The position numbers and the translations under genes were made by a program. Under the pieces are notes generated by a model. That model did not search any database. It saw only the letters and a program-made list of their open reading frames with translations, and was not told the DNA's origin. DNA of 63,465 nt, filler included, from Folioceros fuciformis (lineage: Eukaryota): the NCBI GenBank assembly GCA_049999805.1. It is 16 parts of 16 records of this genome, joined end to end, with 100 filler letters (N's around TTAATTAATTAA, not from the genome) between each part and the next. Parts side by side here need not be neighbours in the genome. Positions count along the whole stretch, not along the records: positions 21,905 to 33,579 come from JBNGIO010005696.1; 15 more parts are not named here. One strand, given 5' to 3'. Below are positions 1 to 63,465 of this stretch, in pieces. Positions within the stretch are counted from its first letter, which is position 1; each line of letters begins with the position of its first letter.

Positions 1-1760
1 AGCCTAACTTTGAGTCGCCCTGATAAGGGCGGGCCCTGCCCTGCAGTGACAGCTTGCAATGGTCAGTCAGATATCTTCGCAACCTGGATGGAATTGGGAC
101 CTCGGTTGCGGATGATCAAACCACACGGTTAGCCAAACATGAGGAGCAAAATCGAATTCGATAGTGACAAGCGACAGACAGGGGCAGGGGGGAAGCTCCT
201 CACTCACCCCAGCAACACCTCCTGGCTCCCGCCTATTTCGGGGGAAGGCCAGGACAGGGATCGGCCGTGTCACCCACGCCTCCTTCGATGGGCACCAGAA
301 GCTGGGCCCGCAGCGCCACGTGCAGTGTTGGAAGGGATGGGACTGGATGGAAGGGGAAAAAACACAAGAGTCCCAGAAAGATATGCCAAACCTCCTGCGC
401 AGACTGCTGGTCATCCAGCTGTCACCAAGAGGTGGCCAACCCTTGCTCCCACTTTCTGGGCCTGGCCCAGTGTTTGCGACATTCTCCATGGCCGTCCACG
501 TTGGAGATCTGTTCTCAAGCAGTTCCCATGTGACATCCATCACTGGTTCAGTGGCTGACAAAAGTTGAGCTCTGTCGTGACGCAAGCCTGGTATGGGCTC
601 CAGCGCAGGCAACCAACCGTTCGCATGCTTGATCTGCTTGTCGTCCTTCCTTCACTGGGTGCGGGACATTCCCATCTGGTAGGGTGTCGGTCTGTGTGTG
701 TACACTGTACAGTATCCTATCCTAAGGGGAAGGTCGAGCGGTACCACTTTCTCCCTTCTTCTTCTGCAGCAGGTAGCAGGACGTGTCCATGTTACTTCCC
801 TCAGATTCGGAAGCCCAACGGGTTGAGAACTCCAGCAGATCTTTCCCGAACGGCTTCAGTAGGATCTTCAAGGTCCTTTCACTTGGGCGGATGGCGATCT
901 TTAAAGTCCTTACACTTGGGAGGATGATTATTGCAGTACCAGAGTTCCCAGCTTCCACCACTTTGCTACTCTGCAGTCTGACCAAGCTGGTGCCAAGTTG
1001 CCATCCGCAGGCCCAGACCTTATCCGTAGCACAGCTCCAGAGAAGTCCAGGTTGACAAACCCCACGGCATCGCCTCCCTGCAACCGTGTTTGTTATCCGG
1101 AAGGAAACAAAGAGAGTCCAGGTGACGGAAGTCACCAAACCGCGCACATGGCACAAGACATGCCGTGCTGCTGTGCTCAGAAGGCAACACTGTCATGTGA
1201 ATACCACATTGGAAAGCTCCGTAAATACAGTAGAGGAAAGAGAGCAGCCTGCAATCCTGAAAGTTTCCAGGACACTCTACTGCAATGCACCTTCGCTGAA
1301 AGCTCTAGGCTCACTCCTTTAAAAATATCCAGTTCATAGCCTTCTAACGAAGCGCAACTCAAAAGTCCATAGTACAGCCAGTTAAGTTGAAGCAGTACAG
1401 CCAAATGAGTTGCAGCAGTACAGCCCCCTGGCATGCAGTTCCAAAAGAAACAGGGTTGCCTCCTGCTGCCATTCTTTTTATACGAGGGATTAAAGATTAA
1501 AACACATCCAGCTCACACACAAGTTGCATGCAGCATGTTTTACACTCCACAAATCCAGAAACTCCAACTGTACCATCAACCTGGACACCAATTCTTGCTA
1601 TCATTGCATATTCAAGCAGAACGAAACCTTCCATTGCCTGGCAACCGTTTGCTGTTTACNNNNNNNNNNCATCCAGTGACCTTCAATCAGAAAAGAAGAA
1701 TCTTGTAGCCAGCGTTACAAGATTTGCGTATTATTCAAAGAATTATTACTCAGCCTCAAT

Positions 1761-2321
1761 CTAAGATTGCCTTTTGGAAGCTTGTTCTTCCTTCGTCTCT
1801 GGATTTTGAAACCTTTCTCGACAGTCTTGAGCTCCCTCACAACGTACGCATGCATAATTCTGAAACACGAACCCCAAGGGCCAGCAAAAGAGCTTCAACA
1901 TAACGAAGAGAAATTCATGCACTGATGAACGTGGGTGCTTCATTTTAGGTCACCCTGCCTTTACCGAACGCGGAGCTCCACAAGTCTCCACCATGTACGC
2001 GGTTCACACTCTTCATTAGGCGTCTCTTCCCTCCCAATTCTGGACTCCTTGGGCCTCAACTGAAAGACTTGGAGCTCACAACCAAAAGCAACATGGATCA
2101 GGACCTCCGCGCACACCAATTCCAAGAACCCTATGAAATCCTAGAAACTCAGTCGGTTCTCACCGACCACCTGGGACACACACAGCATACGGGCCCCACA
2201 GAACACGGGCGTTTCGCCTTTTTCATAGACTCTGGATGACGAGCTTCTCGTTTGGATGACAGTCCTGAACCCAGGCGATATGATACAACTGCGACCGTCG
2301 GTAGGCGATAAGCCTGTGGAT
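1761..2321 (-). pseudogene. Degenerate tandem copy of 60S ribosomal protein L34
   Basis: Manual minus-strand translation gives IHRLIAYRRSQLY / EKLVIQ / LRPKESRIGR..MKSVNRVHGGDLWSSA / RIMHAYVVRELKTVEKGFKIQ, collinear with the intact gene at 3091-3752. 1761-1860 aligns at DNA level to the last exon (3091-3190). Contains frameshifts and stops. Confidence 0.8.
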
Positions 2322-3090
2322 GGAGCTTCCGTGGGGCAAGGTGCTGAAATTCGATTTGCCCAGAAAACCGTAGATGGCAATTGAAACGAAGCGTTGGCCA
2401 CGCTCACTGCCCAGTGGCTCAGTCAGGAGGGTTGTTCGGACAGAACAAGATTTGAAGTGATCAGATGAACGCGAAAAATGCGACAGTTCCAACCATGGTG
2501 TGTTTCATAGGGAGCGAGGCTGCCTGCAACCGAGTTCGACAACCAACTAAGGCACGCGACAGAACAGCGAAGTACACTGCAACACCTCAAGACCTGAAGT
2601 GGAGTCTGTATACTTCGCCGTTAAGGACAAGTTACACATTTGCAACTCGTACTAAAATGTTCCGGCATCGCTAGTAAGCACGACCAACAGAACGAGGTGA
2701 ACCACCGAAACACCAGATTCCAACATGCAAAGCCAATAGTGCCTGAAGAATCTTCTACAACTTGGAGGGGAGCCAGCAGACGGCACACAATGCTAGCAGC
2801 CGCCAACAAGCCTTTCTACGGGAGAGCACCATCCCTCGAGAGCTACAGGCAGAAAAAACGTGCGTCCAGACTCCCCTAAACCAAGAACAAGAACCAGGCA
2901 TGCTAACAAGCAAACTAATCCGCAAAAAGAAGACCTTCCATGCCAGGTTGAAGTCAAGTTGACCAGCCATGCATCCCCACCACACAGCTGACATGCATGC
3001 ACAATTGTGCAAATCAAAACACCTTTACTCGAAAAGGAGTTCGTGACCACTGTCACAGATTTCCCGTAACAATCGACTAAGAGCCTCAGC

Positions 3091-3752
3091 CTAAGATTGG
3101 GCTTTGGCAGCTTGCTTTTCCTTCGACTTCTGGATTTTCAACACTTTCTTCACAATCTTCTGCTCCTCCACGAGGAAGGCTCGGATAATTCTGCAGCGCA
3201 CCACAAAGTCAGACCAAGGTTGCAAACTGGACAACCAGGAACTGCACTTCAAGTGCACTATACAGTCACATGTGGTAACCCTACCTCTCCCGCACGGCGG
3301 AGCCACAAATATTCCCGCCATACGCACGGTTAACAGTCTTCCTGTGCCTGTGCAGCCTCCCAGTTCTGTACTCCGCTGGCCTCAAATGGGGTATCTGTGC
3401 ATCCACGGCAAAGTAGGTCAGACAGTCGTGTGCACACCAGTCTCTAGAACCCTATCGGAACCCTAAACCTTGACAACCAGTAAGCGGACTCACCCCTGGA
3501 ATCCGCTTCCCCGTTACACTGCATATCGGCCCTTTCGCCCTCTTCTTAGCTGTCTGGAAGACGAGCTTCCCACCTGCGACCCGCCGCAGTTCGCAGCATC
3601 AAAAGACCTAACTCTGCGACTTCAATCCTCAAGGCACCACATCAGACAAGCACAACATAACAGGGACACCCACCAGGAGTCTTCACGACCCGCGTCTGAT
3701 TGGACTTCGTCGCGTAGCAGTGCCGCCGGCGGTAGGTAAGTCTTTGCACCAT
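3091..3752 (-). CDS. RPL34: 60S ribosomal protein L34 (eL34), 4 exons: 3752-3674, 3573-3494, 3394-3285, 3190-3091
   Basis: The spliced translation [122 protein letters not shown] is a typical plant eL34. All three introns are GT-AG and 94-100 nt. Confidence 0.97.
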
Positions 3753-4205
3753 TGTGCCGGACAAGCTTCAAAACCCCCGCAACAAGCTTCGGGACCCGCG
3801 GGACAAGCTGAAAAAGACGCAAGGGAGGGTCGCTAAGCCCTAAATACAAGTCCGGGCTGCCCTACTATTACGCTTACAGATACATACATCGTGTATGTAT
3901 TACAAACCTGTTTAGATACTGTTGAGGCGTGTACTGCGTGAAGAATGCCCTAAACCGGCAACTGGAACTGAAACAATACCCTAAATTGGAAACTGCTGTG
4001 TTCTTCGTGTTACGCTGCTGTCAGCATGCGACAAGTGTTGCAAACCTGTACACATCCTGCCTGGATGGAGGCTGGAGAGCTCTGGACGTGTCGGCTTTGC
4101 TGGAGCAGTCCTAGGAGCACTGGAGGAAGATGTCATGCGAGACGGTAGAGCTGAGGATCGAAGAATAGGTGCAGGAGAAGGAACTAGAATTGTAAGGCTG
4201 TAAAC
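3753..4205. promoter_or_regulatory. Shared divergent promoter region of RPL34 and eRF1
   Basis: 453 bp between divergent ATGs. Three CCCTAAA telo-box-like motifs (3838, 3948, 3979) and a 9-bp inverted repeat ATACATACA-TCG-TGTATGTAT (3880-3900). Confidence 0.5.
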
Positions 4206-5516
4206 ATGGGGGACTCTGTGGAGACAGATAAGAATATCGCGATATGGAAGATAAAGAAGCTGATCAAGGGGCTGGAATCTGCACGAGGAAATGGCACCAG
4301 CATGATTTCACTCATTATGCCACCCAGGGATCAGATATCCCGGGTGGTGAAGATGCTTGGAGAGGAATTTGGCACAGCGTCTAATATCAAGAATAGGGTG
4401 AATCGGCAGTCGGTGCTTGGAGCCATCACCTCTGCTCAGCAAAGGTTGAAGTTGTTCAATCGAGTGCCGCCGAATGGTCTAGTTTTGTACACCGGTACCA
4501 TTGTGATGGATGATGGGAAGGAGAAGAAGGTGACCTTCGACTTTGAGCCTTTCAAGCCGATTAATGCATCTCTGTATCTGTGTGACAACAAGTTCCACAC
4601 TGAGGCCCTGAACGAATTGCTGGAGTCAGATGATAAGTTCGGGTTCATCGTTATGGATGGAAACGGTACTTTGTTCGGGACTTTGAGTGGAAACACTCGG
4701 GAGGTGCTGCACAAGTTCACTGTTGATCTGCCGAAGAAGCACGGTCGGGGAGGGCAGTCAGCACTTCGATTTGCCCGGCTTAGGATGGAGAAAAGACACA
4801 ACTATGTGAGGAAGACGGCTGAGTTGGCAACGCAGTTTTTTGTGAATCCGGCAACCAGTCAGCCGAACGTATCTGGTCTGATTTTGGCAGGATCTGCTGA
4901 TTTTAAGACTGAGTTGAGTCAGTCGGACATGTTTGACCCTAGGCTTCAAGCCAAGGTTTTGAGCGTGGTGGATGTGTCGTATGGGGGGGAGAACGGTTTC
5001 AGCCAAGCCATTGAGCTGTCGTCTGAGATTCTGTCGAACGTGAAGTTCATTCAGGAGAAGAAGTTGATAGGAAGATATTTTGAGGAGATCAGTCAGGATA
5101 CTGGGAAATACGTGTATGGAATCGAGGACACATTGAAGGCTTTGGAAGCAGGTGCGGTGGAGATTTTGATAGTGTGGGAGAACCTGGATGTCCATCGGTA
5201 TGTGTTGAAGCATTCTATCACAGGTGATACCATCATCAAACATTTGAACAAAGAGCAGGAAGCGGATCAGTCTCAGTTTAGGGATCCGGAAACGCAGGCT
5301 GAACTCGAAGTGCAGGACAAGCTGTCTCTGCTGGAGTGGTTTGCTAACGAGTACAAAAAGTTTGGCTGTACACTTGAGTTTGTCACAAATAAGTCGCAAG
5401 AGGGTTCCCAGTTCTGCAGAGGATTTGGTGGGATTGGAGGGATTTTGCGCTATCAACTTGACATGAGAACCTTTGATGAGCTGTCTGATGATGGGGGTGT
5501 CTACAACTCAGATTAG
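4206..5516 (+). CDS. ERF1: Eukaryotic peptide chain release factor subunit 1, intronless, 436 aa
   Basis: GTS, TASNIK(N), YLCDNKF and GRGGQS motifs; C-terminal [11 protein letters not shown]; full length. Confidence 0.98.
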
Positions 5517-7037
5517 AATGTGTGTATACAGGATTGCCAAGGAGCCTCTCTCTCGGCTCAGGGCTCTCGGACTACTTACGAGAGTGTAGGCCAGATTAAT
5601 GTTGACTTGATGCTGAAGCAATTTCGCTTTTTGGCTTGGTCAGACTTGAGGTGGTGTTGAGCGGGTCTGAGCCCGTGTGCTTCCAGGAGCTACGACTTGT
5701 GCACCTTGGAGCTATCGTCTATGTACGCCTAGGACCAGCTGCTTCGGGGAATGAAGTAGCTTTCACGAAAGAGGAACTTGGTGCGGCTACTACAGCTGGA
5801 CCAGGAGGTGCAGGAGCAGGGGCTGCGACGGGAGATGCGCGCTTCTTTCGTTGTTGCTGGCTCTTGTCATGCATCTTCCTGTGAGGTCTACGGGGGAATG
5901 CGGCTTACGTTCCGGCACAATTTCTCGGTGTGCTCCAATTTTTATCTACTGTCTGCGATAAAGGACATTCCAATGTCCGTATCCTAAGCTTTCGGCCTTT
6001 TATCCTGCTGCTCAGAAGCGTCCCTAATTTGATGGTCAGGGTTGGTGCCCGAATTTCATTGTTGCTGTGGGAATTATCTGTGTTTCCAGTGCTGTCTACC
6101 CTCTCATGGGCCCAAGGTTTAGTGTGCAAGGAGCTCGTCTGCCTACAGATTGCTAGACTCACTCTTTCTTGGCACCTTCATGATCTCCTACGTCTTTACG
6201 TCTTTGTCGAGAAGTCTGGCACTTCAAAATCTCTTTCCGTGGTTTTGTTCTGTAATCTCTGTGGTTTGTTTTTCTGCTCATACCTGCACGAGTTCTCCAC
6301 GGTGTCATGCATTGGGACCAGCCAACTCAGACTTTGAAACGGTGAAGCATGTCGTTACAAGGCTGTCTCAACCACCAGGATGTCTGTCGTAGGTCGAACC
6401 TTTAAAACGAGGAAGTGTGTCGTTACAAGGCCCTCCTGAAACCACCAGCATGTGGTAGGTGGAATTGCTGTGCTTGCGTGACTCAGCAGAAGTGGGAGCT
6501 CAGTCAGACACCGTTTTGATTCGTCAGGATCCCTTAAGGTTCACCGGCAGGTGTTACCGACATCCGGTCTCCAACTGCAGAGAGGATCAGTACTCGAATC
6601 GAAAGCTTAGACTTTGCCGGTAATCAGTTTGCAGGATCTGAGCAATCGGATGCTGAATTTATCCCACATTGCCAAACTCAAGAACAAGCAAATGCGTCAT
6701 TATCATTAGCCGATGCTCAGAGCTAAAGTGTAGGCGATTTCACTATGATTGATTTGCGTCGTCTGTTATCTTTTCACAAGCAACAAGGAGGCTTAACGAG
6801 CCCTCAATGTGGTGCCCGAACTACACGTACTGTAGCAAAGCAGGTTGCTAAGTGTTGACGTCGGAGTAGGTTGTGGCCAGGAAACCCTAATCGGTGATGG
6901 GAACTGGAGCCAAGCCCTAATTTGGGAATCCTACCGACTACCGACCGCTCGTGCTCTCCCTCTGTTAGAATGGGACGAGTGTTGCAGGCCTGTGTGCTGC
7001 CGGCCTGAATGGAGTCAGGAGAGAGCTTTGCAGGTCT

Positions 7038-7137
7038 NNNNNNNNNNNNNNNNNNNNNNNNNNNNNNNNNNNNNNNNNNNNTTAATTAATTAANNNNNNN
7101 NNNNNNNNNNNNNNNNNNNNNNNNNNNNNNNNNNNNN
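7038..7137. other. Artificial scaffold spacer N44-TTAATTAATTAA-N44 (first of 15)
   Basis: Identical 100-bp spacers with the 12-mer at 7082, 11579, 15846, 17798, 20255, 21849, 33624, 37211, 44171, 49954, 53438, 56451, 58355, 59786, 62036. The 12-mer has stops in all six frames. Confidence 0.95.
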
Positions 7138-8587
7138 TATAATATAACCCTAATCTCATTATGCCAACATCAATACTCCTTCACAATAATATGAAAATAG
7201 ATTTTAAGGAAAAAGATAGGTTCAATGGATCCCAATTTGACATTTGGGCTCTCCGGGTCCAAACAATCCTAAAAGAAATGACCTGTGGGATGTGGTTACT
7301 GGCACCACTTCCAAACCAGCTGCCATAGCTCCTCGGGCAGAACGAGATGCATGGGCGAAAATGGATCTCCGGGCTTTGGCAGTTATCCAGTCTGCACTAA
7401 ATGGTTCAATGATGCATCACACTCAGGATGTCGAATCCACAAAGGATGTGTGGGACTCCTTGTCCCAAATCTACAGAGTATCAAATGGTTCGTCCATGGT
7501 TAGTGCTACTCGAGCTTTTTACAATTGCAAGATGAAAGAGCATGAATCTGTGGAGCAACATTTTCAAAAGTTTCGAATGCTACGTTCGAAGCTTACCTCT
7601 AGTGGCACAAGGACTACTGAGATGCAGGCAGCAATCGCACTCTTGCTGTCCCTACCTGAGAGCTACAGGACGTTCGTCAGTAATCACAGCTCAAACTTGA
7701 GGAATGTGGCGCAAGCCACACCAGCAGGCCAAGTACTTGCAGTAACATTATCAGACCTTATTGGAGCACTCCTTGAGGAGGAGTCCACAAGGCATGCCAG
7801 CAGGGGCGTTTCATCCTCCAGAGGAGAGTCGTCCAACAGAGCCCTCTTTTCAAATAGAGGTCCAAAACGGCTGCAACCTAGCCAGTCATGGCAACCACAG
7901 AGCGTTGGTACGCATGCAAGCAAGAAGCAATGTCCTGCCTCATCTCTAGCTAAGGAAAAGGGCCAGTGCAACTGGTGCCTTATACTTGGCCACTGGGAGT
8001 CCGAATGCCGGAAAAAGAAAGCAGGAGAGCCACGGCGTATAGCTCCCCCTGAAACCAATGTGGTACAGAAACGATCCAACACCCTATTAGCTGTGTACAT
8101 GGTCTCTACCCCTCTGTACAGGCATGCATGGTANNNNNNNNNNACCCGCAAATCAATCTCTGCCAACTGCCTCCTCCTTGGAACAAGTGAGTATGATGCC
8201 ACAGTTATCTCGTGGTACAGCAAAAAGCAGCAGGTAACGGCCTTGTCATCCACCAAAGCAGAGTATGCTGCAACAGCCACAACATCTCAGGACATCATCT
8301 ACACGAGAGAACTGCTAACTTCACTTGGTGAAAGTCAAACTGCACCTACCCTTCTCTTGTGTGACAACCAGTCGGCAATAGCCCTGGCTCAGAACCCAAT
8401 GATGCATGCCAGGACTAAGCATGTTGAGATTGAACATCATTTTATTCGTCAGGTCATTAGCAATGGGCAAGCTAGCCTGCAGTACGTTCCTACCAACAGC
8501 AACGTGTCGGACATCCTAACAAAAGCTCTAGCCAAAGACAAGCATGACAGGTTTTGTAAGGCTATGGGCCTGTCCGAGGGTGTCTAA
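7138..8587 (+). mobile_element. Ty1/copia remnant: gag joined across a 10-N gap to RNase H
   Basis: DFKEKDRF gag start, zinc knuckle CNWCLILGHWESEC, RNase H motifs SKKQ..TALSSTKAEY, CDNQSAI, HARTKHVEIEHHFIR. Confidence 0.9.
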
Positions 8588-9150
8588 GTCTGCACAAACT
8601 CCCACGTCAGCACAACGCTTGCATAAAAATTCATGCAGGTCTTCAGACTTCAAGACTTCAGCTGTTCTTGAACTTGCGAGTTGGCATTACCGTGGAGCAT
8701 CTGTGCCAAGGTTCTGTATAGGGAGCTCGAGTGTCAGCTGCAGAAAGGACTGTCAAAGAACACCAGCAGTGGGAGCCAGATCCCAGTTGGAGACTCACCA
8801 TAGCGGATGATGAGCCTGCCTTTCTCAGTAAACTCCAACCCTGTATACATAAACCGATCCATGCAACTTGGAAGCATCCGGAATGGTACATCGAGCACAA
8901 GATGAGGGAAAAAAAAAAAAAAGGGAAAAAAAAAACCTGCAGCTACCTCCAGCGGGCATGAGCTGCCTCCAATTCAGCCTCGGCAGTGTACAATTTGGCG
9001 AATTCAGCGCACAGTGAGCAAGTTTTGAGGCATAGCGCAAGGTGGAGAAGCACAACAGGAGCCACCAAACACACGATCGCGACCAAAACCTGGCCTGCGG
9101 CGGAATCCATCTGAGCTGCGGCTCAAGACCTACGGCGCAAGACTGAAGCA

Positions 9151-11534
9151 TGAAACTGAGAAGTAATCAAAGCTCTACCTAAGTGAAAGTGTGGAAGTTA
9201 ATTAGGGTTAATTACTTAAATAGGCAGGCTTTAGATTAATTGTTAATTAGGCACCCGAATCGTTACATGATATGAAGCGCCACCGCGTTTTATACGGTTG
9301 TGACTCTAGACTAACCGCCACATTCCTCACTTCGTGAATAGGCACGAGCACGTCTTAAGAGGCCAAGGTCACGGCCAATAAATTATCCTTCCTTTCGTGT
9401 TCTAATCTCTCTCTCTCTCTCGATCCTTCGACTATCTTTAATCTGTTTGATGACACCTGAACTCTGTGCCAAGAGAGGCCCCGCCACCTACGTCCCAACA
9501 TTAGCCTACAAGGGAATGAGTGTCTAATAATAGGAGTCACATGCATGCCTACCTCCTTGTACCACTGTAGCCGTAGCTCCCTTGGTTGCCGTAGGTGTAC
9601 ATGGTCACTCTTGCACAACTCAATTCCATCATTAGTGGTCTCCAACAGCTCTCCCTACACACGCCTGTCCAGTCTCCGATCATGGCATCTTTGTCAAGCA
9701 CACCTACATTTACCTCCGAACTCAAGGAGAAGGACAGGTTTAAGGGGTCTGGCTACACCGTATGGAGAGTCAGGATGAGGGCCACTTTGCTGGCCAGGGG
9801 AGTCTGGACCGTCGTTGTCGGATCCTACCCCAAACCTAACCCCAATACCAGCCCTACTCCCACAGCCGACAAAATCGCCAAGTGGGAACAACACAACGCC
9901 ATTACTGTCGCCCTAATCATAGGAGGGCTGGACGCAGACTTAGTCCCAGAGGTAGAATACCTCACATCTGCACATAGCATATGGGACCAGTTAGAAAAGA
10001 CATACAAAATCTAGAATATGATGACATTATGTGCAGTCAGACAGGAGTTCTTCTCTCTAAGAATGAAGGAAGGAGAGAAAGTGGCCTTACATGTTAGCAG
10101 GTTCCGGCACCTACGTGCCCAACTCACTGCTATGACAGGGGAGAAGATGTCAGAGGTGGACGCTATCGCCCAATTGCTGAGCAGTCTTCCTGCCTCCTAT
10201 CAGACCTTTGTCACTAGCCAAAACGGCCCCATACGTGCTACCGCAGCTGCCTCTGGCCAAATAGCGACCTTTACCTTGGAGGAGGTGATTGGTGCGCTAT
10301 TCCAGGAGGAGCAAAGCCGCACCTTCTCATCCACCTTCAGGAACAGAGGAGAGATGGTATTAGCCATAAACTGCCGAAAAAGGGAGAACCAAGCCCAGAA
10401 GCACAGTAATGCAGGGACAGAGAGGGGAACCTTCAAGCCCTGTTAAGAGGCCTGGCAACTGTAATTGGTGCGGCCTCCCTGGCCACTGGGCCAGAGAATG
10501 CCGGAAAAGAAGGGTCGGCGAGCCCTCCAGACAGCAGAAACTAGCTGCGAACGTGGCTGTGAGGCAGAACAAATCAGGAGACTCTAAGGCTCCTGTTAAG
10601 ATACTGACAGTTTGTCTGTCCAGCACTCTCAGCGACGATAGCTCCTGGTACCTTGATTCTAAGGCAACGACCCATATCTGCAAGAAACGGGACCTCTTCA
10701 GCACCCTTGACCTATCACAAAAAGAAGGTCAAGTATACCTCGTAGATGAGCAAAGCAAGACAAGCCTGCATATCGAGGGTAAAGGTACCTGCGCTTTCAG
10801 CCTCCATGACGGCACTGAACTAACCCTGACAGACGTCATTTATGTTCTAGGCATGGCCAAGAACCTCATGTCCATGAGCCAGCTCATGGGACAACGGGCT
10901 TTCTACATGCACGCAGACTCCGAGCACTGCTGTTTCTACAGGCAGTCCTCTCCCCACACATGTGTCTTTGAGGGACTGCCCGAGAGCAACCTATACAGGC
11001 TTAATATCACCTATCACAGCTTAGACCTACATATAGAGGCTGCCCACTCAACCACAGGCCCCAACCTAAGCTAGGCACAGCGGGCTCTACTGTGGCATGC
11101 CCGCCTAGGACACGTCAATAGGTCCAAGCTAATCAATATGTCAGCCCTAGAGTGCCACCGAGAACCTCTACCTAAGTGCTTTCAGCAGTTACCTGTGTGC
11201 GAATCATGCATTATTGCCAAGCAGAAGGAGTCTTCATTTCCCGACTCACCTACACAGAGGGCTACTCGGGTTCTCGAGTTAGTCCATGCGGACATTTCAG
11301 GCAAAATCCATGAACCCTCCCTTGGAGGTGCTCACTACTTTCTAACAGTCACTGATGACTACAGCCATTATACATGGACCTACCCCATGCAGCTGAAGAG
11401 TGACACCTATGCCTGCTTCAAGGGATGGCTTACCATAGCCCAGAGGCAGTCGATACAGCTCCTAAAGACCCTCAGGACTGATACCGGCACCGAATTCGTC
11501 AACTCATCCTTCGATGACCTCCTGCAGGCCTCAA
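9151..11534 (+). mobile_element. Ty1/copia 5' part: possible short LTR 9151-9267, gag, protease, GAG-pre-integrase, integrase; interrupted by stops and a frameshift
   Basis: ELKEKDRF, CNWCGLPGHWAREC, WYLDSKATTHIC, LWHARLGH, LELVHADISG, LRTDTGTEF. LTR and PBS calls are weak (TGAAAC..TTACA followed by TGATATGAAGC). Confidence 0.88.
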
Positions 11535-11634
11535 NNNNNNNNNNNNNNNNNNNNNNNNNNNNNNNNNNNNNNNNNNNNTTAATTAATTAANNNNNNNNNN
11601 NNNNNNNNNNNNNNNNNNNNNNNNNNNNNNNNNN

Positions 11635-12207
11635 TGTGTTAGCAGACTCTTCCAAGGGTAGTATGCCGGATCCGCTGCCCTAACAACCCATTGAACATGC
11701 AAAACTTTCATCTTGGCAACTGAGTCCACCACCCCTAGGCCCCCCATTCCACACGCTTGAATAATATGTTGCCAAGCCACTTTAGAACACCCAGCCATAC
11801 CATCCCCCAAACGCTTCCACAGGAAAGAGGTCAGCACCTGTTGTAAGCGCTTCACCTCTATTTTAGAAGGCGCCCACAAAAAACAGAAAGTACCATAAAG
11901 AGGCAATAAGGATATGGTTGATCACCACTAGCCTACCTGCCAAGTTGAGCTCCAGCAATTGTAAACTAGCCGCTTTGTGAATGAACCTGAGGCAGACATA
12001 CTTCCCAATCTTCCCATTCTCCTCACCCTCTTGAAAGGGAAGTTCCAAATACTTGTGGGTAGAGCCCAAGGTCACTCGCTTGATGTGGTTAATACACTGA
12101 GGGGGTTCCCCCTCCATGTGAAGACACAGCATGTGTGTCTTGTTCCAATTCACCTTGCAGCCCGAAAGTTCACCAAAAACCTTGACCTATTGGAGCAACG
12201 CTTTCAA
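11635..12207 (-). mobile_element. 5'-truncated LINE (L1/Tx1-like) RT C-terminal fragment
   Basis: Nearly identical to 49120-49499 (NWNKT..THKYL..NLAGRLVVINHIL..WYF) and continues into KVAWQHI...GGLGV. Confidence 0.9.
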
Positions 12208-12208
12208 A

Positions 12209-12745
12209 TGAAATTTCTCGAGTTAAGCAACAATTATTTCTACGGGAAGCTCCCCNNNNNNNNNNNNNNNNNNNNNNNNNNNNNNNNNNNNNNNNNNNNN
12301 NNNNNNNNNNNNNNNNNNNNNNNNNNNNNNNNNNNNNNNNNNNNNNNNNNNNNNNTGAAATTTCTCGAGTTAAGCAACAATTATTTCTACGGGAAGCTCC
12401 CCTCGAGATGGGGAGAATTACCACTCACCGACTTGAATCTGGGCTATAATAACCTGTCGGGACCCATCCCCGATATGAATGTGAACATGACTCGACTCTA
12501 CTTGAACAACAACGGCTTTGAAGGCCCCCTTCCGGCTTCAATGGGCAGCCTCTCCGGCCTTCAAGTAGCCAATCTCGCGGACACCAATGTTGAGGGATCA
12601 ATTCCTGAATGGTTTACCAAGTTGTCACAGCTCACAGTATTCATTCTCGGGGGCACCAATGTAGAGGGATCCATTCCTGAAGGGTTTACCAATTTGTCAC
12701 AGCTCACAGTATTCAATCTCGGGCACACCAATGTAGAGGGCTCCG
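12209..12745 (+). pseudogene. Fragment of an extracellular plant LRR receptor-like gene (about 5 LRRs)
   Basis: Plant LRR consensus LxLxxNxLSGxIP (LNLGYNNLSGPIP, LYLNNNGFEGPLP, LADTNVEGSIP). No start; bounded by a LINE and a repeat. 12209-12255 is duplicated across a 100-N gap. Confidence 0.85.
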
Positions 12746-13787
12746 GGTATCAGGCTGTGCTTAAACCTAGTACCTAGTTTTCTCCAACACGTTTCAGATT
12801 CCTGGAGAAGCCCGCCATTGACATACTGGCAGCTCTTCACACACAGTCGGGTGGAGGAGGTGAAGGTCAGACTGCACGCCGAGGTTTCGAAGGATATGCA
12901 TTGAGCTTGTGATGGGGACATTTGCCATGGTGGCAGGATAGAAGACAGCAGGCTCTTGTTTAAGTTTTTCTTGCACCTCCGATCTCTTGGTTTCGCATCA
13001 CTATGTCCAAGGATCAGTACCCAACATCAGTTGCAAAGACTGCATCGCTTTATGGGTTGGGTGAAAGTACTCGTCATGATGGCCTTCGACTAACCTCATG
13101 GCAGAACCTGCCTTGTGGGCTGTGAAAGGGATCTTTCTACACAACCTGCGCGTGGCCATCTCCAGCCTTGGTGAAAGCTGGGAGGTCAGTGGAAATATGC
13201 CATCCCATTCCCGTCTTCAAGATATGGACGGGAATGGCTTGCTACGGTTTCTACGACCCCATGCACTCAAGTCCCTCGAGAAGCTATTCACTTGTAAGAC
13301 GTACGTGGCCCAAGCAGGGATTCGCTCCAGAGGCCCTCCAGGCGTTTGAAGAAACAGCCGTAGTTTACTCTTATGAGCGACAGTAGGTATATACTTCTTC
13401 TCCCATGCTTTACGGCCACTTCGTAGGTATTTACAATAATCTGGAGGAGGAGTTTTTCGCTCCGCTCGGGCCCGGTCAACAGGGTCATCTACACAGGTCG
13501 GTTCAACATTTCTCCCATCATCTAGTACATCAATCGGAGGCAACTGTCCCTCAATGACAGGCTGGCTTGCTCTCCATGCTTCATATCTTGCTCGAGCACT
13601 GGGGATGTAGTCAGGAAAGTCGTCAGAACCATCCTCCTCCTCTGTGTCTGTGGACTCTTCCCGATAAATGGGATTGGGATTGTCTCCAAAAATCTTCCTA
13701 TGTAGTTCCAGCCACTTAACCATGGGATCACCCATATACTCATCTTCACCAGGCTCCCAATATTGCTTGTCAGCCTCGTCAAAAATT
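12744..13787 (-). repeat. Copy 1 of a ~1.05-1.2 kb interspersed repeat carrying an unknown acidic ORF
   Basis: Near-identical to 55201-56235 and, reverse-complemented, to 56533-57566. Confidence 0.9.
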
Positions 13788-14329
13788 CTTGCAGAAGGGA
13801 TGGAACCGTTGAAATTGTTGCTCGACAAATTAAGAGTGACCAAGTGCTGTAGGCCTCCAATTGCAGGAGGGATGGGGCCGCTGAGCTCTTGCCCTGGCAA
13901 AGTCAAAGCAACCACTGTCAAAGGACTGTTCGTCAAATCGCACTTGACACCGAACCAGAAGCAAGCAGCCCCAGTGTTGTTCTCACTCCAGAGCGCAAGG
14001 ACATGGTAAGGATCGCTCGTGATGCCTCGCTTGAAATCCAGAAGAATGGACACCTCTGTTGCGTTCAAACTAATGGACTGGTTGCCAGAGATATCTTGCA
14101 GCTGCCTTTCCCAGGTGGCGCGGTAAACAGTGCAACAGGACGTATGAACGTTGGCAAGTCTATTTGTGTGGTTGTGCGTGCCATTCCGACTATTCCGCTT
14201 GAACTGACGTGATGACGCGAACGATGAAGCATAGACTCCGGATCCTGCAGCACGGACACCGAGATGCAGACTGAAGAGCCCCACAACGAGAAGCAGGTGC
14301 ATCAGCTCCATGACCGGGACGTCTGACAT
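13217..14329 (-). CDS. Chimeric 370-aa ORF: signal peptide + LRRNT + 2 LRRs fused in frame to repeat-derived sequence
   Basis: Hydrophobic N-terminus, EVSILLDFKRGITSDP..LALW..C.WFGVKC (LRRNT), LPGQELSGPIPP, LNLSSNNFNGSIPS; from 13787 onward the sequence matches the repeat. Confidence 0.7.
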   Translation of the reverse strand: MSDVPVMELMHLLLVVGLFSLHLGVRAAGSGVYASSFASSRQFKRNSRNGTHNHTNRLANVHTSCCTVYRATWERQLQDISGNQSISLNATEVSILLDFKRGITSDPYHVLALWSENNTGAACFWFGVKCDLTNSPLTVVALTLPGQELSGPIPPAIGGLQHLVTLNLSSNNFNGSIPSARIFDEADKQYWEPGEDEYMGDPMVKWLELHRKIFGDNPNPIYREESTDTEEEDGSDDFPDYIPSARARYEAWRASQPVIEGQLPPIDVLDDGRNVEPTCVDDPVDRARAERKTPPPDYCKYLRSGRKAWEKKYIPTVAHKSKLRLFLQTPGGPLERIPAWATYVLQVNSFSRDLSAWGRRNRSKPFPSIS

Positions 14330-14610
14330 GCGCCCCGCTCAACGAGAGGCACAGACAGTTCCTCCACTACCGGGGATGCCTCACAAGAGCCCCACACCAA
14401 GAAGCAGAGGCAGGACGTCCAAGACCAGGGACCTCTTACAACAGCGCCCACAACGGCGTAGAGAAGTGGAGGCAGCTTGTCCATGACTGGAGATGTCTCA
14501 CAAGAGCCCCACAACCTGAAGCACGTTTTGCGGCCGAAATCCAATCCCTGCAGACATGACACGAGACTCCCACAAGGACGAGCCCCACAATGAAGCAGAG
14601 GGAAGGAAAG
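14270..14610. repeat. Degenerate ~57-bp tandem repeat overlapping the LRR signal-peptide region
   Basis: Recurrent AAGAGCCCCACAAC..GAAGCA core at about 14277, 14333, 14388, 14445, 14505, 14565-14581. Confidence 0.6.
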
Positions 14611-15901
14611 GTACCATCTCTGGCAGAAATCCTATCCCTGCAGCCTATGGGTGACAGCGATACCTTTTGAAGGTCAGAGGAGGAAGGATCCATGACTCTT
14701 CACATGTGCTGGTGTCTCCACGCGGAAATCACAAGTGAACGAAGGTGTACACAATGTTCAATCCCGAAAGCTACGCAATGCCAATGGCATAAAACGAGGT
14801 AACAGTCCCATACCATAAAGGCATCCATCCATAAGCAAACTTTGTCAAGTTACATATAACTTTCAGCTGCAGATAATCACATATATGTGAATAAGACCTT
14901 ACACACTTTTGGGGCCGGAGTGGTTTTGGTTTGATTTGGTTCCGGTCTGGTACTTGGCCTTTTAACTTGTTGATTTAAGAACATTTATATGTTTTTTATT
15001 TAATTAATTTAATATTTATTTATTTTATAACATTATGACTAATATGAACTGTCTACCATGAGTTATAATATATAATGGTATACAATATTATCTTCTAGAT
15101 CTTAAGAGCTCTTAATTATTTAAATCTAGAAGTAAGAGTTGGTTTACACCATGACATTTGAATAAGTTTGGACAACACTCGATCTTGTGTGTGCCAAGCT
15201 CTTACAATGTAGCCCAGCCCGTTCTACCAAGTAATGCAAAGTCATTTTTGTCTTAGTGCTTTCATCTATTTTCCATAAGTCTTTTCTATTCTTCTTTGAT
15301 TGGTGTATGAGTGCTGCATACTATAGTGGTCTTGTACTTTCCAAGAGGCATTAGACTCTTTGAGGGTTAACCATTTTATGGTTTGAAGATCTATTGAGGT
15401 CATTCCGCTGAGGTTTAAAATGTTTGAGCTTTAATCATTCCATGGTTCCAAGACCTATTGAGGTGATTCCATTTTGTTTTAAACTCTAATTTCATCAGTC
15501 CAGTTCTCTAGTTCTTCTTTCCATACACAATAAAGACTTCATTTTTGTTTTCCCTTTTGTATGTGAAGGCATGGCTGATTATCAAAAGCATGACAATAAA
15601 CAATTATTCCTTAACAACCGTGTAATAGGGTAGATTCAAGGAGGTTTGGGCAAAGCTACTCCTGAAGTTGGATCGCAATGCATAGATTTCAGGAGGTCTA
15701 GAATGAGGTGGTAGGAGGATTGTTCCATAGTCTGATTGTAGGAACAATAAGACCATAACAATCATATATGTATATATGATTCTTCTACATTGAACATATA
15801 GNNNNNNNNNNNNNNNNNNNNNNNNNNNNNNNNNNNNNNNNNNNNTTAATTAATTAANNNNNNNNNNNNNNNNNNNNNNNNNNNNNNNNNNNNNNNNNNN
15901 N

Positions 15902-17753
15902 AACAAAGCCACCAAGAAGGATCATTTCCCCTTGCCATTCATTGACAACATTCTGGATTTGGTGGCTGGCCGCATGATTTACTCCTTTTTGGATGGCTAT
16001 TCTGGTTACAATCAGCTGTCCCTCAGGGAGAGTGACTGGCCATTGACAGCCTTCACAACTGATTGGGAGACATTCGCCTACAAGAGGAGTGCTTTTGGGC
16101 TGACAGGAGCACCGGGGTCCTTTATGCGCAGCATGTACAAGATCTTCAAGGATTTCCTCCACAAGTTCCTAGAGGTGTTCATAGATGATTTTTGTGTGTC
16201 TGGAGGGGTGGAGCAGCATCTGGAGCACCTAAGGCTGTGCTTGGCCAGATGTTTTGAGACGCAACTTTGTTTGCATTCAGAGAAATGCTATTTTGGCATG
16301 GCTGAAGGGATCTTGCTAGGTCACAGAATTTCAGCAAGGGGCATTGAAGTGGACCCGGACAAGGTGAAGGTGATTGCTGCCTTGAGGGCCCCAGCCACAC
16401 TGAAGGAGCTGCGTGGATTCCTTGGGATAATGGGATACTACCGCCGATTCTTGCCAAATTTTGCTAGACGGGCTGCCCCTTTGACGGGCCTATTGAGGNN
16501 NNNNNNNNNNNNNNNNNNNNNNNNNNNNNNNNNNNNNNNNNNNNNNNNNNNNNNNNNNNNNNNNNNNNNNNNNNNNNNNNNNNNNNNNNNNNNNNNNNAG
16601 AGAAATGCTATTTTGGCATGGCTGAAGGGATCTTGCTAGGTCACAGAATTTCAGCAAGGGGCATTGAAGTGGACCCGGACAAGGTGAAGGTGATTGCTGC
16701 CTTGAGGGCCCCAGCCACACTGAAGGAGCTGCGTGGTTTCCTTGGGATGGTGGAATACTACCGCCGATTCGTGCCAAATTTTGCTAGACGGGCTGCCCCT
16801 TTGACGAGCCTATTGAGGAAGGAGCAATCTTGGGAGTGGACAGCGGCGAGGGAGGCTGCGTTTCAGGACTTGAGGACCACTCTTGTGACAGCACCAACAC
16901 TCAAGGGGCCTGATTGGGACAAGAAATTCCATGTGTACGTGGATGTTTCAGCCTTTGCCATTGGGACAGTCCTTAGCCAACGGGATGAGAAGGGGAGGGA
17001 CTACCCAATCTACTATGCTGGACGTCAACTTACGGAGGCTGAACGCAAGTACACCACAACCGAGAGGGAGGCACTTGGCATGGTCTACTCTTGTCGTAAA
17101 TTCCGCCACTACCTCCTCTCCTATGAGTTTGTCTTCCATGTTGATCATTTTGCTCTCAAGCACCTGGTCAACAAGGCAGACCTATCGGGCCGCATAGCTC
17201 GCTGGATCTTGCTCTTGCAGGAGTTCACATTCACTGTGGAAACAAGGGAAGGGCGTAGGCATGTGAATGCTGATTTTCTATCTAGGCTGAAAACGGGAAA
17301 TGTGGTTCAGGACCAAGAAGATGATTTTCCGGATGAGGCATTTTCAGCAAATCTAGTGGAGAAGGAGAGGGCCAAACCAAATGTTAGGTTGCCAAGAGGT
17401 GAAGGTATAGCACCAAATGAGAAGGGGAGAAGAGGGTCCCGTAAGCCTTCCTACCAAGAGGTGTTTGATTTTTTAGGTACGGGGGAATTTCCAGTTCATC
17501 TCACACGGCAGCAGCAACGGCTGTTCTTGTACTTCACAAGGCTGGTGGTTAAGTACAAGGGCAAGTTGTATCGCACAGGAGCTGATGGCGTGGAGAGGTT
17601 GTGGGTCAAACCTGGCCAAGTGGAGCAAGTTATCAGCTCCCTACATGAGGGAGAGGCTGGAGGCCATTATGCAGCCCATGTGACCTGTAGAAAAATTCTG
17701 GCAGCGGGGTATTGGTGGCCAACAATGCATGCTGATGCTGGAGAATTCATCAA
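15902..17753 (+). mobile_element. Ty3/gypsy pol fragment (RT, RNase H, integrase zinc finger); Athila/Tat-like, no chromodomain visible
   Basis: KDHFPLPFID, FLDGYSGYNQ, FIDD, LRGFLG..YYRRF, VDVSAFAIG, YTTTEREALG, H.GEAGGH..YWWPTM. Two slightly different copies overlap across the 16499-16598 gap. Confidence 0.93.
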
Positions 17754-18443
17754 NNNNNNNNNNNNNNNNNNNNNNNNNNNNNNNNNNNNNNNNNNNNTTA
17801 ATTAATTAANNNNNNNNNNNNNNNNNNNNNNNNNNNNNNNNNNNNNNNNNNNNCGTTTTGTGTGTCACCTGACATGTGACGGTTACAACCGTATTTAGGT
17901 GACCGTCTAGTTCGCTAATTAACCTAAGGACTGGACAAAATTAATATATATATAGTTTCACCATTCCATCCAAACATCAGGATCTATAGCATAGGCACGG
18001 AAGTCCCATAGATCCTTGGGTGACACCTGTCTTGCAAGGCACAAAAATTCCATCTTTTCCTACTTGGAGGCCTTGTTTGGCACTAGTGGGGTGGGAGTGG
18101 AATCCACCTGTACCTCTGTCTCACCCATGCTCTTCCTTGTCTTCATGTTTCACCGGTTGGACCCCAAGTCCTATCACTGCCAACAACACTTCCGTCCGGT
18201 AAAGAGAAAACCCCCTCAGCATTGGTGACTCCTGTAACCGAGCTCCTACCTGTGACTCATAGCACTACTTGCAGCCCCTCCATTAGCTCATAGACCACCC
18301 TTCATCAGCTCACTGGCCACCGATCGTCACCACTCCTACAATTNNNNNNNNNNNNNNNNNNNNNNNNNNNNNNNNNNNNNNNNNNNNNNNNNNNNNNNNN
18401 NNNNNNNNNNNNNNNNNNNNNNNNNNNNNNNNNNNNNNNNNNN

Positions 18444-20210
18444 ATAGTTTCACTCCCACTCAGGAGTTAGGTTATTTATAGTCGCATAGTTTTAGCAACC
18501 ATTTAATTCTAATTCTATTGACTGCCCTAAGAAACTTCAACTAAAATTGAAACTTCAAAAGAAACTTTGCCGCCGAAGAAGAGCTATCCAAAAAAATGTT
18601 TGGACTTCACCTTCTTCGTGGCCGGTCCGCTGCCGTGAGAGCCTGATCCGCGCGAGATCGCCAGCTGCTAGTGATGCGCGCACATTTGCGCCGCCGACAC
18701 CCTCTGTTGGGGATGCTTGTTACTTGCAGCTGCTGGATTGCAGCTCGCCGCCACTGCGGCTCTCAGCTGCTAGCTGCCCTGACACTGGATGCGCGCTGCT
18801 GTTGCGCACTCAGATCTCTTCTGCATCTTCGAAATGAGCCTGATGGCTCCTTCTGGATTCAGCTGGATCGGGCAGCCAGATTGGCCTGCCTGACCCGGAG
18901 CGCAGTCCCATTCCATGAGCGTGCTGGCTGTGCTTCGTCTTGCCTAGCGCCTTGGTCAGGACATCTGCTGTCATGAGCCCTGTGGGGCAGTACACTACTT
19001 AGATGAGTCCACTTGCAACCTGCTCCCTGATGAAGTGATGCTGCACGCCGAGATGCTTCGTGCGTGCATGGAATCTAGGATTTTCTGATAATGCTATGGC
19101 GCTTTGATTGTCACACATCAATCTTAGCGGCAGTGGTTGAAGGGAACCAAGATCTGTAAGTGCTCCCACTGCCCAAATGGCCTCTTTACATGCTTCAATT
19201 AGAGATTTGTATTCTGACTCTGTTGATGACAATGCAACAGTTGATTGTCGCTTGCTGCTCCAGGAGATTGCACTCCCTGCCAAAGTGAATACATAGCTTG
19301 AGATGCTGCGGCATGAATCCTGGTCTCCTGCCCAGTCGGCATCGCTGAATGCTTTGAGAGTAAGTGGATCATCTGCATCTCCACTGTAGAGGAGGCCCCA
19401 GTCTTCTGTAGCTTTTATATACCTGAACAGCCTCCTCATTGCTAACCAGTGAGCCATGGCAGGGTTTGACAAAAACTGGGACAGAATTCCCACAGCATAC
19501 GCAAGATCTGGTCTTGTGCCCAGCATCAAATACATCACGCTTCCACTCAGAGAGGCATATGGAAATTCTGCCATCAGTCTTACTTCTTTTGCAGTTAGCT
19601 CTGCCTCTCCTTGTTGTGCACTATATTTTACGTTCTGTTCAAGAGGAGTTGAAACAGGTTTGCAATTTTGCATCTGGAAACGTGCTAGGATCTGCCTGAT
19701 ATATTTAGCCTGGTGCATAAAAATACTCCTTCTTTCTCTGTCTCTTTGAATTTGCATCCCTAGGCAGAATGTTAATGCACCTGAGTCTGTCATCTTGAAT
19801 GCAGACTTGAGCTGCTCCTTCAGCTCTCCAATCATATTCAGGCTATTGGACATAATAAGTATGTCATCAACATATATTGCGAGTGCCAAGAAATTCTTGC
19901 CCTCGCCCTTCTTTACATAAACGTTACCGTCTGCATGAATAGGCAGGTAGTTATGAGAAACTAGGAAGCTATGTATACGTGCAAACCATGCACGAGGACT
20001 TTGCTTAAGTCCATATAAGGTCCTTTTGAGCTTGCATACAGTCTGCTGTTTAGTGTCAGAAGGTAATAATCCAGCAGGTGGCTCCATATAGATCTCTTCA
20101 TTCAGATGTCCGTACAGAAACGCTGTGGTAACATCGAGCTGTTCAAGCTCATAATTGTGGACAGCTGACAGGGCCATAAATAATCTGAGAGTGCTCATCT
20201 TTACTACAGG
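18444..20210 (-). mobile_element. Ty1/copia 3' part: RT-RNase H, 3' UTR, PPT and start of the 3' LTR
   Basis: QLDVTTAFLYG, LYGLKQSPRAW, YVDD, DADWAG, STESEY, ARTKH. PPT TGAGTGGGAG (18462-18453) is followed by TGAAACTAT; the same LTR start is seen at 17960. Confidence 0.92.
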
Positions 20211-20310
20211 NNNNNNNNNNNNNNNNNNNNNNNNNNNNNNNNNNNNNNNNNNNNTTAATTAATTAANNNNNNNNNNNNNNNNNNNNNNNNNNNNNNNNNN
20301 NNNNNNNNNN

Positions 20311-21804
20311 TGCAATGGCCATAACTGTCCGGAAGGTTTGAAATTTAGCTACTGGGGCGAACGTTTCTGTGTAATCAACTCCCTCTTTTTGGGAGAATGG
20401 GTTTAGGGTTTAGGGTTTAAACCCTGTCCCGATATAAAGCTCGCCTCGAGCCACGAGGCGAGCTTTATATCGGGACAGATTACCATGCTCGTCCAGCTTG
20501 GTCTTGAAGACCCACTTGGACCCGACTACCTTTCTGCCCTTTGGTAAGTCACACAAGGTCCAAGTCTTGTTGTCTTCAAGACTCTTCAATTCATCCAGAA
20601 CTGCTGCTCTCCATTCCTTGCCGTTTGGCCCATTAAATGCTTGCTCCAGGGTTAAAGGATCTGACAGATGTACAATGGCAAAGTGCAAGACTTGAGCAAT
20701 CAGTGACACGTGATCACTAACTGCAGAGTCCGCTTCAGCGAGAGGTGGATCAGCTTCCTCCCTGTCACGGATAGCTCGAGCACTACGCGACCCTCGACGA
20801 AAGTCCGGGGCACTGTACAGCACAGGTGGTATAGACGTTCGCGAGCTGCGACGAAGCACTGGGACAGTTGCTATTGGAACAGGTGATGGTGGAACAGGTG
20901 ATGTAGTAACTGGTGCATCTTCCTGCTCACTGTCAGAATGGGAGAAGTCATCATTCACACCGTCATCCTCCGGTGGTGCAGCAGTACCTCCCACATCTTC
21001 TCCGGTCGAAGAGGATCCCAAAGAAGGAAGAGGAACCTCACTGGCATCCAATTGATCAAAGTGGACCACATTGTCCTCCCACCACGCATCTGATGCTGGG
21101 AGATCAACATCGGCTGCATCATGAACTCCCACAGGTTCCTTTATTGAGGCAGTCCTAGCGGCTAAATTAGTAAGCAGCTTTGCCTCGTCAAAAATTACAC
21201 TCTGAGCATAAACAACTTCTTGAGTCTCAGGATTGTATAGCTTGTATGCTTTATACCCGTCAGTGTAGCCAACAAATATCATCTTTTGTGAAGAGTACTA
21301 AAATTTGCGACGTTTCTTCTGATTCAGGTAGGCATAAGCTATGCACCCAAAGGTACAAAGGTGTGCTACCGTTGGCTTCTTGCCTGTAAAGGCTTCAAAT
21401 GGGGTCATGCCGTTGACTGCTGATGTAGGCAACCGATTATGCAGATAGGTGGCACACATAATTGCCTCTGCCCAGAACTGAATAGGTAAGCATACTCTTT
21501 GCAGTGTCCTGTTTGGCTCAGTGACTCCTTTCCACTACCCCATTTTGTTGAGAAGTATACACCACTGTGAACTGCTGTTGGATTCCTGCTTCGACACACC
21601 GACCTGTGAAGCGAATTGATGTGAACTCTCCCCCATTGTCTGTGCGAAGCTTCTTCAGCTTCTTCCCGGTCTGCCGTTCCACAAGAGCTAGATATTCAAG
21701 GAACACACTGTAGGCCTCGGACTTCTTCCAAAGAATGTAGGTATGTGTAAACCTTGAGTAGTCATCGATAAAAGAGATAAAGTACTCAGCTCCACTGATT
21801 GACT
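20311..21804 (-). mobile_element. Ty1/copia integrase to RT N-terminus (a different element from 18444-20210)
   Basis: [62 protein letters not shown]. The RT segment shared with the neighbouring contig differs (PVAKFQTF vs PVVKMSTL). Confidence 0.9.
20399..20478. repeat. Interstitial telomeric repeats (GGGTTTA)x3-AACCCT plus a perfect 25-bp inverted repeat
   Basis: Arms 20424-20448 and 20454-20478 with loop AGCCA; a 45-bp insertion (20399-20443) interrupts the RT motif ARG|FSQ. Confidence 0.93.
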
Positions 21805-21904
21805 NNNNNNNNNNNNNNNNNNNNNNNNNNNNNNNNNNNNNNNNNNNNTTAATTAATTAANNNNNNNNNNNNNNNNNNNNNNNNNNNNNNNNNNNNNNNN
21901 NNNN

Positions 21905-23540
21905 CTCCCAAACGTCTCTGGCATCCAAGAAGGCTTTCATCCGGGCACACAAGCTCTCATAATGGGAAGCCTTGCCATCAAAACGATCCTTCTCCTTAAA
22001 TTCACTTGAATAAGCAGCTCCAAAAGAAGCACCAGTAGCAGTAGCCATGATTTGAGAAGAAGGGACAGTTGGGATTCTAGATTGTAAGGGCTGTGGATGT
22101 GAAGGACTAGCCCCTAACCGTGCCAACTCTTGAAGTGACCAAGTAATTTGAGTATGAAGTCTAAGTTGTTCCTCTACTTCAAAATCAGTGGAAGCATGTG
22201 CATCTACAGGCTCAAGCTCAACTGGTGAGTCCAACTCGCTGCTGGATGATGAGGCCGACATACACAATCTAGCAAAAGACGGGTAGGCTACCTCTAGAGA
22301 AGACTTAAAAAAAAAAACTATTCTAAAGTCCTTTTTCTAAGAAACTCAAATTGAAGTTAATTAAAAAGGAGCTTCTAAAAAAAAGTTTTTTTTTTTTAAG
22401 GAAAAAGGCCCAACGCAACAAACCGCCAACTTAAACACGACGGGGCGAACCGCCAACTTAAAAGGAAGGCCGAAACGCTAAGTTGCCGCAACTCGATGCA
22501 CACCGCGACACGGGGAAAACGGGCACAAACTCTAAGCACATGTGGAAGAAGAATCCTCACGGGCAACCTTCCAGGCACCAATCCAGATCTGTAAACCACA
22601 CGAGAGCAGGGGAGCGCCTAGCAGTGAACAGCAAAAACTAGGCCAGTGCCTGCACCCCTTCAGATCTGAAACTGCTTCAGAGGAGAGGAACATCCCGCCG
22701 CGGGCGAGATGGCTTCAACGATGGCAAATACATGGCCACCAACGGGTCTCTGGTAGAAAGATCAGGCGCCCACCCTAGCCGTGAGGAGTGTGCTGCAAAA
22801 TTTTTATCCACAAGATCTTCAACTGCTGAGAATCGCCTGCACACCTCTGCGTTTAAGTGAAGAAGAGACTCCACAATTCCATTCACCACAGTCTTCAGAT
22901 CTATGAGAGAAGCACGGGATGCATGAATCGCAACAGAAACCTTCCAGCAAAGCTATGAATCATCTAAATTGTGGACACGTGAGTCCGTAGCAAAATTTTT
23001 CCTTGTATCCCTTGTGTAATTCCTACACGAGTTCCGAAGAAAAGGTTGCCTCTGACTCTTGTGCACAATCCTATTATGATCCCTAGAGCAAGGTAGAGTG
23101 TCCCCCAAGAATCCAGGTTTCCTAATAGCCTGCCTAAATTGTGATCTCAGATTAGAAGAAGGCTGGAAGAAAAACTCTGAAGACCGATGGCCTCTACCCT
23201 TTGCCATTATAAATTCTCATGTAGGTGTTTCACGATTCATCCCTAATTAGGACATCTACAATAAAACACCACACTCTTTGATCAAGGACTAAACATAAAG
23301 TCTCACTAGCAACATGCCAGATGAGACTCATGCCAATAGCAATATGATCAAAGCATCTTCACAAAAAAAACAACCATGAGCTCTGACACCATGTTTGTAA
23401 TAGCGGAAGCTTATAGCAAAAGTTGTATATTGAATAATAATAAAACATTTGTGTATGTGTTTATATACTAGGTTAAGTCTAACCCTAAATAAAAATTAGA
23501 CTAACCTACCGAGTTAGGTTAAAACAATTCCACCTTAACA
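21905..23540 (-). mobile_element. Ty1/copia 5' end: LTR 23540-23392, PBS, ~1.1-kb leader with extra ORF, gag N-terminus
   Basis: 149-bp TG..CA LTR, PBS TGGTGTCAGAGC (23391-23380, tRNA-iMet-like), gag SEFKEKDRFDG..RMKAFLDARDVWE. Confidence 0.88.
22677..23207 (-). pseudogene. Extra ORF (ORF0) upstream of Copia gag, 177 codons with one internal TAG
   Basis: ORFs 23207-22953 and 22889-22677 are in one frame; homologous to 42206-41667. Confidence 0.75.
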
Positions 23541-23555
23541 TAACCCTAAACCCAT

Positions 23556-23792
23556 AACCTGTCACCGTCGGCAAGGAAGACTTTCTCTGTTTTCACTGCG
23601 AGCAGATGTCGCCACTCTATGTGACCCTCCACCCGTGCCATTTCCTTCCCAGCCTTTTCAATGCAAAGTCCGCAGCACATCACCACCATCACGTCAGGAT
23701 CACTCTCCAGGAGATACATCGCCAAACAGATTCACGCCTCCAGCACAAGACACAATCTCCGGAACCCAGAACCCTGCTCCCATCAATGGGTC
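23556..23792 (-). pseudogene. C-terminal half of an Fe/B12 (BtuF/FepB-like) periplasmic-binding-protein gene
   Basis: DPLMGAGFWVPEIVSCAGGVNLFG, then after a frameshift DPDVMVVMCCGLCIEKAGKE...WRHLLAVKTEKVFLADGD; matches the W.DPL..AG.WVPE...AGG / DPDV.V.MPCG / AV..G.V...DG family pattern. Confidence 0.78.
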
Positions 23793-26700
23793 TGTTAGAA
23801 ATCCATAGGGTTTTGTAACAACGCATCTAGACTAGCATGCTGTAAGTATATCCCAGGATATATAGGATAATACCATGTTCGGGATATCGTTTGTCCATAC
23901 CGAGGTATTGTCATGTTTTAAAGTTTCTTTGTGTTGTGTACAGGCCCATGGAGACTATGTGTTTGTTGTAAGACCTTGTGCAAGTAGGTGAAGCTTGGCG
24001 TTCGTTTAGGGAAGTCATCTTGTTCGGCCGCAAAGGACGGGAACATGGAGACACGTCTTCTCGAAACTTATGTGGTGGAGAAGTTCGGAGGGAAAAACTT
24101 CACATTATGGAAGCTGAAAATGAAGATGCTTCTTATCAAGGAGGGAGTATGGAAGTTCGCTGACAAGGGTCTCGATGTGGCACCCATAGAGAAAGACCTC
24201 AACAAAGACGGACGGGCCTTGGCAACAATCTTGTTGAGTGTCTCAGATGACGTTCTCTCTCAATTGAGCAAATGCGCAACGTCACAAGAAGTGTGGATCA
24301 CGCTTTGCAATACATACGAAAAGAAAAATATGGTAAGTTCGATGCTGTTGGAACAACAACTTGCGAACTTCACGATGGCCACAGGCGACACGATCCAGCA
24401 ACATGTCAACAAGTTAAAGACCTTAGTGGACCAGATGAAGGCGATGGACATCAAACCGACCGAGGAAAGGATCCTCGTGGTGTTGTTGTGTAGTTTACCG
24501 CCAATCTACGAGCCATTTGTGTCGGCCTTAAGGACAACGGTCGCGATGCAATCAAGCGACAAACCGCCGTCGTTGGATGAGGTGGTCGGATTGCTATTGC
24601 AGGAGGGATTGGAGTTTTCAAACAAGAAAGAGAAGATTGATGACGCCATCCTTTTCACCAAGAAAGACAAAGCAAAGGCAAAGTTCAAGTCTAAGGACGA
24701 GTCTAAGTCTACAGACGAGAAGAAGAAGGATGGTACGAGCCGTACGACGAAAGGATCTTGCTATTATTGCAGGATGCCATGTCATCACGCCAAAGAATGT
24801 AGAACTAGGTTGGCAGACGAGTCGAAGAAGGAGAAATCCTCTCAAGCCAATCAAGTGAGTCAGCAACCTCAACAGGAACAATCATTTGTGGCTAGCGATG
24901 GAGCTACTTCATCGACGAAGGATGAGAATCTTTATCTCGACTCTAGTGCATCTCAGCACTTCAGTTACAACCTTCTAGGGTTCACTGGCTACACTAGACT
25001 CTCAAAGGGCCATACAGTGGCACTCGGTGACAATACCTCACATGATATTGAGGGGAAAGGAGTCTTACACATTCAATTGCAGGGCGGCAACCCCGCACGT
25101 ATAGAGAATGTGCATCATGTACCTCATCTCGCTAAGAATCTTCTTTCTGTTGCGCGCATTGCAGATGCAAGTCATGAAATAGTCTTCAACTCCACAGGCT
25201 GTCGCATTCAACTTGTACAGCCTAAGCCGTCACACGTGGTTGCTCGTGGTGTTCGTGTGGGAAACCTGTACAAACTTTGTGCTTTCATGAGAAAGCAAGC
25301 TTGTACGTTCCTGGCAAGTTCACACAACCACATAGAGTCTGCCAATTTATGGCATCAACGTTTGGGCCACATTGGAGTGGACAAACTCAAGCAGATGACG
25401 ACTCATGACATGGTGACGGGATTAGATTTGAAGGATATTACTGCAACACAATTGTGTCCAGGATGTCAGATGGGGAAGCTAAATCGCACAAAGTTTTCTA
25501 AAGTTGTGACACATTGTGCGCAGAAGGCACTGGAATTAGTCCACACTGACGTGAGCGGGCCCATGCGGAACCCTACACAAGGTGGGAATCGCTACATGCT
25601 CATCTTCGTTGATGATTTTACAAGGAAGACGTGGACTTACCTTTTGAAAGAAAAATCTCAGGTGTTCCAGACATTTAAGGAGTGGAAGAGTATGGTGGAG
25701 ACCGAATGTGGTGAATGCCTTAAGATGCTTCGGAGCGACAATGGAGGAGAATATGTTTCTTCTCAGTTCCAAAGTTTTTGTCAGAAAAATGGCATCAAAC
25801 GACAACTCACGATTCCGCACACCCCGCAGCAAAATGGAGTCGCGGAGCGGAAGATACGGAGCCTCGTGGAAGCATCCAAGTGCATGCTGTTTCACAGCGG
25901 CTTGCAGGTCAACTTTTGGGGAGAGGCTGTCATGACAGCAACCTATGTGTTGAATAGAGTTCCGACAAAAGCCGTAACTAGTATGACACCAGAGGAAGCG
26001 TGGTCCGGTATAAAACCTAATATTCAACATTTGAAGGTTTTCGGTTCCACGGTCTACACTCGTATCCCGAAGGAGAGCCGGACCAAATGGGATGCTAATG
26101 GAACGAAGTGTCTCCTGCTTGGCTATTCAGATGTAGTCAAAGGCTATAGGTTATACAATCTTACTACGAAGAAGGTCTTTTTTAGCAGGGACATTGTTTT
26201 TCAGGAGGCTGTCGAGTTGATGCCTGGAGTGGGCCCTTCAAATGTACCATCTACCGGAGATAATGGTGTGCCTTCTCCAACTAGCTGCCATCTTGACCCA
26301 CCTGATCCGATGTCTGACGACTCTTCTCAACCTGGTGACAAAAGGGGGGAAGGGGGAAACACTCCTAATGTCCCTACAGTTGAAGACGTTGTTGGAGCCT
26401 TACCCCCAGCTGCTGATGAAGATTGTGATATCGAGGGGGGCAGGAGCGAAGCTTCCGATGTTTCTAAAGAAGTAGCAAACTATCTTGTTATAGCACCGCA
26501 ATCGAAATTACGTAGATCCACTAGGTCCGTAAGCCTTCTCAGAGGCTTATAGACTCCATCAATGGATGTGTATAGGATGAGCTAGCATGTTTTACAGATG
26601 TTGAAGAACCTCAAAGCCTGACAGAAGCGTTAGAAGGTCTAAAAGCAAAGGAATGGAGAAAAGCCGTGGACAGTGAGTACAACTCAATTATTAGAAATAA

Positions 26701-27845
26701 AACACGGACAATAACTCCTCTACCTCCTGGAAGGAAAAGCATAGGGTCTAAATGGACCTTCAAGATCAAGCGAAAGGCCGACGGTAGCATAGAACGATAC
26801 AAAGCGAGGTTAGTAGGGAAAGGGTATACACAAGTCCTCGGTGTAGACTATACCGACACTTTCTCTAATGTCGCTAAGATAGCATCTATCCGAGCCCTTC
26901 TCGCTATCGCAGCTGCCTTCAATATGGATATACATCATATGGATGTCCAAACCGCTTTTGTTGAATGGTGATCTCGATGAAGAAATATATATGGAACAAC
27001 CAGAAGGGTTTGAGTTACTTGGTCAAGAAGGCGAAGTTTGTAAGCTGCAGAAGGCTCTCTACGGTCTTAAACAATCTGCCCTTGCTTGGTATCGTAAGCT
27101 CGACAATCACTTACAGTCTAAAGATTTCAAGAGAACTAGCGCTAATTGGAATATATATGTGAAGCAAGTGGGAGAATCCATTGTTATCATTGCTGTATAC
27201 GTGGATGACTTGATCATTGCTAGCAACAATGTGGAACTTTTAAACTCAACTAAAAAGAACCTCAAAGAAAGTTTTGATATGCGAGACATGGGCGAGCTCC
27301 ATTATTGCTTAGGAATAAAGGTGGAAAGACAAAGGATCAACAAGGTAATCTCCTTAATTCAGCAAACATATGTGGAGAACATACTGGAGCGTTTCGGAAT
27401 GCAAGAATGCTATTTTTCATGCAGGGACGAAACACATTGAAGTTAAGCATCATTTCATTAGGGAGAAAGTCTAATCTAAAGAAATAGAATTAGCTTATTG
27501 TCCTATAGAGAACATGCTGGCTGATGTTCTTACAAAAGGTCTAGCCTTAGAAAAGCATATGAAGTTTAGCAAGATGTTAGGGTTTATTGAGTAAGATTTA
27601 TAAATTAGATAGTCAATGTGTTGAGTGGGAGTGTTAGAAATCCATAGGGTTTTGTAACAACACATCTAGACTAGAATGTTGTAAGTATATCCCAGGATAT
27701 ATAGGATAATACCATGTTCATGTTCGGGATATCGTTTATCCATACCGAGGTATTGTCATGTTTTGAAGGCTATATATGTATGTACGTGCTATCAATCTAC
27801 ATGTGCTGAAACATAGATTGATCTTGGTACTCACTATTTTTAATA
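23793..27845 (+). mobile_element. Ty1/copia element with 5-bp TSD GGGTC; truncated 5' LTR, gag-pol 23988-27594, PPT, 3' LTR 27632-27845
   Basis: GGGTC at 23788-23792 and 27846-27850. Both LTRs start TGTTAGAAATCCATAGGG. PPT TTGAGTGGGAG. Gag, CYYC..HHAKEC, LDSSASQH, integrase, RT (YVDD) and RNase H motifs, with frameshifts and deletions. Confidence 0.96.
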
Positions 27846-28507
27846 GGGTCCAACCACTGCAGACAGACCACTGATACATGAGGAACCGATTTCAACGTCC
27901 TCAGCTGCACAGTCCTTTATCATGCCTTCAGCTGCTGTACAAACACCGTACCCCGAGTATGTGCAGAACAGGAAGCGGCAATCGTCTGAATGTTGTCAAC
28001 CACATTCGCTATCTGCAACACCCACGATCATCAGTCTTCGTTGCTTGAGGAAAACCAATCTGCATTCTCACTCACAAACACACAAGCTACATAGTACTTC
28101 ACTTACTCGATGTGGCTTCAGGGACACCACCTTGCACGCCCTACTACTGCCCAACAAATACACCCCACAAGCTTTCTCCAAGTCATCTAGACTGAAACTT
28201 GATTTGACCATGTCTTTCGTCTGGAATGGGGATTCGTCAAGTGAACTTTGCACGTCTGTCACAAAGGACTGGCAGGCGTTGCTGGAACAGTTGTTGATTG
28301 ATGATAACCACTACTACAAAGGCCCAAATACTAGACTAAGCTGACGCCAAGAGTAGTGTAGGAGCTCCTGGCTTGTTGCTCTTTTGCAATTCATGTGCAA
28401 ACCTAGACTACGGTGCATGTACGACGCATGAGATGCTTTGTCGGCTCAAGAGCTCTGAGATCTCCTCCATAACCGAGGGCAACGCGGAGCCGTGAGGGCA
28501 CCTCCAT
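27846..28507 (-). pseudogene. N-terminal half of the same Fe/B12 binding-protein pseudogene, with a GT-AG intron 28106-28013
   Basis: LRVA/LPSVMEEI, KVVSLKPHR|IANVVDNIQTIA..RG..FVQQLKA**RTVQ..VSVVCLQWLDP reads straight into 23792 once the TE and one TSD copy are removed. Confidence 0.75.
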
Positions 28508-29249
28508 CTCCCACCGGTGCGAACTACAGGTTGTCGATTACAATATTCCTCATGCATTGTTTTTCGTTTCATGCCTTCACTTCACTTACAAGCTTGCCAT
28601 GACAGTTGAGTGGACTTGACTTAATGGCCATGCCATTGGCTGGTTGGATGTGGTGGTGAGGATGGGGTGGGTCCGGTCCGCCGGCAATGGCACATGGGCT
28701 GAGTTGCTATATTTAGCTAGGTTGAGGAAGGTGGCTGGGAAGCTTCTCAAACTCATGGCTGGCCTGCCTACAAAGATGCTCGCAATGGACTAACGGTCAT
28801 GGGTAGGAGATGATAGGTTCGCTGGTGGTGGGCTATTGGGGACGGAATGCTGACAAAGAGCTGAGGCGATGAGCTGCTGGTAATGTGGTTGCGACTATGA
28901 GGTGTAGCGATGGGCTGCTGGCGGTGTGCTGTTGACGATGGGCTACTAAGGATCAGCTTGGTGGGCGCGGACGTATCGAGAGAGTGGCCTGAAGCGGGCG
29001 AGGTATGAACTAGACACGTGCAGCGTTTTTGCTGATTTCAATTGCATTCGCCGTTCTAGCTGGTTGTTTGCCCTTAGTGTCAGGAACTAGTCGAATGTTG
29101 CATTTCAGAAGTTATGGCTGTGGTAGTGGCAGCTTGCATTTGCCGGCTTTGATTTTTGGCTGGAGGTCGTTGATGTCGAAGTGTGTGAACGATGTGTACG
29201 TATGTCACGGAGAGCAGTACCCGGACCCTGGAAGTATGGTGCACAGTGG

Positions 29250-29880
29250 CGCGTGTGGTGGGCGGGATTGACCCTCGGGGGTTGTGGGAATTGTGCTGGT
29301 TGTGGATGTTGTGCCGATGCGGATGGATTCTTGGCATGGTTGAGTGTGAAGAACGGGGATGGATGTTGATGGAGGTTTGATTGTCTTGAGCCAGGAGTGT
29401 GGGGCGTGGGCTACCTGAGGTTATTATGGTATAACGCTGATGACAGGGTGATTGTGGGTGTGGGTGTGGGTGCAGGATACGGTCAGTGTGCGACTTGTTT
29501 TGCTGGCGGCGTAGTCGTGGGCTATCTGTGAGGAGGGCATTGAATGCGCTGTGAGGCGAATGTGGTTGTGATCACGTATGCGAGCGTGGTGACAACGTGA
29601 TCAGGTGCAGTTCAAGTGCTGGAACGTGTGGCCTTGCTGCATCGTGCTCAGTTGCGCGTGTGGCGGAGGGGATTGAGCTCGGGGGTTGTGGGGAGTTTTG
29701 AGGGTTGTGTTGCTTGTGGTTCCTGAGGCGATGCGGGTGGATGCTTGGCATGGTTGAGTGTGGTGACGGCTGCCGTATGTTGTTGGCGGTTTGGTTGTCT
29801 TGAGCCAGGAGTGTGGTGCGTGGCTGAGTGAGGCTATGACGGTATGCGGCTAATGATAAGTGGCGATGGTGGGTGCAGGG
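29250..29880 (+). repeat. Degenerate ~400-bp direct duplication in a G/T-skewed region upstream of the Roc-COR gene
   Basis: CTCGGGGGTTGTGGG..CTTGGCATGGTTGAGTGTG..TTGTCTTGAGCCAGGAGTGTGG occurs at about 29274-29402 and 29678-29816. Confidence 0.7.
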
Positions 29881-29976
29881 GCATTGGATATGTGCTGGCA
29901 GTTGTGTAGGGTAGATCGTGGGACGTTATAGCTGGGCGGTGTGGTGGCGTGCGTGGAAGTGCCTGGACGGTGCGGC

Positions 29977-32900
29977 ATGGCAAGTTCAAGTTCCAGCAGA
30001 GTGGGGTCGCAGGATGTGGAGTCGAACGAGAAGCCAATTCCTTTTGAGTTGCAGCAGCTTCTGGCCGAGCTGGGTGCTGGTCCCTGGCCAGCAGCTGCAG
30101 ATGCCGCATCTTCAGCCGGCACTCCGTGTCGGCCAGTGCGCACGGAGTTTCCTACCGATGTAGACAGAAGCTTTAATGCGACTGCGCGATGAGGCGCAGG
30201 GGGCAGAGTACGTGTGGGCGCTGGGAGTGTGGAAGCAGGTGTTCAGGGCCCTTGGTCGATGCACTACTCTCAAGACCGTAAATGTAGATAGAAGATTCTT
30301 CGAGGAAATGGAAATCAGCAAGGCAATTTCGAATTCGAAATTGGTGGAGGATTTCGTTGGGGGCTTACAACTCATATCCGATAAGTCCAACCTGGAGACG
30401 TTGCGCCTCTATATAACCTGGCCATCTACTGGGAGGTTTGGGTCAATTTGGAAGGGTTTGGGAGATTTTGCGCGTCGTAGTCGCAACCTGCGTGACTTGA
30501 CACTGTTTACGAGTGTTTTGGATGAGAATGTCCTCGAATTGTTGACTGGACTTGAGGCCAACCACAACTGCGACCTGGAAGTCCTACGCTTTAAATGCGA
30601 TTTCGTGATGTTTGCTGATGAAATACCTATGGGGAGATTGTGGGATCATACTGTCTACCCATTCTTGCAGCACATTGAGATTCCTTTAATCATCGGCGCA
30701 TCATCCACACTACTTGTGGTGGAAAACATGATATCGCCCTTGATCGGAAATACACGTCTGCGACGTTTGCACGTGAAATGCAGCCAGTATGCAACGGCGA
30801 TCGACGCATTGGATGGATCGTTAGACAAATTCAGACGGACGATGGACAGGATGGAAACAGCGCGTAGCTCTCACCGATGGATGATACAGAGATTGCTAGA
30901 AGCGCTTGGAAATTATGGTGAGAAGGAAAGCTTGCCAGGCAATAGATCTATCACAGATTTCAAACTGACCAACTTTACCCACAGAGTTGTGCCGTATGTA
31001 AACAAAATGTTGAGTGTGAACAAAGTGCTGGAAAAATGTTATCTCAAATGCGGTAAATGCGAAGATGCTGCCGACGGATTACAATTAGATAGGATGAAAA
31101 ATGTGAAAAACTTGAGAATACAGGGAAATTATAGCAACAGTTTCATGCATATGGTTTTCACATCTTTGGGGGAAAATGTAACACTTCAGCACCTCGACAT
31201 TGACAACTCATGCGATATGGCTGACGAGCTACTTTCAGATCTTCTGCAAAGCCTGAACGTAAACAGCGTGCTCGAAACGCTGAAAATAGAAAATAAAGGC
31301 TGGAGAAGGAGCGGAAAAATCGCACTCATACAAAATCGTATGCTTCGGAACAAGTGGCAAATAGCGTATCTACCCACTTTTCGACAGCATTTGGACTTCA
31401 AAGTGCCCGCTGCTGGTAAACTCTTACTTTGCGTCGGGAAAGAGGAGGTAAAGTGTAGTAATTCCACTCTCACCAACTACCTCTTCGCTTGTTTAATACC
31501 ATTCAGCTTCTATTTCTTCATGAGGTTGCTTTTATTATTGGATGGATAGTTTGTGACGTAGCTTGTTGTAAATTGTATGTAGGCAAAACTACAATAAGGA
31601 GAAACATGGTTTACTATCTACGACATCCTCTACAATGGAAATTCTTGCGTTCAATAAGAGTGCCCTGGATCATGACAAAAGGTATAGCTATTGAACATGT
31701 CTTCAATCACCAGAAAGATTTTCAAGTAAGCATTTGGGATCTTGCTGGCCAAGCTGAATTCCGTTTTCTCCATGATTATCTCTTTCCTAATATCCACCAA
31801 GCCTGCCTTTTTTGTTTCGTATTTAGTCCTTTTGATTATGAGATAAAAAATATTCTACCTGGTAACCAAATTAGCCAATTATTTGAACAAGNNNNNNNNN
31901 NNNNNNNNNNNNNNNNNNNNNNNNNNNNNNNNNNNNNNNNNNNNNNNNNNNNNNNNNNNNNNNNNNNNNNNNNNNNNNNNNNNNNNNNNNNTAAACAAGG
32001 AGATGTAGTAAAACCCAAGATATTAGTTGTAATTACACACGTAGACAAGTTCAAAACAAGGATGAAAGAGATTGAAATTCTTTTAAAAGAAAAGATAACT
32101 AGTCTAACACAAACTTTCTCAAATCTGGTAGATATAATTCCAAAATTGAAAATCATCAAGGCTCTATCTTTGAAATGTATGAACGAACTAACAAATGAGG
32201 TAGTGCTACATTTGAAACTTTTGTGCTCAAAATCTATACAAGTTCCCGATGTATGTGAGAAGTTGGGTGATGTCTTGATTGAGTGGGTATCTAAAAATCC
32301 TTTTGAACCTGTCATGAGTGTACAAGATTTTAACTGCTTTTGTGTAGAAAACCTCAAGGATTTGAACAAATTCCAAGTGAATGATCAAGAGAAGATAGTG
32401 ATTGCCATTATCGCTTACCTCCATGATATCGGTAAAATCATTCATTTCAAAAACAATAACCTAGTAGCAATTAATCCCCATTGGATTACTCATGACTTTC
32501 TAGGTCATTTGATGCAATTACATAGACCTGACTTACCCCCGACTAATCAAGTATATATACCACGCTTGCCTACTACTGACCAAGGATTTGTACAACAAAA
32601 AACACTTGAGAATATCCTCACTACCTTTACAAAGAATCATGCTAGACTTGAGCCCAAAGACTTGATGAATATTATGATAGAGTTGGAGTTATGCTACAAA
32701 GCATGCCTAGAAGACATGGAGATGCCAGGGTTTTTCATTCCATTGACAATCAAGCAACAAGGAGGCTTGAGTAACAAGACGTCTCTTGAATGGCAGACTA
32801 GAGATGAGAACACATGTGAATTTCTAGGAAGAAGATTACAATGTCAAGATCCTCGTACTATCCTAACTGAGGGCTTCTTCCCAAGGTTCCAGGTACATAT

Positions 32901-33579
32901 ACATATATGGTTTCCTACCTTGCAATTCATATGTGATGAATAGAACAGGATTGTGTACTAAACCATTTGACTATCTTTAGGTGGCATTGCACAATAGTCT
33001 CTTTGAAAAGAAGCATTTGGGAATGCAATCTCGCAAGCAGTACTGTTTTGGTTATAACAATATATCTATTCTTTGCAATGGACTGGATATTCTTATCGAA
33101 TATAGCGGTGGTGGGCACATTGGCTGTTATGTTGACATCCTTGTCAAGTCAGCACAACCTCTTGGGTTCGCTTATGCATTCACAAGTGAGCATATTTTTG
33201 AAAAATTGAGGGAATTTTGTGCTTCCACCAGTGGTTGTTCTGGTGTGGCATTAGAAGGGGCTTTTATCAACCCTCATTGCGTAAAGGACCTAATATCTTG
33301 CACATTGAGACAAGTGTGCACGGTGAAGAATCTAACGAAGATTCTTGAGGCCTATCAAGAGCAGGGCGAAGGGTATTTTAGTACTTGGAATATATTGGAC
33401 TATATGCATACTTGGCCTCCTATAAGTGATGTACAGAAGGCCACATTTTCCCGCCTAGATAAGTTTGTGGATGCAGATTACTTGACGGACTTAGTGCAGA
33501 GGAACGCAGAATCCTATGAAAGGCAGAAAAATCGCATTGATGAAGCTTCAGCTGAGTTTGTGTCAGCAGCTGTCACCCA
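29977..33579 (+). pseudogene. TORNADO1-like LRR-Roc-COR (ROCO) gene; exons ~29977/30176-31447, 31583-32892, 32981->33579; apparent frameshifts; 3' end lost in a gap
   Basis: RI-like LRRs, GKTT, TKGI, WDLAGQAEFRFLHDYLFP, VITHVD, YLHDIG.I..F, INPHW, FFIP, GRRLQC, GFFPRFQ|VALHN as in plant TRN1; GT-AG introns. Confidence 0.85.
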
Positions 33580-33679
33580 NNNNNNNNNNNNNNNNNNNNN
33601 NNNNNNNNNNNNNNNNNNNNNNNTTAATTAATTAANNNNNNNNNNNNNNNNNNNNNNNNNNNNNNNNNNNNNNNNNNNN

Positions 33680-34250
33680 GGAGCAGCGCGGCCAGCGGAT
33701 ATGCAGAATGGGTCACGGGAGCAGCAGAATGGGTCACGGGAGCAGCGCGGCCAGCGGATATGCAGAATGGGTCACGGGAGCAGCGCGGCCAGCAGCAGTA
33801 GGGCTCAGCAGGACCAGCCCGGACTGCAGCGCCGTCGGTGAGAGTGCCTCCAATTCAGACAGTACCTGAATGCGACACCAGTGAGCACAACAGAGACGTG
33901 ATAATGAAGGAGGTCCAGGGTTGTCAGCTATACCGCACCTCTGCAAGCTTGTCTTCGGCGTGCATGCTTNNNNNNNNNNNNNNNNNNNNNNNNNNNNNNN
34001 NNNNNNNNNNNNNNNNNNNNNNNNNNNNNNNNNNNNNNNNNNNNNNNNNNNNNNNNNNNNNNNNNNNNNGGCAGGGCTCTGCAGGACCTGCCCGAATTGC
34101 AGCAGCCCAGCGCAGTCGCTGAGGGTGCCTCCAATTCAGACAGTACTTGAATACGACACCAGTGAGCACAACAGAGACATTATAATGAAGGAGGTCCAGG
34201 GTCGTCAGCTATACCGCACCTCTGCAAGCTTGTCTTCGTCGTGCATGCCT
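33680..34250. repeat. ~39-bp GC-rich tandem repeats and a ~130-bp duplication across a gap
   Basis: GAGCAGCGCGGCCAGCGGATATGCAGAATGGGTCACGG repeated in 33680-33795; 33838-33969 is similar to 34120-34250. Confidence 0.75.
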
Positions 34251-34463
34251 GACAAGATTTTTCGCACGAGTTGTCATGTGGACATCGAAGCCTCTCGAAA
34301 TAGTCAAAATTTCAACTTCAGTGATGCGGTCTTCCGTGCGCGCGGTGGGTCGGGGTGCGCACGCGTGCAAATGGGCAAAGGCGTGGAATCAGGAAGCAGA
34401 TTGCAATGCATCTGCCTTTTTTGTGAGAATCTCTCACTACTTCAAGATTTCGATTTTGTTTTG

Positions 34464-35650
34464 ATGAAAAGGGGTTGGAGCAGCTGATGCCTGATTGCGT
34501 GTGTCACCAGAAAGCAGGATGCAGGGCTTTGACTGCCAGGGCGGCATCCAGCGAGCAGGAGTCCAATGCTGCCGCAGTGAAACTGCCGGGTGGCAAAACG
34601 GAGAGGCCGCTGTGGTTTTGGAGAGGCTCCCTGTTGTGCTACCACAGCTCCCGAAGCCTGTTGCGGATTTTCGGAGCTATTCGTAAGTTGTGGTGCTGAA
34701 ACTTTCAGTGTGACAATGAGTTGGCTGGTGCGGCATTCGTTTGCATAGCTTTGTGTTACGGTTTGATGGCCTTGCTCGTTGTGGTGTGAAGATTCGCTTG
34801 GAGACAGCAGTACCGAAGAGCCTACCCTGAAGAATTCCTCAAGGCCTCCTCCAGCAAGTGAGTACAGTCCGGTTGTGGTCACGCTGATACTCCCTGCATG
34901 CTCAAGAGTAACGAGAGTTCCTGCTTGGTGTGTCTGCTCAAGGCCGGGAAGACGATGGGGGAGACTTACTTGATGGTCCATCTGCAACAGTCACCGAAGC
35001 TGACACAAAGGACAACCGGAGGTATGGGGTTAGCTGTCTTCTTCCAGCACTTCCTTGCTGGGAGCAGGAATGCTACTGCCTTGCTACAGCTCTTTGCCTT
35101 GGATGCAGGTCTTTGCTGAGGGCATTAGACCGTAGGCTTTACCTTATACTGCACGGCTTTCCATTCGGGAGCACCAGGGATAAGCCTGTTTGGCACTTCC
35201 CCGAAAAACAGTACTCATACGAGGAGACACTGCGCCTGGTATGGGCAGCAATTCAGGCACTTGCTGACCCTTGCTGTGGCCTACAGGATCTCTTGCATAT
35301 TGAAGGTGCCAGTTGCAGTGTGCAGAATCTGCTGTGACATCCTTTGTAGAGGATCCAGATAACGACCTGTACTTTGTGGGCAATGGTCCAGTGGGGCACA
35401 TCGAACAGCATTGTGTCCAGCGTGGTGCCCCTGTGCCATTCTTCAAGGTGACGATTGCGTGGATTCTCCCGCAGGAGTTTGAAGGCCAGTAGCAGTGGCA
35501 CTTGGTGTTACAATTTAGAATCTTTTGGGTTGGTCTGACAATGAGTTGCCTTGCACGGAGGTTCTTCTTCAAATCGCAGCTCATTGGCAACAAAGTGAAC
35601 CTGACTGGACGCAAGCACAAAGATTTTGCCTGGGTTTTGAAGGGAGAACT
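34464..35650 (+). pseudogene. MRPL46: Mitochondrial large-subunit ribosomal protein mL46 (DECOY-like), 6 exons, apparently damaged
   Basis: AAVVLERLPVV / FAWRQQYRRAYPEEFLK / TEADTKDNRR / SLLRALDRRLYLILHG..DKPVWHFPEK..EETLR / CAESA..YFVGNGPVGH / RFFFKS..DFAWV.K.EL. One phase conflict, a last acceptor reading CACGG, and no clean start or C-terminus. Confidence 0.85.
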
Positions 35651-36265
35651 CACCTTAAAGCTGAACTCTTTTCTGCAGTATGAGACCTGGATCTCATTGG
35701 CTCATCTCTGCAGACCCTTCATGCAGCTATGTGTTTACAACTGATCCCAGAGGGGGTACCGGAGTGTGGAGGGTGAAGTATGGGTTCCTGTTGGTTGAGT
35801 CTGAGAAAAGGCCATCAAAATGAGGTGCGTGCTTGTTTGTCTCCGTGGGCTGTATGCCAATCCCCCTTCCACAATCAGATATTCTGCTTCGATGTCTGCC
35901 TACAGCATGAGGTAGGAAAATCTGGCCAGGAGAAGGTTCATGCCCTCTTCTGTTAAAAGTAAAGTGCAGGTCGAAAGGAGGCACGTGCTAAGGATCGTAT
36001 ATTGGGTGTCTGCAGGTGATTGTTTTTGGAACTTGGTAGTGGCTTCTTTTCCTTCTTAGGTCAGTAGGCAAGAATCAGGGGCACCACTAGAAGTAATGGT
36101 CTTGGCGCTGCTGAAAGGTGCACATGGCATATCGCGAGTCACCAGTATATCAGTTGTCCGGGTTCTCTGGAGACCTGTGGCTGAAATTGTCTCTGTAAGT
36201 ATCTGCTGCCAAGTCACGATCTATAGCAATGTTTGCTAGGTGCAGAGCCTCGTGGGAGATGGAAG

Positions 36266-36405
36266 GTAGCAGCAGAGCCGCGAGTTAAGATCGCAGGCAG
36301 CAGCAGAGCCGCGACTTAGATCGCATGCAGCAGCAGAGCCGCGAGGGAGATCGAAGACAGCAGCAGAACCGCGAGAGAGATCGAAGGCAGCAGCAGAGCA
36401 GCAGG
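36266..36405. repeat. ~30-bp minisatellite
   Basis: GCAGCAGCAGAGCCGCGA..AGATCG, 4-5 units. Confidence 0.8.
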
Positions 36406-36847
36406 CTCACAACTCCGCGGTGTTAAAGGATGAAATGCAAAGGATTAATGAGTCAGAGGAGGATTAGTGCTAGCGGCGGAAACCTATGAGGAGTGAAAAA
36501 GCAGTTTTGGGAACACAGTACGAGTACGAGAGTGGCTGTAGAAGATGTCACCAGAGCACTGGCACTGGTGTATCAATGATTTGCAGACACTAACTTCAGC
36601 TTATGGCCTAACCCAAGTGGACCTTCTCAACCAAGTTGCAATAGTAATCACTTGACTCATCACGTAGCTACTAAAAAAGAAGCTAGGAGAAATTGAAGGT
36701 AGGAAAAAGCGATAAGCGAGATTGTGAGGAATTGCTGAGCAAGGTACATAAGGGATTGAAGGTTATGGCTATTTTGTAAGAAGCTATGGTGAATTAAATG
36801 ACGATGGTCCATGACAGAATGAAGGAGCTCTAGAATGAGATTTCCCG

Positions 36848-37115
36848 GGCTCAAGAGCCAGAGGCATGGTCGAAGAAGTTCTAAAGCAGGCCGAGCTCAA
36901 GAGCCAGAGGTAGTTGAAGAAATTCAAAAAGCAGGCCGAGTTCAAGTGCCAGAGGCATGGTTGAAGAAGTCTAAAAAGCAGGTCAAGTTCAAGTGCCAGA
37001 AGCATGGTTGAAGAAGTTCAAAAAGCAGGCCGAGAGGTGAAGAAGTTCAAAAACCAGGCCAAGTTCAAGAGCCGGAGGCATGGTTGAAGAAGTTCAAAAA
37101 GCAGGCCGAGAGGTG
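36848..37115. repeat. ~46-bp minisatellite
   Basis: TCAAGAGCCAGAGGCATGGTTGAAGAAGTTCAAAAAGCAGGCCGAG, about 6 units. Confidence 0.85.
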
Positions 37116-37689
37116 CAGAAGAGAACGGCATGAGGCTAGGGCTAGAGTCAAGGGTGAGGTGGGGAGNNNNNNNNNNNNNNNNNNNNNNNNNNNNNNNNNN
37201 NNNNNNNNNNTTAATTAATTAANNNNNNNNNNNNNNNNNNNNNNNNNNNNNNNNNNNNNNNNNNNNGCTGCTGATCCCACTCCTTCCCACCTCTTCTCTA
37301 TCTTTCCCATTGCTCATGCTCCTCCCCTAGAGGCTGGCTCAGCCACCAAGGGTGAACAGTTGCAGGGGAAGACTTAGCGGGCGACCATCCAGCAAGGAAG
37401 AGGCGGCGTCCGCAGACCTTTGAAGATCAGACATCCTCTGAAGTCTCAGGATAGTCTAAGAGGTGGTAGATCCTTGTGGTGGTAGGGCCAGGAGCTCATT
37501 AGTGGCAGGTTGTGCTAGACGTCCAAATAAGTGGCTGGTGACAGCCGGCTAGGCTAGTGGCCCTATTAAAATAATATTTCTCAAGTTAGAGAGAGGTGAA
37601 GTCAGAGAGAGAGAGAGGCTCCTATAAGATCAGGTGAGCCTGAAGGAAGAAGGAGTCATTCACTTTTGGGAGTCAGTCTATCTCTTTGT

Positions 37690-37940
37690 GAGCTCTTGGA
37701 GGTCCTCTCTTCATGAGCTCTTGGAGGTCCTCTCTTCATGAGCTCTTGTGGTCTGTCCCTGCTTGGTCTAGGACCTGCAGTGTGTTGCCGGCTATGCAAC
37801 GTCTGGTAGGATCGCAAGCCGTGTGTTGCCGGCTGTACAGTGTCTGGTAGGATCGCGGGCAGCGTGTTGCCGGCTGTACAGTGTCTGGTAGGATCGCGGG
37901 CAGCGTGTTGCCGGTTGTATAGTATCTGGTAGGATCACAA
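37690..37940. repeat. Adjacent 25-bp and 40-bp tandem repeats
   Basis: GAGCTCTTGGAGGTCCTCTCTTCAT about 2.5 copies; GTGTTGCCGGCTGTACAGTGTCTGGTAGGATCGCGGGCAGC about 4 copies. Confidence 0.85.
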
Positions 37941-38751
37941 GGTGTAATGACCAGGGTGAAGGGGCTTGCCCCTAGCTCTTGATTGTAAAGGGTGTGTCTT
38001 CCTCTCGACCTGTTCACTCTTGTTCCTTGCTTGGTCAAGTGTTGTAGGCCGGCCATGTCTCATGGCGTCTGGTAAGGTTGTGGGGAGGAGATACCCAAGA
38101 GGGGAGTGTGTTCCCTTCTTCCTTTTGTTTGGGGTTAGTCTAGTGACTCTTGCCGGGTAGGAGGAGTCCGTAGGGAANNNNNNNNNNNNNNNNNNNNNNN
38201 NNNNNNNNNNNNNNNNNNNNNNNNNNNNNNNNNNNNNNNNNNNNNNNNNNNNNNNNNNNNNNNNNNNNNNNNNNNNNTTTCTGGATTTAATTCCAGAAAT
38301 TCCATTTCAACTCCGTTTCACCTTTAACAGTCTAGTGACTCTTGCCGGGTAGGAGGAGTCCGTAGGGAAGTGTAGAAGGTAGTGGTGTCGTTGCTGGTTG
38401 CTGGTAGTTGCTGGTAGTTGCTGGTGTTGGTGCTAGAGTGAGAGAGTGAGTGAGGTGTGTGAGGGAAGACGCAGATCTGAGAGGTTAGAGTCGTTGTAGT
38501 GACTGGAGTGAGTTTGTGGGCACAGAGAGAGGTGCAGCTGACCGCCGGACAGCGAGGCCTGTCCTACGCCTGATCGGAGCTGGAGGGGAGCCCTCGAATC
38601 CGGCATCGAGTCGATCAAGTCCGACCCTCCATCCACAGCAGCAAGGAACCCCATCGCTCCTTCGTGGGAACGAAACCCAATGTCTCAACGACAGTGGGAT
38701 AAGTGTGGCCACTAAAGGTGGAACCCGTTGGCGATCGGTGCCCGGGGTTTT

Positions 38752-41700
38752 ACCTCCACACCTGAACAAGATCATTGAAAGGCTCCTCCAACACATCATG
38801 TAAAGGAGTAGCATCATCCACAACAATAGGAAGATCAACATCTAACACTGCGTGTAATGTAATGTCCTTAAAGGTAACACTGCGTGCTAGCGTAAGGTTA
38901 TGACTATGAGGGTCAAACAACTTGTAAGCTTTGGATTCTTCTGAATAGCCAAGAAATATGAGAGGCTTAGCCCTATGATCTAACTTACCCCTCTTGGCTT
39001 CAGGATTGAATGCAAAGGCAAGAGACCTAAAGACCCGAAGATGAAGTAGACTAGGCTTGCGGCCCCAAAAAACCTCATAAGGTGTTCGACCAGGAAGGGC
39101 TGAGGTCACAATCCTGTTCAAAATATAAGTTTCTGCAACCACAGCCTCAACCCAAAAAGACTTGGGAAGACCTACCCAAGCCAACATGCTTCTTGTCATC
39201 CCCATCAAGGTTTGATTCTTTCTCTCAGCAACACCATTTTGTTGTTGTGTATAAGGAACTGAAAGTTGGCGAATGATGCCATAATGGTGAAAGAGATCAT
39301 CAAACCTGTGACTTGTGAATTCGTCATCATTGTTTGTGCAAAAACACGTAACTAGATGTCTTGTTTGTCTTTGAACCATAGGGATCCAAGAGGAAACCTG
39401 ATCAAAGGCTTTACTCTTCAGGTGTAAGGGAAAAGTCCAAGTGTAACGAGAAAAATCATCTACCAATGCTAGGTAATACTCAAACCCACTAAGAGATTTC
39501 ATTGGAAGTTTTCCTGCAAGATCTGCATGTATCTTCTCAAGGGTTGCTTTAGGTCTAGTAGCCATCTGATTTTTAAAAGGTAGCTCCTTCTATTTTGACA
39601 AGATGCACACACTACGGGGGACAAGGTGCTTAAAACATGAGGGTAGCTTCTCACAGTAGCAGCTTGAGTGAGACATGAAATGGAGTTTAGATTTATTGAC
39701 ATGATCTAAGCGTGCATTCCACAAATTAACCTAAAGAGGATAAGAAGCAACCAAAGCCTGAACATTGTAAGTAGAGGGAGGATCTAGCTGATAGAAGTCA
39801 TCCTCCAAGGTAGCTTTGGCAAGATACTCCCATGCTTCTCAAACTTTGTAAATATAGCAATGCTTATGCTCAAAGCTAAACCCATATTGACCAGTGGAAG
39901 TGACTGCCTTTACAAACAACAAATTTTTACTCATGGTCGGAACATACAGCACATCAAATAGCTGCAATGAAGTGCCATCTAACAAAGGTATGCGAGCCTG
40001 GCCACTATCTTCAACCTCAAGTACTCGTGAATCTCCAACATAGACTACATGAAAAGGAGTTTGATGACTGAATTTGGAGAATACCTTCTTGTTATTATAG
40101 ATATGTGAGGTGGAACCTGAATCAACAAACCACATAGAAGAATTCTCCTTGCTTGAGGTAAGACATACAGTTAGAACTGAATTATTGCTTTTATGTTGCT
40201 ATCGTCTAGAAGGTGCTCCCTTGGTACAAACATGAGCCACAGGGCAAGCCTCCTTCTTAGGTTCACCTGCCTTCTTCTTCTTGTAATCACACTCCTAGTC
40301 ACCAGGAATTTGGCACCAATTGCAAGTGCCTTGTCTTTTCACTATAGGGGTAGAAAACTAGCTTGGCTCCCCCTTTCTTAGGCTTATTATTACGCCATGG
40401 TCCTTTCCCTTTTGCAACGTAAAACACCTTCTCTCCCCGGAGGCAAGACGAAGGCCTTGACTTTTGGTGGCTCTGTTCTTTTTGCAGGAGAGCCCCAATC
40501 AAGTCATTCAACGTTATCAGAGAAGGTATACCAGCACTCACAGCCACATAAGAAGCTTGAATGGAGGTATTTTGACTTGACACGAAGTTCTGATAAGAAG
40601 CTGGTAAGCTGGATAGCAATTGTGCAACTGCATCCACTTTTGTCATTGTGCACCCAAGAGCAGCCAATTGAGATCGCAGATGGTGAAACTTCACAATATG
40701 TGGTCCCACTGGATCTCTATCACGCAGCTTAAGGCCATAGAACTCATTTCTTGCATCTACAAGTGTAAGAATGTTCTAGACCTGATATGTGTCCTTCACT
40801 TGTGTCCAAACTTTAGCAACTGTTGGTAAGGACTCCACTTTAGTTACTATTGTTTCATCCAAACCTGAAAGTAGGATAGCAAAAGCTATTTTGTTTCCCT
40901 TTTTCCACTCATCCACCATTTCTTATGTGACTCCAGGAGTAGTGGGATCAGGCTTAGGAAAAGAACCGTTAACATACTCCCACACATCTATGGCATCCAA
41001 GAAAGCCTTCATCCGGGCACGCCAACTTTCAAAATAATAAGATTTTGAATCAAAATCGTCCTTTTCTTTAAACTCTTTAGAATATGTAGCTCCTAGTGTT
41101 GTTAACACACTGTTGGCAGATGTTATGATAGGAGGAGTAGGAACCATAGGAGAAGGTCTTGACTATACAGATGGAGGAGGGAGAATAGGACTAGCTCTCA
41201 GTCGCGCTAGCTCTACCAATGATAATGTGGGTTGTGCATTTAATCTAGCTTGTTCTTCAACTTCTGAATCAATAGAGAAATATTTATCTACAAGGTCAGA
41301 CTCGTCTATAAAATCTGACTCACTACTAGAAGATGAGGCTGACCTGCACAATCAACTAGAAACGCAAAGAGAATTAAAGCTTTGCCTGTAAGTAACTCCA
41401 ACTTTTTTTTTTTTTTAAACCTAACTTAGTTTTCTATTGATGTAGAAAGAAACAAAACAAAATAGTTTTAAGGCACGAAACGCCACGCCTCTTCACAAGA
41501 AAGCACGATAACATACTCCACATGCACAGGTGGCAGCAGAATTAGAAAGTTGGTAAGAGACACCGAATTGAAACACATCTATTCAATTTTGCTAGTTATG
41601 CATGGCAGGGGCGACGCCAAATCAAGAGTCCACCGAAACGGCACCACAACACCTATGCACATCCCTTTAGATCTGAAAAGGTTGTAGGAGGCCAGCATCT

Positions 41701-42553
41701 CGCACCTGGCGAGATGGCTTCAGTGACGGCGGATACATAGCTACAACAAGATTGCGTACAGATGTGTCAACCCGCGCCTGCCCCAGCTTTGAAAATAGCA
41801 AAGAAATTGATGCTGAATTCTAAGCCAAAGAATCTTCAATCGCTGTAAGTTGTCGGCTGATCTCGACGTTTACTTTGAGCAATATGTTCACGATCGTGTG
41901 TGTTGCAGATTGTAGGTTCAACAGCAGCGCCACAGAAGAGCAAACCTCCTCAGCAACTTCCTACCACCGCTCCAAGCCACCAAAATCGTGAGTACACTTC
42001 GGTGCCTTAGAGCTGGTAGAATGGATTCGATGTAGACTGCGAGATGAACAATGATCCTTGTATAAGTAATCAAATTGTCCCCTTAAATTAGACGGTCCAC
42101 CAAGCCCATCATTAAAGTTCCTAACAGCCTGTTGTTCCTATGACTCGAGGCTGACAAGAGTCTGCGCTCGAAATAGAAGTGGCCGACGCCCTCTTCCTTT
42201 CGCCATTAAGTATTTTCATGTAGAAGTATGAATAGATTTTCATAGAAACACTAGAATAATCTAATACATCTACAGTGTGCAAGCATTGACTAGAACCTAG
42301 ACACATAAGCTCCCATCCAGCAAATTGTTGGGTGAAACTTATGTGTAAAGACATCTGACCTGTGCTTGCACATCAAAACAATACCCTTGGCTCTGATACC
42401 ATATTTGCATTGCGGAAGCGCATGTGTGCAGAAAAAATTGTAAGAAGTGTATTTAATAAAGTATTAAGCTCGTTTATATACTGAAAAAGTTAACCGTAGT
42501 TGAGCTAACCTAACCACTAACCTAGGTCAGGGTAAAACCAACTTACTCTAACA
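38752..42553 (-). mobile_element. Ty1/copia 5' half: LTR 42553-42402, PBS, leader with ORF0, gag, protease, integrase (decayed)
   Basis: PBS TGGTATCAGAGCCAAGG (42401-42385); EFKEKDDFDS..WRARMKAFLDA; WFVDSGSTSH; LEKIHADLAG; QQNGVAERKN; FLGYSEESKAYKL. Confidence 0.92.
41667..42206 (-). pseudogene. Extra ORF (ORF0) upstream of Copia gag, 180 codons with three internal TAG and no frameshift
   Basis: MAKGRGRR...LLNLQSATHTIVNILLKVNVEISRQLTAIED...VVAMYPPSLKPSRQVRDAGLL; homologous to 23207-22677. Confidence 0.78.
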
Positions 42554-42849
42554 CAAACAACATCAACTAGGCCCATCTCTTACACTTCGTGTGCAGCTCC
42601 TTGTCACTCTTTGCATTTCTAGCGTTGGCTGTACTTGCTCCCTATGTCCTCGCCCTTCCCCCCACTTCCTTCTTTGCTCACACATTACTAAGTGGTTTTG
42701 TTCTTCCTCCACATGGACAGTATGCCCATCCTGTGCTTGAGCCTCTTCTACCTCAACTGGTTCCACGTTCTCCCCCTCTATAGGCCTTTTGCTCCGACTT
42801 TTGCAACCACTTGCCACTGTACTTTTGAGCGTCATGTAACATCCTTCCC

Positions 42850-43880
42850 AACAACCTTGGACAATAGCTCACCTCCTCCTCCAGCCTCCTTTTCTTCCCA
42901 AAATTCAGGCATGCTATTCACGCCATGTTGTGTTGCCCAAACCAATTCTGCCCATGTCAGAGGCCTTTGCCACCTCCTCTTGAATCGTCGCCTCCACTAC
43001 TTCTCCCCACACGCCCAAACCGGTTGGGAGATTTCCCCTTATGCTTCCGTAGTCCTTGCTCTCGTGGTTGCCATTTGTTGGACTCATGGCAGCTTCCCTC
43101 CATTTGCCTTCATCTTCCTCAAAGTAGTAGTCACCGCAGCCTTCCATGCCTCTCTTGTCACGCCAGGTGGCCACAGTCCACGTCCCTTCTTCTTCCTCGC
43201 CTTCTCCAATTCAACAACTGCACGTACCTTCTTCCCCACTCCATGATTGCATGTACACGAGCATTGAGAAAATAAGTTATGAATTACATCCATATTATTC
43301 TCTAGCTCTAGAAACTCCCTTGCCATTGTTTCTACAAGCTCCTCTTACAAGTCCTTCGAATGCGCATACCATGGCTTTAACAAAGCCATTTGCTTGTCTA
43401 CCAACTCCTTCACCCTCTTGTGACATGCTTTTAGCACACATGGCCTCGACCCTGTTCCACTATCATTTTCCTCCTCGCTATCCATGGAGCTTGTGCAGGC
43501 CAAAAACCTTGCCATGCCAAGCTCCAATCCACCTCTACCATGTAGCTTCTACAGGACACCAAGCACATCCCCTATATGTTTTCCTGTAAGCAATGTTGTT
43601 ATCTCCCCTATGCCCGCTGCTGTGCATCTCTCAACTTCCACCATGTTGTTTCCCTCTCCTTCTTCGTCCTCTCCATCCTCACTGTTTCCTTCACTATCCT
43701 CTCCACCTGTCGTGTATGAAGTTGTATTTGTCCCTGAGCCCTCCATGTCTGCTGACACCGCATGATTGTCTATGTCTCTAGATCCCTCTCGCTCGCCTTC
43801 CTCCACATTGCTTGCACCCACCTGTGCATGGTCCCAATTTAGTGAGAAGCATTTGATTGGGCGTCTACTATGCAACACCT
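42850..43880 (-). pseudogene. Decayed single-frame ORF, possibly a CACTA (Ptta/En/Spm-type) accessory protein
   Basis: ORFs 43878-43549, 43527-43345 and 43326-43084 share one frame separated only by stops; acidic stretch, PW..H...L, WPPGVTREAW, RPLTWAEL. The family call is weak. Confidence 0.4.
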
Positions 43881-44226
43881 TTGGCCCTTGTTTACCTTCT
43901 TCAACGGGGAAGCCCTTATGTCAACCGTTTCCATCTCACCATCTTTCGTGTTGTTCACCTCCCCAGTCACTCTTGGCACGTTAGCTACCACCTCCTGATA
44001 GGAAATCTTAGAATAGATTAGAAACGCGTAGCGATTAAGCACACTGGTGCTTACAGATAGAGTGTCTTGTAGGCGTGAACGAACGGTTAGGGTTTCTAAC
44101 CGTTAGTACTTAACTAACCTAAACCTNNNNNNNNNNNNNNNNNNNNNNNNNNNNNNNNNNNNNNNNNNNNTTAATTAATTAANNNNNNNNNNNNNNNNNN
44201 NNNNNNNNNNNNNNNNNNNNNNNNNN

Positions 44227-47200
44227 AGCTGACTTTGTGAGGCGTCCGAATGGTGTGGCCGGATGTCGACAGGATGACCTGGGTGAGGCGAGGGCGTTGT
44301 CGGCTCTCAGTGCCGGAATTCTCCAGACAGTGGCTGTCCAAGAGGGAGAAGTAAGTCCGGCTCCTTGGGCGCCTGCTACTTGCCAGAAGGCACACCGTGG
44401 GTTTGACCCTAGGAAGGAGGCCGTGGATCGGCAGGTGGAATTTCCGGTTGATGGGCTAATGATGAGACATGTGGCGACGGGTAGGCAGGACGTAGGTGTT
44501 CGGGGTCACTCAGTCGCAAAGGGACGGGCTACTCAGGCAAGAGGCAGCAGGATGTCACTGGTGGGGGGGAACATATCTGGTCCCCTGGTTCCGGAGAATA
44601 TCCTGACCAAGGCCCAGGTCGTAAAGACTTAGTCTGGATGGGGTTTTCGAGCTCCCGTCCCGGCAGCTAGGCGGGGAGGAGGGGGAAGTGTCGGTGGTGC
44701 CGCCTGTTTGCGATACTATCTCTGAGGATGGGTGGTGCAGCCTAGTGAGCGCTCCAGGTGTATGGCAGCAGATGTTTTCCTTTGAGGCATCTGACAGCTA
44801 CCAACCTCTAGCTCGCGACAGTAAGAACTCTCTAGAGGAGGAATATTCGAGGTGTGGGGAGGTGAAGCACTAACCTCACTCAGCGTTGAAATGGAGGGAA
44901 GAGATACCTGAGGAGAGCGAGGCAGCTGGACTGGGAATCTAGCATGCCGACCGGTCCCAAAGCCAGGAGGCGGCTTCAGATCCCTCAATAGCGAAGATGC
45001 AGGACGGGAAGGCGAACTTGGGTGATTTACCTCTTGCCGTTGGGACCGAGGGAATGCCAATTACAGTTTCGGGTACTAATCGAGGCCCCAGCACAACCCC
45101 AGATGTGCTGACAGGAACGCCTTCTCAAACGTTTTGTGATAGGTTGGCCTCTGCGAGCTCGAGCCAGGGGTTAGGATCTGTCGTTTCCGCTCAAGCTGCT
45201 AGGGAGGAAGTGGGAAGGGAATCTTTCCAAGTTCTTTATGGGCCCCAATCTCTTGATTCAATGCCGGGGTGCCCAGTAATTCGCGACGTGTCAGCACTTG
45301 GTCATCAGTCTCCCGGGGTTGAGGCGGCCCCCGGTCCTGATGGATCCATAAAGCCAGGAGCAGAACCGGCTTTCAAGTCCACTGCCTGGAAAGTGGTAGC
45401 AGCGTCTATCTCGTCCACAAGCGAGCACTTGACCATGGAGATGGTAGTGGGGAAGAGGACTCGTGCCTCGGAAGATTTGTCTCCAGGCCATAAACGTCAG
45501 GATCAGATTACCTTGGCCAAGGCAAGGAAGGCGTTGAACAAAGCCGTGCAANNNNNNNNNNNNNNNNNNNNNNNNNNNNNNNNNNNNNNNNNNNNNNNNN
45601 NNNNNNNNNNNNNNNNNNNNNNNNNNNNNNNNNNNNNNNNNNNNNNNNNNNCTTGGCCAAGGCAAGGAAGGCGTTGAACAAAGCCGTGCAACGCATGGCT
45701 TTGGACATCACCTCCCCGGAAGGGAAAAAGCTTAAGGTGTTGGAAGGGAAAAAGCTTAAGGTGTTGGAAGGGAAAAAGCTTAAGGTGTTGGAAGGGAAAA
45801 AGCTTAAGGTGGTGGAAGGGAAAAAGCTTAAGGTGTTGGAAGGGAAAAAGCTTAAGGTGCTGGAAGGAATAAGGGGTGGTCACAAGTTTCTCTGGAAGAT
45901 TTCTGTTGGCGGGGGGAACGCCCCTTTGGTAGTCCGTAGTCACCACAATTATGGAGCAGGACGAGGATCTAGAATGGATAGAAATGACTCTGCGTGTCTC
46001 GGTAAACTCGCGGTGGTAGGTAACAGCCCCACAAAATGTGCCAGTCCCATCATGAGAGACAACTCGGTGTTCACCTCCGAGGAAGATCTTTTCTCCACTC
46101 CTTGTGCTGAGGAAGATGAGGATGCTGATACAATCTGGCATGAAGTGTAGGCTGTTTTCTCCGGGGAGAAAGGAAGCACTTCTCCGTCTAACTCCTTGGA
46201 CAAGGACTTAGTGCAGGCTAAGAGGGTGCAGGATGGGTACCCTCCTACAGGGCAGGAGGTGTATCACTTGTTAAGAGGTCAGGAACTTAGGAAGGTGGAA
46301 GGCACATCAAGGAGAAAAGGCCGACATTTTGTGATCAACCTAACGGTTATGAGAAAGGTTCAGGACCATCTTTCCTTTCTGGTCGTGATAGAAGGCGAGG
46401 GGAACAGCTGCCTCTTGTCGTTACACTACATCAGTTGCATGCAGGGAAGGACAAGATTTTTGACTTCTTGTATGCCGGAGGGGTCCCTGTAGGCAAGGAG
46501 GGCAAGGAGTTGGAATTTTTCAGTGGTATCTACTAGAAGGAGGGTCGTCTCTTTGCTGATATCCGGCTAAAGAAAGACATTGGTCCCAATTTACCACTTA
46601 ACCCAGAGTGGAGGTGGTCCTTGGATGCGCCTTGGGCGAAAGACAGGTTTAGGGGTCCACACTCGGCAGCGAGTGATGCTGAGGGGCCCTTAGCTGGTCA
46701 AGATTGGAGGCCCGCCCCTGCGAGTCGCAAGTCGGAAAGGCTTCAAAGATTGTCCCTTGAGCTAAAAGCTAAGCACCATCTGGCGCGGCATAAGTTAGTG
46801 ATTGGGGCTAGGATGCCCAAGCCGTCTGCGATACGGAATCTCTCAAGCAAGTCCCGTTAAATGAGTTTTGACACTTTAAAGAACTACAAAAGGGGGCCTC
46901 ATTTGCGGATCATTTCCTGGAATGTCAGAGGTCTGGGGGGATGGTCGAAGACGACGTCGACGTGTAGAAGACTTAAGAAGCTGCTAGAAGAGGAAGTCAC
47001 TTGGGATGTGGTGTGCTTGCAAGAGCATAAATTGTCCTTGGAGCACATCCAAAAAGTGAAGAAAATCTTTCTTCCTGGGAGAACTGAATGGGCAGCAGCT
47101 AGAGCGGAGGATACAAGAGATGGACAAATCTCTTCTCAACGAGCTTCAACAACCTGTGGAGGGGTGTCCATGACAGTTCACCCAGAGCAAACCCATAATA

Positions 47201-49499
47201 TCCTGGAATCAGGACAAGATGAGGATGAGAGGTTTGTGTGGATGGTGCTACAAACACCTCAAGGTCCGGTTGGAATATGTAATATTTACGCGCCCAATGC
47301 TGCCGTGGACAGGAGTATCCTCTGGAGTAGGCTGGGTGAACAGCTTGATGAGTAGATTCCGTGGATGCTGGCGAGCGATTTCAACTTTGTTGAACGTCGA
47401 GAGGACATACGTGGGGATAGCCCAAGTGATGTTCAGGCGGTGCCTATGTCTTGGCAGGAGCTAAGAGATACGATCTTGGCGGTGCAGGATCCATGGGTGG
47501 CCCTCCCGGCACATCGCCAACCGCAGTCCTTAATGTTCAGTATGTCTAACCAAGAACAACAGAACTTGGGAGCACGCAGGTTGGACAGGTTTTATTTACC
47601 TGCAGGGTGGCTGGCCTTTGTACAGTCGTACAGCATTCTTGCAGGTACGATTCTATCGGACCACCATCCTATTAGTCTGCACTTGAGACTCGCTCTTGAG
47701 TCGGAGCGCCCTAGGAGACATTTGCAAAATTTTCGGATGAACACCTCCTTACTGAAGAACAAAGGTGTCTTTGAAGACATCAAAAACATCTGGCAGGGAG
47801 TGGAACAGGGGGAAGAGAATGCGGCAATCTAACTGATGCGTGCTAACACTGAGGCGACTAGGTATCTGAGGAGCCGAGGGGTGCAACGAGCAAGCGATCA
47901 ACGTCAGCAAGAATGTTTTTTGAGGGAGGAATTGGGCTGGCTCCAAAGGAGCTGTGAGAGTCGGGATTTCACTGATGCGGAAGTGGCCCGTAAAACGGAG
48001 GTACAATGCGCCTTGGCCAAGCTGGAAGAAGATAGGGCTAGAGGATGGTTTAAGCGCGCTAAAATTAAATGGGTGAGGGAGGGGGATGGCCCCTCTAAAT
48101 TCTTCTTCGACTAGGTGGCCTCTAATCGGCATAGGACTCGAATCCTTGCCCTCCCAGACGCATGTGGCGTGGTGCAAGAATCGCTTGAAGGTTTAAAAAC
48201 TCTCATTACCCTCTTCTTTGTTAGCATTTTCTCTAGTGTTGGGAAGCTGGCAGGGTGGGAACGGCTTTGGTCCTCTTCATATGGTGCACTTTCGGCCAAG
48301 GTTTTTGAGGACCAACACAGGACTCTGGATATGCCGATATCTGCTGATGAGGTGTTCCAGGCCTTGAACGGGATGCCGAGGGATAAGTCCCCAGGGCACA
48401 ATGGTATCCCTCCCGAGTTCCTGCTCTGGGGATGGGATTTTATGTAGCCATTGTTCATGGAGGCGGTTAATACGTTTTTGGAGGAGGGTAGCATGGGGAG
48501 TTGGTTCAACATGGGGGTTATCTCCTTGCTCCGTAAGCAAGACGCCAGTCTATCAATCTCCAAGTGGCGCCCGATTACCCTACTCACTACCACATACAAG
48601 GTGATTGCTAAGGTGTTGGCTAATCGAATCACTCCATTTCTTGATGATTGGATTGAGAAAGAGGAGCGAGGGTTCATTCAAAATAGGTGCATCCTAGATA
48701 ACCTTCTACTCCTGAGGGAAGCTAAGGACAACACCCAGGTACAGAAGAAAGCTGCCGTCTTCATCTCCCTTGATTTTTACAAGGTGTATGATTCAGTTGA
48801 GTGGCACTTCCTGTGGCGATGCCTGCGTAGTTTCGGGTTCGGGAATAACTTCTGCAGATGGATAGCCATTCTGTGTGAAGACGCAGGCGCCAAGGTGTTT
48901 GTTAATGGATCCTTTACGGAGCGCTTTGGCATCTCTCGGTCGGTACGTCAGGGTTGCCCCCTTGCTCCATTCTTATTTATTATCGTTACTGACTTCTTTC
49001 TCAAAGCAGTCAAGCAGGACCCGCCAGTGGTGGGTGTCCAGAACCCAGATGGAACACAACTAAGGGTCTCTGCATTTGCAGATGATACGCTCCTCTTCTC
49101 CTCGGCACAGGAGGCTCCATTGAAAGCGTTGCTCCAATAGGTCAAGGTCTTTGGTGAACTCTCAGGCTGCAAGGTGAATTGGAACAAGACGCGCATGATG
49201 TGTTTTCACATGGAGGGGGAACCCCCTGAGTGTATTAACCACATCAAGCGAGTGACCCTGGGCTCTACCCACAAGTATTTGGTACTTCCTTTTCAAGAGG
49301 GGGAGGAGAATGGGAAGATTGGGAAGTATGTCTGCCTCAGGTTCATTTGCAAAGCGGCTAGTTTACAATTGTTGGAGCTCAACTTGGCAGGTAGTCTTGT
49401 GGTGATCAACCATATCCTTACAGCCTCTTTATGGTACTTTTTGTTTTTGTGGGCGCCTTCTAAGACAGAGGTGAAGCGCTTACAATAGGTGCTGACCTC
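44227..49499 (+). mobile_element. LINE (L1/Tx1-like): ORF1 remnant to 46860; ORF2 APE endonuclease + RT 46861-49499 with in-frame stops
   Basis: SWNVRGL, CLQEHK, NIYAPN, DFN, RLDRFY, SDHHPI, KSPG.NG, WRPITLL, QGCPLAP, FADD. Confidence 0.95.
45718..45867 (+). repeat. 24-bp in-frame tandem repeat x6 (EGKKLKVL) in the LINE ORF1 region
   Basis: GGAAGGGAAAAAGCTTAAGGTGTT repeated six times. Confidence 0.95.
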
Positions 49500-49909
49500 T
49501 GTTGAAAGGGATAACCCTACACTGGTCAACTAACCGGCTAGGTTAGGGTTCGGTGGATAGTACTTCGAAACTATATTTAAAGACCCTTTTTTGTTCTTTA
49601 TCAACACTTAATCATTTGGATAGTTTGTATGCTAATGCCTCTCGCCCTCCGGCTCTCGCTCCCCGCTGTCTACAAACTTAATATGGTATCAGAGTTTCTC
49701 TGGTTCTGATGTCCCTCTCTCGTTGCTAAGTATGCCTCGGCGAGGCGGTTCCGTCAATCAGGGGCGCGGATCGCATTTCTACAAGTGCGATAATCAGCGC
49801 CAATTTCCCAAGACGGTCCCGGCTGAAATTAACGCCCTGACATACTATCTGGCGGGAGGAACAGGTCACGATCCCTACTGGTCACAAGACCGGGAGCGTG
49901 CTGAATTAC
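49500..49909 (+). mobile_element. LTR (49500-49683) and PBS of an LTR retrotransposon inserted into the LINE RT
   Basis: LINE homology to the 11635-12207 copy ends at 49499; TGTTGA..TTAATA is followed by TGGTATCAGAG (49684-49694). Confidence 0.85.
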
Positions 49910-50009
49910 NNNNNNNNNNNNNNNNNNNNNNNNNNNNNNNNNNNNNNNNNNNNTTAATTAATTAANNNNNNNNNNNNNNNNNNNNNNNNNNNNNNNNNNN
50001 NNNNNNNNN

Positions 50010-53000
50010 CCAGTTGGGTTCATACTAGACTAGTTCTAGTTATTAGTGAACTTAGGATAGTGTAGATTATCCCATATTGAACCTGGAAGTTGTGTAGCCC
50101 TAAATGTACTACTTAAATGGAGACCTCGGGCCTCCATAGTAAGACAGTGGTGATGTGTATTGTTTTCATGGTTGTGATCACCAATACCACCCTCTCTTCT
50201 CTCCTCTCCTCTCCTACACTTGCACGTAGATTGGAGTCGATCCTATTGACAATCTCCACCTACAAATTCCCGTGGTGAAGAGGACTCACCATCTGACATT
50301 GGATAGGTGTATGGAGGGGCATTTACAGACTGATCGGGGTCCACGGACGAGCCTACAGGATGAGAATCCAGAGCTGGCTTAGGAGATGACAACTCTCTAA
50401 AGGTAACACTACGAGAGAGTAATTTTTGAAGTTTGAGGGTCGAACAGTTTGTAAGCTTTGAACTCTTCTGAGTAACCCAAGAAAATGAGGGGTTTAGCTC
50501 TAGCATCTAACTTCCCCCTCTTGGGTTCAGGAATATAAGCAAATGGAGATCCAAATACTCTAAGATGTAGAAGACTGGGTTTCCTACCCCAAAAGGCTTC
50601 ATAAGGAGTTTGACCTAGCAGAGCTGTAGTAACCACGCGATTCAAAATATATGTGGTAGCAACAATAGCTTCAGCCCAGAAGCTTTTACGTAAGGATGAC
50701 CACGAAAGCATGCTTCGTGTCATTCCCATTAGAGTTTGGTTCTTACGCTCAGCAACACCATTCTGTTGCGGAGTGTATGGAACTGATAGCTGCCTTATGA
50801 TGCCAAACTACTGGAAAAGATGATCAAACCTGTTGCCTGTAAATTCACCTCCGTTATTTGTACGGAAGCTCTTTACTAATTTTCTTGTTTGACGTTGAAC
50901 CATTGGAATCCAGGAGGCAATGGTATCAAACACGTCACTCTTAAGCTTAAGAGGAAAAGTCCAAGTGTAGCATGAAAAATCATCAGTCAACGTGAGATAA
51001 TATTCAGCACCGCCCAGAGATTTCACACGGAGTTTACCAGCTATGTCTGCATGAATTAACTCCAAGACAGATTTGGCTCTGGTTGCTATTTTATTCCTGA
51101 ATGGTAACTCTTTTTGCTTGGATAATATGCAGGAGCGACATGCCTCAAGATGCTTAAAGCAGGGAGGAAGCTGTTCTCTGTAACAGTTAGACAAGGACAT
51201 GAAGTCTAACTTAGACCTGTTAACATGTCCTAAACGCGCATGCCAAAGACTTGCTTGTAAATTACTGGCAGCCACAAGAGCCCTCACTTTGGAGTGATGA
51301 ATTGTTATTAATTGATACAAATCATTGATTAGTACAGCCTTAGCAACAAAGACTTCTGGAAGAGATTGCTGGTAGATATAACACTTCTTGTTCTCAAACT
51401 TAAAGCCATACTTCTTACTCTGAACAAGAGCTTTGATGGATAGAAGATTCTTACTCATCTTAGGGACAAAAAGTACATCATCCCAATGCAAGACTGATCC
51501 ACCAGAAAGAGGTATGTTAACTGAACGAGTTCCTTTAACCTTCACACCACGAGCATCACCTACATAAACTAGTTGAGGTGATTGCTGTTTGTGTAGGGTG
51601 GAGAAAAGTTCTCGGTTGTTGCAGACATGAGTAGTTGCGCCAGAGTCCATGAACCAAGAGGGAGACTGATCCTTATAAGAGGTCAGGCAGACTGTAAGTA
51701 CAGTACTCCCACTCTTATGCTGAGATCCAGAGGTCTTATTCTCCTTAGATGTAATGTGAGCTTCAGATCTAGGCTCCTTCTTAGGCTCACCTGCCTTCTT
51801 TTTCTTGCAGTCACGTTCCCAGTGACCGGGAATTCGTACCACTACGTTTGGTCGGAAAGGTTGAAGAGGAGGTACAAGATGTGGGGGTCTTCTTGCCCTT
51901 GTCTTTTACTTTCCACTGTCCTTTTCCTTTGGAGGCAAACAGGACTTTCTCCCCTCGCAGACGAGGAGCTGAATGGGTACGTAGGTGGCTTTGTTCTTCT
52001 TGCAAGAGAGCTCCTATGATTTCATTCAGATTTAATGATGACGGTTGGCCACTTGCTACAGCTTATATGCGTCGCGCAAGGTGGCATTCTGACTGGAGAT
52101 AAATGTTTGATAGGACGAAGGAAGGCTGGCTAAGAGTTGAGCAGTCATCTCCACCTCAGTGATCTTGGTACCTAACACGGCAAGCTGTGCCCGTAGGTGC
52201 CTCAACTTAGTGATATGAGCTCCAACCGGTTCCCCTTCCTTCAACCTAAGACTGTGAAAATTATTACGAGCTTTGATCATCGTACAAACATTTTGCACCT
52301 GGTAAGTATCAGACAGCTTCAGCTATTTCCAAGGTGTCCACTTCAGTTATAGTCGACTCATCCAGTCCAAATAATAGAATAGCAAAAGCTTCTCTGTTGC
52401 CTTTCTTCCACTTTGCTATCTCATCAGCTGTTGGTTGTGGTATTGTTGTGCTAGGTACCTTCAATGGATTGGGTATGGATCCATCCACATACTCCCACAC
52501 GTCCCTGGCATCCAGGTTAGCTTTCATTCTCGCCTTCCAACTCTCAAACCTGATGGGTCTCCCGTCAAATCTATCTTTCTCCTTAAACTCACATGAATAA
52601 GGGGATCCAACAGATGTAGATGGGGAAGCAACTGGAATGGATGCCATGACGGGCTGAACATGTACTGGATTAACAAGAGTGACAGGAAGTGATGGATCAG
52701 AGTACAGCAAAGAAAATTGGTCCAAATCTGAATCACTATCTGAGTCTACCTGCAACATAAGCTACACACTCATAAGGGTACAACTAGCCTAACGAGATAG
52801 GTAAAGGTATGAACCGGTACATTAAGAAAAACGTTTCATGAATTCTAGTTTTTAGTTCTTAAGGAAAGACCCTAAAACTATGTCATGTGAATTTTTTAAC
52901 TGAATAACGGTTCACATTTCAATGGCAGGGGACCAAGAATGCAAGAGACGTGACTCCAGCAACGAAGAGGCAAACAGCAATCGGATCCCGACACATGGAA

Positions 53001-53393
53001 GCAACAGCAAAAGGTACAACTCAAGAATGTGCTTGTTGTGCGCTCCCTTCTCACCACGCTAGATCCCAAATGCTGTAATGCACCGCTTCAAATCTGGGTA
53101 GTTGTTGCACCCTGATGATCCCCAACACTTGATTCCTCCCTCATGGGAACAAGTGATTTCAGATACAGGGCTGCAACCGGCTGAACAGCAGAGATTGAAG
53201 ATTCTCTAGAAACCTTGAGACTAGCAATGTCATTGGCAAGTAGACTGACTTCTGATTGGAGAGATTCGACATCAGAAGAAATCTGTTCAAGTTTTGGTTG
53301 AGTCTGAACAAGCAACCGAGTCATCAGGGCTTCAATGTTGTCCAACTTGGAAGAGAATCTCTTATCTGCAAAAGAACGTCTTGTAGAGTCCAA
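50010..53393 (-). mobile_element. Ty1/copia: leader ORF, gag, protease, integrase, then PPT and LTR with no RT/RNase H
   Basis: CEFKEKDRFDG, GHWERDC, WFMDSGATTH, LWHARLGH, LELIHADIAG, FRTNNGGEF; AGGTGGAGAT-TGTCA at 50261-50247 resembles a PPT plus LTR start. Confidence 0.88.
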
Positions 53394-53493
53394 NNNNNNN
53401 NNNNNNNNNNNNNNNNNNNNNNNNNNNNNNNNNNNNNTTAATTAATTAANNNNNNNNNNNNNNNNNNNNNNNNNNNNNNNNNNNNNNNNNNNN

Positions 53494-55209
53494 AGAGGAC
53501 CGGGTGGTAGGAGGTAAACATGTCTTGACAGCTACATATGTGTGTGGTGGCTCCGGAGTCTAAGAACCAACGACATGTGTCTGTTCTGGTAAGGGTGAGG
53601 CAGACTGCTAAGATGGAACTGGCTGACGACGACTTGGTAGTTGTGGTAAGGTGAGACTCGTTTCTGGGAGCTTCTCTGCGTGGCTCGCCTACCTGCTTCT
53701 TTTGGCATTCACTTTTGTAGTCACCAAGATTTTTGCACCAGTTACATGCTCGTTTGGCTGATCTTCTATCAAATGATCTGTTTTGTGAAAATTGTCGACT
53801 TGGGAAGCCCGAGAAGCTTGGAGAAGGTGGACCTCTTCGCTTGGGGAAACCTCCTTATCCTTTACCACGCCTATTTTCCTCGACCTCTGGAAGTGAAGAA
53901 GGCATGGCTTACCCCAACATTATTACGTGAGGTGCCGATTCTGCTGGATTCTTTCTTGAGCAATGCTGAAATAACATTTGAAAAGGTGTAGGCTGGTAGT
54001 GCGTTTGCGCCTACTGCCTGAAGTTTGGTGATGACGGTGCCGTTGCTGGAGAGCTTCGCTCGCAGGGACCGCAAGATGTTTACGTGTTGCTCGACGCTCT
54101 CACTGTCCNNNNNNNNNNNNNNNNNNNNNNNNNNNNNNNNNNNNNNNNNNNNNNNNNNNNNNNNNNNNNNNNNNNNNNNNNNNNNNNNNNNNNNNNNNNN
54201 NNNNNNNNAGCTATCTGGTCAAGGGTAGCTAGTGTGGTAGAGGTGAGTGAGGGCCGTGGCAGAGTGGCGTATGTGATTGACATTAGATCATGTTCTTCTA
54301 ACAGGGCTGTGATTCTCATTTGCCAGATATCGTAATCGCTTTTGTTGAATCGATCACAGTCTCTAAATTCTACTTTGGTGGTGTTAATCATCGTAGAAGT
54401 GGGATTAGGGACATAAGAGGCCATGGCTGATTTAATTGCAAGTTTCTTTGTAGGGGGCTTTGTGGTATGAAGGGAGAGTGATCAAATTTGGGCATAAAAG
54501 GCTGCGGGGCCTCGAATTAGGACTAGCAAAAAAGGTGAGGAGTGCGTGATTTACATTTGTATGTAGAAGGGAATCTGATTGATTGCGATATGCAGGGCCG
54601 AGTTGTGACTCTATGCAGTCCAATTGAATTCTCAAGTACTTAGGTGTGGCAGGTACGCTGGCTAGGGAGGAAGCGGTGTACGTGCATCCGTGTGAGTGAG
54701 AGATGGGCTTGATCGGGGCGGCCGTGGCTGGAATGCTGATAGGTGTGCTGGTAGTTGGCGTAGTCCACCGACGGCGGAGTTGCTCGTCGTGGATTTGCTT
54801 CTCTGCTATGTTGATGAAAGATCTCCCTTCAGGAGTGGGAGCGCGGTGTATTGAAGTGAAAGTCACGGAGGTGCGTTGCCTTGCCATGTTTTCCTGATTA
54901 GGATCTCTGGTCCGCTGGATTCTTCAATTGCTGCTGACCCATCCTTGTGAAGTGTGGAGCGCCAGTGACGGGAAGCAGTGGCGAAGCCATGAGGGGACGA
55001 GCCTGGGGCTCTGATATCATGTAGCGGGACAAGAATCCCTTGGAATTGATGATTCGAGCATTAATGATACGATTTAAATACAAAGTGTATTTAGTTATAA
55101 CGACGATTGATCAATTAGTAACTTGAGTAACCTACTTAACTGTTCGAACCGCTAAGCTGTGTTTAACTAGTGAGTTTATGAAACTGTCCTAATTCGGTAA
55201 CGGGTATCA
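53494..55209 (-). mobile_element. Ty1/copia 5' end: LTR ~55209-55020, PBS, 151-aa leader ORF, gag
   Basis: PBS TGATATCAGAGCC (55019-55007); gag VEFRDCDRFNKSDYDIWQMRI; MRSLRAKL..; WFLDSGATTH at about 53570. Confidence 0.85.
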
Positions 55210-56406
55210 GGCTGTGCTTAAACCTTGTTTTCTCCAACACGTTTCAGATTCCTAGAGAAGCCCGCCATTGACATACTGGCAGCTCTTCACACACACTCGG
55301 GTGGAGGAGGTGAAGGTCAGACTACACGCCGAGGTTTCGAAGGATATGCATTGAGCTTGTGATGGGGACATTTGCCATGGTGGCAGGATAGAAGACAGCA
55401 GGCTCTTGTTTGAGTTATTCTTGCACCTCCGATCTCTTGGTTTCGCATCACTATGTCCAAGGATCAGTACCCAACATCAGTTGCAAAGACTGCATCGCTT
55501 TATGGGTTGGGTGAAAGTACTCGTCATGATGGCCTTCGACTAACCTCATGGCAGAACCTACCTTGTGGGCTGTGAAAGGGACCTTTCTACACAACCTGCG
55601 CGTGGCCATCTCCAGCCTGGGTGAAAGCTGGGAGGTCAGTGGAAATATGCCATCCCATTCCCGTCTTCAAGATATGGACGGGAATGGCTTGCTACGGTTT
55701 CTACGACCCCATGCACTCAAGTCCCTCGAGAAGCTATTCACTTGTAAGACATACGTGGCCCAAGCAAGGATTCGCTCCAGAGGCCCTCCAGGCGTTTGAA
55801 GAAACAGCCGTAGTTTACTCTTATGAGCGACAATAGGTATATACTTCTTCTCCCATGCTTTACGGCCACTTTGTAGGTATTTCCAATAATCTGGAGGAGT
55901 TTTTCGCTCCGCTAGGGCCCGGTAAACAGGGTCATCTACACAGGTCGGTTCAACATTTCTCCCATCATCTACTACATCAATCGGAGGCAACTGTCCCTCA
56001 ATGACAGGCTGGCTTGCTCTCCATGCTTCATATCTTGCTCGAGCACTGGGGATGTAGTCAGGAAAGTCGTTAGAACCATCCTCCTCCTCTGTGTCTGTGG
56101 ACTCTTCCCGATAAATGGGATTGGGATTGTCTCCAAAATTCTTCCTATGTAGTTCCAGCCACTTAACCATGGGATCACCCATATACTCATCTTCACCAGG
56201 CTCCCAATATTGCTTGTCAGCCTCGTCAAAAATTGCATCCCAGTCAGGGTTCTCATCACCTAAGTCATAATCCTAATCGTAACTGTACTCGTTGACTATA
56301 AGATCTGGCTCTTCTCCTTCACGAAGCTTGTCTTCAATTACAAGTCTCCAACAGCCATTATCATCATGTCGAAGATATCCCTCCCCTGAATACTCTTTAC
56401 TGGGTT
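55201..56406 (-). repeat. Copy 2 of the acidic-ORF repeat
   Basis: Near-identical to 12744-13787 and extends ~170 bp further. Confidence 0.9.
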
Positions 56407-56506
56407 NNNNNNNNNNNNNNNNNNNNNNNNNNNNNNNNNNNNNNNNNNNNTTAATTAATTAANNNNNNNNNNNNNNNNNNNNNNNNNNNNNNNNNNNNNN
56501 NNNNNN

Positions 56507-58310
56507 GGTGATGAGAACCCTGACTGGGATGCAATTTTTGACGAGGCTGACAAGCTATATTGGGAGCCTGGTGAAGATGAGTATATGGGTGATCCCATGG
56601 TTAAGTGGCTGGAACTACATAGGAAGATTTTTGGAGACAATCCCAATCCCATTTATCGGGAAGAGTCCACAGACACAGGAGGAGGATGGTTCTGACGACT
56701 TTCCTGACTACATCCTCAGTGCTCGAGCAAGATATGAAGCATGGAGAGCAAGCCAGCCTGTCATTGAGGGACAGTTGCCTCCGATTGATGTAGTAGATGA
56801 TGGGAGAAATGTTGAACCGACCTGTGTAGATGACCCTATTTACCGGGCCCGAGCGGAGCGAAAAACTCCTCCAGATTATTGGAAATACCTACGAAGTGGC
56901 CGTAAAGCATGGGAGAAGAAGTATATACCTACTGTCGCTCATAAGAGTAAACTACGGCTGTTTCTTCAAACGCCTGGAGGGCCTCTGGAGCGAATCCCTG
57001 CTTGGGCCACGTATGTCTTACAAGTGAATAGCTTCTCGAGGGACTTGAGTGCATGGGGTCGTAGAAACCGTAGCAAGCCATTCCCGTCCATATCTTGAAG
57101 ACGGGAATGGGATGGCATATTTCCACTGACCTCCCAGCTTTCACCCAGGCTGGAGATGGCCACGCGCAGGTTGTGTAGAAAGATCCCTTTCACAGCCCAC
57201 AAGGCAGGTTCTGCCATGAGGTTAGTCGAAGGCCATCATGACGAGTACTTTCACCCAACCCATAAAGCGATGCAGTCTTTGCAACTGATGTTGGGTACTG
57301 ATCCTTGGACATAGTGATGCGAAACCAAGAGATCGGAGGTGCATGAAAAACTCAAACAAGAGCCTGCCGTCTTCTATCCTGCCACCATGGCAAATGTCAC
57401 CATCACAAGCTCAATGCATATCCTTCGAAACCTCGGCGTGCAGTCTGACCTTCACCTCCTCCACCCGAGTGTGTGTGAAGAGCTGCCAGTATGTCAATGG
57501 CGGGCTTCTCCAGGAATCTGAAACGTGTTGGAGAAAACTAGGTTTAAGCACACAGCCTGATACCCGTTACCGAATTAGGACAGTTTCATAAGCTCACTAG
57601 TTAAACACAGGTTAGCGGTTCGAACAGTTAAGTAGGTTACTCAAGTTACTAATTGATCAATCGTCGTTATAACTACAACATACACTTTGTATTTAAATCG
57701 TATCATTAATGCTTGATCATCAATTCCAAGGGATTCTTGTCCCGCTACATGGTATCAGAGCCCCAGGCTCGTCCCCTCATGGCTTCGCCGCTGCTTCCCG
57801 TCACTGGCGCTGCACACTTCACAAGGATGGGTCAGCAGCAATTGAAGAATCCAGCGGACCAGAGATCCTAATCAGGAAAACATGGCAAGGCGACGCACTT
57901 CCGCGACTTTCACTTCAATACACCACGCTCCCACTCCTGAAGGGAGATCTTTCATCAACATAGCAGAGAAGCAAATCCACGACGAGCGACTCCACCGCCG
58001 GTGGTTTACGCCAACTACCAGCACACCTATCAGCATTCCAGCCACGGCCGCCCCGATCAAGCCCATCTCTCACTCACACGGATGCACGTACACCGCTGCC
58101 TCCCTAGCCAGCGTACCTGCCACACCTAAGTACTTGAGAATTCAATTGGACTGCATAGAGTCACAACTCGGCCCTGCATATCGCAATCAATCAAATTCCC
58201 TTCTACATACAAATGTAAATCACGCACTCCTCACTTTTTTTGCTAGTCCTAATTCGAGGCCCCGCAGCCTTTTATGCCCAAATTTGATCCGCTCTCCCTT
58301 CATACCACAA
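56507..58310 (+). mobile_element. Copy 3 of the acidic-ORF repeat + Copia LTR (~57558-57749), PBS and leader ORF; inverted near-duplicate of 54460-56260
   Basis: PBS TGGTATCAGAGCC (57750-57762) after ...CCCGCTACA; MARRRTS.. ORF at 57882. Confidence 0.88.
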
Positions 58311-58410
58311 NNNNNNNNNNNNNNNNNNNNNNNNNNNNNNNNNNNNNNNNNNNNTTAATTAATTAANNNNNNNNNNNNNNNNNNNNNNNNNNNNNNNNNN
58401 NNNNNNNNNN

Positions 58411-59741
58411 AGACTTGTGCGGGCCAGTCTCAACACCCTCTTTTGGAGGAGGGGTGTACTTTTTGACCTTCATTGACGACTACAGCAGGTTTGGTCATGT
58501 GTATGTGTTAAAGCACAAAAGCGATGCCTTCGCATGCTTCAAGCTGTACAAGGCCATGGTTGAGAGACAAACTAGCAAGAAACTTATGTGCCTGCGTACG
58601 GACAATGGAGGAGAATTTGATTCTGAAGCATTCAACTCGTANNNNNNNNNNCGTACGGACAATGGAGGAGAATTTGATTCTGAAGCATTCAACTCGTACT
58701 GCGGTGACCTGGGCATATTGAGGCAATTTGCAGTGCCGTACAGCTCATCCCAGACTGGAGTGGCTGAGCGTCGGAATAGGTCTGCACATGACATAGCCAA
58801 GACATTACTTAAGCAAGCTAACTTGTTGTTAGCTTACTAGGGAGAAGCGGTTTATACAGCAAACTATTTGTACAACCGCTTACCGTGCAAGGCCCTTCAA
58901 GGGAAGACTCCGTATGAAGTGTGGTGTGGAAGGAAACCTTATATACAACACCTGTACACATTTGGCTCACCAGCATATGCCCATATTCCAAAGGAGAAGC
59001 TAGCTAACTCGAAGCTGTCAGACCGTGCCAAGAAGCTGATTTTCATTGGGTGCACCGATGGCATTAAGGCATATAAACTTTTCAATCCAAAGACTCAAAG
59101 TGCAGAGTATGCTAGAAACGTTGTTTTCAATGAGGCCAGCCTCCTTACACCTAGGCATGACCAATCAGCACCTAAACAGGCAGAGGAAGAAGCATACCTG
59201 GAATTTTCTGAAGATTCTGCCTTGGAGCCGACACCTAGAAACCCATCCACTACTAATTTGATGGGCCAGATGTCACAATTTGACCAGTCAGCAAGCAGCA
59301 TTTCCATGGATGCTGAAGATGACATTGCAACCATTGCTAGTGACGACGAGATGGCAATAGATGACCTCCCTGAAGCTAACTTGGAGGCACAAGCAAACAT
59401 GGATGTGCAACCTGAGACTGCAGGAGAGCAAGCTGCTTCCACATCACGGTATCCTTCTAGGAACCGGGCCACTCCCGTGCCATTTGACCCCAGCAAATGG
59501 ACCCGTCACACTCACACTCACTGGACAACTGGTGAGGTGGTGGAATCGATGCCAGCTACAGTGGGGGACTCTGAGAATGAAGGCGAGGATGGGGACACAA
59601 ATGGTGATGCATCCTTGCTTGCCATGTTACAGTCTGGTGTTCCAGATTTTTCTGTTGGAAAAGAAGTTGAGCAAGCCCTCGCAGTGGCACAAGTTAGTGA
59701 AATATCATAACTTAGTTAATTATAATATTGAATAGCCAGGC
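58411..59741 (+). mobile_element. Ty1/copia integrase and linker
   Basis: DLCGP, YFLTFIDDYSR, LRTDNGGEF, GVAERRNR, KTPYEVW, KAYKLFNP. Confidence 0.9.
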
Positions 59742-61512
59742 NNNNNNNNNNNNNNNNNNNNNNNNNNNNNNNNNNNNNNNNNNNNTTAATTAATTAANNN
59801 NNNNNNNNNNNNNNNNNNNNNNNNNNNNNNNNNNNNNNNNNAGGTGCATCTGCACACTGGATTAACCCTCTAACCCAGCAGCCTGCACACAAGGTCAAGG
59901 GAGCTCTCACCAAAAAAACCTCTCCCCTCAATAACAGGCCTGGCCTCTTATACTCCCTTGGCTTGGAACCCCTGTCACTGCCTAACCAAGTCAGCACACC
60001 TTAGACAGAACCCTCCACTCGTCAAAACCCTAAACCTAAGTCCGACCTAATTCTAACCCTAACTCTGATCTAACTCTAATCTAACCGAATCTTCTAANNN
60101 NNNNNNNNNNNNNNNNNNNNNNNNNNNNNNNNNNNNNNNNNNNNNNNNNNNNNNNNNNNNNNNNNNNNNNNNNNNNNNNNNNNNNNNNNNNNNNNNNTCT
60201 AATCTAACCGAATCTTCTAACCTTTCCTCTACAACACTCACTCACAGATCCAAAAAAAGGGAGAACCCATTATTTCCCAGGGGTCTGTTCAACATTTGGA
60301 GTCCACACTGGCCTTGGGTAGTAGCTGACTTTATGAGAAAAACTTGTGTTATTTAACACAAATCATTCCCTTGGGATCGAATCCCAAAGCTTTAACGACA
60401 AAGAGGGTTTGTGTGGACGTCGCAGCACCCCTGGGTGCAATTTTTTCCCCCACACTCACCCTTCTCCTCAGTCCTGTCACTCAATCCCAACAACATGCCG
60501 AGGGCCAAGGAGACTTTGGGTATAAATACCCAAGTCTTATTCACATACTAAGCCAATTCACTCACATCTTCACAAAAAAAAAACCACAACCTGTTCATTC
60601 TGCCCTTCAAAATGGGAGTCCCAAAAGTTTTTTTCCTCTACAGTGAGCGCCTTAGCACGGCATCAACAGCAGCAATGGCCGTGCCTCTACCGCAATCATG
60701 CACGGTTCCACCAACCAGAAGAATCAGGGTGCAGAGCACTTGGGCACGACTTGGTCAGTGGCTGCAGCACCTCAGGCTGAAACCCCTGCAACATCTACAG
60801 TCATGGGAGGCTTATCGAGGAGCACGACACCAGAAATAACACACTCTCAAGTGGTGGTAGAGAGTTGCAGCTACAACTGGGGTAAGTTTGAATATCAAGG
60901 TCCTAATCAACGCCCTCCTATTCTGCCTAGGTTCCCAATTCCTTACGTTGTTATGTCCAAGACCAAGATTGTGACCCCTAGCAATTAGGAAACGCCTGGC
61001 AGCCCTCGCAGATACACATGCCCATCTATTGGGCTGGTGATGAAATGCGTAGAGGTGAAGCTATGCCAAGAATTCCATGGCCACATGATTAGCATCTACA
61101 GTAAGTTTCCACATTTGTTTGTGTCTATTATTTTATTCTTGAAAAAAAATAGTTTATGCAAACAATCTGATGTTCGGCTTTGTGTATGACCTAGAAAGGT
61201 CTTAACCCCCTTGCTGAACTGTACCAATTGCCTGTGAACCATACTCCCATTGTCTCCTAACAGGATCTGAAGATAGGCTGGAAGAGGAGAACCACCTGGA
61301 GACAAAGGAGAGAATTTCTTATCAAGAGAGGAAGAAAAGATTTTCTCCTCGCACTTATGAGTGAAACTTTTTCTTCTGAGTTTGTGGACTATGATTCTTG
61401 GGAGAAAATTTCCAACTCAACAAGTTATGAGAGGAAGAGATCTTTCCCATCTCCTCCTAAAAATTTAGCCAATAATGACAGCAATGATTGGGGTTGTGTC
61501 TAGCTTGGTTGG

Positions 61513-61991
61513 CTAGTTCTTAGATGTGGTAGTGGGGCTGCCTTCATGGCTCCCCATGCTAAGAACTTTTATGTGATTTGTGTGAAGTTCCCTTCCTAAG
61601 GACATAGTTAAAATGTCTACTGGGTTTTCAGCTATTGGCACATACTCTAGATTAATCTGTCCAGATTTGATCAAGTCACGTATGAAGTGGTATTCCACTT
61701 CCACGTGCTTAGTTGTAGAGTGAAACACTAGATTGTGAGCAAGACTCATTGATCCTTGATTGTCTGTTTTAATTGTGGTGCAGGTTGGAAGCGGTAACCC
61801 AAGTTCCTTAAACATCAACTTACACCAAGCTATTTCCTTTGCAGCAGTTGTAAGTACACGATACTCAGCCTCTATGCTAGAGAAAGCCACAGTAGGTTGT
61901 TTCTTGCTGGACCAACAAATCGGTCCTCCTTTCATCGTTACTACATAGCCAGAAACTAACTTTCATGAATCTATGTCCCTAGCATAATTTG
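61513..61991 (-). mobile_element. Ty1/copia RNase H
   Basis: ICWSSKKQPTVAFSSIEAEY, TDNQGS, FHSTTKHVEVEYHFIRD. Confidence 0.9.
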
Positions 61992-62091
61992 NNNNNNNNN
62001 NNNNNNNNNNNNNNNNNNNNNNNNNNNNNNNNNNNTTAATTAATTAANNNNNNNNNNNNNNNNNNNNNNNNNNNNNNNNNNNNNNNNNNNN

Positions 62092-63070
62092 CTCCACAGT
62101 AGCCGCCGATCCGGCACCTGCTCTCAACTATGACCAGCCAAACCGCCCATCTAGCTCTAGCGAACCCCCCCATCAGGCTGCTACTTCCTTGTGCTCCGCC
62201 ACCGCCCGCCTAGCCTACACAACTGCCTGCTAGGCAACCTGTCCGATCCGGCCCAGCCCCCGGCATGGGTCTGGCCATGCAGCCTGCCAGCAGCCAGGCC
62301 GCCTACCTGGCTGCTGCCTACCCCTCCCTTGGCCAGTCGGAACCCTGGCCTCGCCCAGGCCAAGTTAGCCGACTCGTGTGGCTAGCCGAANNNNNNNNNN
62401 NNNNNNNNNNNNNNNNNNNNNNNNNNNNNNNNNNNNNNNNNNNNNNNNNNNNNNNNNNNNNNNNNNNNNNNNNNNNNNNNNNNNNNNNNNCTAGCCCAAC
62501 AGACCCGCCCGCAGCCTGCCTGTAGCTAGGCCAGGCTGGGCTGCGGCCAGGCTCCTCAGTAGCTAGCCGACCAACTCGGCTGCCCAGCTCAGCTCCAGCC
62601 CGCGCTCCAGCAGCCCGCCATCCCCAGTCGATTCCAAGCCGGCCTGCTTGGTGCGGCCTAGTCCCCAGTTGCTGCCGATCCCCTGCTAGCTGCCCGTTCG
62701 CGGCCTACACCGACCTGGATCGGCCACCGACAACCAGCTCCACAGTCGCCACGGCCTGGCCTGGTTGTCCCCTCCACAGTAGCCGCCGATCCGGCACCTG
62801 CTCTCAACTATGACCAGCCAAACCGCCCATCTAGCTCTAGCGAACCCCCCCATCAGGCTGCTACTTCCTTGTGCTCCGCCACCGCGCGCCTAGCCTACAC
62901 GACTGCCTGCTAGGCAACCTGTCCGATCCGGCCCAGCCCCCGGCCTGGGTCTGGCCATGCGGCCTGCCAACAGCTAGGCCGCCTACCTGGCTGCTGCCTA
63001 CTCCTCCCTTGGCCAGCCGGCTACCTGGCCTCGCCCAGGCCAAGTTAGCCGACTCGTGTGGCTAGCCGAA
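62092..63070. repeat. ~300-bp GC-rich direct repeat (62092-62390 and 62772-63070)
   Basis: Near-identical copies offset by 680 bp either side of a 100-N gap, with a few SNPs. Confidence 0.85.
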
Positions 63071-63465
63071 CAGCCGGTCCATTACTCACCCGGCTACCCT
63101 CCAACCTACTGACCCTGAGGCAACACTCCCCCTACCCGGCCATCTGGCTGGCTAACTTTCCCCGAACCTGATGCTCCCACAACCTTAGGCCCTCCTTGCG
63201 TGACCGCCTGCTCTCGGGCCCTCGATCCCAAGCACCGCTATCCCCGTCTCCCGCTTCCACCAGCATCGACCAGAGAGAGCCCCGCTCGCCTTCCATGACG
63301 TCCTAGGGTTTACTATTCCTCCATCACCTTACCCCAGGAACCAGAGCCCACGTCCTATCCACCACACAACCTACCTACCCTATCGACTCACCATCAATCT
63401 AGCTACTATTCTAACCTAATCCCCCCACCTTTCCTCTACAACACTCCCTCACAAATCCAAAAAAA

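Follow-up and report, generated by a model that had tools for sequence, protein, structure and literature searches.

Short interstitial telomeric sequences inserted at double-strand breaks have been described, together with matching empty loci, in primates, rodents, and the horse (PMC2246262; PMC7215372; PMC8537989). The flanks of such mammalian insertions are reported to be either changed or unchanged (PMC2246262); the horse survey gives about 17% of loci as having no flank change and describes inverted duplications at three complex loci, a single one of them with two head-to-head telomeric stretches (PMC7215372). Between 20 and 33% of informative mammalian loci are given as having no in-register base (PMC2246262), and two patient neotelomere breakpoints are described as lacking microhomology (bioRxiv 10.1101/2022.10.31.514589). 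The same study proposes that, without shelterin loading, end joining probably turns the product of telomerase into an interstitial insertion (bioRxiv 10.1101/2022.10.31.514589). Fusion-type interstitial telomeric sequences are represented by human 2q13, where head-to-head arrays are attributed to chromosome end fusion (PMC6410037; PMC7215372).

A second set of relevant systems comprises the snap-back templated insertions of theta-mediated end joining (PMC11292364; PMC4912351; PMC5068794). Human Pol theta is reported to initiate stem-loop synthesis from two terminal base pairs and to yield inverted insertions (PMC11292364). Pol theta is also presented as the plant enzyme for templated filler (PMC9299229; PMC8364232), and wheat VRT-A2 has been proposed as a natural plant example of snap-back synthesis (PMC8364232); in yeast, fold-back inversions of 5-34 bp are assigned to Pol delta together with NHEJ or alt-EJ (PMC11724301). 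The telo-box model deals with the spread of telo boxes in plant promoters and supposes that free internal 3' ends receive one or a few units from plant telomerase, which error-prone repair then fixes (PMC3022908); a plant review names break repair as something that "could also help explain" repeats of the short interstitial kind (PMC8621592).

For break scars that combine telomere repeats with a fold-back, mammalian examples are known, and plant ones have rarely been documented. As represented in these two sources, the action of plant telomerase at internal 3' ends has until now either been modelled (PMC3022908) or been borrowed as an explanation (PMC8621592). No filled/empty telomere-insert case from a plant was found in the literature searched, most subscription journals lying outside its scope, which makes this no proof of absence; a literature search of incomplete coverage likewise turned up no paper in which interstitial telomeric insertions are connected with templated insertions of the Pol theta type. 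The locus described here, from a plant-type genome, provides a pair of filled and empty forms resolved to the single base, and in it telomere-repeat addition and fold-back templated synthesis, which are usually studied apart, appear to have marked one break.

The Copia host sequence

The window, by which we mean the whole stretch of DNA that was analysed, is 63,465 bases long and consists of concatenated contigs; neighbors in it say little about true genomic neighbors. It contains 43 N runs (30 of 44 N, 10 of 100 N, and 3 of 10 N), and the 30 runs of 44 N pair around TTAATTAATTAA as 15 linkers. The contig of interest, its coding segments, and the insert that divides them are:

20311-21804, no strand assigned: insert-bearing contig of 1494 bp, each border of which is a linker of 44 N, TTAATTAATTAA, and 44 N (N-run table, sequence)
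20446-21297, minus strand: Copia-type pol frame upstream of the insert, comprising SH3_retrovirus and RVT_2 profile positions 1-41 (Pfam, ORF list)
20311-20397, minus strand: RT continued past the insert, RVT_2 profile positions 43-71, ended by the contig border (PF07727, E 8.5e-04)
20399-20443, plus strand: 45-nt insert, in frame, which adds a stop codon to the RT and is missing from sister contigs (translation, joint 20398->20444, script)

The minus strand of the contig encodes part of a Copia-type polyprotein, and the insert is situated 88 nt from the left end of the contig. Upstream of it, the Pfam matches were to SH3_retrovirus (PF25597, E 3.4e-11) and to positions 1-41 of RVT_2 (PF07727, E 8.5e-09); the PF07727 match on the other side, of only 29 aa, is under the curated cut-off. 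When the flanks are translated separately, RVT_2 profile position 42 corresponds to the codon that the insert splits, and thus no RT residue is missing. The first-pass annotation had stated that removing 20399-20443 restores the RT with no base lost, and this was borne out both by the contiguity of the RVT_2 match and by sequencing-run contigs that skip exactly these 45 nt (see below). In a protein cluster look-up, the nearest cluster to this RT was an RVT_2 cluster with few recorded members, mostly from Streptophyta, and the third cluster matched was mostly from Oomycota. The genome is called plant-type on the basis of this nearest cluster, which is a weak taxonomic guide, and of its methylation pattern.

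Translation of the minus strand remains in frame through the insert and meets a stop codon within it. Apart from that stop codon, the RT of this Copia copy is already broken elsewhere, there being further frame breaks upstream, where the ORFs shift frame between 21297 and 21518. Apart from contributing one more defect, the stop codon, to this RT, the insert has no function, and it is most likely a neutral scar in a dead transposon copy. A blastn search with the 1494-bp contig found no sister copies inside the window, the matches being the contig itself and its own hairpin. Two Copia RT sites were found in the window using a loose regular expression, namely the insert site and 26798-26923 on the plus strand, and the latter is uninterrupted at the position equivalent to that of the insert.

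Anatomy of the 45-nt insert

The insert and the adjoining right flank resolve into the following elements:

20399-20419, plus strand: three perfect plant-type telomere units (GGGTTTA x3), 21 nt, with the G-strand running 5'->3' away from the left flank (script)
20418-20425, minus strand: a single telomere unit whose G-strand is the minus strand; on the plus strand it reads TAAACCCT (script; a small stem was also present in the fold)
20424-20443, plus strand: 20-nt inverted copy, the reverse complement of 20459-20478 (inverted-repeat search, script)
20459-20478, no strand assigned: native template of the inverted copy (script)
20444-20458, no strand assigned: native RT stem-loop consisting of CCTCG (20444-20448), a 5-nt loop, and CGAGG (20454-20458) (sequence; inside the part matched by the empty-site contigs of runs X1 and X2)
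20424-20478, no strand assigned: perfect hairpin with a 25-bp stem and a 5-nt loop (inverted-repeat search, fold)

The borders of the insert are fixed, as its terminal base differs from the adjoining flank base on both sides (script on the window sequence), and no flank base was lost or duplicated. The TAAACCCT piece shares TA (20418-20419) with the left tract and CT (20424-20425) with the inverted copy; the bookkeeping is 21 + 8 + 20 - 2 - 2 = 45, with 45/45 bases templated and none untemplated. There are three perfect GGGTTTA units and one inverted unit, and TTTAGGG is the presumed telomere unit of the host itself. On each side of the insert, the G-strand leads away from the flank in the 5'->3' direction, the sole orientation possible for an enzyme that extends 3' ends. 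The opposed units form a 14-nt palindrome at 20412-20425; the initial description of G-rich repeats that leave both ends and meet at a palindrome thus holds for the 21-nt and 8-nt tracts.

At the left junction, zero flank bases are in register with the telomere repeat. On the right side, the fold-back product ends in AG, 2 nt that are in register with the inward-facing unit; judged by its letters, this AG can also be read as a microhomology used in joining. The junctions bear on whether telomerase acted at the break at all, or whether telomeric DNA or telomeric-repeat RNA was copied or ligated in from elsewhere in the course of an otherwise similar repair. The internal 2-nt overlaps are typical of template switching, templated insertions from distant loci are reported to occur at breaks (PMC11724301; PMC5110952), and the lack of an in-register base on the left would fit the blunt ligation of a fragment. 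We nevertheless consider such filler in trans unlikely: some pairing at the terminus would be required for a polymerase to prime on a telomeric C-strand, and none is available at the left flank; a captured duplex fragment would need a ready-made head-to-head junction; and the repeat orientation is the one that telomerase permits on both sides. The 14-mer TTTAGGGTTTAGGG, with at most one mismatch allowed, occurs once in the window (20402-20415), versus 0.01 expected, and no other telomeric tract was found in the window by this search, though concatenated contigs inform little on neighbors.

The inverted copy is identical to its source at 20/20 nt, the source being situated 16-35 nt from the break. 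Together, the native 5-bp stem and the 20-nt inverted copy constitute the 25-bp hairpin, whose arms (20424-20448 and 20454-20478, 25 nt each) are 100% complementary, in agreement with the earlier description of a native CCTCG-N5-CGAGG stem extended to a perfect hairpin. N and linker artefacts aside, this is the only perfect short-spacer inverted repeat of at least 16 nt in the 63,465-base window; the inverted-repeat listing contained 20 pairs, of which 15 were N-linkers and the other four were overlapping palindromes of 15-19 nt. Folded as single-stranded DNA, 20380-20500 gave -38.8 kcal/mol, compared with -12.8 +/- 2.5 for 200 shuffles, 0/200 of which folded as well. The occurrence of this hairpin together with the telomere word is far beyond chance.

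An imperfect inverted repeat made perfect is a classical product of intra-strand template switches. A replication error without a two-ended break, under which we include quasi-palindrome correction as well as fork-stalling and template switching, might have lengthened the 5-bp stem by an intra-strand switch at the quasi-palindrome and picked up telomeric sequence on the way. The perfected inverted repeat is what such switches are expected to yield, and the 2-nt overlaps at the junctions would suit them too, but an unrelated telomeric template would be required at the fork, and the 21-nt telomeric tract, which starts without any flank homology, is left unexplained. We hold this origin to be very improbable. 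The inverted copy abuts the native stem, whose 3' arm, on the minus strand, terminates precisely at the break; self-priming requires this geometry. A fold-back priming step is therefore strongly indicated by the arrangement of the sequence, and the original suggestion that one end folded back and primed itself has gained by this, the inverted copy starting just where a 3' end paired in the native stem would be extended.

Empty and filled forms in sequencing runs

Five sequencing runs (X1-X5) were found by search, and four of them were compared as Logan contigs at a likeness of at least 85. X1, X2, and X4 derive from one sample, possibly the source of the assembly itself, and do not constitute independent support; X3, which had a small share of the words, is from another organism, and X5, from the same organism as X1, X2, and X4, contained next to none of the words. 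The comparison is one of contigs, not raw reads, and Logan contigs drop minor variants.

Record 1 of X1 (841 nt, depth 24.9) matches 20311-20398 with 0 differences in 88 nt and 20444-20562 with 2 differences in 119 nt, and the two segments meet at consecutive record positions 722/723. Record 8 of X2 (809 nt, depth 32.8) differs at 0 of 88 nt to the left of the joint 20398->20444 and at 4 of 222 nt to its right, and it crosses this joint at consecutive record positions 587/588. Contigs of both runs therefore lack precisely the 45 nt, without loss or gain of any other base, and an empty site exists, as the first-pass annotation had anticipated for sister copies. No X1 or X2 contig was found over 20399-20443, bearing in mind that minor variants are dropped from Logan contigs. 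The depth in the bin 20411-20460 was 8.48 in X1, to be compared with 17/50 x 24.9, and 11.2 in X2, to be compared with 17/50 x 32.8; this equals the share of the empty form alone (20444-20460, 17/50 bases), and X1 and X2 thus hold no insert-bearing contig.

X4 is bisulfite-like, with C>T or G>A making up 85/89 of its listed changes. Its record 23 (217 nt, depth 4.82) spans 20360-20510 gapless with 20 differences, and its other 66 letters follow 20510 as a loose end resembling the onward sequence after C>T conversion. The plus-strand cytosines in 20360-20510 number 21 CHH, 5 CHG, and 8 CG; with 20 differences against 21 CHH cytosines, the differences of record 23 fit bisulfite conversion. Provided that CG and CHG cytosines are methylated, record 23 fits the converted filled form, a judgment made from these counts and not from the letters. 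X4 also contains the empty form, in which 20390 is joined to 20459 (depth 15.5) with 23 letters between, which is the combined length of 20391-20398 and 20444-20458.

The contigs of X3 are diverged relatives of 85-95% likeness whose match stops at the insert borders. The same 11 loose letters stand after 20398 and before 20462 in them, so that the diverged right flank directly follows the left, a hint that these relatives may also be without the insert. In the sample itself, about 1% of positions differ between the contig and its sister contigs (7/1062, 2/119), and an X2 contig has 14 nt behind 21488 that both the window and X1 record 4 lack; at least two variants thus occur in the sample. The filled and empty forms represent two copies, or else two alleles, of the Copia element within one sample.

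An assembly or library artefact, be it a chimeric molecule or an in vitro template switch by a polymerase, has to be weighed for a short unplaced contig of just 1494 bp with the insert 88 nt from its end, the more so as X1 and X2 yielded contigs of the empty form only and the depth of the bin 20411-20460 is fully accounted for by that form. A chimera, however, would not resume at the exact next base after 45 nt, and the filled form is assembled independently from X4, a different library type, at depth 4.8 and with a number of mismatches in keeping with bisulfite conversion. That X1 and X2 lack it counts for little, since Logan contigs drop minor variants. We accordingly give an artefact hardly any credence. 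The two outcomes named at the outset as fatal to the idea, an insert confined to the assembly and one carried by all family members, both failed to appear: X4 record 23 appears to carry it at the contig level, and the empty form is found in X1, X2, and X4. The anatomy of the insert and its empty site are matters of direct observation, and its filled form in a second library is shown by the coordinates and counts of the X4 contig.

Origin of the insert

We think it probable that the 45-nt patch is a real and young double-strand-break scar, made by self-priming of a fold-back at the right end, a telomerase-type tract on at least the left 3' end, and joining through 2-nt microhomology. We infer the break itself, the order of the steps, and the enzymes from the product. 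The earlier proposal of a break-repair scar stands in so far as the patch is an insertion relative to its sister copies, every base of it is templated, and its flanks are intact. It was also called a fossil, which is unlikely: because the arms and repeats are perfect and the difference from sister contigs is only ~1%, the scar looks young.

The process would begin with a clean break between 20398 and 20444, after which the 5' strands would be resected and both 3' ends left intact to the last base. At the right end, the minus-strand 3' terminus would fold back via the native 5-bp stem and extend itself by 20 nt, giving rise to the inverted copy and later to the 25-bp hairpin. At the left end, approximately three telomere units would be added onto the plus-strand 3' terminus, most simply by telomerase in an aborted attempt at chromosome healing. 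Microhomology-primed synthesis would then join the tails, using the 2-nt TA between the G-strands and the 2-nt CT/AG with the fold-back product.

The inward-facing unit could have arisen in two ways that are equally economical. The fold-back product might have received a second, short telomerase extension, for which its terminal AG is in register, and the G-tails would then have annealed on TA. Alternatively, the left G-tail might have primed via TA on a G-strand, for example on itself with a 5-nt loop, whereupon 6 nt would have been synthesised before annealing to the right tail through CT/AG. The first-pass annotation had both 3' ends extended by telomerase, and the sequence allows this without requiring it, since priming by the left G-tail via TA gives the C-strand piece equally well. 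That both 3' ends of one internal plant break were extended by telomerase, one of them after copying itself by fold-back, and that the nascent telomeres then annealed via TA and were sealed, is a tentative idea that we rate as rather doubtful. If true, the patch would be a base-resolution record of two-ended chromosome healing overruled by end joining, and short inward-facing pairs of telomere repeats would be a searchable class of scar in plant genomes.

The fold-back and the anatomy of the junctions are those of alternative (Pol theta-type) end joining, with Pol theta itself as a putative agent. For the fold-back, Pol theta would be the usual suspect and not a proven agent, as yeast Pol delta is described as making similar inversions (PMC11724301). 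Several points tell against a break scar of this kind. The left junction has 0 in-register bases, compared with at least one in 67-80% of the informative loci reported for mammals (PMC2246262); with 3 + 1 units, the insert falls short of the four-unit minimum set by the horse/human survey (PMC7215372); and the filled form is represented by one contig of depth 4.8.

Self-priming on fold-backs is also reported for retroviral RTs (PMC6088434). The patch might have been born during reverse transcription, nascent plus-strand DNA folding on the native stem, being extended by the RT of the element, switching to telomeric-repeat or telomerase RNA, and returning exactly to its template. Viewed in the sense direction, the path is simple, leading from the native stem to a 20-nt self-copy, a telomeric stretch, and an exact return, and exit and re-entry at one template point would naturally account for zero base loss. 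We judge this course of events quite improbable, however, as telomeric templates of both polarities would be needed in a cytoplasmic particle, a broad literature search found no precedent for telomere repeats acquired in this way, and the mammalian precedents of the combination are presented as chromosomal break scars (PMC7215372).

Three other identities were rejected. The patch is not the site of a chromosome end-to-end fusion, as its flanks, RVT_2 positions 1-41 and 43-71 of one gene, follow on from each other both in the profile and in sister contigs; the initial label of a head-to-head telomere fusion was accordingly a misnomer, the flanks being two halves of one RT codon and not chromosome ends. 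It is not a hairpin-opening (P-nucleotide) footprint of transposon excision, as the center of symmetry is the loop at 20449-20453, 6-10 nt inside the right flank, there are no duplicated flank bases, and the empty site is plain RT sequence. Nor is it a small mobile element such as a MITE or a Helitron fragment, as one arm of the hairpin is native flank, there is no target-site duplication, and no other copy is present in the window.

The insert furnishes a search image for genome scans, namely a short perfect telomere tract that breaks the alignment of a repeat family and has its G-strand directed away from the flank, possibly with an adjoining inverted copy of that flank. A clear prediction for tert and polq mutants also follows from it.

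Comparison with known systems

The break scar that we favor resembles mammalian telomeric insertions at break sites in its perfect internal units, in an empty site that lacks only the insert, and in its unchanged flanks; with the rare complex loci described in the horse, it shares an inverted duplication of the flank together with head-to-head stretches (PMC7215372). It differs from the mammalian insertions in its plant-type heptamer, in belonging to a plant-type genome, and in its situation inside a retrotransposon, and from the loci of the mammalian surveys in having 3 + 1 units, below the four-unit threshold, and a left junction without an in-register base. The empty site here comes from within the sample, as a sister copy or an allele, whereas that of a mammalian insertion is an orthologue in another species. 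Moreover, every base of the 20-nt inverted copy can be followed back to a 5-bp stem that already existed at the break, whereas the horse example involves an inversion of 286 bp with duplications of 38 and 53 bp (PMC7215372).

Like the snap-back insertions of theta-mediated end joining, the insert contains inverted DNA from the side of the break, consistent with a 3' end primed through a short intramolecular stem, and it has 2-nt microhomologies (TA at 20418-20419, CT at 20424-20425) and zero untemplated bases. Unlike them, part of its filler is a telomere repeat, which is foreign to the flanks. As at human 2q13, two telomeric stretches face each other, but these are only 21 and 8 nt long, and they are flanked by the halves of one RT codon rather than by two subtelomeres. 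The telo-box model, in the account given in PMC3022908, is hypothetical and deals with single units in 5' regions without filled/empty pairs, whereas at this locus the pair is seen.

Composition of the window

The N-run table of the whole window lists 15 linkers, each consisting of 44 N, TTAATTAATTAA and a further 44 N (for example, at 20211-20310 and 21805-21904), as well as ten gaps of 100 N and three of 10 N. The window is a string of small contigs, and adjacent pieces need not be genomic neighbours. One of the 100-N gaps, at 16499-16598, is flanked by two stretches, 16279-16498 and 16599-16818, that are 97.3% identical over 220 nt, and in the ORF list one peptide of a Ty3/gypsy-like pol occurs twice. 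The duplicate is either a contig-end overlap that was left unmerged or a tandem duplication.

Copia sequences in the window

The Copia features are as follows.

18999-20210, minus strand: Copia contig, positions 57-243 of the Pfam reverse transcriptase profile RVT_2
20311-21804, minus strand: insert-bearing Copia contig, RVT_2 positions 1-71
23988-26552, plus strand: long open Copia-type frame, gag to integrase, 854 aa (ORF list)

Across the linker at 20211-20310, the order of RVT_2 in the first two contigs is colinear, yet their profile positions overlap. Sequence comparison within the window found no DNA similarity between them, so the two contigs derive from different elements set side by side.

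A second length difference of the insert-bearing copy lies at 21488, within the integrase region. Fourteen additional letters follow this position in contigs of run X2 and of run X3 (organism B), and are missing from both the window and record 4 of X1, a run from the same sample as X2; therefore, at least two variants occur within the sample.

In contigs of X4, a bisulfite-like run from that sample, 20 differences were counted against 21 CHH cytosines, and the loose end past 20510 still reads C at its CG site and in one of its two CHG sites. These contigs suggest that the insert-bearing copy (20360-20576) is methylated at CG and some CHG sites and mostly unmethylated at CHH sites.

Downstream of the 854-aa frame, reverse transcriptase frames extend to about 27440 on the plus strand; they belong to another, unrelated Copia family, and the reverse transcriptase of this locus is uninterrupted at the site homologous to the insert.

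Follow-up and report, generated by a model that had tools for sequence, protein, structure and literature searches.

A candidate accessory open reading frame between the primer-binding site and gag in a Ty1/copia sub-lineage of Folioceros fuciformis

[quoted passage not shown] The question is raised by a 177-codon frame, here called ORF0, in a stretch of 63,465 nucleotides (filler included) from Folioceros fuciformis. This stretch, which we refer to as the window, consists of scaffolds strung together by linkers of the form 44N-TTAATTAATTAA-44N. In our analysis, the most probable reading (roughly 70%) is that one Ty1/copia sub-lineage encodes, or encoded in its active ancestors, an undescribed and previously selected accessory protein in ORF0, which lies in the sense direction, after the PBS and ahead of gag.

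Copia elements are described as structurally uniform in the REXdb survey, and the available text of that survey gives the 3' ORF of SIRE as the only characteristic extra ORF of the superfamily (PMC6317226). This agrees with an earlier note on this DNA, which had started from the view that Copia elements encode gag-pol and that their extra ORFs lie 3'. The same survey scored only extra ORFs of at least 250 codons, and a 177-codon ORF would go unrecorded in REXdb because of this cut-off (PMC6317226). A review of LTR elements, in its available part, discusses sense and antisense ORFs in 3' positions and 5' ORFs in passing only (PMC7264820). Our full-text literature searches turned up no account of a Copia element with an ORF placed after the PBS and ahead of gag.

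ORF0 was located in two elements of the window, copy A and copy B. The secure part of copy A extends from the LTR to about gag codon 119 (position 21905), and its features are as follows.

23392..23540, minus strand: 5' LTR of 149 bp, TG...CA ends, TATA-like GTATATAAAC at 23468-23459 (from sequence boundaries)
23380..23391, minus strand: PBS, TGGTGTCAGAGC, 1 mismatch to the 12-mer
23208..23379, minus strand: leader from PBS to ORF0 start, 8 upstream ATGs versus 4.0 expected
22677..23207, minus strand: ORF0, 176 codons plus TGA; predicted basic disordered N-terminal half, predicted helix at residues 87-143, C-terminal motif VAMYLPSLKPSR
22953..22955, minus strand: sole in-frame TAG of ORF0, codon 85 (from translation)
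22262..22676, minus strand: spacer from ORF0 to gag, non-coding, A/T runs, no frame open across it
21905..22261, minus strand: gag N-terminus, ATG at 22261, DUF4219 match, ending at a scaffold linker

Copy B is free of gaps from its LTR through integrase, and consists of the following features.

42402..42553, minus strand: 5' LTR of 152 bp, TATA-like box at 42481-42472 (from sequence boundaries)
42390..42401, minus strand: PBS, TGGTATCAGAGC, 0 mismatches to the 12-mer
41667..42206, minus strand: ORF0, 179 codons plus TAA; in-frame TAGs at codons 23, 82 and 129
40302..41351, minus strand: gag with 3 in-frame stops, Retrotran_gag_2 match (E 2.2e-29)
38753..40198, minus strand: protease and integrase, rve and SH3_retrovirus matches, no N gap back to ORF0

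The order LTR-PBS-leader-ORF0-spacer-gag is identical in the two copies, each of which has it within one gap-free block. The LTRs, which are 72% identical, run from TGTTA to CAAACA in copy A and from TGTTA to CAAATA in copy B, and TGGT(G/A)TCAGAGC follows directly in both. The edges of the copy A LTR are marked independently, in that contigs from public sequencing runs diverge from the window exactly at 23540 and 23392. We take the PBS 12-mer to be that of the initiator tRNA-Met. According to the REXdb survey, as far as its available text goes, tRNA-Met is the primer for most Copia elements (PMC6317226). With a copia-type gag, LTRs ending in TG...CA and a tRNA-Met-type PBS, the host element is a Ty1/copia LTR retrotransposon. 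The placement of ORF0 between PBS and gag, as the earlier note had it, is borne out by the PBS found in each copy and by the Pfam gag domains downstream (Retrotran_gag_2 and DUF4219, the latter also matched by gag of copy B). Leaders are 172-183 nt long and homologous between the copies (z 6.3). The spacers between ORF0 and gag, at 330-415 nt across the elements, are A/T-rich and lack an open frame; their homology between A and B is weak (z 4.2). The gag proteins of A and B are 57.6% identical. A search for 3' LTRs of all copies in the window found none.

In copy A, both the extent of the 177-codon frame and its single TAG hold as first reported; the frame lies on the minus strand, however, and translation of 22677-23207 on the plus strand is full of stops. 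Read from 23207 to 22677, the minus strand gives MAKGRGHR...VAMYLPSLKPSRPRRDVPLL, and copy B read from 42206 to 41667 gives MAKGRGRR...VAMYPPSLKPSRQVRDAGLLQPFQI. The proposed correspondence of copy B to copy A (the same kind of start, similar length, a helix and the motif VAMY.PSLKPSR) was recovered as a full-length alignment in a single frame. Over 184 columns, amino-acid identity is 35.3% (tblastn E 8e-16 and 1e-16; pairwise blastp 68.2 bits over the full length). The start codon in its MAKGRG.R context is kept in both copies, as are the helix segment and the VAMY.PSLKPSR motif. The N-terminal halves are only 30% identical, which counts against a coding ORF0.

A third element in the window, element E, has a probably related frame in the same position, with the following features.

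53088..53393, minus strand: C-terminal part of an ORF0-like open frame, 101 open codons plus TGA (codons 53393..53091), N-terminus lost at a scaffold linker
50412..52758, minus strand: gag with its ATG at 52758, then protease and integrase; a spacer of about 330 nt precedes gag

The frame ends ...VAALYLKSLVPMRE...QI-stop and is followed by the spacer and gag. Its similarity to ORF0 is weak: it was the best non-self match of a profile built from A and B among 1239 six-frame ORFs, but only at E 0.14. Pairwise blastp against A and B gave 22-23 bits in frame, and 25 bits in a shifted frame around the motif. Copy B and element E share the position of the stop, as Q-I-stop inside a conserved nucleotide block. 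The syntenic position, the stop position of B and the same predicted fold together are the grounds for homology, and we consider E a third, weaker instance of ORF0 in which the frame is probably retained. Judged by integrase, which is 74% identical between E and B (gag, 38.6%), E belongs to the same lineage as B. In both B and E, gag is followed by protease and then integrase, and RT is absent from both blocks. A search with nhmmer and a DNA profile of A and B found no further ORF0 copies within the window.

The integrase found across a scaffold join from copy A, which may not belong to that copy, is 38-39% identical to that of copy B. This is close to the 35% identity of the two ORF0s, with the same uncertainty of ownership, and integrases of elements that lack ORF0 are 35-39% identical to that of B. 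An RT at 19002-20210, beyond scaffold linkers from copy A, has its best match (60%) in a polyprotein of 1486 aa whose N-terminus is an ordinary gag; the other matches listed are at most 48% identical. Because of the intervening linkers, and because the adjoining integrase is no nearer to that of B than are those of ORF0-less elements, this RT is uninformative on the placement of the ORF0 lineage, and it may not belong to that lineage.

Evidence for a coding past of ORF0 comes from the distribution of stops and from the way in which the copies differ. Copy A has one stop in the ORF0 frame versus 8 and 12 in the other two, and copy B has 3 versus 6 and 9. In 5000 dinucleotide-preserving shuffles, the mean was 7.2 stops for A (P of at most 1 = 0.0032) and 7.5 for B (P of at most 3 = 0.038). 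Under the main competing explanation, this part of the element is non-coding leader that is maintained for roles at the RNA level, such as packaging, dimerization or translational control, and the open frame and the peptide likeness are by-products. The depletion of stops in A, B and E is confined to the ORF0 frame, which argues against this explanation. So does the protein-level score between A and B, since the 68.2 bits obtained in the ORF0 frame are about twice what other frames give (38.1 and 23.5 bits in two shifted same-frame pairs). Codons differ at 31 of the 60 identical degenerate residues in ORF0, a proportion of one half that is matched in the gag N-terminus (34 of 68), and again stands against conservation at the RNA level. 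Within VAMY.PSLKPSR, five differences between A and B are synonymous and one is a replacement. In the helix core, 9 synonymous differences fall among 15 identical residues, and replacements are mostly conservative.

Other measurements are more favorable to an RNA-level role. By nucleotide conservation, ORF0 does not exceed the non-coding leader or the LTR (excess score of about 0.19 per base, versus 0.23 and 0.28, respectively). The most conserved block, which contains the C-terminal motif, extends beyond the stop of copy A and scores in a shifted frame as well, and the leader is rich in AUGs. The ratio of dN to dS, which the earlier note had named as a check, came out below 1 with a protein-guided alignment of A and B (NG86 method; dN 0.63, dS 1.79, omega about 0.35; 0.14 for the gag N-terminus by the same procedure). 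A frame-blind, nucleotide-guided estimate was ambiguous, however, at 0.59 in the ORF0 frame versus 0.63 and 1.2 in the others; computed by phase, this estimate worked for gag. An Rfam search of 21900-23600 returned only sub-threshold matches, all in the A/T-rich spacer and the start of gag (the best, in the spacer, had 29 bits versus a gathering score of 62.6), and the absence of an Rfam family at threshold speaks against the RNA-level explanation.

Related contigs from public sequencing runs provide a further comparison. These derive from the same organism and show at least 80% likeness; 40 of their 233 differences from the window were listed. Among the 12 indels listed of 15, the spacer holds eight, and the leader and the LTR hold two each; none is in gag or in ORF0, which makes up 32% of the copy A segment compared. 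A leader retained only for its RNA is disfavored by this pattern. At the first base of the TAG of copy A, a different letter that yields a sense codon is present in all four covering contigs of one run (X1) and all four of a second (X2), and in a third (X3), the sense codon has a depth of 8.3 of 19.9. A fourth run, guessed to be RNA (X4), matches only part of the copy A LTR. The listed differences between copy A and the contigs comprise 6 replacements and 2 synonymous changes in ORF0, a ratio that shows no constraint, and, similarly, 7 to 1 in gag; because gag has the same pattern, we attribute the excess of replacements to decay after insertion. At three of the six replacement differences in ORF0, the contigs carry the residue of copy B. 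From the sense codon at the TAG and these shared residues, we conclude that copy A of the window is a decayed member of its family.

Taken with these observations, the proposal that ORF0 is a selected accessory protein stands in part. The retained frame, the frame-specific protein score, the basic N-terminus and the helix favor it, whereas selection appears only moderate, all three ORF0 copies in the window are broken or truncated, and conservation rests on these three sequences, our searches having found no homologue beyond the window and its organism. A protein-coding past of ORF0 in the lineage of the element is nonetheless well supported, and the explanation by an RNA leader alone is, in our estimation, unlikely.

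A second explanation is that ORF0 is a fragment of a transduced host gene with no function for the element. Capture of host sequences is known for LTR retrotransposons, according to the available part of the review cited above (PMC7264820). The host is a streptophyte that lacks a close annotated relative, and its proteome apparently lies outside the libraries that we searched (matches to eRF1 reach at most 91%), so that a lineage-specific host gene could be missed. The earlier note had itself raised a known ORF or a captured host gene as a different identity for the frame, and no known family or host gene matched it. For ORF0 of A and B, Pfam gave no families at E values up to 0.1, and therefore no match to the Ogre/Tat plant mobile domain PF10536, Athila ORF-1 PF03078 or Transposase_28 PF04195. 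HMMER found no matches among 1.84 billion representative proteins. In a word-indexed protein library, none of 564 candidates of near length scored. Pattern searches gave 250 matches in metagenome loci and 65 in viral contigs, none of them confirmed, and a degenerate pattern of the ORF0 motif had no matches in metagenomes. The missing relative among representative proteins and Pfam families argues against capture, as does the constant location of ORF0, its frame and key residues preserved, among elements whose gag proteins are now only 39-58% identical. Such constancy of place across diverged gag sequences implies that ORF0 was retained over a long period of active transposition and was not captured in a single event, and transduced ORFs are said in the accessible text of the review to occur in one or a few copies (PMC7264820). 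We regard host capture as very improbable.

The preferred reading, a fast-evolving accessory protein of the element, is accompanied by a simple predicted architecture. A structural model was among the checks proposed for the frame, and AlphaFold2 predicted one long, confident amphipathic helix with disorder on both sides; the basic N-terminus was confirmed. With the alignment of A and B (two sequences), mean pLDDT was 57, with block means of 85-93 for helix 87-143 and values below 50 for the rest. The fragment of element E, modeled from its single sequence, was predicted to be helical at residues 2-80 (mean pLDDT 85). Hydrophobic periodicity is 3.5-3.6 residues in the helices of A, B and E. 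The N-terminal half has a net charge of +10 and a pI of 11.3 in A, and a net charge of +6 in B. Three parts make up the modeled product: a strongly basic, disordered N-terminal half, one amphipathic helix spanning about 55-80 residues and, at the C terminus, a short conserved motif, VA.Y..SL.P.R. A profile search of the PDB retrieved only generic GCN4 coiled-coil constructs (E 0.04-0.5).

From this architecture, a mechanism can be proposed. ORF0 protein would be made from the full-length genomic RNA and would act on its own RNA, most likely in cis, as a self-associating cofactor that binds nucleic acid. The predicted basic disordered arm would suit nucleic-acid binding, and the predicted amphipathic helix would suit self-association. 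Possible roles include packaging of the RNA, chaperoning it or shielding it from silencing. On this reading, the three copies of the window are dead or truncated insertions that have gained stops since integration.

If ORF0 is translated, the means by which gag is reached must be considered. In both A and B, eight AUGs precede that of ORF0, which argues against simple scanning. Leaky scanning was considered as a candidate route and is unsupported: ATGs within ORF0 are mildly depleted (5 and 4, versus 9 expected) and are present. With eight upstream AUGs and ORF0 itself in the way, and ATGs inside ORF0 no more than mildly depleted, simple or leaky scanning to gag is unlikely. Given a leader of about 1.1 kb with eight upstream AUGs and ORF0 ahead of gag, Gag-Pol would instead depend on a non-canonical mode of translation, for example from a spliced mRNA or a shorter one, by shunting or by re-initiation.

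Splicing also enters a third explanation, in which ORF0 is merely part of gag expression, either as a 5' exon spliced to gag over the A/T-rich spacer or inside a leader intron that is removed. Consistent with it, the position of the gag start codon is not conserved (ATG at 22261 in A and at 52758 in E, and none in B at the site matching the start in A), and an acceptor-like TGCAG|GT is common to B (41344|41343) and E (52750|52749), exactly where conserved gag begins. The spacer is A/T-rich, prone to indels and plant-intron-like, and a GT lies 5 nt past the PBS in both A and B. The acceptor-like motif lacks its AG in copy A, however, and we found no donor conserved between A and B for an in-frame fusion of ORF0 with gag: near the end of ORF0, the CAG|GTGCGA of B has no counterpart in A and joins out of frame. 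The stop position kept in B and E further argues for termination at that point, and we consider this the least probable of the explanations weighed here, with the qualification that its leader-intron version is compatible with a real ORF0 gene and is therefore a rival only in part.

ORF0, as the accessory ORF favored here, can be compared with several known systems. The closest in position is eORF-5'F of Ogre/Tat elements, likewise an additional sense ORF that follows the 5' LTR/PBS and precedes gag, and that is lineage-specific and highly divergent in the available account (PMC6317226). Ogre/Tat elements differ in that they are Ty3/gypsy and have much longer ORFs, and PF10536 is carried by 57% of Ogre elements according to the same account (PMC6317226), whereas ORF0 has no Pfam match. 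ORF0 of rice Retrosat2 is similarly an orphan, lying after the 5' LTR and before the retrotransposase ORF, without relatives in other organisms as far as the available descriptions go (PMC3485330; PMC4093653). Retrosat2, set apart here by its description, is a Gypsy element with LTRs of more than 3.2 kb (PMC3485330, available part), in contrast to the Copia LTRs of 149-152 bp in this work. Within Copia, 74% of SIRE elements carry the env-like eORF-3'F, whose sequence varies greatly, as given in the accessible text of the survey (PMC6317226). That ORF is much longer and lies 3' of pol, unlike ORF0 between PBS and gag. Env-like proteins have been reported with transmembrane segments, in the part of the review available (PMC7264820), whereas ORF0 is modeled as a soluble helix with flanking disorder. 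We conclude that ORF0 is comparable to the 5' extra ORFs of Gypsy elements and is a member of no named family.

A more distant likeness is found among reverse-transcribing viruses. Caulimoviridae encode small coiled-coil proteins that bind nucleic acid, the virion-associated protein and badnavirus ORF2, from genes located ahead of the polyprotein or next to it. These proteins have about 130-180 amino acids, with a long helix and a basic, proline-containing nucleic-acid-binding tail, and the viral leader has many short ORFs. ORF0 would resemble them by analogy only, in its similar size, helix and basic part and in its residence in a reverse-transcribing element. The elements are unrelated, there is no sequence or Pfam match, and the basic part is N-terminal in ORF0. 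In the comparison of ORF0 with virion-associated proteins of caulimoviruses and badnaviruses and with LINE-1 ORF1p, no Pfam match was found, and the PDB gave only the GCN4 constructs.

This analogy suggests a bolder version of the proposal, which we put forward tentatively and hold to be doubtful. It would make the elements a bicistronic Copia lineage in which a cofactor like ORF1p or the virion-associated protein, with a basic tail and an oligomerizing helix, precedes gag. Unspliced RNA would be both the message for ORF0 and the substrate for packaging, and Gag-Pol would come from leader-spliced or shunted RNA. Footprints of this arrangement would be the AUG-rich leader and the acceptor-like TGCAG|GT where gag starts in B and E.

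The window also contains an unrelated Copia family (F-type) in which a frame of 151 codons is kept between the PBS and gag. This upstream ORF has no homology to ORF0 (z 0.3-0.4). Given the F-type frame, Copia elements of this plant group may carry 5' ORFs more widely.

If ORF0 is what we propose, Copia biology would gain a class of gene, a conserved 5' accessory protein, and one would have to ask how gag comes to be translated downstream of it. A further consequence would be that short extra ORFs are missed by present annotation thresholds, chiefly in poorly sampled plant lineages.

A nucleotide block, CAGATYTRAAG.GGTGCA, is kept around the end of ORF0, the extra frame of about 177 codons between PBS and gag, in all three minus-strand Copia elements of this lineage (copies A and B and element E, whose ORF0-like part is weaker and C-terminal).

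Conserved block at the end of ORF0 (minus strand)
22653-22690, copy A
41660-41700, copy B
53080-53100, element E

The stop codons of B and E lie inside the block, and both ORF0s end Q-I-stop. Copy A reaches its stop a few codons before that point and is not in register in the block. The three elements do not share a conserved gag start codon. Exactly at the onset of conserved gag sequence, B (41350-41337) and E (52757-52744) share an acceptor-like TGCAG|GT, in place of which copy A has an ATG at the corresponding spot (22266-22253). Upstream of ORF0, the leaders of A (23208-23379, P 0.035) and B (42207-42389, P 0.021) each contain eight ATG triplets, compared with about four expected, and the ORF0 start is overlapped by one short upstream ORF.

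The window contains plain 100-N and 10-N gaps, as well as a recurrent form, 44 N + TTAATTAATTAA + 44 N (for example, at 21805-21904 and 53394-53493), that marks linker joins between scaffolds. Because neighbourhood across these joins is uncertain, copy A and the downstream integrase and RT may be separate pieces and not one continuous element.

All four internal stops in the ORF0s of A and B are TAG, as are two of the three gag stops of copy B, compared with a TAG share of about 30% among stop triplets in the window. We infer that the TAG excess among internal stops reflects mutational bias rather than a change in the code. When the stretch 21905-23560 around copy A was compared with one public sequencing run (X3), C>T and G>A differences were in large surplus (61 and 109, respectively), and the run looks like a bisulfite-converted library from the same sample.

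Among host genes, an uninterrupted eRF1 ORF carries all three eRF1 domains. Its best matches (85-91% identical) are spread evenly across mosses, liverworts, a lycophyte, ferns, angiosperms and Closterium, which indicates that the host is a streptophyte without a close annotated relative in the library searched. A repeat of about 1 kb (97% identity) overlaps an ORF that encodes a plant LRR N-terminal domain (13217-14335, minus strand), and two of its three copies reside inside an inverted duplication (54460-56260 / 58310-56507).

Host gene, repeat copies and other Copia frames
4188-5516, plus, eRF1 ORF, 442 codons
12744-13787, repeat
55201-56234, repeat
57566-56533, repeat
23988-26552, plus, open Copia gag-protease-integrase frame, 854 codons
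54887-54432, minus, F-type upstream frame, copy 1 (PBS at 55008)
57852-58310, plus, F-type upstream frame, copy 2 (PBS at 57750)

The 854-codon frame, which begins about 450 bp from the copy A LTR on the opposite strand, belongs to a family other than that of copy A; its integrase is 35% identical to that of copy B. The F-type Copia family is also unrelated to the ORF0 lineage, and no similarity between its 151-codon frame (MARQRT...) and ORF0 was detectable (z 0.3-0.4). In this family, represented by two inverted copies that are 97% identical, the frame is kept open between PBS and gag and ends at the gag start.

What the first reader, a model, noticed from the sequence alone, without database searches (positions are those of the whole stretch)
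23556..28507. Intron-containing bacterial-type Fe/B12 substrate-binding-protein pseudogene split by a retrotransposon
Seen: excising 23793-27845 and one GGGTC joins VVCLQWL-DP-LMGAGFWVPEIVSCAGG, and a 94-nt GT-AG intron shows nuclear residence rather than contamination. Established: this motif set matches ABC class III (BtuF/FepB-like) binding proteins of bacteria; flowering plants do not use cobalamin, whereas many algae and reportedly hornworts retain B12-linked genes. Inference: relic of a B12/siderophore acquisition function, inherited from algae or horizontally acquired. The ligand cannot be determined from sequence.
Basis: partly seen in the sequence, partly recalled or inferred. Interest (0 to 1): 0.75.

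Follow-up and report, generated by a model that had tools for sequence, protein, structure and literature searches.

The report
Broken copy of ancient plant fusion
This is a dead, transposon-riddled duplicate of a working plant gene that joins a vitamin-B12-binding-type fold to an amide-forming enzyme, an apparently unstudied gene inherited from early green algae rather than a lost B12-uptake relic.

Summary
A Ty1/copia element (23793-27845, target duplication GGGTC) splits a Peripla_BP_2-type gene; the paralog shows the empty site, and the 94-nt GT-AG intron is spliced in a public run. It is a recent duplicate (dS about 0.08) of an expressed gene whose transcripts lack the lesions I could check. 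The parent gene fuses a class III binding-protein fold to an asparagine-synthetase-B-like PP-loop domain with a zinc ribbon. The same fusion occurs in Prasinoderma, Closterium, Chara and Diphasiastrum, and the gene tree follows the species tree (green clade 100/99), so it was inherited, not recently acquired. The family has no export signal and rarely neighbours ABC permeases (2 of 80 bacterial loci), and METH was not found in the host, so B12 or siderophore uptake is unlikely. Most likely it is a cytosolic capture-and-amidate enzyme. A corrinoid link survives in bacterial context. The pseudogene is ordinary; the parent fusion appears undescribed.

The parts
28107..28195 (-). Remaining 3' part of a binding-domain exon; its 5' part and the whole N-terminal half of the domain are deleted (1,124 nt relative to copy B, at 28195/28196)
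   Evidence: blastn against copy B; X1 loose end at 28195 continues into the missing half
28013..28106 (-). 94-nt GT-AG intron, phase 0
   Evidence: same intron in copy B; skipped by X1 contigs, depth 228
27846..28012 (-). Binding-domain exon, 5' part, with two adjacent premature stops at 27922-27917; 27846-27850 is the second target-site copy
   Evidence: X1 contigs and copy B carry sense codons there
23793..27845 (+). Ty1/copia LTR retrotransposon: truncated 5' LTR (about 23793-23926, primer-binding site deleted), gag-pol ORF 23988-26552, broken RT, 3' LTR 27632-27845 ending TA instead of CA
   Evidence: LTR distance K=0.055 over 134 nt; 44 LTR matches in G000
23559..23792 (-). Binding-domain exon, 3' part, with a net 32-nt frameshifting deletion near 23707-23716; splice donor at 23558; 23788-23792 is the first target-site copy
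23380..23540 (-).
   Evidence: a 97% identical LTR with a GGTTA 3' flank in contig C5850 (L029) precedes the AsnB-like half
28196..28600 (-). Upstream sequence shared with copy B; not homologous to the binding domain
29293..33579 (+). Neighbouring gene with a COR-A domain, duplicated together with the pseudogene
   Evidence: 84-92% identical to copy B's neighbour; COR-A E=6e-8, below cut-off; 'LRR-ROC-COR, TORNADO1-like' is a recalled label

Best explanation
The window holds a non-processed duplicate pseudogene. A block carrying the fusion gene and a COR-domain gene was duplicated recently. This copy then lost 1.1 kb, gained stops and a frameshift, and took two LTR insertions; the second separates it from its 3' half, probably contig C5850. 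The parent gene is still expressed and encodes a fusion inherited vertically since early green algae: signal-less class III binding-protein fold, long low-complexity linker, AsnB-like PP-loop synthetase domain without glutaminase, CxxC..CxxC zinc ribbon, and in some land-plant members a hydrophobic tail. Inferred mechanism: a cytosolic, possibly tail-anchored enzyme. The binding fold, with conserved His and four Cys, holds a metal-containing ligand (corrinoid or another metallo-tetrapyrrole), and the PP-loop domain adenylates a carboxylate and forms an amide with ammonia or an amine. Shown: pseudogene status, expressed paralog, fusion, vertical descent, no export signal in orthologs (about 0.9). 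Inferred: catalysis and ligand (about 0.4).
For: Best homologs of the copy-B piece are PF01497+PF00733 fusions, named as Chara, Prasinoderma, Closterium and Diphasiastrum. Copy C (L030) gives a 677-aa open spliced 3' half with SGGLDT, TGDGADE and the zinc ribbon. X1 holds 0.64 of the words of copy C's 3' half. X1 contigs splice the intron, lack the element, stops and deletion, and continue into the exon that precedes the AsnB half; only 1 of 22 laid records is 99%+ alike to the window. dS 0.082, dN/dS 0.77 over 473 codons, copy C vs C5850. Tree: green clade 100/99, streptophytes 97/93, land-plant rows 95/80. No lipobox in 108 complete N-termini; His and four Cys kept in 112-115 of 117. The model matches heme- and B12-binding class III folds. 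The AsnB-like profile hits E. coli AsnB at 1e-35. The same binding family pairs with another PP-loop ligase in prokaryotes: fusion P0252, neighbour in 7 of 80 loci.
Against: The 5' half of copy C could not be read, so no single full-length intact gene was seen in G000. X1 is one run, RNA only by guess, kept as contigs, and no listed piece spans both domains. The PP-loop Asp is lost in 6 of the 8 full-length fusions checked besides Chara and Prasinoderma's (all of P0003, P0005, P0166, P0016, P0217, P0219, P0220, P0022 lack it), so many orthologs may be catalytically dead. No AsnB-like gene lies near the binding gene in 0 of 80 bacterial loci. Six of the seven Dph6-like neighbours come from look-alike loci, so they count as about two independent cases. 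The signal test is a crude hydropathy and pattern screen.
Confidence: 0.7

Rival explanations
1. One reading: relic of an exported B12 or siderophore uptake protein whose function the lineage has lost.
For: Class III fold, closest solved sequence V. cholerae BtuF at 3e-26; relatives automatically named 'cobalamin-binding protein'; cobalamin riboswitch in 2 of 16 hand-picked bacterial loci; hornworts keep METH (PMC11439496, passages).
Against: Expressed intact paralog; fusion to an AsnB-like domain; no export signal; permease in 2 of 80 loci; METH not found, METE found.
Confidence: 0.1
2. The parent fusion is a non-catalytic sensor or scaffold: the binding fold senses a metal or cofactor, and the AsnB-like domain is a pseudo-enzyme or nucleotide sensor at a membrane.
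For: PP-loop Asp replaced in 8 of 10 fusions checked; some land-plant members also lose the CxxC motif; long disordered linkers; hydrophobic tails in P0016, P0022, P0217.
Against: This host, Chara and Prasinoderma keep the full PP-loop and GDGADE motifs.
Confidence: 0.3
3. Recent horizontal transfer from bacteria into this plant lineage.
For: Most of the best 150 relatives are about 300-aa proteins of bacterial type.
Against: The window row nests among green-lineage fusions in species order, 100/99, next to a group holding the stramenopile Aureococcus. An ancient bacterial origin of the algal clade is not excluded.
Confidence: 0.03
4. Copies A, B and C are haplotypes or assembly duplicates, not paralogs.
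For: Fragmented assembly; the window is a chain of short contigs.
Against: Copies B and C lie 50 kb apart on one contig in opposite orientation; window vs copy B differ at 64 of 1,008 aligned sites and carry different lesions.
Confidence: 0.05

Closest known systems
Class III ABC substrate-binding proteins (BtuF, ShuT/HmuT, FhuD; Pfam PF01497)
   Same: Fold and profile: Foldseek E 1e-16 to 1e-12 to heme- and B12-binding proteins, about 20% identity; PDB profile hits.
   Different: No signal peptide or lipobox, conserved His/Cys set, mostly orphan in bacteria, fused to an enzyme domain in green plants.
Asparagine synthetase B synthetase domain (PF00733); stand-alone glutaminase-less AsnB-like proteins with zinc ribbon of protists, fungi and Nitrososphaerota
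   Same: PP-loop and GDGADE motifs; E. coli AsnB 1ct9 at 1e-35; atlas clusters of the stand-alone form.
   Different: No glutaminase domain; far below the NCBIfam AsnB cut-off (64 vs 499 bits); fused behind a binding domain.
DUF71-B12 / Diphthami_syn_2 PP-loop proteins predicted to act in B12 salvage (PMC3541065, passages)
   Same: PP-loop amide-ligase fold tied to BtuCDF genes (75 of 102 in that paper); here tied to this binding family as neighbour or fusion.
   Different: The plant fusion uses an AsnB-type, not a Dph6-type, PP-loop domain; that function is itself only predicted.
CBA1 of Chlamydomonas and Phaeodactylum (PMC10828217, PMC11439496, passages)
   Same: Eukaryotic BtuF-like fold retained in streptophytes that mostly lack METH.
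   Different: CBA1 homologues often carry signal peptides and CrCBA1 has no Pfam domain; this family hits PF01497 and has no signal. No direct sequence comparison was made.

Membership tests
Class III ABC substrate-binding protein (BtuF-like) | Two-lobed helical-backbone fold / PF01497 | tested here: met
Class III ABC substrate-binding protein (BtuF-like) | Export signal (signal peptide or lipobox) | tested here: not met
   0 lipoboxes in 108 complete N-termini, 96 start the domain within 15 residues; fusion N-termini hydropathy at most 1.76; the host's own N-terminus was not readable
Class III ABC substrate-binding protein (BtuF-like) | Cognate FecCD permease and ATPase alongside | tested here: not met
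   FecCD-like gene in 2 of 80 bacterial loci; in both a second binding protein is present too
Class III ABC substrate-binding protein (BtuF-like) | Binds B12, heme or a ferric siderophore | not testable with these tools
   needs a binding assay
Asparagine synthetase B | PP-loop synthetase domain | tested here: met
   copy C motifs
Asparagine synthetase B | N-terminal glutaminase domain and full-length model score | tested here: not met
   no GATase family in the Pfam scans; 64 vs 499 bits
CBA1 | Sequence homology to Cr/PtCBA1 | not tested
   no CBA1 sequence was fetched
DUF71-B12 | Diphthami_syn_2 (PF01902) domain | tested here: not met
   plant fusions hit PF00733, not PF01902
Ty1/copia LTR retrotransposon | gag-PR-IN-RT order, LTRs, 5-nt target duplication | tested here: met
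   (5' LTR truncated, 3' end mutated)
Duplicated (non-processed) pseudogene | Intron kept, disabling lesions, intact expressed paralog, relaxed selection | tested here: met

The most novel reading that the evidence does not exclude
Green plants from Prasinoderma to lycophytes carry an overlooked cytosolic enzyme that binds a corrinoid or related metallo-tetrapyrrole through a Cys/His-lined BtuF-type fold and amidates it with a fused AsnB-like ligase. This would be a eukaryotic counterpart of the predicted bacterial DUF71-B12 salvage step, kept and expressed in a land plant in which METH was not found, and so would point to unrecognised corrinoid or tetrapyrrole chemistry in seed-free plants.
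Probability: 0.2. Interest if true: 0.8.

Novelty: new variant of a known kind. Interest (0 to 1): 0.42.

Why it matters
The broken copy itself is routine genome decay. It points to a conserved domain fusion, old enough to span Prasinoderma to lycophytes, that I could not find described. It also points to a large signal-less, Cys-rich subfamily that databases label 'cobalamin-binding' or 'iron ABC binding protein' although it looks cytosolic. If the ligand is a corrinoid, it adds a testable component to the open question of how and when land plants abandoned B12.

Tried and rejected
PDB search with the 60-aa window piece gave only a WD-repeat chance hit. The PF01497 family search of G000 found 0 candidates although copies exist, so family searches miss divergent intron-split genes and the METH blanks are 'not found with these queries', not absence. 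No holder on record as RNA was listed; X1 is RNA only by guess. X2 and X3 covered only retroelement conserved bits. The L032 row in the first tree was mistranslated through my coordinate error; it was ignored and corrected. The careful mixture-model tree of 64 rows did not finish; the careful tree uses LG+G4 on 40 rows, 24 dropped for speed. Complex prediction of the two domains was not available, so domain contact is untested. Contig C603 holds only a 47-nt end fragment. Look-ups of earlier findings returned nothing. Literature searches for the fusion found no describing paper among those listed; one search returned only off-topic cobalamin papers. Rejected: contamination (introns, splicing, plant neighbours); 28507 as start codon (no homology in three frames); window gene and stand-alone L032 as one clade (p-AU 0.0008).
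Full report
OBSERVATION. The window contig is G000:C5696 (window 21905-33579). A copia element spans 23793-27845 with GGGTC on both sides. Pfam finds gag, protease, integrase and RT in copia order. Its 5' LTR is truncated and has lost the primer-binding site, and its 3' LTR ends TA where the other fetched full copies end CA; the shared LTR part differs at 7 of 134 sites. On the minus strand the flanks read as binding-protein exons with a 94-nt GT-AG intron at 28106-28013. The C-terminal 60 aa hit Peripla_BP_2 at E=8e-4, below cut-off; all four exons read through with X score 117 bits against a 92-sequence family profile and cover positions 113-267 of 309.

WHAT WAS MISSED. A paralog, copy B (L010), is 84-92% identical over the block including the neighbouring COR-domain gene and has the empty target site. 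Against it the window copy lacks 1,124 nt at 28195/28196, which removes the N-terminal half of the domain, lacks a net 32 nt near 23710, and has two adjacent stops at 27922-27917. The stretch 28196-28507 is not part of the domain. Right at the next splice donor sits a second LTR element (23540-23392 plus primer-binding site, target duplication GGTTA). Among the 5 other copies of this LTR that I fetched, of 11 matches in all, only the one in contig C5850 has GGTTA as 3' flank, and it is followed by the rest of the intron and the remaining gene. C5850 is therefore probably the 3' half of the window copy (inference). Copy B is also broken, with frameshifts and truncation after the next exon start.

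THE PARENT GENE. The only 2 hits among 108 candidates for a 95-aa copy-B piece were fusions of PF01497 with Asn_synthase PF00733. Searching G000 with the Chara protein found further copies. Copy C (L030) splices through four introns (three GT-AG, one GC-AG) into a 677-aa open frame with the PP-loop SGGLDT, TGDGADE, a CxxC..CxxC zinc ribbon and a moderately hydrophobic tail. Its 5' half could not be read, so a full-length intact gene was not seen in G000. Run X1 holds 0.64 of the words of copy C's 3' half. Laid on the window, X1 contigs cover the exons at depth about 90-230 per bin against 2-9 on the element. They skip the 94-nt intron and the element, fill the deletion, have sense codons at both stops, continue at 28195 into the missing half and at 23559 into the exon that leads to the AsnB half. 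Only 1 of 22 laid records is 99%+ alike. Of the 29 non-element differences shown (82 further rows were not shown), 20 equal copy B's letter. X1 is one run and RNA only by guess, but precise intron skipping supports RNA. Copy C versus C5850 gives dS 0.082 and dN/dS 0.77 over 473 codons, and C5850 has lost the PP-loop. Both LTR distances (0.055, 0.027) are smaller than dS, consistent with insertion after duplication.

DISTRIBUTION AND ORIGIN. Fusions are named from Prasinoderma coloniale (with a second, more divergent binding domain), Closterium, Chara braunii and the lycophyte Diphasiastrum complanatum; P0003, P0016, P0022 and P0217 are unnamed. In the careful tree (40 rows, 24 of 64 dropped, LG+G4, midpoint root) the nine green rows are one clade at 100/99. 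Streptophytes group at 97/93, and the window row groups with Diphasiastrum, P0016 and P0022 at 95/80; the window row fills only 49% of columns. The adjacent groups include Aureococcus. This pattern fits vertical descent from early green algae. The host is inferred to be a seed-free land plant; I did not identify it. G000 also has a separate intact stand-alone member (L032, 394 aa, six GT-AG introns), not sister to the window gene (p-AU 0.0008).

HOW IT MOST LIKELY WORKS. The AlphaFold model of the Closterium domain (pLDDT 81) matches heme- and B12-binding class III proteins at about 20% identity, so fold alone does not name the ligand. Unlike transport binding proteins (established knowledge), this subfamily seems not to be exported: of 117 domain-bearing proteins among 152 examined, 108 had complete N-termini, none had a lipobox, and 96 start the domain within 15 residues. 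A His and four Cys are kept in 112-115 of 117, which suggests a metal site in a reducing compartment (inference). In the 80 best of 576 bacterial loci, a FecCD-like permease occurs in 2, DUF6580 in 4, a Diphthami_syn_2 PP-loop gene in 7 (six look-alike loci) and an AsnB-like gene in 0. Two of 16 hand-picked loci have a cobalamin riboswitch; in L100 it precedes a second binding protein with a signal-like N-terminus, the signal-less member, permease and ATPase. P0252 fuses Diphthami_syn_2 to this binding family. Bacterial DUF71 genes cluster with B12 transport genes and are predicted to act in salvage (PMC3541065, passages). The binding family has thus paired with two different PP-loop ligases, which supports a capture-and-amidate role. 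The plant domain matches AsnB's synthetase half without a glutaminase, so it would use ammonia or an amine. Against this, the PP-loop Asp is replaced in 8 of 10 fusions checked, all but Chara and Prasinoderma, so a non-catalytic role is plausible in many lineages; this host's copy C keeps it. METH was not found by family or protein query while METE was. This is weak evidence, but it argues against B12 supply to methionine synthase.

COMPARISON WITH WHAT IS KNOWN. It works like a class III binding domain but fails two defining features of ABC substrate-binding proteins (export, cognate permease). It is not AsnB (no glutaminase; 64 vs 499 bits). CBA1 is the known eukaryotic BtuF-like protein, present in almost 80% of streptophytes surveyed (PMC10828217, passages) and in hornworts, which keep METH (PMC11439496, passages); it often has a signal peptide, and I did not compare sequences. 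I also read passages of PMC10878165 and bioRxiv 10.64898/2026.08.07.738727; the latter has no occurrence of 'asparagine'. No supplements were read; the homologue lists of the two CBA1 papers may bear on the CBA1 question. No paper held both PF01497 and PF00733, and searches listed none on this fusion (search listings only).

VERDICT. Real, and as a locus ordinary: a decayed segmental duplicate with two LTR insertions. It is not the relic of a lost uptake function. The interest lies in the parent gene, an old and apparently undescribed fusion of two known domain types. Novelty: new variant of a known kind. Interest 0.42.

Noticed in passing
L032:4905-6700 (G000:C3970): Separate intact stand-alone member of the signal-less binding family, 394 aa with six GT-AG introns, on a long branch among unnamed rows of bacterial length; a second, independent lineage in the same plant.
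   Followed up: partly
window 28600 to 23579 (run X1): A contig at depth 48 joins the last binding exon back to the upstream region over 3 nt of microhomology, and another shares copy B's 1-nt deletion at 27959: some rearranged or broken copies seem transcribed (or template switching).
   Followed up: no
window 23546-23554: A 9-nt spacer resembling the plant telomere repeat, plus an extra GGTTA, lies between the splice donor and the second LTR; three other fetched copies and C5850 show a polypurine tract there, and the other 5' LTR has no such spacer.
   Followed up: partly
L029:3719-4029 and L031:3003-3296: Truncated AsnB-like halves are followed by sequence like the gene's own upstream region, suggesting a former tandem array of the fusion gene.
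   Followed up: partly
window 30164-33579: Long-ORF gene with a COR-A domain duplicated with the pseudogene (84-92% identical in C6268).
   Followed up: partly
P0004 (Prasinoderma cluster), P0024, P0060, P0061: The glutaminase-less AsnB-like domain has varied partners: two binding domains, N-terminal glutamine amidase, Diphthami_syn_2, DUF924.
   Followed up: no
window gaps, e.g. 21805-21904: N runs with a TTAATTAATTAA linker mark concatenated contigs; neighbours across them are not evidence of linkage.
   Followed up: yes
window 4188-5513 and 13220-14338: An uninterrupted eRF1 ORF and an LRRNT_2 leucine-rich-repeat ORF.
   Followed up: no
L011 (G000:C603): Degenerate reading frames that look like a PPR-DYW gene (recalled label, not confirmed by a scan); the contig ends in 47 nt identical to copy B's binding exon.
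   Followed up: no

Follow-up and report, generated by a model that had tools for sequence, protein, structure and literature searches.

ORF0, a probable accessory gene preceding gag in a Ty1/copia clade of Folioceros fuciformis, and its decayed copy at one locus

The locus described here raises the question of whether a reading frame that lies in front of the gag gene of a retrotransposon and is interrupted by three in-frame stops is the remnant of a genuine gene and, if so, how the Gag-Pol encoded behind it could be expressed. The window, meaning the whole stretch of DNA analysed (63,465 nucleotides), comes from Folioceros fuciformis, and the host record of this frame, JBNGIO010005698.1, occupies its positions 37,267-44,126. 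A first-pass annotation had proposed an ORF of 180 codons at 41667-42206, and this ORF is real, consisting, when read 42206→41667, of an ATG, 178 more codons and a TAA. It is encoded on the minus strand, the plus-strand translation being crowded with stops, and lies between the tRNA-Met primer-binding site (PBS) and gag of a 3'-truncated, minus-strand Ty1/copia LTR retrotransposon, here element B. This frame is hereafter ORF0 copy B. The features of element B and of the other ORF0 copies in the window are the following.

42402..42553, minus strand: 5' LTR of element B, about 152 bp, beginning TGT, homologous in layout to the LTR of copy A; it carries the telo-box-like AACCTAA/TTAGGTT, and TATATAAA at 42480-42473
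42390..42401, minus strand: PBS TGGTATCAGAGC of element B, which we take to be of tRNA-iMet type
42207..42389, minus strand: AT-rich leader of about 185 nt, with several upstream ATGs
41667..42206, minus strand: ORF0 copy B, 179 codons plus TAA, with TAG at codons 23, 82 and 129
41346..41666, minus strand: non-coding ORF0-gag spacer, its 5' half GC-richer and its 3' half AT-rich
41388..41529, plus strand: putative antisense intron in the spacer, motif-based, with donor-like GTAAGT (41388-41393), telo-box/branch-like AAACCTAAC (41417-41425) and candidate acceptors whose ends are at 41445 and 41529
38858..41345, minus strand: gag, protease and integrase of element B
22677..23207, minus strand: ORF0 copy A, with one TAG; LTR at 23392-23540, PBS at 23380-23391, gag from 22261 to the scaffold end
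53088..53393, minus strand: 3' half of ORF0 copy C, the rest cut off by the scaffold end; gag start at 52758, donor-like motif at 52804-52813
49732..49908, plus strand: first 59 codons of ORF0 copy E, 48 nt after a PBS at 49684, the rest cut off by the scaffold end

The gag of element B comprises an acidic, Ser-rich N-terminal extension, Retrotran_gag_2 and a zinc knuckle, and is followed by integrase, as determined by Pfam and tblastn. Seven stops were counted among 759 aligned gag-integrase codons, and gag has no start codon at the position where sibling copies begin it. No RT, RNase H or 3' LTR was found within the scaffold (37267-44126), and a target-site duplication is absent. Copy B has an Arg/Gly start, a predicted long amphipathic helix and a C-terminal VAMYPPSL.P.R motif. 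This copy is a dead, decayed ORF0, that is, a pseudogene.

All three internal stops of copy B are indeed TAG, which is the observation that would favour TAG being read through or recoded in the element or its host, so that copy B would be functional. On the sequence evidence this reading was rejected, and it is given almost no credence, since the gag-integrase of element B carries TAG, TGA and TAA stops and no RT follows, the host eRF1 gene itself terminates in TAG, and the internal ORF0 stops of the family (n=69: 36 TAG, 18 TGA and 15 TAA) fit CG/CHG deamination. The C→T rate was 0.065 at CHG and 0.076 at CG, against 0.019 at CHH. Furthermore, three TAGs out of three are within chance, with a probability of 0.14 at the family share (36/69) and of 0.36 at the share in the gag-integrase of element B (5/7). 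The TAG-only lesions of copy B, which had been offered as evidence of coding, are therefore ordinary decay by methylcytosine deamination at CHG sites, which strikes gag-pol alike.

A comparison of copy B with copy A (23207→22677) found both ends in agreement in one frame. The two share 35% identity over 184 tblastn columns (E 8e-16), and their global alignment score was 167.5, compared with −30±12 (maximum 11.5) in 500 shuffles. The start context CTACATGA..AAT...AATGGC is common to both copies but not family-wide: CTACATG was found within 40 nt upstream of the start in 0/23 intact relatives, so this context is local to the A/B subfamily. The proposed check on indel lengths was also run. Of the ORF0 indels in pairwise alignments, 10/24 had lengths divisible by three (p=0.25 for an expectation of 1/3). 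This check does not discriminate: gag, which is certainly coding, gave 1/8, because post-insertion decay dominates. Among indels common to several copies, 7/10 in ORF0 were multiples of three versus 2/15 in leader and spacer, 8 of these 10 coming from one heterogeneous group. Selection for coding thus stands on the family-wide openness of the frame and on dN/dS, not on the arguments of the first-pass annotation.

Across the family, a sense ATG-initiated ORF of at least 150 codons was present in 23/61 PBS-to-gag regions and an antisense one in 0/61, the shuffle mean being 59 codons; ORF0 is intact in 18/38 subfamilies, and the control, another copia family from this genome, gave 1/26. These copies are related to each other, and their counts are not independent. 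A purine occupies −3 in 22/23 intact ORF0 starts. In frame-agnostic alignments of 24 disjoint pairs, picked by ORF0-frame similarity and hence biased toward that frame, the median dN/dS was 0.48 for ORF0, whereas the two remaining sense frames reached 0.67 and 0.80 and the spacer 0.70; ORF0 was below the controls in 18/24 pairs (Wilcoxon p=0.003), and its mirror antisense frame was also low (0.59). At similar divergence, ω was about 0.4-0.5 for ORF0 versus 0.1-0.2 for gag, and purifying selection on ORF0 is therefore moderate and weak relative to gag. It is the lineage that has been under this selection; copy B is a pseudogene. Coding on the opposite strand was rejected, as each antisense frame over the 23 intact copies holds 2-15 stops.

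ORF0 might instead be passive cargo, captured or overprinted and kept open through composition or recent ancestry. Its very rapid divergence, an ω that is only moderately under the controls, an indel phase that is not significant and the lack of a homolog among 5.8 billion proteins (one query) would agree with that. However, ORF0 keeps its start signature and an open frame in elements whose gag is only 38-45% identical to the query, all five other frames over it hold stops, and ω was below 1 in 163/163 distant pairs, a count biased by protein-guided alignment, as well as below controls in the frame-agnostic alignments; cargo is accordingly considered quite improbable. The RT tree places seven RTs of this genome in a clade with one other protein (support 98/96), separate from the named sequences of angiosperms, algae and fungi that were included. 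The best RT-RNase H match among the matches listed had 53% identity; in the uninterrupted polyproteins of relatives integrase precedes RT and RNase H, and RT-region matches carry PF07727. The preferred reading, to which a probability of roughly 0.6 is assigned, is that one Ty1/copia clade, with the layout short LTR–PBS–leader–ORF0–spacer–gag-pol, carries ORF0 as a genuine accessory gene and that copy B is a decayed copy of it. The location of ORF0, its openness across the lineage, the moderate purifying selection, the single RT clade and the methylation-driven decay of copy B are shown.

ORF0 proteins are 150-215 aa long and frequently less than 25% identical; what they share is that they begin M-x-R-R and have a disordered half rich in Arg and a single long amphipathic helix. 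AlphaFold predicted a helix at residues 79-147 with pLDDT >90 and a disordered N-half, whose net charge ranged from +2 to +12 in 19 representatives. In all 19/19 representatives the maximum 19-residue hydropathy was 0.67-1.59, so that no transmembrane segment is predicted and an envelope role is unlikely. Pfam was blank for copies A and B; 16 ORF0 members gave scattered weak matches, with no family in more than 1/16 at E<=0.1 and none reaching the curated cut-off among the matches listed. One intact ORF0 matched nothing among 5.8 billion proteins, and the gag region matched nothing there at E≤1e-10. Foldseek returned nothing at E≤0.001 in BFVD or PDB, ORF0 scores in the Atlas were ≤0.85 or none, and no relatives were found in viral or metagenome contigs. 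A 172-aa relative was recovered from a Logan assembly (profile E 1.2e-5; 38% to one member). The profile match P0001 (4261 aa, 19 stretches) was read as a generic coiled-coil match and set aside. As a side observation, a Borna P24 row appeared in the Atlas with a score of 0.82, and is recorded as a lead. For the product of 17-24 kDa, the Arg-rich disordered half could provide nuclear import and nucleic-acid binding and the helix of about 70 residues oligomerisation, and ORF0 may act in trans as a regulator of element transcription, RNA export or silencing; such an importing, oligomerising trans-regulator is given about even odds, no named family, fold or Atlas match backing this function.

The position of ORF0 raises the second part of the question. 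The spacer up to the first gag ATG is fairly constant, mostly 215-420 nt, and holds 1-9 ATGs. In 11 long leaders 61 ATGs were counted, compared with 39 in shuffles, so that ORF0 is itself not straightforward to translate; ORF0 and the many AUGs would block scanning to gag, and Gag-Pol would therefore need another route. Leaky scanning through an AUG-free stretch was rejected, as ORF0 and spacer contain ATGs. A telo-box-like motif was detected in 34/60 LTRs and 34/64 spacers, compared with 2/64 leaders, 1/64 ORF0s and 0/64 gags, and a TATA motif in only 1/64 spacers. These motifs suggest, tentatively and at somewhat less than even odds, that the spacer holds a second promoter without a TATA box, which would share the telo-box-like motif of the LTR and drive Gag-Pol. 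This is regarded as the most likely route; sense splicing on the one hand, and reinitiation or internal entry on the other, are each put lower, at similar levels.

Caulimovirus TAV provides a precedent for transactivation of downstream translation. Similarly, ribosomes might reinitiate or enter internally within the spacer of one bicistronic genomic RNA to yield Gag-Pol, perhaps with ORF0 as transactivator and with the motifs acting as RNA elements. The fairly constant spacer length, the conserved motifs and a slight scarcity of out-of-frame ATGs in ORF0 (86 vs 108) are consistent with it, but ORF0 and spacer contain AUGs, the frame of gag relative to ORF0 is not fixed and the stop of ORF0 does not overlap the gag start, and the conserved motif lacks a consistent hairpin or pairing partner, none being found for CTTACC at a consistent place within 34 copies. 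This specific arrangement is judged distinctly unlikely.

Alternatively, ORF0 could lie inside a sense intron, the unspliced RNA encoding ORF0 and the spliced RNA Gag-Pol, with CTTAC as sense branch point and ORF0 as a Rev-like export factor, to which it is alike solely in composition and helix. Copia splicing and Rev-like roles of extra ORFs have been treated in print (PMC5580714, PMC7264820). The Arg-rich region and leucine-rich helix would suit this role, CTTAC fits yUnAy and in most of the copies scored is followed by a gag-type ATG after 11-68 nt, and a polypyrimidine tract with YAG occurs in 29/38 subfamilies vs 21.9 in shuffles. On the other hand, the variants CATAC and CGTAC change the very base that branch points retain, and the invariant positions of the motif are those of a donor read in reverse; moreover, one subfamily has an ATG 11 nt after the motif with no AG between, donor words are not enriched in leaders, and leaders of 40-51 nt have no clear donor outside the PBS. 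A sense intron of this kind is thus considered unlikely.

The same motif may be better explained on the opposite strand. Matches of at least 7/9 to antisense CAG|GTAAGT were found in 25/38 subfamilies, compared with 5 on the sense strand and 5.6 (maximum 11) in shuffles; the hexamer differed at 4/90 positions versus 390/2204 in the rest of the spacer, and its variants GTAAG, GTATG and GTACG match the donor profile, not the branch-point one. The full antisense donor-branch-acceptor pattern occurred under loose rules in 47/79 copies (sense 18; shuffles 16.6) and under strict rules in 9/38 subfamilies (shuffle mean 2.0, maximum 8). These patterns make it slightly more probable than its opposite that the spacer contains intron 1 of an antisense transcript without coding function, which would start inside gag and run over ORF0. 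No conserved ORF was found across the candidate junctions in 44 copies. Since an intron on the antisense strand would never be removed from the genomic RNA, it can persist. Precise loss of this intron in siblings was not seen among 9 spacer gaps of at least 50 nt, 3 of which are assembly N runs. In one RNA run, ORF0, spacer and gag of copy A were uncovered while a neighbouring host gene showed GT..AG joints, which is no evidence either way. The telo-box-like motif of the spacer and the putative antisense 5' splice-site motif are new here.

Taken together, these elements could form a programme of three transcripts, in which the LTR would give ORF0, the telo-box spacer promoter Gag-Pol, and the spliced antisense RNA would tune or silence ORF0; as a whole it is regarded as rather doubtful. 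Gag-Pol would then have to package a genomic RNA that encodes ORF0 first and not Gag-Pol. If true, such a programme would parallel complex retroviruses in its internal promoter, spliced antisense RNA and Arg-rich/helical trans-regulator.

In copia elements, the ORF translated first on the genomic RNA is normally that of Gag-Pol, and the known accessory ORF (SIRE) lies 3' of pol. A clade in which the majority of the members surveyed have a conserved gene of 150-215 codons before gag needs an unusual route to Gag-Pol, and although the copy first singled out is no more than a pseudogene, dozens of divergent natural ORF0 variants provide material on the roles of accessory ORFs, which reviews describe as unresolved. 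No published copia clade with a conserved ORF of <250 codons before gag, or with an antisense donor at that place, was found in a mostly open-access literature.

Extra 5' ORFs are known in gypsy elements (Ogre, Retrosat2) and are rare in surveyed copia. In the available parts of the REXdb survey, eORF-5'F shares are 21% in Ogre, 33% in Tekay and 23% in TatII, and of 16 copia lineages only Bianca and Ikeros have a 5'-eORF, at small shares of about 5/2 and 4/6% (PMC6317226). That survey counted only ORFs of at least 250 codons (PMC6317226), so an ORF0 of 150-215 codons would be missed, and similar genes elsewhere have perhaps been missed too. The Ogre/Tekay/TatII eORFs are likewise forward ORFs before gag, encoding heterogeneous proteins, a few of them in Ogre with SMC-type matches, as excerpted there; however, these lineages are all gypsy (PMC6317226), whereas the ORF0 element is copia in order and domains. 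The ORF0 of rice Retrosat2, FRetro3, RIRE3 and RIRE8 is, in the accessible text, likewise a lineage-restricted sense ORF between the 5' LTR and gag-pol, evolving far faster than the polyprotein with Ka<Ks (PMC3485330). Its hosts, however, are Ty3/gypsy elements with LTRs >3 kb, compared with copia and LTRs of about 150 bp here; it has no family match to the present ORF0, being likened by description, and the same text gives no antisense splice signal for it (PMC3485330).

The env-like eORF-3'F of SIRE is, in the portions consulted, likewise a lineage-wide, fast-evolving copia accessory ORF, but lies downstream of pol and in some cases has transmembrane segments (PMC6317226, PMC7264820). An identity with it was rejected, since ORF0 lies 5' of gag and is predicted to be soluble and basic, without a transmembrane segment. 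The VANC and Athila domains are, in the sections available, likewise TE accessories with dN/dS above core proteins and predicted coiled-coil oligomers (PMC13547354); they have no sequence or fold match to ORF0, whose oligomerisation is a proposal. Yeast Ty1 is likewise copia-type and is reported to have internal starts (Ty1i/p22) and long RNAs antisense to its 5' region (PMC3681743; see also PMC8458377 and PMC4599808), but it has no ORF upstream of gag, whereas here the internal and antisense transcripts are suggested by motifs.

On the minus strand of the scaffold that holds it (window 37267–44126), ORF0 copy B reads from 42206 to 41667 as MAKGRGRRP…, with 179 codons up to a TAA, and the plus-strand frame at the same place is closed on translation. 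The first-pass annotation had reported TAG lesions only, and the internal stops are indeed all TAG (codons 23, 82 and 129). Its match to copy A was borne out by a pairwise check, in which the two align in a single frame including both ends (35%, E 8e-16) and shuffled sequences score far lower. The start context that it had considered conserved is common to copies A and B, but the upstream CTACATG occurs in 0 of 23 intact relatives. The surrounding Ty1/copia element, element B, contains the following features:

42553–42402 (-): 5′ LTR, about 152 bp, with TATATAAA at 42480
42401–42390 (-): PBS, TGGTATCAGAGC
3′ of a spacer of about 320 nt (-): copia gag, protease and integrase (Pfam and tblastn)

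RT, RNase H and a 3′ LTR were not found within the scaffold of element B, and its gag–integrase region carries 7 stops per 759 codons; therefore, element B is dead and truncated. The TAG pattern of copy B is decay. Five of the seven gag–integrase stops are TAG, stop density in element B does not differ between ORF0 and gag–integrase (p=0.41), and the chance of 3/3 TAG in copy B is P 0.14–0.36. Over 81 ORF0 sequences, internal stops comprise 36 TAG, 18 TGA and 15 TAA, and close copies differ by C→T at 0.076 in CG, 0.065 in CHG and 0.019 in CHH contexts. Additionally, the host eRF1 gene has TAG as its terminal codon; an intronless eRF1 open frame (Pfam eRF1_1/2/3) with this end lies at window 4188-5516 (+).

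Searches of the same genome with copies B and A as ORF0 queries gave 12 and 14 matches, one fully open, and with gag as the query, 1313 candidates yielded 150 scored matches. The loci surveyed were 30 from the gag query, 80 fetched stretches and those from the ORF0 searches. Among the 61 loci having a PBS and a PBS-to-gag region free of N, an ATG-initiated ORF of at least 150 codons was present in sense in 23 and in antisense in none, the shuffle average being 59 codons. A sense tblastn match to the ORF0 set was obtained in 87 of the 111 elements with >600 nt upstream, counting self-matches of 25 queries. The frame is intact in 18 of the 38 subfamilies, including elements with gag 38–45% identical to the query, which carry an uninterrupted polyprotein of ~1480 aa; in a copia family from this genome used as control, 1 of 26 copies had a comparable ORF. 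In the RT tree, seven RTs of the clade stand together with one database protein (support 98/96), apart from the named rows used, and the best RT-RH among the matches listed is 53% identical.

Protein-guided pairs gave median ω of 0.33–0.50 for ORF0 and 0.08–0.38 for gag, and copy B against seven relatives gave 0.25–0.52, near saturation. Since protein-guided alignments favour the frame used, the test was run again with DNA alignments made blind to frame for 24 disjoint pairs (one more was left out, its frame not being located). The ORF0 frame then had a median ω of 0.48, against 0.67 and 0.80 for the two remaining sense frames, 0.59–0.80 for antisense frames and 0.70 for the spacer, with ORF0 lower in 18/24 pairs (p=0.003); all frames other than ORF0 contain stops. 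Indels in multiples of three amounted to 10/24 in ORF0 (no significant excess), 9/38 in the spacer and 1/8 in gag for pairs, and to 7/10 in ORF0 versus 2/15 in leader and spacer for those common to several copies, mostly from one group. It is very probable (about 0.9) that ORF0 is real, an accessory gene present throughout the lineage and subject to moderate purifying selection. The coding selection initially claimed for copy B is supported, by frame openness and frame-blind ω, for the lineage, whereas copy B itself is a pseudogene of this gene. Between element B and its relative L006, dS is 0.26 in gag and 1.6 in ORF0 (0.71 vs 1.76 with another relative, L002), which may reflect ORF0 exchange between subfamilies by recombination or alignment-inflated dS.

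The ORF0 proteins measure 151–214 aa, show 16–44% identity with the first row and share the start M-[A/P/T/S]-R-[R/G], a motif that also served to choose the start codon. Their N-half is basic (about 9–19% Arg), their C-half shows heptad periodicity, no transmembrane segment was found in them, and part of the clade carries a P(V)AA(M/L)YL.SL.P.R motif. AlphaFold predicted one helix (79–147, pLDDT >90) with disordered arms on either side. Pfam, a 5.8-billion-protein search, Atlas and Foldseek yielded no usable match, and a profile search of 1.84 billion representatives yielded one full-length relative, a 172-aa Logan protein. This anatomy suggests an oligomerising, nucleic-acid-binding accessory factor, probably nuclear. 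In several subfamilies, a CAGATCTGAA…GGTGCA-like DNA motif lies at or directly past the ORF0 stop in any frame (window 41663-41675 and equivalents).

ORF0 and gag have no fixed frame relation, spacers contain 1–9 ATGs and ORF0 is not AUG-free, which makes scanning to gag implausible. Two signals in the spacer come in addition to those of the first-pass annotation. A telo-box-like motif occurs in 34/60 LTRs and 34/64 spacers, and in 2/64 leaders, 1/64 ORF0s and 0/64 gags; telo-boxes are features of plant 5′ regions and of cryptic Pol II promoters (PMC3022908, in part). TATA is found in 36/60 LTRs and 1/64 spacers. Shortly ahead of the first gag ATG sits ACTTACC, read on the antisense strand as the U1-complementary G|GTAAGT, a putative donor. 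Donor-like motifs (≥7/9) occur in antisense in 25/38 subfamilies, in sense in 5 and in shuffles in 5.6, and in 2/26 control copies; they are kept within subfamilies (4/90 vs 390/2204 differences, p=3e-4), and their variants fit the donor profile. Many copies have CTAAC and TGCAG 70–140 nt beyond, the whole pattern being present in 47/79 copies under loose rules and 9/38 subfamilies under strict ones. The corresponding sequence motifs of element B are:

41388 (+): putative antisense donor
41420 (+): putative CTAAC signal
41445/41529 (+): putative TGCAG signals

No conserved ORF spans the putative antisense junction, no pairing partner for the motif was found on the sense strand, and one RNA run gave no cover of copy A. 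The spacer motifs and the implausibility of scanning favour a model in which an internal spacer promoter would drive Gag-Pol and a non-coding antisense RNA over the spacer would be spliced. Alternatively, the telo-box-like spacer motif may be nothing more than an antisense branch point. Rival routes are reinitiation and sense splicing with a Rev-like ORF0, the latter drawing on a modest enrichment of sense acceptors. Splicing in copia is documented near protease (PMC5580714, in part). Antisense RNAs cross the 5′ region of Ty1 (PMC3681743, in part).

Several other observations concern the lineage. Gag begins with an acidic, Ser-rich extension in L002 and L003 (another relative) and at window 41345-41075, and a second conserved in-frame Met stands ahead of EFKEKDRF. 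Since a frameshift between the two is common to L002 and L003, some subfamilies may in fact start gag at this second Met. An element of the same gag clade (window ~9650-11590, +) has a long spacer and no detectable ORF0. Relatives L115, L116, L118 and L123 form one sub-clade with window 49684-49731, in which the PBS is followed by an ATG-free leader of only 40-51 nt; most other leaders measure 140-300 nt with several ATGs. GCTCTGA, complementary to the PBS and close behind it in the leaders of L025, L040, L042, L050, L096 and L115, could possibly form a PBS-masking hairpin. Relative L117 (G000:C6401), whose gag begins with a long poly-Gly run, repeats LTR, PBS and the same leader at its 3′ end and represents tandem elements with a common LTR.

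Elsewhere in the window, small scaffolds are chained by N44-TTAATTAATTAA-N44 (e.g. 21805-21904), so that neighbours across joints are not real neighbours. A Roc-COR (ROCO) gene occupies ~28900-33600 (+), its RNA contigs showing GT..AG joints and many paralogous reads, and an LRRNT_2 gene is also present (Pfam). Both genes, together with the CG/CHG pattern of decay, suggest that the host is a plant. A repeat of 1.0-1.8 kb with 97% identity lies at 12744-13787, 54460-56260 and 56507-58310, one copy breaking an LRR-receptor-like frame (13220-14338). Decayed LINE-like endonuclease and reverse-transcriptase frames were recognised by translation at 46861-49488 (+).

Extra ORFs are already known in other elements; their function is described as open, with retroviral accessory roles suggested (PMC7264820). 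In the PMC6317226 survey, which considered ORFs of at least 250 codons, 5′ extra ORFs within copia are limited to Bianca and Ikeros, at shares of a few percent, and the characteristic copia extra ORF is that of SIRE, located 3′ of pol, whereas ORF0 lies 5′ of gag. In gypsy, forward 5′ extra ORFs are reported for 21% of Ogre, 33% of Tekay and 23% of TatII in its additional file 5, for Medicago Ogre (PMC2533021, in part) and for rice Retrosat2, where the ORF is likewise named ORF0 (PMC3485330, in part). The forward 5′ position is common to Ogre, Tekay, TatII, Retrosat2 and the present family, but those elements are gypsy and this one is copia.
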